DNA of 35,906 nucleotides. Origin: an uncultured Candidatus Saccharibacteria bacterium. GTDB taxonomy: Bacteria > Patescibacteriota > UBA1384 > CAYGGE01. Shown in pieces: positions 1 to 35,906 of the stretch (positions within the stretch are counted from its first letter, which is position 1; each line of letters starts with the position of its first letter). The translations under genes and the position numbers were made by a program. The notes under the pieces are model-generated. The model was not told the origin of the DNA. It worked only from the letters and a program-made list of their open reading frames with translations, and did no database searches. The stretch lies in NCBI GenBank assembly GCA_964592905.1, contig CAZQGJ010000001.1, positions 1 to 35,906 on the forward strand, read 5' to 3'.

Positions 1-60
1 ATCGTCTTAACCGATCCTCTATGGAATCTTCGGAATCACCGCGCGCGAGAGGCTAACCTC
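1..60 (+). rRNA. possible 3'-terminal fragment of a 23S rRNA (partial, runs off the window start)
   Basis: TTAACCGATCCTCTATG...CGAGAGGCTAACCTC resembles the conserved bacterial 23S 3' end (E. coli GCTAACCGGTACTAATG...GTGAGGCTTAACCTT) with an extra internal hairpin. This is a comparison to a remembered consensus only. Confidence 0.3.
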
Positions 61-85
61 GGCAGGATGATATCCCTCCTCTGGG

Positions 86-94
86 TGCTATAAT
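86..94 (+). promoter_or_regulatory. extended -10-like element TGCTATAAT upstream of tRNA-Leu(CAG)
   Basis: TGnTATAAT lies about 30 nt upstream of the tRNA 5' end. No clear -35 element. Confidence 0.3.
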
Positions 95-123
95 GGTTTC
101 TCACTCGGCAGGAAAAGCCTTGA

Positions 124-209
124 GCCGGGATGGCGGAATGGCAGACGCGCTAGATTCAGGTTCTAGTGTCCGCAAGGGCGTGGAGGTTCGACTCCTCTTC
201 TCGGCACCA
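124..209 (+). tRNA. tRNA-Leu(CAG), CCA encoded
   Basis: Acceptor stem GCCGGGA/TCTCGGC. Anticodon arm CTAGA-TTCAGGT-TCTAG. Long variable arm. T-arm GGAGG-TTCGACT-CCTCT. Ends in ACCA. Confidence 0.9.
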
Positions 210-363
210 AAAACTTTTAATTATTATTTTTAAAAAATAAGCACCTAAGGTCATCAGTTTGGCTCTCCATCGTAGTTGGGTTAATAATCATGGCGAGTTT
301 TTTGGCGCACTGGATTAACCGGCGCTACATCAAGGAAGAATCTAGTCTGACCAACTAAAAAAC

Positions 364-397
364 TTGACAACATCATCAGCGTATGATGAAGTATGAT
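364..397 (+). promoter_or_regulatory. promoter/operator-like region of the RHH-nucleotidyltransferase gene
   Basis: TTGACA at 364-369. Inverted repeat CATCAT(N6)ATGATG at 371-388. Direct repeat GTATGAT at 381-387 and 391-397, the second copy overlapping the ATG at 393. Spacing to a -10 is non-canonical. Confidence 0.3.
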
Positions 398-1220
398 AGT
401 GGAACGACAGAGACTCACTATTACGCTCAAGCCATCGGTTATACAGTTCGTCGATCAACAGATCGATGGCACCAATGTGCGTAATCGCTCTCATGCCATC
501 GAGACACTGATTCAACGGCAGATGAAACCTAAGTTAGAGAAGGCCTTGGTTTTGGCTGCCGGCGTCGGGGCTGCGATGCAGCCTTTCACCCTCGAAACTC
601 CTAAGCCGTTACTTAAAGTGCACGGCCAAACGATCCTTGACCATATCTTGAAAAATCTGGGGGAGCTGGAGCTGACTGGGCTGACTTTGGTCATCTCTCA
701 CTTGGGTGAGCAGATAGTTTCGCATATTGAATCGACTGAAACCAGTCTCGATATCGACTATCTTGAGTGTCCGCCAACTGGGACTGCCGAGCCGATTCGC
801 AAGTATCTGACTCTGCACCCTGACGGACCGGTCTTGCTATATTATGGCGATGTTTTAGCCGAGATCGATTTGGCTAATTTTTACCAATACCATCTGGAGC
901 GACAAACACTGGCTACTATTGCTGTCACTTCGGTGGCCGATCCTTCGGCCTATGGCTCCCTGAGTCTGAAGGGGGATTTAGTGACCGCGATTAACGAGAA
1001 GCCGCAATCTGATCTGGGGACCAGTCGACTGGTTTATGCTGGCCTGGCCATTCTAGAGCCTGAAGTCATTGAGCTGATGCCAGAATCAGCGAAGTCGTTT
1101 GAGATTGATATCCTACCAGAGTTAGTTAAAAAACAGCAATTAGCCGGCTATCTGTTTGAGGGCAAGTGGTTTGACATTGGCGACGCCAGTGTCTACGCAC
1201 GTGCTCTCAAGGAATGGTAA
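393..1220 (+). CDS. ribbon-helix-helix (CopG/Arc-like) domain fused to a sugar-phosphate nucleotidyltransferase domain
   Basis: The N-terminus RLTITLKPSVIQFVDQQI...NRSHAIETLIQRQ has a strand-helix-helix pattern. It is followed by ALVLAAGVGAAMQPFTLETPKPLL (NTP-transferase G-loop) and a YGDVL/GKWFDIGD-type core. Confidence 0.8.
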   Translation: MIVERQRLTITLKPSVIQFVDQQIDGTNVRNRSHAIETLIQRQMKPKLEKALVLAAGVGAAMQPFTLETPKPLLKVHGQTILDHILKNLGELELTGLTLVISHLGEQIVSHIESTETSLDIDYLECPPTGTAEPIRKYLTLHPDGPVLLYYGDVLAEIDLANFYQYHLERQTLATIAVTSVADPSAYGSLSLKGDLVTAINEKPQSDLGTSRLVYAGLAILEPEVIELMPESAKSFEIDILPELVKKQQLAGYLFEGKWFDIGDASVYARALKEW

Positions 1221-1540
1221 GAGAGTACGAGTCGAAGAAAGTTAGGCTCATGGCTGGTGGGGACGATAGAAGTAGGCACATCTCAGACGGGACGAGTAGT
1301 CCGGTTTGCAACCGGCAACCATCGAGTGGTCGGTTCGATGGGGTACCGCAAGGACCTCGCTACAACCCTGTGACAAGCACAGATCGACGCCCTTATGTTG
1401 GCTTTGACATCGAGTACCACCCGAGTGAGATCGAGGGACGGCCAGGGCTTCATCAACAGAAGTAAAGCGTAGAGGCTAAACGCTGACTTCGCAAAATGGC
1501 AATTCCGGAGCTGTCTCTACGAGCGGCTCCGGATTTCTGT
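1221..1540 (+). ncRNA. candidate structured ncRNA of unassigned family (RNase P RNA-like CR-I motif)
   Basis: A 320-nt non-coding gap with several perfect hairpins: CCGGTT/AACCGG at 1301-1315, CCATCGA/TCGATGG at 1319-1341, and TCCGGAGC/GCTCCGGA at 1504-1533 followed by TTTCTGT. GAAGAAAGTTAGGCTCATGG at 1234-1253 resembles RNase P GAGGAAAGUCCGGGCUCCAU, and ACAGAA occurs at 1455-1460. I could not complete the P4 pairing by hand. Confidence 0.3.
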
Positions 1541-1550
1541 ATTGAGATAT

Positions 1551-1578
1551 TTACAGGAGCCCAACTTTTCCCTATAAT
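1551..1578 (+). promoter_or_regulatory. sigma70-like promoter of the three-tRNA cluster
   Basis: TTACAG, 16-nt spacer, TATAAT. The -10 ends 8 nt before the tRNA-Leu(GAG) 5' end. Confidence 0.45.
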
Positions 1579-1586
1579 GCTCATAG

Positions 1587-1673
1587 GCCGCGGTGCTGGA
1601 ATGGTATACAGGCTAGCTTGAGGTGCTAGTGTTCGCAAGGGCATGGAGGTTCGAGTCCTCTCCGCGGCACCAG
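1587..1673 (+). tRNA. tRNA-Leu(GAG), CCA encoded
   Basis: Acceptor stem GCCGCGG/CCGCGGC. Anticodon arm CTAGC-TTGAGGT-GCTAG. Long variable arm. T-arm GGAGG-TTCGAGT-CCTCT. Confidence 0.9.
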
Positions 1674-1682
1674 AGCGGATCT

Positions 1683-1757
1683 GCCTGGGTAGCTCAGTGG
1701 TAGAGCAGGGGCCTGAAGAGCCTCGTGTCGTCAGTCCGATTCTGACCCTAGGCACCA
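1683..1757 (+). tRNA. tRNA-Phe(GAA), CCA encoded, atypical T-loop
   Basis: Acceptor stem GCCTGGG/CCTAGGC. Anticodon arm GGGGC-CTGAAGA-GCCTC. T-arm GTCAG-TCCGATT-CTGAC, so the T-loop reads UCCGAUU rather than UUCGAAU. Confidence 0.8.
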
Positions 1758-1760
1758 GAT

Positions 1761-1836
1761 GGACGCTTAGCTCAGTTGGTAGAGCATCTCGTTTACACCG
1801 AGACTGTCGGGGGTTCGAGTCCCTCAGCGTCCACCA
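1761..1836 (+). tRNA. tRNA-Val(TAC), CCA encoded
   Basis: Acceptor stem GGACGCT/AGCGTCC. Anticodon arm TCTCG-TTTACAC-CGAGA. T-arm GGGGG-TTCGAGT-CCCTC. Confidence 0.9.
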
Positions 1837-2034
1837 TTACATAATTTAAATCAAGTTCTCATATTTTTCTAAATATCTAATTAAATATTAACGGTACTAC
1901 GGTAGCGTACTTGAAGTGCTATTGAGTTAGTATTATTTAGTAGTAGCCGGCTCTCATACTTATCCACAACATCTAGTATTACAGAATTAAGAAGGCTTCG
2001 TGCTAAAGTAATTAAGACAATTAAATACTGGAGC

Positions 2035-2115
2035 TATGAAGTGAAGTAGGGTGTAAATCCCTCGCTGTCGCGCAACGGTGTATCCGCTAGAAACGGATAA
2101 GTCCGGCCCTTCATA
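2035..2115 (+). promoter_or_regulatory. compact cobalamin (B12) riboswitch-like aptamer in the nrdA leader
   Basis: Closing helix TATGAAG (2035-2041)/CTTCATA (2109-2115). Core AGGGTGTAAATCCC...CTGTCGCGCAACGGTG matches the GGUGnAAnUCC...CnGnCCCGCAACnGU consensus. Hairpin TATCCG-CTAGAAA-CGGATA is followed by a B12-box-like AAGTCCGGCCC. Confidence 0.65.
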
Positions 2116-2178
2116 TATGTGTCTTCGGACATCTCCACTGGCTCGCGTCAAGCCGCCTTCTTGCCAGAGGCTGGAGTT

Positions 2179-2208
2179 ACACTTGACGCACGTCAGGTGT
2201 TTTTATTT
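2179..2208 (+). terminator. intrinsic terminator/attenuator between the riboswitch and nrdA
   Basis: ACACTTGACG/CGTCAGGTGT stem (one G-U pair) followed by TTTTATTT. It lies about 35 nt upstream of the nrdA RBS. Confidence 0.6.
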
Positions 2209-2241
2209 GGTGACACAATAAGGATTAAAACAAGGAGGTCC

Positions 2242-4755
2242 ATGCAACTAACAATCACTAAACGCGATGGAGCGACAGAACTCTTTAACGCTGATCGAAT
2301 TAATCGATCAATCGAACGAGCTGCTATCGGCCTCACTGACCCAATCAGTAAAGTTACCCAGGTGGGCACAGACACCCGCTTGACACTTTACGAGGGCATT
2401 ACCAGTGAAGAACTGGACAAGGCGACGATTAACGCTGCGGTCCAAAATATTAAGGATGATCCAGAGTATGACAAAATTGCCACACGGCTTCTGCTTAAAA
2501 CAGTCTATAAACGAGTCATTGGTGACTATGAGGATACTGACGAACTAAAAAAAGGCCATAACGAAAAATTCATTAATTACATTCGGACCGGCATTGATAA
2601 CGGCATACTCGATCCTCGTATGGAAAGTAACTTTAATCTAACCGAGCTAGCCAGCGCTTTAGTTATCGAGCGAGATGAACTTTTTGTTTACGCCGGACTC
2701 TCCAGCCTAATCGATCGATATACCGTTAAAGATAATCGGCAGCAGCCAGCTGAAACTCCACAATATTGTTTTATGCGGGTTGCCATGGGTCTTTCTTATA
2801 ACGAAAAAGATCCTACGCAGTGGGCAATTCGCTTTTATGAAAAAATGTCGAAGCATGAATATATCGCCGGCGGTTCAACCAATATTCATGCTGGCACCAT
2901 CAGACCCGCCCTCTCCAACTGTTTCCTCATGGAGATTCAGGATGATATCGACCACATTGCAAAGTCAGTGGCTGACGTTATGAAGCTCTCCAAAGCTTCG
3001 GGCGGGATCGGAGCTTCTATAACGAAACTACGTGCAACTGGTTCGCCATTATCGTCCAACAACACTACTTCAAGCGGCCCAACTCCATTTGCTAAGATAA
3101 TCGATACCGCTATTCGAGCTATTCAACGGGGAGGTAAAAAGAAAGGAGCCCTCTGTTTTTACATGGAAAATTGGCATATAGACTTCCCCGAATTCTTAGA
3201 TTGGAAGCATAATGCTGGGGACGACTACATGCGAATGCGAACTGCTAATACAGCAGTCTTTCTGTCAGATGAGTTTATGAAGCGGGTTGAAGCAGGGGAT
3301 GATTGGTACATGTTTGACCCAGCTGAAACGGCCGACTTGAATGAACTCTACGGCCAGGCTTTTTCCAAGCGATATACGCACTATGTGAAGGAAGCGAAGG
3401 CAGGAAAGTTAAGGATATTTAAAAAGGTGCCGGCTACCGAACAATATCGACAAATCCTAATCTCGCTCCAGACGACTTCACATCCATGGCTCACTTGGAA
3501 GGATACTATTAATTTACGCGCCCTTAATAATAATACTGGGACTATCCATATGTCGAATCTCTGCACTGAAATTTGTTTACCTCAAGACAAAGATAACACC
3601 GCGGTTTGCAATCTTGCCTCACTCAATCTAAGCGCCCACCTAAAAAAGAAACAGGTTGATTGGCAAAAGCTTGAAGCAAGCGTTCGCCTAGCGATTCGTC
3701 AGCTCGATAATCTTATTGATATCAATATCTTGCCGACAGCCGAGTCTATCCGTTCCGATAAAGAAAATCGAGCGATTGGCTTAGGTGTAATGGGGCTCTC
3801 GGACACACTTGAACAACTAGGTATTCCCTATGATAGTGCTCATGCATACGACTTTGCTGATAGCCTCTTTGAATTTGTCAGCTATATGGCAATTGACGAG
3901 AGTGCCAACTTAGCTAAAGAGCGGGGTAGCTATACTCACTTTAAAGGTTCACTGTGGTCAAAAGGCCAAGTTCCATTCGATACGCTAGCGGCGCTAGAGA
4001 AAGACAGAGGAGTTAGTTTAGAGTTAGATAAAAAGAGTAAGCACAAAGGGCTGCAATGGGATACCCTGCGAGCAAAGGTTAAAAAGGGCATTCGTAACGC
4101 CACTCTTTTGGCAGTTGCGCCGAACGCCAATATCGGGCTCATTGCCGGCACGACGCCAGGGATCGATCCTCGTTTCGCTCAGATCTTTTCTCGCAATAAA
4201 CTATCTGGTAAGTATTTAGATATTAATCACAACTTGGTGACTGAACTCAAGAATCTTAATCTCTGGGAGCAGGTTCGAGAACAGGTGCTTGGGCTTCAAG
4301 GGGATATCTCTACTATCAAGGAGATTCCTGAACACATTCGAGCGGTTTTTAAAACCTCATTTACAGTCAAAGCCTCGGCTTATATAGAAATCGCTGCAAG
4401 GGCTCAAAAGTGGGTCGATCAAGCGCTATCTCGGAATATGTACTTAGAGTCACGCGATATAGATGAAATGATGACAATTTATTCATCAGCTTGGAAAAAA
4501 GGTGTGAAATCTACCTATTATTTACACATGAAACCACGTCATACCGCAGAACAAAGCACTGTGGCTGTAAATAAGTCGGAACAGCTAGGCAAGGTTGGTT
4601 TTGCCGCTGCCTTGGATACATTGTCAGAGACACCTAAGAATCAAAGTACAGAAATGGTCGAAGAAGTCTTAAAGCCCGTCGGCTTTGCTACTATAATCGG
4701 TCAATCCTGTCCAATTGACCCCCAAGAACGACTTCAGTGTGATAGCTGTCAATAA
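2242..4755 (+). CDS. nrdA: ribonucleoside-diphosphate reductase alpha subunit (class I) with N-terminal ATP-cone
   Basis: The ATG at 2242 follows AAGGAGG (2233-2238). ATP-cone: TITKRDGATELFNADRINRSIERA. Active-site NLCTEI...CNLASLN. C-terminal Cys pair CDSC. The annotated GTG at 2119 would run through the riboswitch and terminator. Confidence 0.95.
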   Translation: MQLTITKRDGATELFNADRINRSIERAAIGLTDPISKVTQVGTDTRLTLYEGITSEELDKATINAAVQNIKDDPEYDKIATRLLLKTVYKRVIGDYEDTDELKKGHNEKFINYIRTGIDNGILDPRMESNFNLTELASALVIERDELFVYAGLSSLIDRYTVKDNRQQPAETPQYCFMRVAMGLSYNEKDPTQWAIRFYEKMSKHEYIAGGSTNIHAGTIRPALSNCFLMEIQDDIDHIAKSVADVMKLSKASGGIGASITKLRATGSPLSSNNTTSSGPTPFAKIIDTAIRAIQRGGKKKGALCFYMENWHIDFPEFLDWKHNAGDDYMRMRTANTAVFLSDEFMKRVEAGDDWYMFDPAETADLNELYGQAFSKRYTHYVKEAKAGKLRIFKKVPATEQYRQILISLQTTSHPWLTWKDTINLRALNNNTGTIHMSNLCTEICLPQDKDNTAVCNLASLNLSAHLKKKQVDWQKLEASVRLAIRQLDNLIDINILPTAESIRSDKENRAIGLGVMGLSDTLEQLGIPYDSAHAYDFADSLFEFVSYMAIDESANLAKERGSYTHFKGSLWSKGQVPFDTLAALEKDRGVSLELDKKSKHKGLQWDTLRAKVKKGIRNATLLAVAPNANIGLIAGTTPGIDPRFAQIFSRNKLSGKYLDINHNLVTELKNLNLWEQVREQVLGLQGDISTIKEIPEHIRAVFKTSFTVKASAYIEIAARAQKWVDQALSRNMYLESRDIDEMMTIYSSAWKKGVKSTYYLHMKPRHTAEQSTVAVNKSEQLGKVGFAAALDTLSETPKNQSTEMVEEVLKPVGFATIIGQSCPIDPQERLQCDSCQ

Positions 4756-4775
4756 AACACTAAGAAAGGAAGACT

Positions 4776-5759
4776 ATGATTATTGGTAACGCCTCTGCCG
4801 AAGATATGAATCTTCACCCAATTCGCTATCAATGGGCCTATGATTTGTACCAACAGTCGGTTCGTAATACTTGGTTTCCTCACGAAATTGCTCTCAAAGA
4901 AGACTTGGAAGATTGGCAAAAAATGACCGAGGATGAACGTCACGCGATTACTTTCCTCATGGCTTTCTTTAATCCAGCCGAACTTATAGTCAACCGTTCA
5001 ATTGCCTTAGGAATATATCCTTACTTAAAATCACCCGAATGCCACCTTTATTTAGCCAAACAGATGTGGGAGGAGGCTAATCATTGTGTATCGTTTGAGT
5101 ATGTCCTGCAAACCTTCCCTGTTAATCGTGATACTATTTTCAATCTGCACTTATCCACGCCATCAATGCAGGCCAAAGAGGCCTACATCATGCGCTATAT
5201 GAAACGAATGACTAGTGATGTCCTAGATATTGAAACAACCGAAGGCAAGAAGGACTTTATTAGGAATTTAGTGGCAACCAACATCGTTATGGAAGGGACC
5301 TGGTTTTATAGTGGCTTTATGGTTGCTCTGTCGTTTCGTCAACGGAATCAGCTTCGTAATTTTGGATCCATGATTAACTGGGTAATCCGAGACGAGAGCT
5401 TGCATCTTAAGTTTGGCATTAACCTTGTGCAAACCGCCTTAGAAGAGAATAGTGACCTCTTAACTAAAGAATTTGCCGACGAGATTCACGCTATAATCGT
5501 TGAGGGAGTTGATCTCGAAGTTGCCTATAATCACGATCTCTTTCCGACCGGTATCTTAGGTTTAAACGCTGATTATGTGAATCAATACGTTCAGTATGTT
5601 GCCGATCGCCGTCTAGAGGAGTTGGGCTTGCCGAAACACTATAATGTGACTAATCCGGCCAAATGGATGGGAACAGCGACCGATGTTTTTGAATTAGTAA
5701 ATTTCTTTGAGCAGCAGAATACAAGCTATGAGGTTGATGGCGGTGCAACGAGTAAGTAA
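4776..5759 (+). CDS. nrdB: ribonucleotide reductase beta subunit with class Ic-like signature (Phe at the radical-Tyr position)
   Basis: Metal ligand motifs FFNPAELIV, WEEANHCVSF, MEGTWFYSGF and RDESLH. The residue four positions after the EEANH histidine is F, not Y. C-terminal YEVD tail. Confidence 0.93.
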   Translation: MIIGNASAEDMNLHPIRYQWAYDLYQQSVRNTWFPHEIALKEDLEDWQKMTEDERHAITFLMAFFNPAELIVNRSIALGIYPYLKSPECHLYLAKQMWEEANHCVSFEYVLQTFPVNRDTIFNLHLSTPSMQAKEAYIMRYMKRMTSDVLDIETTEGKKDFIRNLVATNIVMEGTWFYSGFMVALSFRQRNQLRNFGSMINWVIRDESLHLKFGINLVQTALEENSDLLTKEFADEIHAIIVEGVDLEVAYNHDLFPTGILGLNADYVNQYVQYVADRRLEELGLPKHYNVTNPAKWMGTATDVFELVNFFEQQNTSYEVDGGATSK

Positions 5760-5929
5760 CCAGTGTTTGATCTAGAAATTTTATACCGCATCTGTTAATA
5801 TAGATCTACGTGGAATCTGTTGACTTAATTAAACAATTCGTCGACGACGTCCACCACGCCAGTTCAGACTCATCGTAGTCGAATTGAGCCTATACAAAAT
5901 CCAGGCTAGAACCCTGGTAGGAGACACTT

Positions 5930-7144
5930 TTGTCCAACACCACCATCAACCAAATGTCTGACTTAGTCGAGTCACCTGACTTTGAGCTAGTGCCGTTTAA
6001 AGCTGGCACCAGTTTCGAGGTCGAAGTTCTCAATGTCAATCGCAAACGAATCCTTTGCGATCTGGCCGGTTTAACTCTGGGGATTATTCCTAATCGTGAG
6101 TTCAGTCACGATAGCGCCACCCTCAAAGCTGGCGATAAAGTCTTGGCCTATGTCCTGACTCTCGAGAATCAAGACGGCTATGCCGTACTTTCACTCAAGC
6201 GTGCCGACCGTGAGCGCATTTGGACGACTATCAAAGAGCGCGAGGCTTCGGGTCAACCAGTTAGCGTCAAGGTCGTCGATACTAATCGCGGCGGATTGCT
6301 AGTCGATTACTCTGGACTCGAAGGCTTTTTGCCTGCCTCTCAATTAAGCTCAAATCATGCTAAAACTAACGATGGCGAACGCGAGGGCAGCCTCCGGCAC
6401 CTTGTCGGACTAGACCTGAACGTTAAAATCTTGAGCTTTGATCAAAACACAAACAAATTAATCTTCTCCGAAAAAGCGGCTGGCGACTCGGGTATTGCCG
6501 AAAAGGCCAAATCTCTACCAGTTGGCGAGCGGATGACCGGCGATATTACCGGCGTTGTGCCGTTTGGTATCTTCGTCCGCGTTGGCGATGTCGAAGGCCT
6601 AGTCCATATCTCGGAAATTGCCTGGGAAAAGATCGATAACGTCGGCGACCAGTTCAAGGTCGGCGATAGCGTCGAAGTAGTCGTCATCGGCATCGAAGGC
6701 AGCCGTGTCTCGCTCTCGATGAAGCGACTCAAGGACGATCCTTGGCAACACAAGGCCGAACAGTTTAAGGTCGGCCAAAAGATCAACGGTGCCGTCACTC
6801 GCATTACGCCATTTGGTGCCTTTGTCCGGCTTGACGAGGGTCTTGATGGACTGGTTCATGTTTCAGAGATGGGTGACAAAGTCACCGATCCACACACCGC
6901 TGTCACTAGTGGCGAGGCCTATGACTTTGAGATTCTCAGTATTGAACCGTTACAACACCGTATATCATTACGATTATTAAGTTCAGGCAAAGCTAAAACT
7001 CAGAACGAGGACGAAACAGTGGTAGCCGAGACCAAAACTGAGACCAAGGATGAGTCTAAGTCCGAGGCCAAAGTTGAGGTTGAAGCGCAAGACGAAACCG
7101 AGACACCAGAAGCTACAACTGAAGCTACAACCGAGAAGCAATAA
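5930..7144 (+). CDS. rpsA: 30S ribosomal protein S1 (four S1 domains, acidic E/T-rich tail)
   Basis: TTG start 6 nt after AGGAG. Repeated S1 motifs (GDITGVVPFGIFVRVG.VEGLVHISE, INGAVTRITPFGAFVRL...DGLVHVSE). Confidence 0.9.
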   Translation: MSNTTINQMSDLVESPDFELVPFKAGTSFEVEVLNVNRKRILCDLAGLTLGIIPNREFSHDSATLKAGDKVLAYVLTLENQDGYAVLSLKRADRERIWTTIKEREASGQPVSVKVVDTNRGGLLVDYSGLEGFLPASQLSSNHAKTNDGEREGSLRHLVGLDLNVKILSFDQNTNKLIFSEKAAGDSGIAEKAKSLPVGERMTGDITGVVPFGIFVRVGDVEGLVHISEIAWEKIDNVGDQFKVGDSVEVVVIGIEGSRVSLSMKRLKDDPWQHKAEQFKVGQKINGAVTRITPFGAFVRLDEGLDGLVHVSEMGDKVTDPHTAVTSGEAYDFEILSIEPLQHRISLRLLSSGKAKTQNEDETVVAETKTETKDESKSEAKVEVEAQDETETPEATTEATTEKQ

Positions 7145-7626
7145 TGCTTATCAAGCGCCTCGATCCTCAAACGCTACAGCTCAAGGGTAAATCAGTAACG
7201 ATAGAACTTGGCCAGACTGTCACCATTGCCGGTCACCAGATCGAATCACCGGGTGAATACGAGCTATCTGGGGTCAGTCTCGAGTGGCCAACTGCCGATG
7301 TTAGATTAGTGCGCTTTGAAGATTGCTATATTTTACAGCTCTATAATCTCAATCGGTTACTGACAGACGAAGAGTTAGAGCAAGTTGGGATAGCGACAAT
7401 CCTCATCTTGCCGGTTGGCGGTACCGAGGCCAAGGGGCTAGAGCCAAAAATGGCGGTCGAGGTAATGAACCAAATCGATCCCTCGTTAGTTATCTTAAAT
7501 CAATACGAGAGCGTCGAGCCGTTTCGGACTGCCTACCCCAAGGGGTTAGAGGTAGCACCAGAATTGAAGATTACTAACACCACCCTCCCTGAAGAAAGAC
7601 AAGTTTACGTCATCGACAACGTTTAA
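7144..7626 (+). CDS. hypothetical protein resembling the C-terminal part of MBL-fold (UPF0173-like) hydrolases, with no HxHxDH motif
   Basis: TAATG stop/start overlap with rpsA. ILILPVGGTEAKGLEPKMAVEVMNQIDPSLVI resembles the PxGG...A.e.v..i.P segment of MBL-fold hydrolases. Confidence 0.6.
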   Translation: MLIKRLDPQTLQLKGKSVTIELGQTVTIAGHQIESPGEYELSGVSLEWPTADVRLVRFEDCYILQLYNLNRLLTDEELEQVGIATILILPVGGTEAKGLEPKMAVEVMNQIDPSLVILNQYESVEPFRTAYPKGLEVAPELKITNTTLPEERQVYVIDNV

Positions 7627-7651
7627 ACCGTTAACCGAGATAGCGAGGCTG

Positions 7652-8629
7652 TTGCTCGAGGCTAAGCGGTTAGCGATTATTATGCACGAAAAGCCCGATG
7701 CCGATACCATCGGCTCATCGCTGGCTTTAGCTCGCGGGCTCTGGCAACGAGGAGTTAAGTCTCGACTCTATAGCCGAGACCGCTGGCCAGCCCCCTTTAG
7801 ATATCTGATTGAGGACGAGCGGCTGGAGCCTAGATTCGACCCTGACGAGCCGGACACGGTTGTCGTCATTGATTGCGGTGACTTGCGCCGAACCGGCTAT
7901 CCAAATGAGGTAACGCGATTTGCCGAACAGGCTGGACGGCTAATTCATATCGATCACCACGGTGAGAGCGACCTCTATCGGCTGGCTAACTACCGCTATT
8001 ACGATCCCGAGGCGGCAGCCACCGGCGAGATGATTCATCGGCTACTGCTCTGTCTCGAGGTTGAGATAACATCGAATATTGCCAAACCGTTATTTGCCAG
8101 TCTCTATTATGATACCGGCGGCTTTAAGCATGCTAACACCGACAGCCGAACGCTCGAGCTGGCCGGTTCATTATTAAGCGCTGGAGCTAACCTCAAGGAG
8201 TTAGTCCGTCATAGCGAGCTCGATCGCTCCTTAGCCCAACTGCGACTGTGGGGGCGAGCGCTAGAAAATAGCTGGCTCAATGATAAATATGGCCTATTGG
8301 TAACAGTTTTGACTCAAAAGGATTTTGCCGAGCTCGAGGCGGATCCTAGCGAAGCGGCTGGTCTGATTAATTTGATGAACCAAGCCAACGAGGCAAAGGT
8401 CGCCCTGTTACTCTACGAAACCGAGGCGGGGTTGCGCGGTAGCCTCCGCACCGAAAGTCAAAGAATTGACTTAGGCGAGCTCGCCAACTGGCTTGGCGGT
8501 GGGGGATTACGGCGGGCCGCCGGCTTTCAATTACCGGCTAGGCTTGTCAAAGAGGCAGAAAACTGGCATATTGCTCTTAGTTACTCACCTCAAGCCGGGG
8601 TGGCGGAATGGCAGACGCGGCGGACTTAA
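7652..8629 (+). CDS. nrnA: DHH-family phosphoesterase (NrnA-like oligoribonuclease/pAp phosphatase)
   Basis: Motifs HEKPDADTIGSSLAL, VVVIDCGD, IDHHG and the DHHA1 motif GGGGLRRAAGF. The last 36 nt overlap tRNA-Leu(TAA). Confidence 0.85.
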   Translation: MLEAKRLAIIMHEKPDADTIGSSLALARGLWQRGVKSRLYSRDRWPAPFRYLIEDERLEPRFDPDEPDTVVVIDCGDLRRTGYPNEVTRFAEQAGRLIHIDHHGESDLYRLANYRYYDPEAAATGEMIHRLLLCLEVEITSNIAKPLFASLYYDTGGFKHANTDSRTLELAGSLLSAGANLKELVRHSELDRSLAQLRLWGRALENSWLNDKYGLLVTVLTQKDFAELEADPSEAAGLINLMNQANEAKVALLLYETEAGLRGSLRTESQRIDLGELANWLGGGGLRRAAGFQLPARLVKEAENWHIALSYSPQAGVAEWQTRRT

Positions 8630-8678
8630 AATCCGCTAGGCAAAACCTGTGCGGGTTCGAGTCCCGCTCCCGGCACCA
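8594..8678 (+). tRNA. tRNA-Leu(TAA), CCA encoded
   Basis: Acceptor stem GCCGGGG/TCCCGGC. Anticodon arm GCGGA-CTTAAAA-TCCGC. Long variable arm. T-arm GCGGG-TTCGAGT-CCCGC. Confidence 0.9.
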
Positions 8679-8717
8679 ACAAAACAAAACAGTTGTCGCA
8701 AGTGATAAGGTGCTCTA

Positions 8718-8993
8718 ATGATTAATCAAGAAAATAAATTACAACGATTTCTTGGCAAGAAAATTACTTTAAAAGATCTCGTTTCATTGACGTTATGGAT
8801 GTATAGCGGTTTGCTAGTAATCGGCATGATTATGTCAAAACTCTTTGATGTGGAGTTTATCGACGAATTTATGAAGTGGCCCTTCAAAGATGTAGTGTTT
8901 TGGTTATTGTTTTCGTTCAAAGTAGTGCCAGACCTTATTAGCTGGTTAGGGTCTATCAACAGAAAAAAATCGAATGGCATAAAGACTCGTTAG
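8718..8993 (+). CDS. small hypothetical membrane protein (two predicted TM helices)
   Basis: The 91-aa ORF follows AAGGTG. Hydrophobic stretches LVSLTLWMYSGLLVIGMIM and VVFWLLFSFKVV. Confidence 0.5.
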   Translation: MINQENKLQRFLGKKITLKDLVSLTLWMYSGLLVIGMIMSKLFDVEFIDEFMKWPFKDVVFWLLFSFKVVPDLISWLGSINRKKSNGIKTR

Positions 8994-9105
8994 AGCTCTC
9001 AAGCATTCATAATATATGAAGAGTTTAAAATTCAATAAGAATCTGGTCCCAATAGTTCTCGATGGCTCCATGGAATAACAATCTCATTGCCAATTTAACC
9101 AGCTA

Positions 9106-9140
9106 TTGACAGTTGACATATCGTAACCGATTTGATAAAT
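9106..9140 (+). promoter_or_regulatory. strong sigma70-like promoter (tandem TTGACA, TGATAAAT -10 region)
   Basis: TTGACAGTTGACA at 9106-9118, then 16 nt to ATAAAT at 9135-9140 preceded by TG. Confidence 0.4.
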
Positions 9141-9147
9141 TATTTAT

Positions 9148-9220
9148 GGAATTGCTTCCGACCCGAAATGTGGTGGTTACCACCGCAATCTCTTCCAAGA
9201 GATAGGGTCGGGAGTTTTTT
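9148..9220 (+). ncRNA. candidate ~70-nt small RNA or compound terminator folding as a three-way junction with a U6 tail
   Basis: 10-bp outer stem CTTCCGACCC (9155-9164)/GGGTCGGGAG (9205-9214). It encloses hairpins GTGGTGG-TTA-CCACCGC and ATCTCTT-CC-AAGAGAT. TTTTTT follows at 9215-9220. Confidence 0.4.
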
Positions 9221-9519
9221 ATTCAGGAGATACCTCTACTAGGATCTCTTGTTTTTTGATTAGAGCTCTATAGTCATCTGCATATTTCCATTTTTCTTCG
9301 ACGGAACAATTAACCACACCACAAACATAATTGACTGGCTTAGTGACTTATTCCTTTGTGATGAAATACTTGTTTGAGACAAAATCTAATCCAGGATCAC
9401 TAGATCTGTCAATGAAATCTAGCATGCCTTAAAAGGACCATGCAAAGACCGAGGTTTGTACTACACCTAAATATATGGTTTTCCCCCTCCTAAAAGAGTA
9501 AAATGAACACAAGGACGGT

Positions 9520-11901
9520 ATGGCAAACGAAACATTTTCACGAGTTATTATTGATCGAAAATTAAGGGAAGCCGGCTGGGATATTGAAGATTCCAACCAG
9601 GTTATTTTTGAGGATCATGGAATTGCCGGCCGCTCTGATTACATCCTTAAGGATAAACAGGGTCGTCCGCTTGCACTCATCGAGGCTAAGGGACCGGATA
9701 TTGACCCTTATAACGCCAAGCAACAAGCACTCAACTATGCTGAAACACAATATAAGGGAAAGATTAACCATATCTACCTGGCGAATGATCATCTTATTTA
9801 CTTTTGGGATTTTACAACTGGTGGCGATGCTATTCCTGTTCCCCATTTTTTCTCTCAAAATGACCTAAGCCGTAAGCAGCAGGTTAAAACTTTAGCTCAT
9901 ACGGAGCCGCTCAATCAAAAAATGGTTGAAAAGGATTATTTTCACGATGTTGATTCAGATATTATGCTTAGGCCTTATCAGATGGAAGCTTGGCACGCCA
10001 TTGCTGGTGATTATGATAATGGAAAACGAGGCTTTCTTTTGGAAATGGCTACCGGAACCGGTAAAACAGTCCTTGCTTCATTAATAATTTCTAAATTCCT
10101 CCGTACTCATCAAGCACAAACAGTTTTATTCGTGGTAGACCGCATTGAACTCGCTCGTCAAACTAAAGGCACATTTGAACACTTGCTTGGTCACCTCTCT
10201 GCGGTTGGTACTTACTGGGGTGATTCCAAGAAGAATCTGGTTGGAGCGAATGTTGTTATCGCAACTATTCAATCGTTGATCGCTCACGGTCAGGATGTTT
10301 TTACGCCAGGGTATTTTGATTTAGTCATTCACGACGAAGCGCACCGTAGCATCTATTCACCAGAGGCTCGCGGAATTATGGATTATTTCGTAGGTGCCAC
10401 AAAAATTGGTCTGACTGCCACCCCAAAGGATTTCTTAAAAAATCTGGATATGGGACGACTCGGCCTTGATGATCCCCGGGCAGCTGAACTACGAGTACAG
10501 CGTGACACCTACCGCTATTTTGGTTGTGAAAATGGCCAGGCTACATTCCGATACACGCTCCAAGATGGGGTCAAAGAAGGTTTTTTGGTACCGCCAAAGC
10601 TACATAAGATGACTTCCGCTCTAACACAACAAGCGCTCAGCCCAGAGGGTTTGGTTGGTGAAGCTGATTATGAAAATGAAAGTTACAGCGTCAAAGATCT
10701 TGAAAAGAAAGTTTTTGTACCAGAGCGCAATCGACTTATGATGCAGGAATTCCTCGAATATGCCGAGAAATCTCCAGATGGCAATATCGGAAAGACGATT
10801 ATTTTTGCAGTTAATCAAACGCATGCTACAAGTCTTGAGAAAATTCTTAATCAACTAAAACCCGAGTTTGGTGGCCGGTTTGCCATAACAATTACTAGCC
10901 GGGTTCAAGGTGCTCATGATCTAGCACGAGACTTTAAGAAACTTGATAATAACCTACCTCGTGCAGCTGTTTCAGTAGATATGCTAACTACTGGTTACGA
11001 CGCTCCAGAGGTACAAAACATCGTTCTTGCCCGGCCAGTATTTGAACCCACTCTTTACCAACAGATTAAGGGTCGAGGCACCCGCCTCTGTAAAGAAATT
11101 GATAAAAAACAATTTGTAGTTTTTGATTTCTGTGGCGTCTGTGAATACTTTGAAGAGCAGTACGACTGGAAAGCACCTCAAAAGATTACAAAGCCAACCG
11201 ATGAGACAACCCCACCAACGCCAAAAGGGCCTTACGGACCTAGCCCAACTGGTGAAGGTGAGCCACCAGAACCGCCAGCTCCTAAAACTGAAACGTCCAC
11301 TATCTCTCGTTTGGATGTAGTTGGTTCACGCGATCAAATTATCTATGGGCCCGATGGTGACAAAGTCGATCGTGAAATGTATCAGGATGAGTGGAGCCGA
11401 CAGGTCAAAACCTTTGTCGATGCTCACCCAGAGGCTATAGAGATGGCTCAAGACGACACAAAGACTGAGGAGCTGATTGATCTCCTTAATACTGAACTAT
11501 TAAACCGACCTGATTTTTACTTTAATGAGGGTAACCTCATCCAATCACACAGAGTTATTGCATCTGTTCGAGACTTTTTTCTGTCCGCAATCGGTAAAGG
11601 ATCGTTACCAAAACGCAATGAGCAGCTAGGCGAATGGCGTAACGGAATGCTTGATAAGTATGGTCAGGCATCATCAGGTGGTTCACAGAAGCGCTACCTA
11701 ATGACCCGATTAATGGTTGATGAAATAATGAAGAACGACGAGCTTCGTATTGGCCTTCAACAAAAACCAAGTTTGAATTTCTTGCTTCATGAGCCATTTA
11801 ATCTTGACTTTAGACCAGAAGAATGGCTATATACATACGGCAAAGACACCCTTTTCGAGATGGTGCACGATGTTAAGAATAGCCAATTACTGAAAGTCTA
11901 A
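9520..11901 (+). CDS. hsdR: Type I restriction enzyme R subunit (EcoAI/EcoEI-like short HsdR)
   Basis: N-terminal nuclease motif RVIIDRKLREAGW...GRSDYIL...LALIEAKG (PD-(D/E)xK). SF2 helicase motifs MATGTGKT, IHDEAHRS, LTATP and QQIKGRGTR. About 790 aa, as in type IB R subunits. Confidence 0.9.
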   Translation: MANETFSRVIIDRKLREAGWDIEDSNQVIFEDHGIAGRSDYILKDKQGRPLALIEAKGPDIDPYNAKQQALNYAETQYKGKINHIYLANDHLIYFWDFTTGGDAIPVPHFFSQNDLSRKQQVKTLAHTEPLNQKMVEKDYFHDVDSDIMLRPYQMEAWHAIAGDYDNGKRGFLLEMATGTGKTVLASLIISKFLRTHQAQTVLFVVDRIELARQTKGTFEHLLGHLSAVGTYWGDSKKNLVGANVVIATIQSLIAHGQDVFTPGYFDLVIHDEAHRSIYSPEARGIMDYFVGATKIGLTATPKDFLKNLDMGRLGLDDPRAAELRVQRDTYRYFGCENGQATFRYTLQDGVKEGFLVPPKLHKMTSALTQQALSPEGLVGEADYENESYSVKDLEKKVFVPERNRLMMQEFLEYAEKSPDGNIGKTIIFAVNQTHATSLEKILNQLKPEFGGRFAITITSRVQGAHDLARDFKKLDNNLPRAAVSVDMLTTGYDAPEVQNIVLARPVFEPTLYQQIKGRGTRLCKEIDKKQFVVFDFCGVCEYFEEQYDWKAPQKITKPTDETTPPTPKGPYGPSPTGEGEPPEPPAPKTETSTISRLDVVGSRDQIIYGPDGDKVDREMYQDEWSRQVKTFVDAHPEAIEMAQDDTKTEELIDLLNTELLNRPDFYFNEGNLIQSHRVIASVRDFFLSAIGKGSLPKRNEQLGEWRNGMLDKYGQASSGGSQKRYLMTRLMVDEIMKNDELRIGLQQKPSLNFLLHEPFNLDFRPEEWLYTYGKDTLFEMVHDVKNSQLLKV

Positions 11902-11904
11902 TTT

Positions 11905-14409
11905 ATGTCACATACAGATTTCAAAAATCGAGTCGACGGTTTGATGAATATTTTATGGAGTGGTGGGGTTGCTAACCATTCCACAATCATTGAGCAGATA
12001 AACTACTTAGTCTTCTTGCGTTCTCTTAGTAAAAAAGACGACCATGCCATGCGTATCGATCCCGAAGCAGAGCGGGTTTTTCAAGGTGAATTATCCCAGT
12101 ACCACTGGGATAATTTGCTTGTATTAAATGCCGAGGTTCTTTTTAGCACCCTTGAAGATATTTATCGTCGATTGCCCGAGCTTACGACTGACAAGACTAT
12201 TCAACTTCTTTACCGTGACGCTCATGTGAAGGTTTTCGACAAACCAACCTTACGGCGGCTTGTCCACGAAATTGAGCAGCTAATGAGCGATCTTGAAAAA
12301 GAAGCTACGACCGGCCGTAATGACATCTTCGGTGATATGTACGAATATCTCCTCAGTAAGCTAGCTCAGGCCGGTACTCTCGGATCATTCCGAACACCAC
12401 GTCATATTATTAATTTTATTGTTGATGTCATCGATCCCGATAAAGGCGAAACTATTCTTGACCCAGCTTGCGGCACAGCTGGCTTCTTAGTAGCAGCGTT
12501 GGAGCACCTCAAAGAAAAATACTCGTCAGAGGAATTCAAGAAGGAGAACAAGCATCCGCTCGATTTACTGAGCCCCGACGAGCGCAAATTCCTTTTCCAA
12601 CACACATTCACCGGATTCGATAGTGATTTTGATATGTTCAAGTTCGGCCTCATGAACCTCTACCTTCACCAGCTTGAGCATCCAAACATTAAGCGCATTA
12701 ATACACTCGTTGATACCGCCGGTGATCGTACTAAATGGGATATCATTCTTGCTAATCCTCCATTTGCAGGTGCCGTGGATCAATCAAGTATTAGCGAAGA
12801 TCTACAAATGGGAACGCGCGCTACCGAAATCCTGTTCCTGCGGTATATGATTGATCACTTATCACCTACTGGAAGAACCGGCGTAATCGTACCGGAAGGT
12901 ATTATTTTTTCTAATACCAATGCACATAAAAAAATTCGACAATTACTTATCGAAACAGCTGGCTTATGGGCAGTAGTTTCGCTTCCTGCCGGCGTATTTA
13001 ATCCATATTCTGGCGTGAAAACTAGTATTCTGTTTTTTGATAAATCAATTGCAAGAAATATTGAGAGTATTCTTTTTGCAAAAGTAAGTCATGACGGTTT
13101 TGATTTGGGGGCAAGTAAAAGGCTTGTTGATAAGGACGATCTACCGAATGCATTAAACGCCTTGCTAAAATATCACAGTGGATTAAGGAATAAGGCTTCA
13201 AACGCTGCTGAAGCAATTTATATCTTGGGTGCAGAAATTGCACACTTAATCCCAAAGCACAAAATTTCTGAAACTGGCGACTATAATCTCTCTGGAGATC
13301 ACTATCTACTCTCCTCTGAATACTCTGATGCTAAATGGCCGATGGTCTCAATAGAAGAATTATGCGATCTGGGAAGAGGGCGCGTAATAAACAAACAAGA
13401 TATTGCGAAAAATCCCGGGGCTTTCCCAGTTTACTCTTCACAAACAACCGATGACGGTATCTTTGGATATTTAGGTTCCTATGATTTTGACGGTGAATAT
13501 GTAACTTGGACTACAGATGGAGCGAATGCCGGAACAGTTTTTTACAGAACTGGAAAATTCAACTGCACCAATGTATGCGGGACATTAAAAGCCAAAACGA
13601 AAAAAATAAATATGAGATTTTTGGCACAAGCTTTAAATAGGATCGCATATAAACATGTTATTCATGCTGGAAACCCAAAATTAATGAATAACGTAATGGC
13701 AAAAATTACAGTCCCTCTTCCCCCACTTGAAATTCAAGATCAGATCGTAAAAGAATTGCGTGGTTATCAAGAGATTATTGACGGAGCGACACAGATCGTC
13801 GCTAACTGGAAATGCAAAATCGAAATCGATACAACATGGGAAAGAGTAAAGCTTAAAGATGTTTGCAATATTAACCCCAAGAAAATTGAGATCAAAAATA
13901 TCAATCCGGAAACAGAAGTTTCTTTTGTGCCAATGGCTGATTTAAATCAAAATAATGCTAATTTTGTGATCAAGCAGACAAAAAAGCTATCTGAAGTTAT
14001 AGGAAGTTACACCTATTTTACAGAAAACGATGTTTTACTTGCCCGTGTAACACCATGTTTTGAAAATGGTAAAGCGGGTATCGCAAGAAAACTAAAGAAT
14101 AAAATTGGTTTTGGATCGAGTGAATATATCGTGATTAGACCAAGTGAGAAAATCTTACCGGAAATCATCTATTGTTATATTTCGGAGCAAAGATTTAACG
14201 CTGCTGGAAAAATAAAAATGACTGGCACTGGTGGCCTACAGCGAGTACCAGTTGATTTTGTACAAAACTGGGAAATATCCCTACCTCCACTCGAAGTTCA
14301 AAGGCAGATTGTGGATCAAATAGACATCGAACGCACTTTAGTTGATGGAAATAAAAAATTAATTGAGATCTACAAAAGAAAAATTATCGATGTTTTAAGC
14401 GCAATATAA
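11905..14409 (+). CDS. fused Type I methyltransferase-specificity protein (HsdM-HsdS, two TRDs)
   Basis: N6-adenine MTase motif I LDPACGTAGFL and motif IV NPPFAG. These are followed by two ~150-aa variable regions, each ending in an HsdS conserved helix (PLPPLEIQDQIV..., SLPPLEVQRQIV...). The ATG lies 3 nt after the hsdR stop. Confidence 0.9.
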   Translation: MSHTDFKNRVDGLMNILWSGGVANHSTIIEQINYLVFLRSLSKKDDHAMRIDPEAERVFQGELSQYHWDNLLVLNAEVLFSTLEDIYRRLPELTTDKTIQLLYRDAHVKVFDKPTLRRLVHEIEQLMSDLEKEATTGRNDIFGDMYEYLLSKLAQAGTLGSFRTPRHIINFIVDVIDPDKGETILDPACGTAGFLVAALEHLKEKYSSEEFKKENKHPLDLLSPDERKFLFQHTFTGFDSDFDMFKFGLMNLYLHQLEHPNIKRINTLVDTAGDRTKWDIILANPPFAGAVDQSSISEDLQMGTRATEILFLRYMIDHLSPTGRTGVIVPEGIIFSNTNAHKKIRQLLIETAGLWAVVSLPAGVFNPYSGVKTSILFFDKSIARNIESILFAKVSHDGFDLGASKRLVDKDDLPNALNALLKYHSGLRNKASNAAEAIYILGAEIAHLIPKHKISETGDYNLSGDHYLLSSEYSDAKWPMVSIEELCDLGRGRVINKQDIAKNPGAFPVYSSQTTDDGIFGYLGSYDFDGEYVTWTTDGANAGTVFYRTGKFNCTNVCGTLKAKTKKINMRFLAQALNRIAYKHVIHAGNPKLMNNVMAKITVPLPPLEIQDQIVKELRGYQEIIDGATQIVANWKCKIEIDTTWERVKLKDVCNINPKKIEIKNINPETEVSFVPMADLNQNNANFVIKQTKKLSEVIGSYTYFTENDVLLARVTPCFENGKAGIARKLKNKIGFGSSEYIVIRPSEKILPEIIYCYISEQRFNAAGKIKMTGTGGLQRVPVDFVQNWEISLPPLEVQRQIVDQIDIERTLVDGNKKLIEIYKRKIIDVLSAI

Positions 14410-14428
14410 TGCAGTTGACGGAGCGCAG

Positions 14429-15100
14429 ATGGCTGATACTAATAACCTGAATAAACCTACACTTGAAGAAAAGCTATCACTCAAAGCAAGCCAGCTTCGA
14501 AGAGCCTTACAGGACAAAAACTATCCTCAGTCTGCCAACGCACATTTTGGAGTTTGGATAGCACTATTAAGTAAGGAAGATTATCAAGAAGCCTGCCCTC
14601 ATGCAGCGTTATCGGCGCGAAGGCTGATGGAATGTGCAGCATTAGAGATCACGGGACTACAACCTGAGAAAAACCCTGGTGACATAGCGAATGAAGTAAA
14701 AAGATTAAAAGAAAGTTTAAGCAAGGCAAACCCATCGGAGGTTGATGGCATGTGGATTGTGCCATTGTCATTTTCTAAAGATTTACAAAAGTTTTTCGAC
14801 ACATTCGATAAGCGCCAGACAAGAAATCAACGTATGCAGGAGATGTTGATGAAAGCTGACCCTAGCGGTATCCCGATTCCAGAAGATGTGAGAGGGTTAA
14901 TGGCTTCGGATTGGGTTAGCCTTTTTGGATATTTTAGCAATACATTGCACTTTTCCTATCCTCAGGAAATTAAACGCGAGGAATTAATCCAAAAAATAGA
15001 GAAGTTAGAACAACTATTATTAGAGTATATCCTCTACGCGGGTGCGGTTGAAAACCTCGATGAGATTGATAGCCTCATCGAAGAAACGGAAGTGATATGA
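14429..15100 (+). CDS. hypothetical protein, apparently all-helical with an acidic C-terminus; no assignable motif
   Basis: 223-aa ORF with GGAG 5 nt upstream. It starts 19 nt after hsdMS and is AT-rich like its neighbours. Confidence 0.75.
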   Translation: MADTNNLNKPTLEEKLSLKASQLRRALQDKNYPQSANAHFGVWIALLSKEDYQEACPHAALSARRLMECAALEITGLQPEKNPGDIANEVKRLKESLSKANPSEVDGMWIVPLSFSKDLQKFFDTFDKRQTRNQRMQEMLMKADPSGIPIPEDVRGLMASDWVSLFGYFSNTLHFSYPQEIKREELIQKIEKLEQLLLEYILYAGAVENLDEIDSLIEETEVI

Positions 15101-17640
15101 CAAATAAACCAGTTGATATAACAAAGCTAAAAAATCTTATTAAAGGTGGATCCAGTTACGCTTACTTTTTCAACAACATTACAAGCTCTGATTGGCTTAT
15201 GCCCCTAATAAATGAGGGTTTCTTCACCAAACCACCGGCCGCAGAAAAAGATGGTCAGTGGATCAGCTTTCCAGTCTGGCCAGAGATTAACTACTTACTA
15301 AAAGTAGCGAGCATATCGCCTGACGAGACTACGATAGCATTGGACAAAATTTCCGATACAGACAATCAATATGTTTTAGACATGTTCGTAAAAGTATTAC
15401 TTGAGATTGGTGCAAAACGAGCGGTACGATTTACAGATAGAGTTGTTGCGTTTCTTGCAATACCCTTTCAGTTTCGTATCCATGAGGAATCGACTAAGTT
15501 AGTCTGTCTTTTGGCAAAAGAGGGGTACACTGATGAGGCAATAAAAATCATAGATGCATTGCTTGAGGTGATGCCTGATCCCCGTGCTGAAAATGCAGGA
15601 ACAGATGAATATCAAAAGTACTTAATTGAGCCTCAGATTAAGTATCGAGACTATGACTACCAAGAAATCATCGAAAAAGTCACGCCAGGCCTCGTCGCTG
15701 CAGACCCAGCAGGTGCTATAAAGCTTTTCTCTAAACTTTTGAACAATGCTGTCATTTATAAATCTGTTCGCTATGAACACGACTCTAGCTCTGACGGACA
15801 GGACTACTCAAATATATGGCGTCCTGCTATTGGGAGCCAAAAGAGGGATAATGGGAATCAGCCGTTTGATGGTTTGGTGTCGGCCCTTCGAGATGGTCTA
15901 ATCGGGTTATTAGCCTCTAATATATCTGACAAAGAAAAAATAACTGTTCTGAAAAATGTTGTCGGTCTAAAGTTTCTTATATTTAGCCGAATTGTTGAGC
16001 ACGTTTTGCAAAGCTTAAAAGATCAGGCTCCCTACAAAGAACTTTACGACGAAATTCATAAAAACTTTGATAAGTTTCTAATTGAGAAAGCATTCGTTAT
16101 TGAAAGCGGAGAGGTCATCCCAGAGCCAGGCATTACGATTGAGGAACTAAATCAACTTGATGACGCCGCCTTAATTCAAAAACTTACAAGCCATAAGCCA
16201 CCCGATCGTTTATTTGGAAGAGACGCAATCGATAATTTAATTTCGACATTGATTAAAAACGATCCGAAGCGATTTATACAAATTGCTCCAGAGTTTCTCG
16301 CAGCTAGCCACCAACTGGCTAATGGCTTTATCTATTCTCTAAACGACATCATTGGAAACCTAGATCAACAGACAGTCGATGTTCTACTGGCAGATCTAAG
16401 CAACTGGCTTAAGACAACCAAGGGAGCAGATGATGATACATATTACTCTTGGGCAAAATCAGCCCTTGCTCGGTTGGTAGATAAGCTATCAGATCAGAAG
16501 CGTAAAAATAGTGAGTATGGTTCTGTGGCTTCTGCGGAGTCATTGCTCGATATTATCCTCAGACTTGCCCGCGATAGTGATCCAACCCCCGAACGAGAAG
16601 AGAGAGATGATAGTGATAATTGGGATCCAGTATCTGTAGCGATCAACAGCACTAGGGGTGAGGCGCTCCATGCATTAGCTGGCTTCGTTGGTTGGGCGCA
16701 CAGAAACAAAGCAAATCAAAAATATCTACAACAAGCGTATGACGAGCTTGACTGGCACTTAAACACTAACAATGATCCATCGTTCGCTATACGTTCAGTC
16801 TTCGGTCAGCATCTGCCACTACTCGGATATGTAAATTCCCAATGGGTTAAAGATAATATCGGCAGTATTTTTTCCGATGATACATACGGCGATGCTGCTT
16901 GGGATGCTTACGTCAGCTTTACTCAGCCGTATAAAGACCTATTGCCACTAACAGAACCCTTTATTAAAAAACGATTATCTAATTTAAGGGTCTATCCTGA
17001 GGGCAAAAATCGTAGGGCTGACATGGGACAATCACAATTTGTCCATCATTTAATGATTTATTATTGGAACGGTTATCTGGATTTGGTTGATGGAGGCGTA
17101 ATTAAAACATTTTTTGAGACTGCAGACGTCAAATATCGAATTGAAGCATTACACTTTATCGGCTTTGCCTTAAAAGAGGACAAGTCAGAAACGAGAGAAG
17201 AGGTATTGGATCGATTGAAAATACTTTGGGACTATCGACTTACCGATTTAGTGAGTAGCGATAAAGAAAATCAGAAGGAATTAGAAGAATTTGGTATATG
17301 GTTTGCATCAAATGCATTTTCGAATGACTGGGCAATTGCAAACCTGCAAAAGGTTCTAGTTATTACACAAAACGCAAATCCTGATTTTATGGTTCTAGAG
17401 AAGCTTTGTACCATGGTAGAAAAATATCCCGTTGAGGCAATTATATGCCTAAGGGAAATGATCGCTGGTGCACGAGAGCGATGGTCAATTAGCAGCTGGA
17501 AAGAATATGCGTCAATAATAATTCGTATTTCTTTTGAGTCTGGAAACTCTGAGGTTAGCAGAATAGCTAAAGCTCAGGTCGATATACTGATTAGCAAAGG
17601 CCACCATAATTTTCGTAATCTCGTGAAGAAAATCAAGTAA
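15097..17640 (+). CDS. large hypothetical protein (847 aa), helical-repeat-like, no catalytic motif recognised
   Basis: ATGA start/stop overlap with the upstream ORF. I saw no Walker A, DEAD/DEAH, PD-(D/E)xK, HNH or SAM motif. The N-terminus is aromatic-rich: SSDWLMPLINEGFF...WISFPVWPEINYL. Confidence 0.85.
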   Translation: MTNKPVDITKLKNLIKGGSSYAYFFNNITSSDWLMPLINEGFFTKPPAAEKDGQWISFPVWPEINYLLKVASISPDETTIALDKISDTDNQYVLDMFVKVLLEIGAKRAVRFTDRVVAFLAIPFQFRIHEESTKLVCLLAKEGYTDEAIKIIDALLEVMPDPRAENAGTDEYQKYLIEPQIKYRDYDYQEIIEKVTPGLVAADPAGAIKLFSKLLNNAVIYKSVRYEHDSSSDGQDYSNIWRPAIGSQKRDNGNQPFDGLVSALRDGLIGLLASNISDKEKITVLKNVVGLKFLIFSRIVEHVLQSLKDQAPYKELYDEIHKNFDKFLIEKAFVIESGEVIPEPGITIEELNQLDDAALIQKLTSHKPPDRLFGRDAIDNLISTLIKNDPKRFIQIAPEFLAASHQLANGFIYSLNDIIGNLDQQTVDVLLADLSNWLKTTKGADDDTYYSWAKSALARLVDKLSDQKRKNSEYGSVASAESLLDIILRLARDSDPTPEREERDDSDNWDPVSVAINSTRGEALHALAGFVGWAHRNKANQKYLQQAYDELDWHLNTNNDPSFAIRSVFGQHLPLLGYVNSQWVKDNIGSIFSDDTYGDAAWDAYVSFTQPYKDLLPLTEPFIKKRLSNLRVYPEGKNRRADMGQSQFVHHLMIYYWNGYLDLVDGGVIKTFFETADVKYRIEALHFIGFALKEDKSETREEVLDRLKILWDYRLTDLVSSDKENQKELEEFGIWFASNAFSNDWAIANLQKVLVITQNANPDFMVLEKLCTMVEKYPVEAIICLREMIAGARERWSISSWKEYASIIIRISFESGNSEVSRIAKAQVDILISKGHHNFRNLVKKIK

Positions 17641-17697
17641 GCCCTTGCCCTACAGCCCATCTAATGGCATGATCAGCACAGCAAGCGAGTATTTACT

Positions 17698-18450
17698 ATG
17701 ACATACGGACGGCAAAGAAATATTTTCGATCCAAAGTCGGAAATCCCATTCAAATTATCGAGATCAAGATTAGAGAACTTTACCAAATGTCCTCGGTGTT
17801 TTTATATTGACCGCCGACTTGGGATCGGCCAACCGTCTAGCCCTCCATTTAGTTTGAATAATGCAGTCGATGAATTACTCAAAAAAGAGTTTGATATTCT
17901 TCGTGAAAAAGGTGAAGCACATGCCTTAATGACAGAGTACGGACTCGATGCCGTACCTTTCAAAGACGACCGAATGGACGAATGGCGTGACTCACTCCGG
18001 CGTGGCATCCAATATCTTCACGAACCAACCAACCTGCTAATTTGCGGTGGAGTTGATGATGTGTGGGCTAGGCCTGACGGCGAGCTAATCATTGTTGACT
18101 ACAAAGCCACATCAAAAAATGGTGAGGTCGAATGGGACGATAACGCCCAGCATCATAAGCAGTACAAGCGCCAAATGGAAATTTACCAGTGGTTATTCCG
18201 CAGGAACGGATTCAAGGTCTCAGATACTGGATATTTTGTATATGTGAACGGCCAAACAGAGCGCGACGGATTTCATGGCAAGCTCGAGTTTACTGCCAAA
18301 TTATTACCTCACACCGGCGACGACTCATGGGTTGAACAGGCTATTATTGACGCCCGCAAATGCTTAATGAGTAAGACGATGCCAGAGTTTAGCCCGCTTT
18401 GCGAATTCTGCCAGTATAACCAAGCTATATCAGTGTTAAAAATTTATTAA
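17698..18450 (+). CDS. PD-(D/E)xK nuclease, Cas4/RecB-like, with Cys clusters (probable Fe-S)
   Basis: N-terminal CPRC. Motifs GGVDDV, IIVDYKAT (D-x-K) and QMEIYQWL (QxxxY). C-terminal Cys residues ...C(x14)CEFC. Confidence 0.85.
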   Translation: MTYGRQRNIFDPKSEIPFKLSRSRLENFTKCPRCFYIDRRLGIGQPSSPPFSLNNAVDELLKKEFDILREKGEAHALMTEYGLDAVPFKDDRMDEWRDSLRRGIQYLHEPTNLLICGGVDDVWARPDGELIIVDYKATSKNGEVEWDDNAQHHKQYKRQMEIYQWLFRRNGFKVSDTGYFVYVNGQTERDGFHGKLEFTAKLLPHTGDDSWVEQAIIDARKCLMSKTMPEFSPLCEFCQYNQAISVLKIY

Positions 18451-18534
18451 CTATCTTAAATTTTATTCTGGCTTGCAATCTAAAAAATATGAAATTCACT
18501 CGTAGATACATATTACTAAGTCGATAGGACACCG

Positions 18535-19236
18535 ATGAAGCTCTATAAATATAGACCACTTACGACCTGTGAGGATTTCAGTAGGGCACAAGAGATATTG
18601 AATGGTGGTAAATTTTGGTGCACTAGCTTTTGCAATCTCAACGACCCTATGGAGGGGGTCTATTCATCCAATGATTTCAAGTCAGATCAAATTAAATCGC
18701 TGTACAAAAGTAAGGAAAGCTTCAGTATCTGTTCATTTTCCGAAGCATTTTCAGATCCAATTTTGTGGGCACACTATGCCGGCGGTTTTCGTGGCATAGT
18801 TATTGAAACTACAGTCAACCGAGAAAGTATTCAGCCAGCAGTAGTGAAAAAGATTAACTACGTTGAGACTATATTAGAAATTCAAAAAAAGGTTATCGAT
18901 AGCAAGGTCCAAGATGGCGAAGAAATTGACAAGGTAGCGATATCAATTCTGACTACCAAGCTAGCGCATTGGAAACACGAGAAGGAACGTCGCTATCTGA
19001 CAAGAGAAGGAAGTGGCTATCACGAGATCGGTAAAATAACCGGACTGTTTACTTGGTCAAACGACTCCGTCCAGAATTATGCAGATATAGTTCAGAGTTG
19101 CTCAGATCTGAGTGATTATCAAACCTACAGAGATTGTCTTATCACAATAGCAAACAATCAAAAGATAAGGCAGTATGTCGTTGGAATGAATAATAAAGGC
19201 AAAATAAAACGAATTAAACACGATAATCTGTGCTAA
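18535..19236 (+). CDS. DUF2971-family protein
   Basis: The N-terminus KLYKYRPL...AQEILNGGKFWCTSFCNLNDPMEG matches the characteristic DUF2971 opening (lYkY...il.n..l.fs....lNDP.E). Confidence 0.75.
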   Translation: MKLYKYRPLTTCEDFSRAQEILNGGKFWCTSFCNLNDPMEGVYSSNDFKSDQIKSLYKSKESFSICSFSEAFSDPILWAHYAGGFRGIVIETTVNRESIQPAVVKKINYVETILEIQKKVIDSKVQDGEEIDKVAISILTTKLAHWKHEKERRYLTREGSGYHEIGKITGLFTWSNDSVQNYADIVQSCSDLSDYQTYRDCLITIANNQKIRQYVVGMNNKGKIKRIKHDNLC

Positions 19237-19245
19237 ACTATACCT

Positions 19246-19932
19246 ATGATCTGGAATAAACTTAATGCCCGAGCTATCCGAGCTTTGTTTAGCTTGGTCT
19301 TTATCTTGTCAGCTGGCATTATCATCTTCAGCAACAATATCAATTACGCTAGTTTGCTCTATCCGCCGATTCCCGATAGTCACTACCAAATGATCACCGA
19401 TGCGGTGGATCACTGTCAGGTACCGCGCGAGATGCGCGGCTTTATCGCCTCGGTCGCCCGGGCCGAGAGCGGCTTTCGACCGGGGGCGGCCTCGGGGGCA
19501 GGGGCTGTCGGGGTAATGCAGCTCTTACGCGCCACTGGCTACGGCGTGGCGGTTAACTACGGCATCAGCGGCCTCAACGCCAGTACCTTTACGGACCCGG
19601 CAATTAGTTATAAGATGGGCACTTGCTATATCCATTACATTATGGGCAAATATAGCGGTGGTGCCGACAAGGCTCAATGGAATAATCCTGAGTATCTTAA
19701 GGCCGTCATGATCGGCTACAACGCCGGACCGGCCAAAGGTCAAAGCTATCTCAACGGTGGCAGTAGCTACCCTAGCTCATCGCTTGCTTACGCTAATAAG
19801 ATCATCGGGTCGACTGCCGCCTATACCACCGACTTCGTCCAGTGGGAATTGCGTCAAGCCAGCGGCGAAGCAGCCACTCCAGATAGCGTCCGGGCTACCA
19901 TCTGGCGCTACCTCATCGGCAGTCAACCATAA
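19246..19932 (+). CDS. membrane-anchored lytic transglycosylase (SLT domain)
   Basis: N-terminal TM segment. Catalytic ARAESGFRP...GAVGVMQL and GYNAGPAKG motifs. GC content returns to backbone level here. Confidence 0.85.
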   Translation: MIWNKLNARAIRALFSLVFILSAGIIIFSNNINYASLLYPPIPDSHYQMITDAVDHCQVPREMRGFIASVARAESGFRPGAASGAGAVGVMQLLRATGYGVAVNYGISGLNASTFTDPAISYKMGTCYIHYIMGKYSGGADKAQWNNPEYLKAVMIGYNAGPAKGQSYLNGGSSYPSSSLAYANKIIGSTAAYTTDFVQWELRQASGEAATPDSVRATIWRYLIGSQP

Positions 19933-19945
19933 TCGAATTCACATT

Positions 19946-21718
19946 ATGACCGCAGCAGAAATCCGCCAACAATTCTTTCAGTTACTTGCCGAATCTGGTC
20001 ATAGCCACTGGCCAGCCGCCCGTCTGTTACCCGAGGGCGATAACTCGGTTCTCTTTACCGTGGCCGGCATGCAACAGTTCAAAGATTACTACGCCAAACC
20101 AGCTTTGGCGCCACACTGTCGTCTGGCTACGGCTCAACCAGTCATTCGCACCATCGATATCGACGAGGTCGGGGACAACCGCCACCTGACCATCTTCGAG
20201 ATGCTCGGCTACTTTTCTTTCGGCTATCGAGCCGACACCCCAGAGGCGCTCGACTCTAACACCCCCTATTTCAAAAAAACGGCTATTGAGCTAGCTTATA
20301 AATTCTTTTTCGAGCGACTAGGTATCGCCATCGAGCGGAGCTACGTCACCGTCTATCAGGGCAAAGAGGGTGTACCGGCTGACCACCAATCGGCTGCGAT
20401 CTGGCAAGAGCTTGATTATCCAGCTGACCAGATTCGCTTCGAGGGCGAAGATAACTTTTGGGCCCTGGGGGTTGGTTCGCCTTGCGGACCTACCACCGAG
20501 ATCTATGTTGACGGTATCGAGGTTGGCAACGTCGTCTTTAATCAATACCTCATGACTGGCGAGAATCAGCTCGAACCCTTAACCGAACTCGGCGTCGACA
20601 CTGGCCTCGGCCTAGAACGCATCGCCTTGGTGATGCAACAGGCACCCGATGTCTACGCCACCGATCTACTAGCGCCTATCGTCGCCAAAATTATTGAGTT
20701 GGCAGAGTTAGCAAGCGAACCGACGCCCGATCAAGCGCTCAAGATCAGAATCATCGCCGATCACCTTAAAGCCAGCGCTTTCTTAATTAACGACGGCGTC
20801 CGCCCCAGTAATAAGGCCCAGGGTTACATCTTGCGCCGACTGCTCAGACGACTGGGTTTAGCGACCATTCAACTTGGCCTCTCGCCAAACGATCTGCTAG
20901 CCTGCCTTGAACCAATCTTGACTATCTATGCCGATACCGGCTCACTGGCTCTCGACTATGGCAACATCTGCCTGGTGATGACCGAGGAATTAAATCGCTT
21001 CAAAGTAGTTTTAGAACACGGTCAGGCAGAGCTGGAACAGATGCTCAAACAGACAGCCGAACCGAAGCTAACAACCGATCAGGTTTTTCAGCTCTTTGAT
21101 ACCTTTGGCCTACCCTATGAGGTAATTGAGTCGTTAGCTCAAGAGCGGGGAGTCTCTCTAGACAAGGCTGCATTCGAAAAGCGCTTTGCCGAGCACCAAG
21201 AGACGAGTCGACAAACAACCGGCGGAACCTTTGCCGGTGGCTTAGCCGATCACGAACCGACCACTATTTCTCATCATACGGCGCATCATCTGCTATTAGC
21301 CGCTTTGCAATCGCTACTCGGCGCTCAAACCAAGCAACGCGGCTCGAATGTCACGAGTGAGCGACTACGGCTCGACTTTAACGTTGATCATAAACTGACA
21401 CCCGAGGAGCTTCAAGCGATCGAGGCCAAGGTGAACGGCTGGATCGAGGCTGACTTGCCAGTGACTCGCGCCGAGATGCCGAAGACAGAGGCCGAGAAGC
21501 TCGGTGCCCAGGCCGAATTTGGGGCTAAATACGGCGAAACGGTCAGCGTCTATACCGTTGGCGACTTCGAGCAACCGATCAGTCGCGAGTTTTGCGGCGG
21601 CCCTCACGTCGCCAGTACCGGTCAATTAGCCGAGTTTGGCCGCTTTAAGATCCTGAAAGAAGAGGCCAGTAGCGCCGGGATCCGTCGGATCAAGGCAAAA
21701 CTAGTCAAATTAGCCTAA
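19946..21718 (+). CDS. alaS: alanine--tRNA ligase, compact form (591 aa, no C-Ala domain)
   Basis: MTAAEIRQQFFQLLAESGH...FTVAGMQQF catalytic core. Editing-domain motifs HTAHHLL and CGGPHV. The ATG at 19946 is chosen because the annotated upstream extension overlaps the transglycosylase gene. Confidence 0.9.
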   Translation: MTAAEIRQQFFQLLAESGHSHWPAARLLPEGDNSVLFTVAGMQQFKDYYAKPALAPHCRLATAQPVIRTIDIDEVGDNRHLTIFEMLGYFSFGYRADTPEALDSNTPYFKKTAIELAYKFFFERLGIAIERSYVTVYQGKEGVPADHQSAAIWQELDYPADQIRFEGEDNFWALGVGSPCGPTTEIYVDGIEVGNVVFNQYLMTGENQLEPLTELGVDTGLGLERIALVMQQAPDVYATDLLAPIVAKIIELAELASEPTPDQALKIRIIADHLKASAFLINDGVRPSNKAQGYILRRLLRRLGLATIQLGLSPNDLLACLEPILTIYADTGSLALDYGNICLVMTEELNRFKVVLEHGQAELEQMLKQTAEPKLTTDQVFQLFDTFGLPYEVIESLAQERGVSLDKAAFEKRFAEHQETSRQTTGGTFAGGLADHEPTTISHHTAHHLLLAALQSLLGAQTKQRGSNVTSERLRLDFNVDHKLTPEELQAIEAKVNGWIEADLPVTRAEMPKTEAEKLGAQAEFGAKYGETVSVYTVGDFEQPISREFCGGPHVASTGQLAEFGRFKILKEEASSAGIRRIKAKLVKLA

Positions 21719-21725
21719 TTTCGGC

Positions 21726-21754
21726 TTGACGCCAGGCCTTAAATCTGTTAATCT
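21726..21754 (+). promoter_or_regulatory. sigma70-like promoter upstream of uvrA
   Basis: TTGACG, 17-nt spacer, TAATCT. Confidence 0.35.
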
Positions 21755-21815
21755 AGTTGACCGTGTCGAACTACTCCGGCACTCGCTAACTTTTAATCAG
21801 ATTTGAGTTAAAACT

Positions 21816-24311
21816 ATGAAACAATTTATCACTGTCTCTGGGGCGCGAGTTCATAATCTCAAAAATATTACCCTCAAGATACCTAAAAATCAGCTGACGG
21901 TTATTACCGGTCTTTCTGGCTCGGGTAAGTCTTCCTTGGCCTTTGACACTATCTATGCCGAGGGTCAGCGTCGTTATGTTGAGTCTCTGTCGAGCTACGC
22001 CCGACAGTTCTTAGGCGTTCTAGAAAAGCCTGATGTTGACTTTATCGAGGGTCTCTCGCCGGCTATCTCGATCGATCAAAAATCGGCGGCCCGTTCGCCT
22101 CGCTCCACCGTTGGCACGATGAGCGAGATCTATGATTATCTACGTTTACTCTACGCCAAAGTCGGGACAGTTTTCTGTCCGGTCTGTCACTCTGAGGTCA
22201 AGCGCGAGCGCAAACCGATTCGCCACAAGAACAAAACTACCGGCCAGACCAAACTCGAGTATGTTTATCAGTGCGGCCAGTGCCAGCACGAGTTTCCTGA
22301 GATTACGATGAGCTCTTTTTCCTTTAACTCACCGAGCGGCGCCTGTCCAACCTGTCACGGCTTGGGCGTTCGCCTAATTATTGATCCCGAACTAGTTTTG
22401 CCGAACCCTAACCTCACCCTTGACGAGGGTGCAATCCGACCCTGGTCGCGCCTGACTAGCCAGGCTAGCTGGTACACTAAAGTCCTCAATCAGCTCAGTT
22501 TACACCACCAAATCAACCTCAAAACTCCGGTCAAAGAGCTGACTCCAGAGCAAATCAAGTCCGTGCTTTATGGCGTGGTTTCAAACGCCGCCGAAAGCGA
22601 CAAGGCCAACGGTTTTGAAGGTGTCATCCCGAATCTCGAACGCAAATATCACGAAACCGACTCGGAGTATGTTCGAACAGAGATCGGCAAATATATGGTC
22701 GAACGCACCTGCGAGAGCTGTCAGGGACAGCGACTGCGGGCCGAAGTCCTTGGTATCACCATTGACGGTCAATCGATCGCGCAGGTTAGCGGCCTGACGA
22801 TTAGCGAGGCCGAAGCCTTTTTTGCCAAACTGACTTTTGCCGAAGCACTCGGGCCAATCGTTGAGCCGTTGCTACGCGAGATTAAGGCTCGTTTGGGCTA
22901 CTTGATGCAAGTTGGACTCGACTATCTCACCCTCGATCGTAACGCCGACACCTTGGCTGGCGGCGAGGCCCAACGGATTCGCTTAGCCACCCAGCTCGGC
23001 TCGGCCCTGACTGGCGTGCTTTATATTCTTGACGAGCCCTCGATTGGTTTGCATCCGCGCGATCAAGACAAACTGATCAATACCATGAAGATGCTCAGAG
23101 ACTTAGGCAATACGGTCATCGTCGTTGAACACGATGCCACCACGATGCTCGCCGCCGACTATCTAATCGATATCGGCCCAGGAGCAGGGGAGTTTGGCGG
23201 ACGAGTCGTCGCTGCCGGTACTCCGGCTCAGGTTATGGCTAACTCGCGATCGCTCACCGGACGCTACTTAGCCGGTCTAATCAAGATCTCGACCGATCAC
23301 CCTAAGCGTCAACCCGGGAGCGCTAAGATTCAGGTTCAGGGTGCCACCGAGTTTAACCTCAAAAATGTGACTGTTGATTTCCCGTTGCAGACCTTTATCT
23401 GCGTCAGCGGAGTCTCGGGGTCGGGTAAATCGACCTTAGTTGCCGATATTCTGGCCCGCGCTTTAGCCAAAAAGTTTCATCATGCCAGAGTCGAGCCGGG
23501 TAAGCATCGCGGCATTACCGGCCTTGAACATATCAACAAAGTCATCGCAATCGATCAATCGCCGATCGGTCGCACGCCTCGTTCCAATCCTGCCACCTAT
23601 ACCGGTGTCTTTACCCCGATTCGTCAGCTCTTTGCCGAAACGCCGTTGGCTCTCGAACGCCAATATGACGAGGGTCACTTTAGCTTTAACGTTAAGGGCG
23701 GCCGTTGCGAAGCCTGCCGCGGCGAGGGTGCAATCAAGATTGAGATGCATTTCCTACCCGATATCTATGTCAACTGTGAAGAGTGCGGCGGAACGCGCTT
23801 TAACCAAGAGGTACTCGATGTCCTCTATAAAGGCAAAAACATCGCCGATATCCTCAACTTTTCCGTCTCTCAGGCCCGCAAGTTCTTTAAAGATCAGCCG
23901 GCTATCGCCGAGAAACTAGCCGTCTTAGACGAGGTCGGTCTGTCGTATATGCGACTTGGTCAAGTCGCCACCTCACTCTCGGGCGGTGAGGCGCAACGGG
24001 TTAAACTTGCGACTGAACTATCGCGTCACGATACCGGCAGAACTCTCTATATTCTGGATGAGCCAACAAGTGGACTCCACTTTGCCGATATTCAGAAGCT
24101 TTTAGAAGTTTTGCAAGCTCTGGTGGATAAGGGTAATACGGTCTTAGTCATTGAACATAATCTCGATATTATTCGGGCCGCCGACTGGGTCATCGATATG
24201 GGCCCCGATGGTGGCAGCGGTGGGGGACAGGTAGTGGCCGTCGGTACACCTGAAACGATTGCGAACGAGCCTCAGTCGTTGACCGGTCGTTACCTTAAAC
24301 CGTTACTTTAA
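21816..24311 (+). CDS. uvrA: excinuclease ABC subunit A, short form (831 aa)
   Basis: Two ABC modules ([10 protein letters not shown] and [10 protein letters not shown]; two LSGGEAQR signatures). Zinc modules CPVC...CPTCHGLG and CEACRGEG...CEECGG. Only about 45 aa lie between CPVCH and [13 protein letters not shown]. Confidence 0.9.
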
Positions 24312-24316
24312 TAAAT

Positions 24317-24967
24317 ATGGCCTATTCGCCGATCGATCGCCGACAGGAAGAACGATGGGCAAAGTCGGGTCAGTTAGTCATCGGTTTAGACGAGGTTGGC
24401 CGAGGGGCCTGGGCCGGCCCTTTGATGGTAGGAGCCTGGCTTTACCCGATAGCGATCGAGCCGGCAAGTTTTTTGACTACTCCCTTAGCCAATCGGTTGA
24501 CCGATTCGAAGCTACTGACGCCCCGATTGCGGGCGACTCTGGCCCCAGAGCTAGAGCAGAGCAGTCGGTTTGCGGTGGCCAGCCAGTCAGCTACGTCGAT
24601 TGATCAAGTTGGCTTGACTCAGGCTCTGCGACTAGCTTATCTTGAGGCCGCTTTGAGTATTACCAAGGAGTTAAAGGTCGAGCCAAGCCAGGTGATCTGG
24701 TTACTAGACGGTAAGACAAACTTTTTACCTCTCGAGTGGCCGCTTGTCAGCCTGACCGTCAAGGGTGACCAACGCTGGTTTGCGATTGCCGCCGCCTCGG
24801 TTATCGCCAAAGTTCGCCGGGATGAACTGATGACGAGGCTCGCAGGCAAGCTACCCGGTTACGGCTTCGAGAAGCACAAGGGCTACGGCACAACCGAACA
24901 TCGCCTAGCCATTCAGCGATTAGGACTAACTACCGAACATCGCCAGAGCTATCAACTTGGTTTATAA
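24317..24967 (+). CDS. rnhB: ribonuclease HII
   Basis: GLDEVGRGAWAGPL catalytic motif, DSK, and KHKGYGT near the C-terminus. Confidence 0.9.
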   Translation: MAYSPIDRRQEERWAKSGQLVIGLDEVGRGAWAGPLMVGAWLYPIAIEPASFLTTPLANRLTDSKLLTPRLRATLAPELEQSSRFAVASQSATSIDQVGLTQALRLAYLEAALSITKELKVEPSQVIWLLDGKTNFLPLEWPLVSLTVKGDQRWFAIAAASVIAKVRRDELMTRLAGKLPGYGFEKHKGYGTTEHRLAIQRLGLTTEHRQSYQLGL

Positions 24968-25018
24968 CCAATATTTTGCTATATTAGCCGAACTGTAGCC
25001 AGAGAGTAACGGAGGCTT

Positions 25019-26095
25019 ATGAAATTACTGAATAACTCTACTTACGCCGTCATCGTAGCCGGCGGATCAGGCACCCGATTATGGCCGATGAGTCGCAAAG
25101 ATCTACCTAAGCAGATGCAAAAATTCATCAGTGATAAAACGTTGATCGACGAAACATATCAGCGCCTGGTCGGCGTCTTTCACCAACAGAATATCTACGT
25201 AGCTACCACCGCTAACTATAAAGACAAGATTCAAGAGCTACTGCCAGATATAGACTCTAAGAATATCATCGTCGAACCCGAAGCGCGTGGCACCACGGCC
25301 GCCTTTGCCCTCTTTTCAGCGACTATTGCCGCCAAGGATCCCGAGGCGATCATCTTTAGCTTAGCCTCGGATCACGCGGTGACCGATATCGAAAAGTTTC
25401 AAACTACGATTCGACATGCGGTGGCCGAGATTGAAGAGCACCCAAAACAGATCGCCATCGTCGGTATCAAACCGACTCGAGCCGATACCGGCTTGGGTTA
25501 TATCAAGATCGGGAAGACGATTAATTCTGACCACAACTGCTATCAGGTCGAGAAATTTGTCGAAAAGCCTTCACACGAGGTGGCTAAGGTTTATTACGAA
25601 AGCGGCGAGTATCTCTGGAATACCGCTTATTACTGCTACAAGGCTAAAACTCTTCTGGCCGCTTACGCTGATGCCGACCCTAAAATTACCGACTCGGTCA
25701 AAGCCTATCTGAAATCTGGCGACAAAGCGGACTTTCAGGCTATACCGAATACGGCTCATGAGATCGAGATTATCAACAGCCAAAAGTTCCCGATCTTGGG
25801 TATCGCTGCCGATTTTGACTGGTCCGATATCGGTAACTGGCAGGCCTTACACTCTTTACTTAAGTCTCTGACTGGTAAGGATTTAATTGAGAGTAGCTCT
25901 AGCCATATTGACATTAACTCCAGCAACTGTTTAATTATGGCTCAAGAGGATAAGCTAATCGCTACTGTCGGCCTCAATAATATCGTGGTCGTGGAAACGC
26001 CCGATGTTTTGCTAGTGATGAACAAAGAACAGCCACAAGAGATTAAAGAATTACTGAATATAATCAAAGCTAAGGGCTTGGAGAGATATCTATGA
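25019..26095 (+). CDS. manC: mannose-1-phosphate guanylyltransferase (nucleotidyltransferase domain only)
   Basis: AVIVAGGSGTRLWPMSR...PKQ motif, GYIK, and FVEKP. Confidence 0.8.
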   Translation: MKLLNNSTYAVIVAGGSGTRLWPMSRKDLPKQMQKFISDKTLIDETYQRLVGVFHQQNIYVATTANYKDKIQELLPDIDSKNIIVEPEARGTTAAFALFSATIAAKDPEAIIFSLASDHAVTDIEKFQTTIRHAVAEIEEHPKQIAIVGIKPTRADTGLGYIKIGKTINSDHNCYQVEKFVEKPSHEVAKVYYESGEYLWNTAYYCYKAKTLLAAYADADPKITDSVKAYLKSGDKADFQAIPNTAHEIEIINSQKFPILGIAADFDWSDIGNWQALHSLLKSLTGKDLIESSSSHIDINSSNCLIMAQEDKLIATVGLNNIVVVETPDVLLVMNKEQPQEIKELLNIIKAKGLERYL

Positions 26096-27465
26096 ACGAA
26101 ACTACATCATACTTTTTACCTGGGGCCAGAGAGCGACTGTTGGCCGACGAGCGAAAGATTGTTCACATTGTGACGATCGCCACAAAGCCAGATATTATTA
26201 AACAGGCGCCGATCTACCAGGAGTTGGTGCGACGCGGCGAACTGGTCATTCTCTGTCATACCGGACAGCATCATGATTTTCGCTATAGCGGCGGCATGGA
26301 AGAGGAGTTTGGCCTGACAGTGAGCGTCATGCTGGCCATTAACGGCAGTCTGCACCAAAAGATCGCCCAGATGATCGAGCGGTTCGGTCAGGTCCTCGAG
26401 GAGCTCAAAACGGCTGGCAAGGTTGCCATTCCGTATATTCATGGTGATACCAGTACGGCAATGGCGATTGGTCTGTCGAGTTACATGCACCAGGTTGCCT
26501 GTGTTCATGTCGAGGCCGGCATTCGCACCCTCACCCTCAAAGCCGATGTTTATAAGCGACATTACGCTGATTTTTTGGCCGGGCGGTTTGATTTTGCCAG
26601 TTATTATGCCGATAGTCAGATCGACACCAACTATGAGCGGGGGAGTATGGAGCCGTTCCCAGAGCAGTTCAATACTCGAGTTGCCGAGCCAGCCACCGGT
26701 GTCTACGCCGCTCCAGTCGAGATCGATGCCGAGTTCCTCCGCCAAGAGGGCTTTAGCGCCGATCGGATTGTCGTCACCGGCAATAGCGTCGCCGATGCGA
26801 CCGCCTTGGCCATTGCTGATAGTGAACAATCGACAATCTTAGAGAAGTATCCCCAGTTGGCCAACGGCAAGTTTATTCGTTTTTGTATCCATCGACGGGA
26901 AAATACTGGCAACCGTCGCCGTTTTATGATTATCTTCGAGGCGATGGCCAAGTTGATCGAGAGCGGTCACTCCGTTCTCTTAATCTCGCTCTTTGGTACC
27001 GAACAGGCGATCGATAACTACGGTTTACGGCCTCGACTTGAACAGTTGGTCAAAGATTACCCCGAAAGCTTTATTTACTCTGATGTTTGGCCATACTATC
27101 GCGACGTCATCGCTGCCATGCGCCTAGCCGCCTTGGTCGCCACTGACTCTGGCTCGATGCAAGAGGAGATGAATATTTTAGGCATTCCTTGCGTCACGCT
27201 ACGCTTTGGCTCGGACAGAGGCGAGACCTTTATTGCCGGCTGTAATGTGGCCGCCCCGCCAGTCGATACCGATTGGATCGTAGCGATTATCGAGGGCGCT
27301 CTAGCCACGCCGGCCTTGGCAAAACGGCCTAATCTCTATGGCGAGAACGTTTCGGCCAAGATCGTTGATTTGGTTCTGTCTAAATTGACGCCAGGCTCAA
27401 CTGCTGGGCTATTTCAGACGGAAGAGGACCGACTCGACTGGCCGCAACCAACAACCGCTCAATAA
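26092..27465 (+). CDS. wecB: UDP-N-acetylglucosamine 2-epimerase-like protein (longer than typical)
   Basis: ATGA overlap with the upstream gene. Motifs TKPDIIKQAPI, HTGQHHD and HVEAGIRT. Confidence 0.75.
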   Translation: MNETTSYFLPGARERLLADERKIVHIVTIATKPDIIKQAPIYQELVRRGELVILCHTGQHHDFRYSGGMEEEFGLTVSVMLAINGSLHQKIAQMIERFGQVLEELKTAGKVAIPYIHGDTSTAMAIGLSSYMHQVACVHVEAGIRTLTLKADVYKRHYADFLAGRFDFASYYADSQIDTNYERGSMEPFPEQFNTRVAEPATGVYAAPVEIDAEFLRQEGFSADRIVVTGNSVADATALAIADSEQSTILEKYPQLANGKFIRFCIHRRENTGNRRRFMIIFEAMAKLIESGHSVLLISLFGTEQAIDNYGLRPRLEQLVKDYPESFIYSDVWPYYRDVIAAMRLAALVATDSGSMQEEMNILGIPCVTLRFGSDRGETFIAGCNVAAPPVDTDWIVAIIEGALATPALAKRPNLYGENVSAKIVDLVLSKLTPGSTAGLFQTEEDRLDWPQPTTAQ

Positions 27466-27529
27466 CGGTCAAAAACGTTCAATCAGTAGCCAGACGAGTT
27501 TAAAGACCGGGCCTAGAACAAGGAGAGTC

Positions 27530-28783
27530 ATGCAGCAGTTTTTACCAACAGTCGAGTATCTCAATCTGCCTACTTGGGCCAAAGCCAGTTCGGACAAAGA
27601 GTCGGCTAAAGCTAAGATTATCTCAGAGCTTCGCCAGAATCCACCCTCTTTTTTAAGCGGACAGGCCGATGTAGCTGAATTAACCCGCGAGCTAGCCGAG
27701 TATAGCTCCGTCAAAAATCTGATCTTAATCGGTAACGGCGGCTCTGTCTGGAGCTTTATGGCCTTTGCCAAAGCTTTGTTGCCACTGGCCACCCTCAAAC
27801 AAGTCTACGCCTTGACCGATATGGAGCCGGGCTATCTGCAAGAGGTGATGGGGGAGTGTCCTGTCGAATCTAGTTTAGTGGTGGTTGTGTCTAAATCTGG
27901 CTCAACGATTGGAGTGATTGAAAATCTGATTGCTTTGAGCCAATATCAGAAACTGTTCGTAACTGACCCCAGTAGTCCGATCGGACAGTTAGCCGAGTAC
28001 TATCAGGCAGCGCTAATCGAACATCCAGTAGTCGGTGGTCGCTACACGGCTTTTACCAATTCGGCCGCCGTGCCTAGCTTGGTCATGGGACTAGAGTTTG
28101 AAAAGATCTTAGCCGGCGGACGCTTAGCATATCAGGAGTACGGCGTAGATAGTTTGACAGAGCCAGAGCCAGAAGGTAATGCGGCTTTTGAGTTGGCCTG
28201 GATCATCTATCAAGCGGAACTCAATGGCTTGACCGAAATATTTGCCCCGATTTATTCTAATTATTACGAGACTTTCGCCCTGGTACTGACGCAGTTAATT
28301 CACGAGTCGTTTGGCAAGGCCGGACAGGGTCCGACTATCTTGGCAGTCAAGGCGCCTGAAAGTCAACATCACACCAATCAGCGCTACTTTGGTGGTCGGG
28401 CTAATATGTTCGGCCTGTTTATTGTGGCCGAAGGTCAGACAGAGAGCTCTCTAAAAAGAGATATTAAGTTGGAAGTTCCCAGTGAAATCGCTGATATCGA
28501 GTGCCGTGGAGTCAAGCTAGGACAGTTTGACGGCCTGAATCTTAGCCAGAGCTTCGCCGCCGAATCGGCTGGCACGATCGGGGATGCGATGAGCAAAAAT
28601 AAACCGGCAGCCGTGGTGCGGTTACCGGCGGTTAATCCAGAGGCAGTCGGAGCTTGGATGGGCTTCTTGCACTACTTTACAGTTTACTCCAGTCTACTGC
28701 GTGGTGTCGACCCTTACGACCAGCCACAGGTCGAGGATAGTAAGGCCATCTCGGTTAAACTTCGACTTGAGACCATGCAGTAG
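27530..28783 (+). CDS. pgi: glucose-6-phosphate isomerase (short type)
   Basis: RBS AAGGAGAG. SIS-domain motifs IGNGGS and VVVSKSGSTIG, then GGRYT. Confidence 0.85.
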   Translation: MQQFLPTVEYLNLPTWAKASSDKESAKAKIISELRQNPPSFLSGQADVAELTRELAEYSSVKNLILIGNGGSVWSFMAFAKALLPLATLKQVYALTDMEPGYLQEVMGECPVESSLVVVVSKSGSTIGVIENLIALSQYQKLFVTDPSSPIGQLAEYYQAALIEHPVVGGRYTAFTNSAAVPSLVMGLEFEKILAGGRLAYQEYGVDSLTEPEPEGNAAFELAWIIYQAELNGLTEIFAPIYSNYYETFALVLTQLIHESFGKAGQGPTILAVKAPESQHHTNQRYFGGRANMFGLFIVAEGQTESSLKRDIKLEVPSEIADIECRGVKLGQFDGLNLSQSFAAESAGTIGDAMSKNKPAAVVRLPAVNPEAVGAWMGFLHYFTVYSSLLRGVDPYDQPQVEDSKAISVKLRLETMQ

Positions 28784-28858
28784 TTAGTTATCTCAAAATA
28801 AACTGGTCGCAATGAGCCATCTTGATTTTTCAGGTCAGATGCCCTAAAATCAGGGCAT

Positions 28859-28934
28859 GGGCCATTAGCTTAGCTGGTAGAGCGCATCCATGGCATGGAT
28901 GAGGTCAGCGGTTCGAATCCGCTATGGTCCACCA
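28859..28934 (+). tRNA. tRNA-Ala(GGC), CCA encoded
   Basis: Acceptor stem GGGCCAT/ATGGTCC with the G3:U70 alanine identity pair. Anticodon arm CATCC-ATGGCAT-GGATG. T-arm AGCGG-TTCGAAT-CCGCT. Confidence 0.9.
28911..28934 (+). repeat. att-like direct repeat, copy 1 (3' end of tRNA-Ala)
   Basis: GTTCGAATCCGCTATGGTCCACCA is identical to 29112-29135. Confidence 0.85.
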
Positions 28935-28970
28935 AAAAGTCATCACTTCGCGTGGTGATTTTTTGTTTTT
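28935..28970 (+). terminator. intrinsic terminator after tRNA-Ala
   Basis: TCATCAC-TTCGC-GTGGTGA hairpin (28940-28958) followed by TTTTTTGTTTTT. Confidence 0.6.
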
Positions 28971-29111
28971 GTTTGTAATGCAAAAATAGGATTCGAACAC
29001 GAAGGGGGTCGGGGAAACAGTTGTTTCCCCGCTCGGGGTGACAGCGAATTCGAGCTAGCGAGAATGAGCGCCAGAGGGCGGAAGCCCTATGGAGAGAAGC
29101 GAAGCGACGAC

Positions 29112-29135
29112 GTTCGAATCCGCTATGGTCCACCA
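29112..29135 (+). repeat. att-like direct repeat, copy 2 (perfect 24-nt copy of the tRNA-Ala 3' end), overlapping the recombinase stop codon
   Basis: This is an exact 24-nt match to 28911-28934. The last four recombinase codons (NGGP) and the TAG stop lie inside it. Confidence 0.85.
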
Positions 29136-30622
29136 TTTCTCACTTTGAGATCACCATCGAGACGACGGAATGGTTCCGTCAGACTAAATTCAACCTTTTT
29201 ACCGGCTAATGAGCAGTTAGATACCACGTTTGTGAGGAACTCTCTCTGGAGAGCCGGTATCGAACTTAACTCAGATAACAATTCTCCGGCCTCACTCAAA
29301 AGTCGGTACAAATGATCGGTCGTTAAATTAGGTAATAGTTCAGTGCTTTCCACGGCTAGCTTCTCTAGTTGGCTTTTTTTGAGTGTAAGTTTGTTTTCCG
29401 CGTCCGTCAATACTAACTTCATGACCTCTTCTGAAATCTCACCCCGTCGGCGCATCTGGACCGTATCTTTAATTTCAATTTGTAAGTTTTCCACAGCCTT
29501 TTCCATTTCCTCCCGATCTCTGGCCGCTGTTCGAAGGTTATTTGAACGGTTAGCATTCATTTGCTCTAAAGATTTAGCAATTTCCCACTTGTAAACTCGA
29601 AACTTGGTAAAGCCTTTCTTAAACTGCTTAAAGACTAATGTTTGCGAGATGCTATTGCCTGGGCACGTTTCCGGTCCCTTGCCTTTGGTGCAGCGTAAAT
29701 AGACGCCGTAAAGTTCTTCACGCTTCCTGACCCAAGAGGGGGAGATAGAACAATCACAATAAGCGCAGCGAATAACACCAGTTAAACCAAAGACCTTTTT
29801 CTCAAGCCGACTTTTGCGTTTATTGACGTTCTGGCACTTATACCAGGTCTCCTCATCAACAATTGGCTCGTAGTTGTGTCGCTTCAAGGTGCCATCCGGC
29901 ATCGTGAAATAGCCCATGTAGAAAGGATTGCGGAAAGCATGATCTAAGACACTTTGCGTAATTGGCCGAGCGAGCTTTGAATTAGTCGTTAGCCCTCGAT
30001 CTCGCATGATTCTAGCGCATTCTCGTAAGGTATATTGCCCCGTGGCACGCAGTTTAAAGGCCTCAAGCATCTGCGGACCCCGAACGGGGTCTTTCAGAAT
30101 ATCTTTCTTACCGCCAATGGTAATATGCATATAGCCAACACCAGCTTTTGACCAATAGCGGCCTTGCTCGCGCATTAGGTTCTGGTAGCGTTTTTGGTTA
30201 TCCCTGGAAGCGGCAGAGTAGTAATACCCATCAGAAAGCCCTGAGAGTAATTGGCGTTCAATCGCCGCTGGAGAATCTTTAGAGACAATCAGCCAGTCAG
30301 AAAGGAAGTGAAGCTCAAGTTTGCCGGCTTTGACCATGTAGACAATGTCGAGGACATCCTCATTGAACCCTCGGCCAAGGCGATCAATCTTGTCAGCACA
30401 AAGGGCGACGCATTTACCGCGAGTGACTCGTTTTAATTCACTGACGAGTTCATGAAATTTCTTTCTCGTGCGCTTAAAGGCCGATTCCTCAATGGGGACT
30501 TCCCGCAGTACGGTAAAGCCCTTTTTCTGGCAATAGTCACGCAAAGGGTTGAGCTGGGCATCGTTTTCCTGCTCTTTGGTGGAGACTCTTGCTAAAATAT
30601 AGGCGTCAGTTGGTTTATCCAT
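29123..30622 (-). CDS. large serine recombinase/integrase
   Basis: Resolvase catalytic domain YILARVSTKEQ (catalytic Ser) and DRLGR. Recombinase domain. Zinc-ribbon Cys cluster CAYCDC...CTKGKGPETC. C-terminal coiled-coil-like region. RBS GGGGAG. Confidence 0.9.
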   Translation of the reverse strand: MDKPTDAYILARVSTKEQENDAQLNPLRDYCQKKGFTVLREVPIEESAFKRTRKKFHELVSELKRVTRGKCVALCADKIDRLGRGFNEDVLDIVYMVKAGKLELHFLSDWLIVSKDSPAAIERQLLSGLSDGYYYSAASRDNQKRYQNLMREQGRYWSKAGVGYMHITIGGKKDILKDPVRGPQMLEAFKLRATGQYTLRECARIMRDRGLTTNSKLARPITQSVLDHAFRNPFYMGYFTMPDGTLKRHNYEPIVDEETWYKCQNVNKRKSRLEKKVFGLTGVIRCAYCDCSISPSWVRKREELYGVYLRCTKGKGPETCPGNSISQTLVFKQFKKGFTKFRVYKWEIAKSLEQMNANRSNNLRTAARDREEMEKAVENLQIEIKDTVQMRRRGEISEEVMKLVLTDAENKLTLKKSQLEKLAVESTELLPNLTTDHLYRLLSEAGELLSELSSIPALQREFLTNVVSNCSLAGKKVEFSLTEPFRRLDGDLKVRNGGP

Positions 30623-30775
30623 TTACTCCCCTCGGTTTGAGACCGAACATAAGCTGTAAGTCCAGTATACCGTCTCTTACCGCTTCGGCAAGGTAATGTC
30701 AAGTCCTTACTAATAAAAAAGGAGACGGACCGTTACCAGTCTATCTCCCTATTGCAACTGCGCTGTGTTGTGGCT

Positions 30776-31105
30776 CTACGATGCGCTTCGGCGACCAGAC
30801 TCAAGAACTTCCTTCATCTCCGCTTGAGCTTTCTCACTGAGTCCTACAGTGCTCCATGTGTCGGTTGACCGAAGACCAAGTTCCGAAAGCTCGCGGCGTA
30901 ACGCATCGCCTTTGGACAATGGGAATTCTTGGCCACCAATCTCGACCTTTGCATCTCGGTTCTTGTAGTGACTAAGGAGGCCATCGACGCCACCTTCGTT
31001 CACTAAGCGGACGAACTCCTGTATGTTCATATCGCGCATTACTTCACCTTGGTTGCCCTGTGAGCCCTGCTCTATCGACATTTGAACTCCTTTCGAGTTG
31101 GCCAT
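30776..31105 (-). CDS. hypothetical protein (109 aa)
   Basis: The ORF is on the same strand as the recombinase and upstream of it. An imperfect hairpin plus T-tract follows its 3' end on the minus strand (about 30715-30750). No motif recognised. Confidence 0.55.
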   Translation of the reverse strand: MANSKGVQMSIEQGSQGNQGEVMRDMNIQEFVRLVNEGGVDGLLSHYKNRDAKVEIGGQEFPLSKGDALRRELSELGLRSTDTWSTVGLSEKAQAEMKEVLESGRRSAS

Positions 31106-31368
31106 TATGTCTAATAATATACCACAAGAGTAGCAGGTTACAATAAGGCATTAAGAGTTAGGCGATAAGTGTCCTGTCAACCCCTTGCATTGGGGATTAT
31201 TTGGTGGTAGGATCAGGGTACAACAGAATAAAAGAGACAGTAATTTAAACGGTTAATTCCGTAGCATATCAAGTCGCAAACAGCGGCTTTTTTTGTGCAT
31301 TCACGCTAGTTTCGGAAACCGTAGGTTGCCCCTCGACCTACGGCCCCCAAAGCTAAGGTGGAGGGACC

Positions 31369-31692
31369 ATGGTCCGCAAATACCGTAATCGTTCCTGTGA
31401 ATTTCAAGGTGTAAAGTACGACTCTCTCAAAGAGGGGAATTACGCTTTGCATTTGCATTATGAGCAAATGGCCAGAGAGATTCAACGCTGGGAACCCAAA
31501 CCCAAGTATCGACTAGTCGTTAACGGTGCTCCAATCTGTACCATAGTTCCAGATTTTCTCGTAGTGACGCGAGACGGCAAAACCGAAGTTCATGAAATTA
31601 AGAGCAAACCAACTATGACGCCAGTTTGGCGACTCAAGAAAAAACTCTTTGAGGTGCTCTATCCAGACATAATCTACCGGGTGATTGTATGA
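31369..31692 (+). CDS. DUF1064-like small PD-(D/E)xK-fold phage protein
   Basis: RBS AAGGTGGAGG. FQGVKYDSLKEGNYA...PDFLVV...EVHEIKS...WRLKKKLF resembles the phage DUF1064 pattern with a D...E-x-K motif. Confidence 0.55.
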   Translation: MVRKYRNRSCEFQGVKYDSLKEGNYALHLHYEQMAREIQRWEPKPKYRLVVNGAPICTIVPDFLVVTRDGKTEVHEIKSKPTMTPVWRLKKKLFEVLYPDIIYRVIV

Positions 31693-32954
31693 GTGAGACT
31701 AGAAACGAAATGAGGAAAGTAAGCGAGCTCATCTTTGCCGAATACAATCCTCGGCAAATTAATAAACATGACTTTCACAAACTGGTCCAATCGATTGAGG
31801 AATTCGGCTTTGTTGAGCCGGTCGTAATCAATACAGACAACACCATCATTGGCGGCCACATGCGAGTCAGAGCCGCCCAAGAACTCAAACTGACTGAGAT
31901 TCCGGTTATCGTCGTTGACCTACCCAAAGCCAAAGAGAAAGCCCTTAATTTAGCCTTAAACCGTATCCACGGTGAATGGGACGAGCAGAAACTAGCTGAG
32001 ATCCTCTTTGAGCTTGAAGACTTACCAGAGCTGCAGCTAACTGGCTTTACTGACTCTGAAATATCCAAGACTCTCGACACGGTTCGGGCCTCAAAAGAGG
32101 ATTAATTCGATGCGGTTAAGGAATACGAAAATATTACTGACCCAGTAGCTAAGGAAGGTGATCTCTACCAACTGGGAGAGCACCGACTGCTTTGTGGCGA
32201 TGCCACTAATCCAGATAATTGGAATAGGCTCATGGCTAACGACGAAGCTCAGCTCATCTTTACCGATCCGCCCTACAATGTCGACTACCACTCACCAGGC
32301 GGTATGAGCTACAACTCCACCAAATTCGGTGGCTCAGGAGGCCCAATCTTTAACGACAATAAGTCAGATGAAGACTGCATTGCCTTTTATACTGAGGTTC
32401 TGAAAAATCTCTACGAGCAAACCAGAGATGATGCAGCGATTTACTGGTGGTTTGCTAATAAGAATAACCACTTGAATCGTTATGCCTTTGATAATACCGG
32501 CTGGCATATGTCTCAAATCGTCATTTGGCTCAAAAACTCCTTTGTCTTCTCGCCTGGTCAAGACTACCACCGGGTGTATGAACCCTGCATGCTGGGCTGG
32601 AAAAAAGGCAATAGCCACTACATCAACCGTAAATATACCAACCTCTCCGATGTCTTTAACCTTAACTACGCTGAATTTGAGGAAATGATTGATGTTTGGT
32701 ACCAACGACGGGATGCAACAGCGACCTATATCCATCCAACCCAAAAGCCGGTCCGACTCGCAGAACGGGCGTTAAAGAAACACAGCAAGATTGGCGACAT
32801 TGTAATTGACGCCTTTGGTGGCTCAGTCTCGACCTTAATTGCATGCGAAACTATGAAACGCCAAGCAAGATTGATGGAACTCGATCCGAAATACGTCGAT
32901 GTGATTATCAAGCGCTGGGAGCAACTAACTGGCGATAAGGCAGTGAAATTATGA
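31689..32954 (+). pseudogene. ParB-like nuclease domain fused to an N4/N6 DNA methyltransferase, interrupted by one in-frame TAA (32103-32105)
   Basis: The ParB N-domain (NPRQI...IIGGHMRVRAA) and the MTase ORF are in the same frame. Codons 32106-32231 have no stop and encode the conserved MTase N-terminus GDLYQLGEHRLLCGDATNPDNW, which lies upstream of the annotated ATG at 32232. Motifs TDPPYN and HPTQKP are present. Confidence 0.75.
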
Positions 32955-33121
32955 AGTATTCGAGCGAAAAAACTGATGAAATTTGTAAATACCTCGAAAC
33001 TGGCATGAGCCGTGAGGATTCTTGGACTTTAGCAGATATAAACAAAGACACTTTTTATGATTGGATGAAGAAAAAATCCGACTTTTCCGACTCTATAAAG
33101 GACCTCCTCCCCGGACGTTAG
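32951..33121 (+). CDS. small HTH-like protein (56 aa) resembling N-terminal DNA-binding domains of small terminase/transposase-type proteins
   Basis: ATGA overlap with the MTase stop. The sequence is MKYSSEKTDEICKYLETGMSREDSWTLADINKDTFYDWMKKKSDF. The stop lies inside the terminator hairpin. The ORF is below the track's length cutoff. Confidence 0.5.
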   Translation: MKYSSEKTDEICKYLETGMSREDSWTLADINKDTFYDWMKKKSDFSDSIKDLLPGR

Positions 33122-33145
33122 TCCGGGGAGGAGGTCCTTTGTTTG
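33100..33145 (+). terminator. strong intrinsic terminator (17-bp perfect stem)
   Basis: GGACCTCCTCCCCGGAC-GTTA-GTCCGGGGAGGAGGTCC followed by TTTGTTTG. An A-tract upstream suggests it works in both directions. Confidence 0.85.
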
Positions 33146-33212
33146 TAATATTAAGAGAACACCACCATCGAAACAGCACCGTTAAACGGTTGTTTTTTGT
33201 TTCTGTCGCTGG

Positions 33213-34844
33213 GTGTATAGTAGAGTCATGGAGTCTAAGCCTCACTTTTTGCGCGACATGAGTAAAGAGCAGAGCCCAGATGAGCGATCACTAGTCGCGG
33301 CTGAGATTAAAGGTATACGTAACGAGTATTTTCAACGTAGAGAAAGAGAAGCATCACTCGACGCGGAAGCGCAACAACTTGCCGACCGAATTAAAACTCT
33401 CAACTCATCAGGCATGAAAAAAATATGGAATTACTTTAGACTACGTGCATTACGCCAAGATCTCGAAACCACTCAAAATGCTTTGACGTCGAGTCAAGAA
33501 ATATCTGATGAAAGAGTTGAAGCGAAGACCTTACTCGATAATTTTTATCAACGACAGCAAAAGATGTGGGCGGAGTTACCGTATACGCCAGAACAAATTA
33601 AGCCATATTTTACCGAAGAATATCTTTCTAAGTTAAGCCTGGAAGAGTACGGCATGCTACTGCAACGGGTACCGTGTGAAATGACCACTCACGTAACAAG
33701 ACAGGGTATTCGAGATCATGCTAAGGGCGACCACATTTTAGGGCTCGATCAATACCATGACGGTTTTGTACAAGTTCTCAAGGATGGTCGGCTAAAGGCT
33801 GGTCTAACCCACGAGATCATGCAAGAAGGAAAACAAGAGGCCTTGGCACATTATTTTAAACGTAAGGCTGAGCTGATAATGAATCGCTGGCCTCAAGAAG
33901 GTAAGTCACTCAAAGACGAAGCCTACATCATACTCAAAACATTGCTTGAGTGGGGAGGCATACAAGATCATACAGCCGTTCATTTGGGACAAGGCGTAGT
34001 GCTCGATGATTTCTACGGTGGTGAAGCTGGCAATGAGATCTTTCTGGCTTATCCTCATATGCATTTGGCTGCCGAATATCAGCTGAAACCCACCCTTCAC
34101 AATAATATTGATTTCCATAACGATATTTGGGTTTGGACCAGAGAGAACAATGGTCTCAGTGTCAACGCGGGACTAGTCTTTATTCCTGAACGTACTCAAG
34201 TTGATCCTGAGACAGGCTCTAAATACGCCCTTGATCGTGAAAGAAAACCGATACCCGATCAGACGATGATCGATGCTTTAGCGGATTCACTGTCTAGAAT
34301 CGATCTACCGGCTTTTATTAAATTAGGTTTTAAATGTTATAACAGTATATCTCGTAATATGAATGAACTCCATGACTACATGAACGCAAATCAAGTTGAT
34401 GATCGTTTCCATGGGTGGCTAGACCATATTGGCATGATTAGCAATCTGCACCACATTATGATGTGGGTTGGCAAAAATCAAACGCCTCAGCAACAAGCAG
34501 TAGCCGTTGCTACTCAACTACTTAAAGATGAGGGACTATATTATCTCAGAGCTAGCGAAACAGTATCGGCGCGTGAGTATTGGGAACAATACTTCGCCCA
34601 ACATCCAGAACAACGCCCCTCAAAAATTGTTTACTACGAAGAACACAGTCCGACACAAGCATTGCATACCTGGCTCGAAGATAATGGTATTAACCAGTAT
34701 GCTCGGACTCAAAAACCTAAGGCGATGGATACTTTTCCAGAAAGTTCACCTTGGGATAGAGAAGAAAATCGGTTGGTTTATGGCGAAAAGGAAGTCGAAG
34801 ACTTTCGCATACTTGCCGAACAGGCGATTGAAAACTATCTCTAG
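33213..34844 (+). CDS. hypothetical protein (about 540 aa), His-rich, no recognised domain; true start may be the ATG at 33228
   Basis: Long ORF. TATAGT at 33216-33221 ends 6 nt before the ATG at 33228, so the mRNA may be leaderless. N-terminal coiled-coil-like segment. Confidence 0.8.
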   Translation: MYSRVMESKPHFLRDMSKEQSPDERSLVAAEIKGIRNEYFQRREREASLDAEAQQLADRIKTLNSSGMKKIWNYFRLRALRQDLETTQNALTSSQEISDERVEAKTLLDNFYQRQQKMWAELPYTPEQIKPYFTEEYLSKLSLEEYGMLLQRVPCEMTTHVTRQGIRDHAKGDHILGLDQYHDGFVQVLKDGRLKAGLTHEIMQEGKQEALAHYFKRKAELIMNRWPQEGKSLKDEAYIILKTLLEWGGIQDHTAVHLGQGVVLDDFYGGEAGNEIFLAYPHMHLAAEYQLKPTLHNNIDFHNDIWVWTRENNGLSVNAGLVFIPERTQVDPETGSKYALDRERKPIPDQTMIDALADSLSRIDLPAFIKLGFKCYNSISRNMNELHDYMNANQVDDRFHGWLDHIGMISNLHHIMMWVGKNQTPQQQAVAVATQLLKDEGLYYLRASETVSAREYWEQYFAQHPEQRPSKIVYYEEHSPTQALHTWLEDNGINQYARTQKPKAMDTFPESSPWDREENRLVYGEKEVEDFRILAEQAIENYL

Positions 34845-35081
34845 GAACACATTAGCATCTAGCTAACAGTGCAGTGCGTCGCATGGTTACCTTTATAGTC
34901 CATTCTGAATTTGAACCCTGAATGAGTTCTTTTGCGTTACAGATGGATTGTCATTCTTAATGAAAAGTGCTATTATCGGTTATTCTCTTTACTGTGCGGC
35001 CATCCGTAAAGGTTCGCTCAGAGAGAGACGTTCGCCGACGTATCGGCCAAGTCGGGAAAAGCCGATACAGAGGTCAGGGAA

Positions 35082-35696
35082 ATGCCTTCAGAGATTACCC
35101 GCCCGTTAGACGAGGGGGTGGAACTCAGCTTGCGCGAGTATTTGCTTCGTGTCATATATGTCACTGGTTTCCTCAAGCCATACGGGCTTGAGAACCCAGA
35201 CATGCCGTTGCCTGAGGTGCTCGTCCCTGACACCAGTCACTTCGACAGGCGAATCGCCACCATCGCTAAGGAACTGGAGCGTCTTCGAGCTCTAAAGCCA
35301 AAGGAGGCGGAGCAGGAGGCCATCACGCAGCACGCTGCTCAGGTGGCTGAGCAGGCCCAGATGAACGAACGCGAGGCCGCCAGACTGCAACTGTACCAGC
35401 ATATGATCGCTATGGTTGATGCCTGGCAGCCACCCGCCGGAGCGCAATTCGCAAGCTTCAAGGAGATAGCCAAGGGACTACTCACCCAGGATATCGAGCC
35501 CACAGAGGCTCCCGAAATCCCCAAGAAGCAATCGGGTTCAGAATGGCGCAACGGGCGAATCGCTCTTCTTGAACACCAGTTGGCCTTCTGCCAGAGGAAG
35601 CGCATCGAGCTACTTGAACAGGCCCAGCGAGACACAGCATTGCTTCAGGCGCTCATCAAGAGCACCAACGAGGAGATTGCTCCCATCACATCATAG
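35082..35696 (+). CDS. hypothetical protein (204 aa) in a locally GC-rich patch
   Basis: The ORF follows GAGG. It is helical and rich in Q, A and E. Its composition clearly differs from the adjacent element genes. Confidence 0.6.
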   Translation: MPSEITRPLDEGVELSLREYLLRVIYVTGFLKPYGLENPDMPLPEVLVPDTSHFDRRIATIAKELERLRALKPKEAEQEAITQHAAQVAEQAQMNEREAARLQLYQHMIAMVDAWQPPAGAQFASFKEIAKGLLTQDIEPTEAPEIPKKQSGSEWRNGRIALLEHQLAFCQRKRIELLEQAQRDTALLQALIKSTNEEIAPITS

Positions 35697-35803
35697 CCGT
35701 TAGCCAAGAATGGTGAAACGGAGAGGGCACATGACAGAATATCGTCGTGTGACCCTCACCCAAGAGTTTATTTATAAAAATTGATTCTTGTGGTGAGTGC
35801 TTA

Positions 35804-35840
35804 GTTTGAACCCCGCTACGGTCCACTAAAAGTCATAACT
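35804..35840 (+). repeat. att-like repeat, copy 3 (degenerate tRNA-Ala 3' end plus downstream flank)
   Basis: GTTTGAACCCCGCTACGGTCCACTAAAAGTCATAACT compared with GTTCGAATCCGCTATGGTCCACCAAAAAGTCATCACT. About 32 of 37 positions match by eye with two 1-nt indels, and the match includes the AAAAGTCAT flank. Confidence 0.6.
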
Positions 35841-35906
35841 AGTTGGTTAGCGGTAAGTTCAAGAATTTAATGCGCCACTTTCTTGTATTCCTGTAACAAC
35901 TCGTTC

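Follow-up and report, generated by a model that had tools for sequence, protein, structure and literature searches.

A candidate two-gene (split) member of the Dsr1/Avs7-sensor class of anti-phage proteins in a Saccharibacteria genome

Dsr1 is reportedly the defence-associated sirtuin 1 of Garb et al., from 2022. The protein carries a SIR2-family NADase domain N-terminal to its sensor. Avs7 is the antiviral STAND NTPase type 7, which has a central NTPase domain with Walker A/B motifs and works through ATP-dependent tetramerisation and EF-Tu scaffolding. Two further groups of proteins serve as points of comparison: HEPN RNases, which adopt a four-helix up-down fold with an Rx4-6H motif where the last core helix begins, and the PrrC/RloC anticodon nucleases embedded in Type I R-M loci, in which an ABC/SMC-type ATPase N-domain is joined to a C-terminal ACNase that is functionally masked by an R-M enzyme.

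Lee et al. (2026; bioRxiv, January, and Nature, July; PMC12803255, PMC13581612) count 9,097 proteins that share the Avs7/Dsr1 sensor and carry a diverse set of N-terminal effectors. The sensor is described there as a TPR/alpha-solenoid with two lobes and a sharp bend. Their superfamily takes in non-STAND proteins with swapped effectors as well as split genes; its effector classes include 'HEPN-like' and 'Unknown', and one named member is a Streptomyces sp. NBC_00271 protein classed as a 'HEPN-like RNase' (PMC12803255, PMC13581612). SeAvs7 and EcDsr1 are both reported to be triggered by the phage major capsid protein, and defence by either was lost once the N-terminal effector was disrupted (PMC12803255).

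In this study, two adjoining genes, A and B, were compared with these systems. They lie in a stretch of 35,906 nucleotides, here called the window, from an uncultured Candidatus Saccharibacteria bacterium (assembly GCA_964592905.1, contig CAZQGJ010000001.1). The A-B pair is probably a defence module, and the favoured reading, to which a probability of roughly 0.6 is given, is that A and B together make up one anti-phage protein, split over two genes, of the Dsr1/Avs7-sensor class. Two 'hypothetical' genes of a candidate-phyla-radiation (CPR) genome would thereby gain a place in a defined class of pattern-recognition proteins directed against phages. Few defences have been recognised in CPR bacteria, and the locus offers one example of a Dsr1/Avs7 sensor in a CPR genome; its value lies mainly in correct annotation and less in a new principle.

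Gene order, island setting and pairing

The genes considered here all lie on one strand:

9520-11901, + strand: hsdR, 793 aa; Pfam ResIII/HSDR_N, Type I hsdR
11905-14409, + strand: hsdM-hsdS fusion, 834 aa; Pfam N6_Mtase and two Methylase_S
9520-14409, + strand: the whole Type I R-M system (Pfam and PADLOC)
14429-15100, + strand: gene A, ORF of 223 aa with GGAG as RBS
15097-17640, + strand: gene B, ORF of 847 aa
15097-16080, + strand: N-terminal lobe of B, aa 1-328 (from alignments and pLDDT)
17698-18450, + strand: Cas4-like PD-(D/E)xK nuclease gene, 57 nt downstream of B
18535-19236, + strand: PDC-S31/DUF2971-like candidate defence gene

The original prediction, made from the sequence, had set out the ORF coordinates, the shared strand, the gaps of 3 nt between hsdR and hsdM-hsdS and of 19 nt between the latter and A, and an ATGA at 15097-15100 in which the start of B overlaps the stop of A; all of these were confirmed in the ORF list and the sequence, and Pfam agrees that a Type I R-M system lies upstream. 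The GGAG stands 5 nt ahead of the ATG of A. Both A and B are real genes, and the pairing is kept in orthologous pairs at 92%/87% and 68%/44% amino-acid identity. The R-M genes and the pair are on the same strand and probably form one operon. A search for promoter and terminator signals gave none above chance level and nothing terminator-like between hsdMS and A, and an Rfam search returned tRNAs only.

The pair stands in an island or mobile-element context. It lies within a low-GC island downstream of a tRNA-Leu, with a GC content of 0.37-0.44 across 9-19 kb against 0.48-0.54 on either side, which bears out the AT-rich composition, unlike that of the backbone, that had been noted earlier. The same island holds the Type I R-M system, the Cas4-like nuclease gene and the PDC-S31-like gene (Pfam, PADLOC and NCBIfam), and the earlier view of a defence-island setting, with defence as the best reading of the role, is supported. 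An att-type direct repeat of the tRNA-Leu 3' end bounding the island was looked for and none was found.

Homologues had been proposed as a check of whether the two genes co-occur, and a conserved functional pairing is supported. In all 42 species-representative genome loci retrieved by A-family patterns, from more than ten phyla, the A-type domain strictly adjoins or is fused to a B-like ORF: 17 loci have fused genes, and 25 have a B-like ORF directly downstream or overlapping. In the fused proteins P0004 and P0062, the A HMM matches residues 1-230 and the Dsr1 model begins at residue ~220. Across 44 related loci (the 42 genome loci together with L008 and L009), with 128 nearest-neighbour ORFs in all, no conserved third gene was found. 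The closest relative, at 92%, has the order hsdR-hsdMS-A-B-PDDEXK unchanged on its contig, and beyond it the neighbours at 17698-19236 are not kept with the pair. A more distant locus, L001, in which B is 68% identical, has the pair with neither R-M nor nuclease, and R-M is likewise absent beside the pair in most other loci. Since the pair is found without any R-M system, it is an independent module, and the R-M system is not part of it. The earlier proposal that the pair works with the R-M enzyme or the downstream nuclease draws no support from L001 or from the 44 relatives, with their lack of a conserved third gene.

Neighbours elsewhere are heterogeneous and include integrases, DruE/DrmA-like helicases, R-M genes and Fic, as counts taken without a background set. 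Some related loci lie among ordinary metabolic genes. The spread over more than ten phyla is patchy, with pseudogenised copies, integrases and other defence genes close by. Relatives were not found in IMG/VR viral contigs, GenBank phages, E. coli genomes or the JGI metagenome-contig collection. As a separate observation, a Dsr1/Avs7 sensor in CPR apparently also occurs on a phage-like contig, and the 92% relative is carried by a phage-like 48.5-kb contig (JGI 3300050046).

Homology and fold of B

Searches of B against Pfam and NCBIfam gave zero matches, and a search of PDB sequences was also empty. A PADLOC search, in contrast to the original description of both ORFs as unassignable and of the module as undescribed, gave a confident Dsr1 match: residues 345-781 (16129-17439, + strand) align with positions 735-1165 of the 1227 of model PDLC04166 (E 7e-27). 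That description had itself counted a confident match to a named defence family against its own claim of novelty, and B has such a match. The same region also matches in P0001 and P0002, and members of the B family match positions ~290-1220 with E values from 1e-32 to 1e-60, a stretch that comprises all but the SIR2 part of Dsr1. B was aligned over its full length to relatives of ~960 aa; the family comprises 8,005 representative clusters at E<=1e-3, the best 150 of which are full length. By these profile alignments, B is homologous to the Dsr1 sensor.

The most conserved motif of the family, YFF..W..PL..GFF..PP...FP.WPE..YL, lies in the N-terminal lobe of B, and in fused relatives this motif comes straight after the A domain. 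The AlphaFold2 model of B is an all-alpha solenoid (pLDDT 87.7, pTM 0.75) in which confidence is high to residue 328 and falls below 50 at 329-341, so that a low-confidence linker parts two blocks. The best Foldseek matches were importins and CAND1, which are generic HEAT solenoids only, in a PDB copy without Avs7/Dsr1 structures. These models and matches show that B had been rightly read as a HEAT/ARM-like helical array, and its suggested role as a helical sensor or scaffold is supported. No P-loop or STAND domain was found in A or B with Pfam or PADLOC, and Walker motifs are absent; the lack of enzyme motifs noted earlier is in line with the absent Pfam and NCBIfam matches. Judged from its sequence, B is a Dsr1/Avs7-type alpha-solenoid sensor without an enzymatic domain.

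The pair resembles Dsr1 in that the B family is homologous to the entire non-SIR2 region, with the output domain N-terminal to the sensor, and in that each is a single-module system that lacks a STAND NTPase. However, neither A nor B has a SIR2 or SIR2_2 Pfam match and positions 1-290 of the Dsr1 model are unmatched; the effector slot is instead filled by an unrelated helical domain, here as a separate gene. In addition, B is ~120 aa shorter between the lobes, where a segment present in its relatives is missing. Because a SIR2 domain is absent, A-B is not Dsr1 proper, and because neither protein contains a SIR2/NADase domain, NAD+ depletion is not expected.

Avs7 shares a homologous TPR/solenoid sensor with B, and haloarchaeal plasmid proteins annotated as ATP-binding or AAA ATPase end in a B-like C-terminus; one haloarchaeal 'ATP-binding protein' of this kind has 1,493 aa. 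In contrast to Avs7, A and B have no NTPase domain or Walker motifs, and tetramerisation and EF-Tu scaffolding are not to be assumed. A STAND alternative in the effector slot is seen at L054, and at another locus (L004) a SIR2-like gene overlaps the B-like gene P0006. With the non-STAND proteins of the Avs7/Dsr1 superfamily, A-B has in common the sensor homology group, modular N-terminal effectors, split genes and a wide horizontal distribution, and a variable domain is found at the sensor N-terminus or in the adjoining gene. The copy in the window differs in belonging to a CPR genome, in being minimised and in having a degenerate effector motif. Compared with PrrC/RloC, there is no ATPase domain in A or B, and the pair occurs without R-M in L001 and most relatives.

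The A-type domain family

A belongs, as a divergent member, to a family of 55 proteins built on an all-helical domain that has no annotation, and some of these proteins extend into B-like sequence. An HMM built from three mainstream sequences only gave 11 bits (E 2.6e-5) against A, and hhalign of A against the mainstream family gave a probability of 25% (E 7.8e-4); the similarity is thus weak, and the placement leans on synteny. The acidic tail of A includes the family motif LDEIDSLIEE, and the structural model, of medium confidence (pLDDT 68), agrees with the earlier reading of a helical protein with an acidic tail. Homology to A also extends to a shorter second type of N-domain, which ~36 of the best 150 B relatives carry (hhalign probability 94%, E 1e-7). 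A widespread, unannotated N-terminal domain family strictly coupled to Dsr1/Avs7-type sensors is thereby brought out.

The wider family has an invariant H-x2-R-E in one helix and a distant second histidine in AH[D/R]. The landmark residues in A are H58 (14600-14602), R64 (14618-14620) and H174 (14948-14950). Depending on the alignment, either H58 or R64 is retained and the glutamate never, so that H-x2-R-E is degenerate in the window and this copy of A may be inactive or work differently.

No significant match to A was found in Pfam, NCBIfam, PADLOC or PDB sequences or structures. Profiles of the A family gave nothing meaningful against PDB sequences, a lenient Pfam scan of 34 members returned scattered noise only (NPHP3_N 3/34, TetR_C 3/34), and Foldseek of the A model gave nothing at E<0.1 in the PDB or the viral BFVD library. 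Since such matches are lacking, the putative effector label of the A-type domain is taken from its position only.

Proposed mechanism and alternatives

In the proposed mechanism, A, made by translational coupling with B via the overlapping ATGA, would be the separate-gene form of an N-terminal domain that is fused to the sensor in many relatives. B, an alpha-solenoid that presumably has two lobes and is homologous to Dsr1 outside its SIR2 part, would act as the sensor and would most likely recognise a phage structural protein; the precedent, through homology to EcDsr1 and SeAvs7, is the HK97-fold major capsid protein, and by this analogy a capsid protein may be the trigger of B. Because A occupies the exact place of the SIR2 NADase of Dsr1, its most likely role is that of the output (effector) module, which target binding by the sensor would switch on.

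A sensor without a toxic effector would offer a different, though unlikely, account, in which B neutralises the phage itself by binding and sequestering a capsid or other structural protein, and A, not being an enzyme, serves as a structural cap, chaperone or oligomerisation domain for the N-terminus of the sensor. The absence of a recognisable catalytic fold in A, the loss of the conserved H-x2-R-E from this copy and the likeness of B to cargo-binding karyopherins and CAND1 are all consistent with sequestration. However, the invariant H, R, E and second H across the wider A family form a pattern typical of an active site, the A-type domain fills exactly the slot of the SIR2 NADase, and disruption of the N-terminal effector is reported to have ended defence in SeAvs7 and EcDsr1 (PMC12803255). 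It is still less probable that the helical repeats are shared with Dsr1 by chance and that the pair serves as a scaffold in housekeeping or in the maintenance of a mobile element. Spurious profile matches are possible for helical-repeat proteins, and the loci among metabolic genes would fit this account, but the Dsr1 match is long and collinear, reaching E 1e-60 over ~900 positions in many members. The patchy distribution described above, with its pseudogenised copies, integrases and nearby defence genes, also argues against such a scaffold, as does the exchange of the effector slot with SIR2 and STAND modules.

The output might also lie outside the pair. In this lineage, A-B could signal to the Cas4-like PD-(D/E)xK protein or to the Type I R-M enzyme, a doubtful proposition to which little weight is given. 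The genes share a strand, the gaps are short and nothing terminator-like separates them, their order is retained in the 92% relative, and the degenerate motif of A leaves room for an external effector. That relative, however, is essentially the same island and therefore not independent evidence, the pair in L001 has neither partner, the neighbour ORFs of the 44 loci contain no conserved one, and many relatives are single fused proteins. A speculative extension is that CPR rewiring has taken place: since A has lost H-x2-R-E and appears to share one transcription unit with the R-M genes and the Cas4-like nuclease gene, the sensor might license the linked nuclease. On a wider view, the A-type domain could represent a new class of enzymatic effectors; if true, a domain with conserved H, R, E and H and no HEPN motif would be attached to thousands of capsid sensors. 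Both ideas are long shots.

Under the favoured reading of a split sensor and effector, the best guess for the activity of A is that of an RNase, HEPN-like and independent of metal, or else of some other toxic helical enzyme. This activity, once established, would close a gap among the effectors catalogued for the sensor class. Like the HEPN effectors (Csm6, HepT and the RloC/PrrC type), A is small and all-helical, occupies the effector position and comes from a family with conserved Arg and His. Weak Foldseek matches of the A model were obtained to Csm6 (5fsh, probability 0.41) and HepT (7bxo_G, 0.63; 6m6u_H, 0.54), with a TM of ~0.5 on the target and E values of 0.45-1.5, where all Foldseek matches had E of at least 0.19 and the model a pLDDT of 68. 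Unlike HEPN proteins, the A family has no Rx4-6H and no conserved Arg 5-7 residues ahead of the His, its conservation being H-x2-R-E with the distant AH[D/R], and HEPN Pfam models matched no A-family member in the lenient scan.

Three more specific assignments of A were considered and dropped: a canonical HEPN, as the Rx4-6H motif is absent; an HD phosphohydrolase, for which 'AHD' had been the hint, as the Asp is replaced by Arg in a sister subfamily; and an effector-associated adaptor domain, as there is no conserved third gene to recruit. In a Streptomyces plasmid protein of 1,090 aa (WP_331721222.1), the N-domain is of the short A type (E 1e-42) and the sensor of the B type (E 1e-142), and this protein probably has the same architecture as the 'HEPN-like' Streptomyces example of Lee et al.

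Gene layout and island context

The gene pair A–B is a divergent, split and minimised member of the Dsr1/Avs7 sensor class, and it is located behind a Type I restriction–modification (R-M) operon in the following arrangement.

Genes of the low-GC island (window positions)
9520–11901, +, hsdR, Type I restriction subunit by Pfam and PADLOC (ORF list)
11905–14409, +, HsdM–HsdS fusion, 834 aa; HsdM_N and N6_Mtase, then two Methylase_S target-recognition domains (Pfam)
14429–15100, +, A, 223 aa (ORF list)
15097–17640, +, B, 847 aa (ORF list)
17698–18450, Cas4-like PD-(D/E)xK nuclease, 57 nt 3′ of B; PDDEXK_1 E 1e-13, Cas4 models ∼1e-10; no CRISPR context
18535–19236, candidate defence protein, 233 aa; PADLOC PDC-S31 (single-gene family) E 6.6e-37, weak DUF2971 match

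The ORF list and the sequence agree with the layout described in the original prediction: all four genes from hsdR to B lie on the same strand, 3 nt separate hsdR from the HsdM–HsdS gene, 19 nt separate the latter from A, and the start codon of B overlaps the stop codon of A (ATGA at 15097–15100). The R-M operon was confirmed by Pfam and PADLOC, and GGAG immediately precedes the ATG of A. The AT-rich composition noted previously corresponds to a GC content of 0.37–0.44 across ∼9–19 kb versus 0.48–0.54 on both sides. The left flank contains housekeeping genes (ribonucleotide reductase, S1 and DHH phosphoesterase) and tRNA-Leu(UAA) at 8594–8678, and the right flank contains alaS, uvrA and rnhB. 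Owing to the low GC content, the housekeeping flanks and the tRNA gene, A, B and the R-M genes are assigned to a tRNA-adjacent island; an att-like repeat was sought there and was not found.

The left edge of this island is marked by the tRNA gene, after which come a hydrophobic-looking ORF of 91 aa (8718–8993) and ∼520 nt of noncoding DNA, which includes a strong hairpin with a T-run at ∼9160–9225 (CCGACCC...GGGTCGG-GAGTTTTTT). No Rfam family was found in 8594–9520. The island ends with an SLT lytic transglycosylase ORF (19246–19932). The alaS ORF as mechanically called starts at a GTG (19757) and shares 176 nt with it (19246–21718 together); translation of alaS probably begins around 19940, and the product (∼590–650 aa) is short for an alanyl-tRNA synthetase. 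A second probable integrated element at 28859–35700 adjoins tRNA-Ala(GGC) and encodes a large serine recombinase (29123–30622, minus strand), DUF1064 and ParB_N proteins and an N6/N4 DNA methylase; another of its products, of 543 aa, has no Pfam match.

Homology and predicted fold of B

B had no match in Pfam, NCBIfam or PDB sequences. In PADLOC, its residues 345–781 match positions 735–1165 of the 1227-position Dsr1 model PDLC04166 (E 7e-27), a stretch belonging to the region behind the SIR2 NADase, the N-terminal effector of Dsr1. A word-indexed search with B gave six relatives only, and the alignment of these six was used as the query for an exhaustive HMMER search, which yielded 8,005 representative clusters at E ≤ 1e-3 and 3,933 at E ≤ 1e-30. 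The top 150 matches to this alignment are all full-length (E < 1e-240). B aligns end to end with a 972-aa protein of locus L008 (E 4e-79), and the sole part missing compared with its relatives is ∼120 residues between its halves. Typical family members, which have no Pfam match either, match the Dsr1 model from ∼290 to ∼1220 (E 1e-32 to 1e-60), so that the entire non-SIR2 part of Dsr1 is covered.

A confident AlphaFold2 model of B, predicted using an 81-sequence alignment, is all-helical (pLDDT 87.7, pTM 0.75), with a low-confidence linker at 329–341 between two blocks, in line with the long HEAT/ARM-like array that had been proposed. The closest solved folds are importins, transportins and CAND1 (E ∼1e-4, TM only 0.2–0.3), and B is thus predicted to be a generic HEAT/TPR-like solenoid.

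The sensors of Dsr1 and the STAND protein Avs7 are described as homologous by Lee et al. (PMC12803255, bioRxiv, January 2026; PMC13581612, Nature, July 2026), who report the sensor in 9,097 proteins with diverse N-terminal effectors, namely NADases, nucleases, kinases, a Streptomyces 'HEPN-like RNase' and unknowns, and name the major capsid protein as what triggers both SeAvs7 and EcDsr1. Split proteins are also described there, as is a cryo-EM structure in which the bilobed sensor envelops an HK97-fold protein. This effector modularity was reproduced here by a 1,493-aa 'ATP-binding protein' of a haloarchaeal plasmid, the C-terminal part of which is B-like, and by an overlapping SIR2-like gene upstream of the B relative P0006 (locus L004). 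At the latter locus (135–3633), a true Dsr1 is split or decaying within a defence island: an in-frame stop close to the start of the contig cuts short the SIR2_2-like ORF (170 aa), and HEPN, AAA_16, PLDc_2, MZB and helicase genes lie nearby. In contrast to Dsr1, neither A nor B contains a SIR2 domain, and unlike Avs7, neither contains a STAND domain.

The A-type domain

A had no match in Pfam, NCBIfam, PADLOC or PDB sequences. A partial protein encoded by the MAG 'Candidatus Berkelbacteria bacterium Gr01-1014_85' is identical to A over residues 1–155, which indicates that the window derives from this organism or from a near-identical member of the candidate phyla radiation. Overlapping upstream genes accompany the B relatives P0001 (92% identical to B; 223 aa, 87% identical to A) and P0002 (68% identical to B; 221 aa, 44% identical to A), as well as more distant ones in L002, L008, L009 and L056 (∼245 aa) and in L055 (212 aa), while in P0004 and P0062 an A-type sequence is fused at the N-terminus. 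Searching with a profile of these sequences yielded 55 proteins, mostly of 205–270 aa and none with a Pfam domain; several continue into the N-terminal motif of B-type proteins. Two peptide patterns of the family were then used to scan a single genome for each GTDB species, giving 42 A-type loci in Cyanobacteriota, Acidobacteriota, Planctomycetota, Chloroflexota, Actinomycetota, Verrucomicrobiota, NC10, Latescibacterota, Bacillota and other phyla. Every one (42/42) has a B-type ORF, fused in-frame in 17 and directly downstream or overlapping in 25; A and B are a genuine pair, as originally proposed.

An N-terminal extension is present in 45 of the best 150 B relatives. It is a full A-type domain in four, a weak and partial match to the A-type HMM in three, and a shorter domain of ∼175 aa, homologous to A-type domains (hhalign Prob 94%, E 1e-7), in ∼36. 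WP_331721222.1, from a Streptomyces sp. NBC_00212 plasmid, combines this shorter domain with a B-type sensor and probably has the domain arrangement for which Lee et al. use the term HEPN-like. In the fused proteins the Dsr1 model match starts where the A-type domain ends, which places this domain in the SIR2 slot.

The putative membership of A in this family rests on weak collinear similarity and very strong positional evidence. An HMM built from mainstream members alone scores A weakly and in its C-terminal half only (11 bits, E 2.6e-5 against three sequences), hhalign of the candidate phyla radiation (CPR) clade with the family gave E 7.8e-4 and Prob 25%, and the collinear features are N-x-P, G, W162, F169, H174, E194 and LDEID-LIE. 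The two larger subfamilies have an invariant His and Arg-Glu pair on one helix (SHAVREIRNRLP / HLLREIESALR) and a second invariant His in AH[D/R]. In the window, the first motif reads PHAALSARRLMEC; H58 or R64 is retained depending on the alignment, and the Glu in none. Judged from these residues, the window's A may be altered or inactive. Its AlphaFold2 model (pLDDT 68) is helical with a small hairpin and has no significant structural neighbour; Csm6 and HepT, both HEPN proteins, are among the sub-threshold matches (prob 0.4–0.6), and a viral structure library gave nothing. The HEPN hallmark Rx4-6H is absent from A-type domains.

Proposed mechanism, alternatives and distribution

By homology, B would be the sensor, triggered when it binds a structural protein that is conserved among phages; the precedent is the major capsid protein. 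A would be translated by coupling with B and would form a complex with the strongly conserved N-terminal lobe of B, as the fused relatives imply; presumably toxic, it would be the output module. An unlikely alternative to such an output is that B sequesters the phage protein directly and A is a noncatalytic cap.

A lineage-specific rewiring of the sensor pair to the adjacent nucleases is harder still to credit. It would suit the lack of any terminator-like site between hsdMS, A, B and the Cas4-like gene, and the order hsdR–hsdMS–A–B–PDDEXK is kept in a 92%-identical block on the 48.5-kb contig of P0001 (JGI 3300050046), including an 835-aa HsdM–HsdS fusion and the PDDEXK gene behind B. However, that contig is essentially the window's island, and at L001, the next relative, R-M and nuclease genes are both missing, and the pair follows a small HTH gene, with a serine recombinase and a primase close by. 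Furthermore, no family recurs as a partner among 128 nearest-neighbour ORFs of 44 related loci. The pair is independent of R-M. A non-defence role appears very improbable, and a role in defence is likely. The sensor-like scaffold anticipated for B is upheld by its homology to the Dsr1 sensor; of the original reading, the pairing, this scaffold and the likely defence role stand, and the term 'undescribed' does not, since B matches a named family. What remains of interest is that A-type domains form an uncharacterised family, of which a CPR genome carries a degenerate version.

The commonest neighbour families, as raw counts with no background control or formal enrichment test, were DEAD/Helicase_C (6), Phage_integrase (4), MZB (DruE/DrmA-like; 4), ResIII (3), Eco57I/MmeI methylase (3), Fic (3) and HSDR_N (2), and ordinary metabolic genes were also present. 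This pattern fits an autonomous, horizontally mobile module, often but not always in defence or mobile regions. The P0001 contig carries phage tail genes (SPP1_Dit, tape-measure TMP_3) beside C39-like peptidase, NYN and SRAP genes, so the block as a whole may be carried by a (pro)phage that infects a CPR bacterium. Searches of IMG/VR, GenBank phages, E. coli genomes and the JGI contig collection gave no relatives.

A few of the 42 loci are broken by frameshifts, stops or an insertion. Several loci are decayed: the A gene of L024 is interrupted by ∼1.2 kb, and stops or frameshifts disrupt the B genes of L025, L030, L035 and L044. In L051, an additional, partial B-like ORF lies in tandem (9892–12621). 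On the Legionella pneumophila conjugative plasmid NZ_CP016871 (L053, 4013–6382), IS256/IS3 transposases lie on either side of a B-like 'hypothetical protein' of 789 aa, apparently a sensor truncated at its N-terminus, where ∼115 residues are missing.

Follow-up and report, generated by a model that had tools for sequence, protein, structure and literature searches.

Do a Cas4-like nuclease gene and the DUF2971 gene beside it, at the distal end of a restriction-modification (R-M) island, form one defence system, or did they come together as separate modules? Patescibacteria (CPR) make up a huge and poorly understood share of bacterial diversity, and their defence relies mainly on restriction-modification, CRISPR being rare. 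The window, by which we mean the whole stretch of 35,906 nucleotides that was analysed, is part of a 94%-complete Saccharibacteria genome of 766 kb, and an earlier note on it had proposed that the two genes were either the effector part of a multi-gene system with the genes at 14429-17640 or an independent two-gene unit. Both open reading frames were as described there, and so was their setting, an acquired defence island in which they share the strand of the R-M genes without a CRISPR context. The nuclease and DUF2971 genes are probably two independent modules stacked in one acquired island; the pair is not a new two-gene system, and both genes belong to known kinds. The features on which the argument draws are the following.

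8594..8678, + strand: tRNA-Leu(taa), found with ARAGORN, left anchor of the insertion slot
8680..19226, + strand: inserted island, 10.5 kb, low GC, missing at this site in the relatives G001 and G002
9364..13113, + strand: conserved left arm of the block (hsdR upstream region, hsdR, methyltransferase core of hsdMS)
9520..11901, + strand: hsdR, type I restriction subunit, EcoAI-like (Pfam ResIII 2.4e-36; PADLOC REase_I 1.3e-66)
11905..14409, + strand: fused hsdM-hsdS, methyltransferase plus two target-recognition domains (Pfam N6_Mtase 1e-51, Methylase_S 3e-41)
13114..17626, + strand: variable slot, hsdS target-recognition domains plus a cassette (223-aa and 847-aa genes)
17627..18461, + strand: right arm of the block, likewise conserved: nuclease gene plus 71 bp of upstream and 11 bp of downstream sequence
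17698..18450, + strand: stand-alone PD-(D/E)xK (PDDEXK_1) nuclease, 250 aa, N- and C-termini clamped together by CxxC...CxxC
18535..19236, + strand: DUF2971 / PDC-S31 (Aristaios-like) single-gene defence candidate, 233 aa, outside the block common to G001
19246..19932, + strand: slt-like lytic transglycosylase, core gene, right anchor (Pfam SLT 8e-16)

On its motifs and predicted fold, the 250-aa protein is a nuclease of the RecB/Cas4 superfamily with an intact D...D-x-K / QxxxY active site. The full motif set that had been claimed for it was present (C31xxC34, GGVDDV at 117-122, VDYK at 133-136, Q159xxxY163, C222 and C235xxC238), and residues C31, C34, C235, C238, D120, D121, D134, Y135, K136, Q159 and Y163 were invariant across 213 homologues, 90% of which also retained C222; the cysteine clamp is a predicted metal site, for Zn, 2Fe-2S or 4Fe-4S. 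The PDDEXK_1 profile (PF12705) was passed at 52 bits against a cut-off of 22. Foldseek matched the AlphaFold2 model (pLDDT 92) best to the exonuclease 3l0a, the AdnA nuclease domain, RecE, Cas4 SSO0001 and MGME1 (E 1e-5 to 1e-3), and also to lambda exo, with probability 1.0 for the first 13 matches; by sequence no PDB relative was better than E 0.07, with Cas4 SSO0001 at only E 0.36. Like Cas4 (SSO0001, type I-C Cas4) and AddB/AdnA, the protein combines a PD-(D/E)xK core and QxxxY with a clamp of N- and C-terminal cysteines; unlike them, it has neither cas1/cas2 nor a helicase as partner or fusion, and its structural matches reach TM values of only 0.32-0.48. Membership of an AddAB, RecBCD or AdnAB complex found no support, as no UvrD-type helicase was fused to the nuclease or adjoined it, its neighbours being R-M and defence genes; the UvrD-nuclease fusion of the host genome is located elsewhere, on contig C26. 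Fusions of the nuclease to TIR-GYF, NUDIX, HD_4 and DUF2779 domains were each seen in one 50%-identity cluster representative and may be gene-calling artefacts.

The empty site in a genome of the same genus (G001) and in one of the same family (G002) identified 8680-19226 as one insertion with both genes inside. Homology to G001 in blastn continued to 8679 and stopped there, and the window segments 8231-8679 and 19227-24253 were separated by only ~530 bp on contig C1 of G001, where the slt gene (92% identical) directly follows the tRNA-Leu slot; in G002, ~130 bp lie between tRNA-Leu and slt. The GC fraction was 0.33-0.50 within the island versus 0.51-0.58 in the flanks, and the last 10 nt of the DUF2971 gene, including its stop codon, are host-homologous flank. 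A classical integrase/att island was rejected, as neither an integrase nor a direct repeat of >8 nt joining the two junctions was found. The empty sites likewise ruled out that the nuclease is, at this place, a resident core gene flanking a hotspot. That reading had first been prompted by a DHH gene upstream and an AlaRS gene downstream, as in other lineages.

Within the island lies a mobile block, hsdR-hsdMS-[swap-in cassette]-nuclease, whose final gene, the nuclease, is conserved in this lineage. In G001 the block (hsdR-hsdMS-1059 aa-nuclease, without DUF2971) adjoins the tmRNA gene, whereas the same tmRNA locus of G000 lacks it, and it was also found between different flanks on two metagenome contigs. 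Its left arm had 83.9% DNA identity to contig C5 of G001 and, over 9476-13112, 73.7% identity to the metagenome locus L029, and both alignments broke off at the identical point, the end of the hsdM core; the right arm had 83.1% DNA identity to positions 4761-5591 of the same G001 contig, and the nuclease gene itself was ~74% identical to its counterparts in L029, L027 and L115. The product of hsdR matched the NCBIfam EcoAI/FtnUII family at 3.3e-87, under the equivalog cut-off. The variable slot had no DNA homology to G001 or L029 though its flanks were homologous in both; only hsdR/hsdM and the nuclease were homologous to G001 at the DNA level, with specificity domains and middle cassette swapped. 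In place of the 223/847-aa pair, the larger product of which matches the C-terminal region of PADLOC Dsr1 (7e-27), G001 carries a 1059-aa QatA/PifA-like ATPase and L029 a 269-aa gene with SMODS and DUF6602, and cassettes at other loci contain DpnI, a protein kinase or an AAA_15 ATPase.

The R-M backbone is the constant partner of the nuclease in this clade, and it appears likely that the hsdM core and the nuclease gene serve as two arms between which specificity domains and defence cassettes are exchanged. The nuclease also marks an exchangeable defence slot in which new systems could be sought. Defence genes embedded in type I R-M operons are familiar from insertions of the PrrC/RloC type. 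As in these, the defence cargo of the block is variable, lies within a type I R-M operon or immediately behind it, and is swapped while the flanks are conserved. In contrast to them, a stand-alone nuclease gene takes the place of an hsd gene as the conserved flank at the distal end, and the cargo includes a Dsr1-like pair, a QatA-like ATPase and an SMODS-containing set.

Beyond this block, the nuclease family comprises over 8000 homologue clusters at 90% identity and was found in ~41% of Patescibacteria genomes (missing from 57-59%), nearly always as a single copy and with 45-66% identity across the phylum. It was present in 15 of 30 relatives and missing from the three other genomes of the host's family; a different stand-alone PDDEXK_1 paralogue occurs in all five genomes of that family. 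The window nuclease falls within a 13-member clade (SH-aLRT 100), and in all eight members with readable context it closes an R-M or defence array at the 3' end. Of 98 loci across the family, 15 had R-M genes no more than six genes away from the nuclease, 14 of them upstream and 14 on the same strand, as counted over the nuclease loci themselves. These loci represent ~12 independent events, and in 10 the R-M genes were upstream and in the same orientation (binomial estimate, p ~0.003 versus a null of 0.40). Of 16 defence-linked loci checked for the distance to the nearest upstream ORF, 15 had overlapping genes or gaps of up to 74 bp, and L096 had a gap of 146 bp. A phage-borne Cas4-like gene was also considered and rejected, a pattern-seeded scan of 2.9 million viral contigs having yielded only 10 relatives, several of them near a contig end.

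We favour, as the best explanation of the locus, two stacked modules of which the nuclease would be a general end-processing enzyme carried with the R-M block. Judging from its gene context, it would be a general DNA-end exonuclease whose substrates are the breaks left by restriction or defence enzymes encoded upstream. It might finish off cleaved invader DNA, as RecBCD finishes off DNA after restriction in E. coli, or it might process self-inflicted breaks for repair. We propose that such DNA-end processing after restriction would make the nuclease worth carrying along with R-M systems in small genomes. A single-copy Cas4-like nuclease that occurs in ~40% of Patescibacteria genomes and is repeatedly the last gene of R-M or defence operons is therefore a testable candidate for the missing post-cleavage step, which in model bacteria is that of RecBCD. 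Since about half of the family lies in repair or housekeeping synteny, its primary role may be general repair, with the R-M linkage secondary; and a further enzyme for DNA ends is not obviously required, given the UvrD-type helicase-nuclease and the other stand-alone PDDEXK_1 protein that the genome encodes.

More tentatively, the solo nuclease may be a common 'back-end' of DNA-cleaving immunity in Patescibacteria. Type I, III and IIG/L R-M systems, along with diverse sensor cassettes, would then have been placed immediately upstream of it time and again because they depend on it, the nuclease destroying cleaved invader DNA or rescuing the host from self-cleavage. A modular defence slot, open to exchange, would have the hsdM core and the nuclease gene as its recombination arms. 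We regard this as possible, with distinctly less confidence than end processing by an enzyme carried with the block.

It is rather unlikely that the nuclease is a resident housekeeping repair enzyme that borders a landing slot for defence islands, its adjacency having no functional meaning. This reading draws on a lineage-specific gene order in which the nuclease accompanies repair and housekeeping genes (UDG, Ogt, AlaRS, SerRS, DHH), conserved at ~49 of 93 loci as MnmA-ATPcone/Mrr-NUC-Ogt-UDG-AlaRS, RsmE-NUC-SerRS-HPF-SecA or DHH-PPIase-NUC, with nuclease clades that follow the synteny type; on the single copy and strong conservation of the gene; and on Omnitrophota loci in which large genes are inserted between the conserved neighbour and the nuclease. 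However, in the genus of the host the nuclease lies inside inserted DNA and the block occupies different sites in two congeneric genomes, the gene is missing from the three other family members and from more than half of the phylum, and with few exceptions the R-M genes precede it closely on the same strand. The earlier note had held that non-conserved neighbourhoods, or a grouping with housekeeping repair proteins, would refute its proposal; the clade of the window proved to be defence-linked, but for about half of the wider family the repair and housekeeping association stands.

Of the two partnerships that had been proposed, the one in which the nuclease and DUF2971 protein are effectors of the 14429-17640 pair was not supported by the loci at which other cassettes replace the 223/847-aa genes and the nuclease is retained. 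In a broader form, the nuclease would be a downstream effector or helper common to all slot cassettes, activated or fed by the Dsr1-like pair, the QatA-like ATPase, SMODS/DUF6602, the kinase or OLD/AAA_15. Many unrelated cassettes do lie directly upstream of it, and in several cases the junction is an overlap or 3 bp long; a SIR2 effector domain is missing from the 847-aa Dsr1-like protein, and the rare TIR-GYF-nuclease fusion exists. Several cassettes, however, come from families known as self-sufficient defence systems, R-M genes directly abut the nuclease with no sensor cassette between them in L016, L040, L065 and L123, and one half of the family lacks defence neighbours altogether, so that we consider a common effector improbable.

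The second partnership, an independent two-gene defence system of nuclease and DUF2971 protein, is highly improbable. The two genes do lie side by side on one strand, with 84 bp between them and a low GC content in both, but the neighbourhood survey found a DUF2971 profile match in none of 100 other nuclease loci, and DUF2971 was absent from all 30 relatives, 15 of them nuclease carriers. Conversely, the two contigs read for DUF2971 homologues (L126 and L127) had the gene directly behind other R-M systems without such a nuclease. In addition, the block common to G001 stops 11 bp past the nuclease stop codon, and the DUF2971 family is catalogued, with one member validated, as single-gene systems. 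A promoter and terminator scan of 17400-19400 was uninformative about transcription units, its sites being no more frequent than in shuffled sequence.

The DUF2971 gene is more plausibly an already catalogued candidate that joined separately at the distal edge of the island. Its product carries the N-terminal signature ascribed to it (MKLYKYRPL...NLNDPMEG), and its assignment to the family was borne out by the PADLOC PDC-S31 models (6.6e-37, 2.2e-22 and three weaker matches) but not quite by Pfam PF11185, where it scored 19.2 bits, just below the cut-off of 22. The protein has only 73 homologue clusters, among which an E149-x-E151 pair is invariant; its model (pLDDT 91) gave weak best matches in the PDB to 8htf (a ubiquitin-bound effector), CteC and DarT1 (E 0.078-0.5, TM 0.23-0.29), which give weak support to an ADP-ribosyltransferase-like fold as reported for Aristaios. 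A literature search under the name PDC-S31 found nothing. Aristaios (DUF2971) is a validated single-gene antiphage abortive-infection system (Grafakou et al. 2024, PMC11381338), for which an infection-activated ADP-ribosyltransferase-like toxin has been proposed (PMC11381338). By analogy, the window protein is a candidate single-gene anti-phage system: like Aristaios/PDC-S31 it matches the PDC-S31 models strongly and lies in a defence island behind an R-M system, and unlike Aristaios it has 233 rather than 316 aa, has a Saccharibacteria host and falls below the Pfam DUF2971 cut-off.

We give next to no credence to the idea that the nuclease is a genuine Cas4 surviving from a CRISPR-Cas adaptation module that has since disappeared. 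The core motifs of the nuclease do align with Cas4 SSO0001 and there are weak profile matches (PADLOC Cas4 7e-11, TIGR00372 1e-9), but both curated cut-offs were missed (PF01930 at 17.8 bits versus 22.7, TIGR00372 at 38.3 versus 65), the window has no tandem or CRISPR-like array, the 94%-complete genome has no Cas1 (PF01867), the nuclease neighbourhoods with annotated domains contain no cas gene, and the cysteine pattern differs. The canonical cysteines of Cas4 and AddB are C...CxxCx5C, one N-terminal and three C-terminal. The earlier note had likened the cysteines of the nuclease to those of Cas4/AddB-type nucleases, but its invariant cysteines are arranged 2+2 (CxxC...CxxC), not 1+3, with none after C238. 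The nuclease is not a CRISPR Cas4.

Solo-Cas4/PDDEXK_1 nucleases are over-represented in CPR bacteria, with mostly vertical inheritance (Hudaiberdiev et al. 2017, PMC5704561), and their function was given as unknown, 'defence or repair', with R-M genes adjoining in some DPANN archaea (PMC5704561). Our literature search found nothing on Cas4-like nucleases under the name Patescibacteria. Like the solo-Cas4 of CPR/DPANN genomes, the window nuclease is a stand-alone, Cas4-like protein of the RecB fold in a small genome without CRISPR-Cas; unlike them, it comes from the pfam12705 branch, which that study treated only briefly, and has the 2+2 cysteines. Two observations go beyond that study, namely that the nuclease is the conserved right-hand arm of a mobile block built on a type I R-M system and containing a swap-in slot, and that R-M genes lie upstream of it across bacterial lineages.

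The two open reading frames described in an earlier note, and all of the nuclease motifs that it listed, were confirmed:

17698-18450, + strand, nuclease, 250 aa
18535-19236, + strand, DUF2971 protein, 233 aa

They are preceded, on one strand throughout, by hsdR, a fused hsdM-hsdS, a 223-aa ORF and an 847-aa ORF. The window is one entire contig (35.9 kb) from a genome of 766 kb that is 94% complete. The nuclease carries C31xxC34, GGVDDV, VDYK, QxxxY, C222 and C235xxC238; across 213 aligned homologues D120, D121, D134, Y135, K136, Q159 and Y163 were invariant, as were C31, C34, C235 and C238, and C222 was retained in 90%. It passed Pfam PDDEXK_1 (52 bits against a cut-off of 22) and fell short of the Cas4 models PF01930 (17.8 vs 22.7) and TIGR00372 (38.3 vs 65). 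Its AlphaFold2 model was confident (pLDDT 92) and in a structure search resembled RecB/lambda-exonuclease-type proteins (3l0a, a putative exonuclease; the AdnA nuclease domain; RecE; Cas4 SSO0001), with further matches to MGME1, type I-C Cas4, Exo5 and Dna2; these matches were weak (E 1e-5 to 1e-2, TM 0.32-0.48), and a PDB search found no sequence-related solved structure. From these profile scores, fold matches and the lack of a related structure, the nuclease belongs to the Cas4/RecB superfamily as a divergent, stand-alone protein. The likeness to Cas4/AddB-type enzymes proposed earlier holds for the catalytic motifs and the PDDEXK_1 match, but not for the Cas4 cut-offs or the cysteines, which form a 2+2 clamp rather than the 1+3 pattern of Cas4 and AddB. 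The proposed absence of a CRISPR context was borne out, as the window holds no tandem or CRISPR-like array and the 94%-complete genome no Cas1.

Both genes lie in a single insertion, window 8680-19226, because the island is lacking between tRNA-Leu and slt in a same-genus genome (G001) and a same-family genome (G002). The order in G001 is DHH gene, tRNA-Leu, filler and then slt-AlaRS-UvrA, and window positions 8231-8679 and 19227-24253 are contiguous there (blastn, 81% identity) apart from the filler, about 530 bp of unrelated low-GC DNA; in G002, tRNA-Leu and slt are only about 130 bp apart. No integrase or att-like repeat was found for the insertion. The suggestion that these genes belong to a defence island is thus upheld, both being within one acquired island with R-M genes on the same strand. 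The filler (L111, G001 contig C1, 452-980; 34% GC) is the counterpart of 8680-19226, so that the slot is not strictly empty, and the tRNA-Leu|slt site may be a variable hotspot in its own right. At the other edge, window 19227-19236, comprising the last codons and stop of the DUF2971 gene (CTG TGC TAA), is homologous to the G001 host flank upstream of slt, and the inserted gene therefore terminates in host DNA.

DUF2971 proved to be a module separate from the nuclease. Its profile matched no ORF in 100 other nuclease loci, none of 30 relatives carried it, and this nuclease lies near neither of two DUF2971 homologues, P0123 (directly behind hsdR, 4-bp gap) and P0126 (inside an MmeI/PLD-SNF2 island), which argues against the proposed two-gene unit. 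The family assignment itself was supported by matches to five PADLOC PDC-S31 models (best 6.6e-37); homologues formed only 73 clusters. The DUF2971 model was confident (pLDDT 91) and had no significant PDB match in a structure search, its weak top matches (E 0.08-0.5) including a ubiquitin-bound effector (8htf), CteC and DarT1. E149-x-E151 was invariant among homologues and would fit a transferase-type catalytic motif. Within the DUF2971 proteins, single-gene antiphage activity has been validated for Aristaios (316 aa), for which an ADP-ribosyltransferase fold is predicted (PMC11381338).

The nuclease instead is part of the R-M block. In G001 the arrangement hsdR-hsdMS-1059 aa-nuclease is found on a different contig, next to the tmRNA gene and an extra copy of the tmRNA 3' end, and the same tmRNA locus in the window's own genome (G000, contig C15) lacks this block. 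The window and G001 islands are homologous in two stretches, 9364-13113 (hsdR and hsdM core, 84% identity) and 17627-18461 (nuclease, 83% identity); outside these the two islands have different target-recognition domains and different middle cassettes, and the G001 island has no DUF2971 gene. The breakpoint at 13112/13113, at the end of the hsdM core and immediately ahead of the first target-recognition domain, is the same against G001 and against the metagenome locus L029, which suggests that specificity domains and downstream cassette were swapped together.

Cassettes in the slot between hsdM core and nuclease
Window and P0001 contig: 223-aa and 847-aa pair, the latter matching the C-terminal region of PADLOC Dsr1
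G001: 1059-aa QatA/PifA-like ATPase
L029: 269-aa protein, SMODS and DUF6602

Since other cassettes fill the slot in G001 and L029, the nuclease is not tied to the 223/847-aa pair as its effector, and what survives of the earlier note is its defence-island reading, without the two-gene unit or this effector role. Behind the tmRNA gene, each of the two congeneric genomes has a partial second copy of its 3' end (...TTCCCCCCAGCTCCA(C/T)CA; G000 C15, about 9560-9742, outside the window; L014, G001 contig C5, 4096-4602). The DNA past this copy differs between the two, the R-M/nuclease block lying there in G001, and the tmRNA locus looks like a second island-integration hotspot.

In the nuclease tree the window's protein fell within a 13-member clade (SH-aLRT 100), and in all eight members with readable context the nuclease stood at the 3' end of R-M/defence arrays, among them:

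Type III-like R-M with DpnI (L027)
PLD-SNF2 helicase with an MmeI-type methyltransferase and further genes
Type II R-M with an AAA_15 ATPase, in a conjugative-element context

Three of five neighbouring tree rows were inspected and all were in defence-type islands, one nuclease directly following hsdM-hsdS-hsdR with a 6-bp gap. In a sub-clade whose nucleases are 70-75% identical to the window's (L115 9001-11057, L118 9001-11051, L120 9001-11054), the nuclease gene shares one base with the start of a conserved trypsin-like serine protease gene (434-435 aa), in what looks like a translationally coupled pair; this protease partner is absent from the window.

The main alternative is that the nuclease is a general repair gene whose link to R-M is incidental. 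A survey of 93 loci, drawn from 80 species-representative genomes, the genomes of 12 relatives and metagenome contigs, showed the majority of nucleases in conserved, lineage-specific, co-oriented synteny, each group forming its own clade or clades in the tree.

Synteny groups
YceG-MnmA-(ATP-cone/Mrr_cat protein)-(DUF7282)-(MgtC)-nuclease-(Ogt)-UDG-AlaRS: 28 loci
Heliorhodopsin-HAD-RsmE-nuclease-SerRS-HPF-SecA: 9 loci
DHH-PPIase-nuclease: 6 loci
Omnitrophota arrangement: 6 loci

In a local HMM scan of 98 loci, 15 had R-M genes no more than six genes from the nuclease, upstream in 14 and on the same strand in 14 (background same-strand rate 0.79). Of 16 defence-linked loci checked, 15 had the nearest upstream ORF either overlapping the nuclease or at most 74 bp away, and L096 had a gap of 146 bp. 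By our count these reduce to about 12 independent events, of which 10 are upstream and co-oriented (binomial p ~0.003 against a null probability of 0.40, our own estimate rather than a genome-wide random-gene control). About 25 loci (e.g. L067 8550-9401, L052, L077), from Paceibacteria-type genomes, have a 275-320-aa ATP-cone and Mrr_cat restriction-endonuclease protein one to three genes upstream of the nuclease, and UDG and Ogt downstream.

We infer that the nuclease would be a DNA-end exonuclease that works on breaks left by the cleaving enzymes encoded upstream, either clearing restricted DNA or aiding repair of self-inflicted breaks. Such an activity would also fit its other conserved neighbours (Mrr-like nuclease, UDG, Ogt), as all act on DNA. 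Hudaiberdiev et al. 2017 (PMC5704561) found an excess of solo Cas4-like genes among CPR and DPANN genomes, mostly vertically inherited, with an unknown function in 'defence or repair', and adjoining R-M genes in some DPANN archaea; the pfam12705 branch was covered only briefly. Given that report, the nuclease family and the general idea were already known; this analysis adds the proof from the empty site, the block architecture with its swap-in slot, and the upstream polarity of the R-M genes. The nuclease and DUF2971 are both new members of known families.

The nuclease family is large yet compact: clustering at 90% identity leaves more than 8000 groups of proteins of about 250 aa, the best 120 matches are 61-92% identical to the window's protein, and at 50% identity there are 265 representatives with E < 1e-30. 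Of 201 genomes sampled from the phylum, 82 encode it (78 of the 183 high-quality ones), nearly always once per genome and with a patchy spread inside families; of the 30 nearest genomes, 15 do. As the same-genus genome has it (91% identity) and all three other genomes of the family lack it, the nuclease is an accessory gene in this lineage. Viral contigs seldom carried it (10 matches in 2.9 million, pattern-seeded scan), several near a contig end. A distinct stand-alone Cas4/AddB-like PDDEXK_1 paralogue of 252 aa (G000 C10:4968-5711, outside the window) was found in 5/5 genomes of the family and, together with a UvrD-type helicase of 1044 aa that carries a PD-(D/E)xK nuclease at its C-terminus (G000 C26:2941-6075, also outside the window), may constitute the housekeeping end-resection machinery. 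Rare fusions (P0211, P0196, P0230, P0245) joined the nuclease to GYF+TIR, NUDIX, HD_4 or DUF2779, each being one representative at 50% identity.
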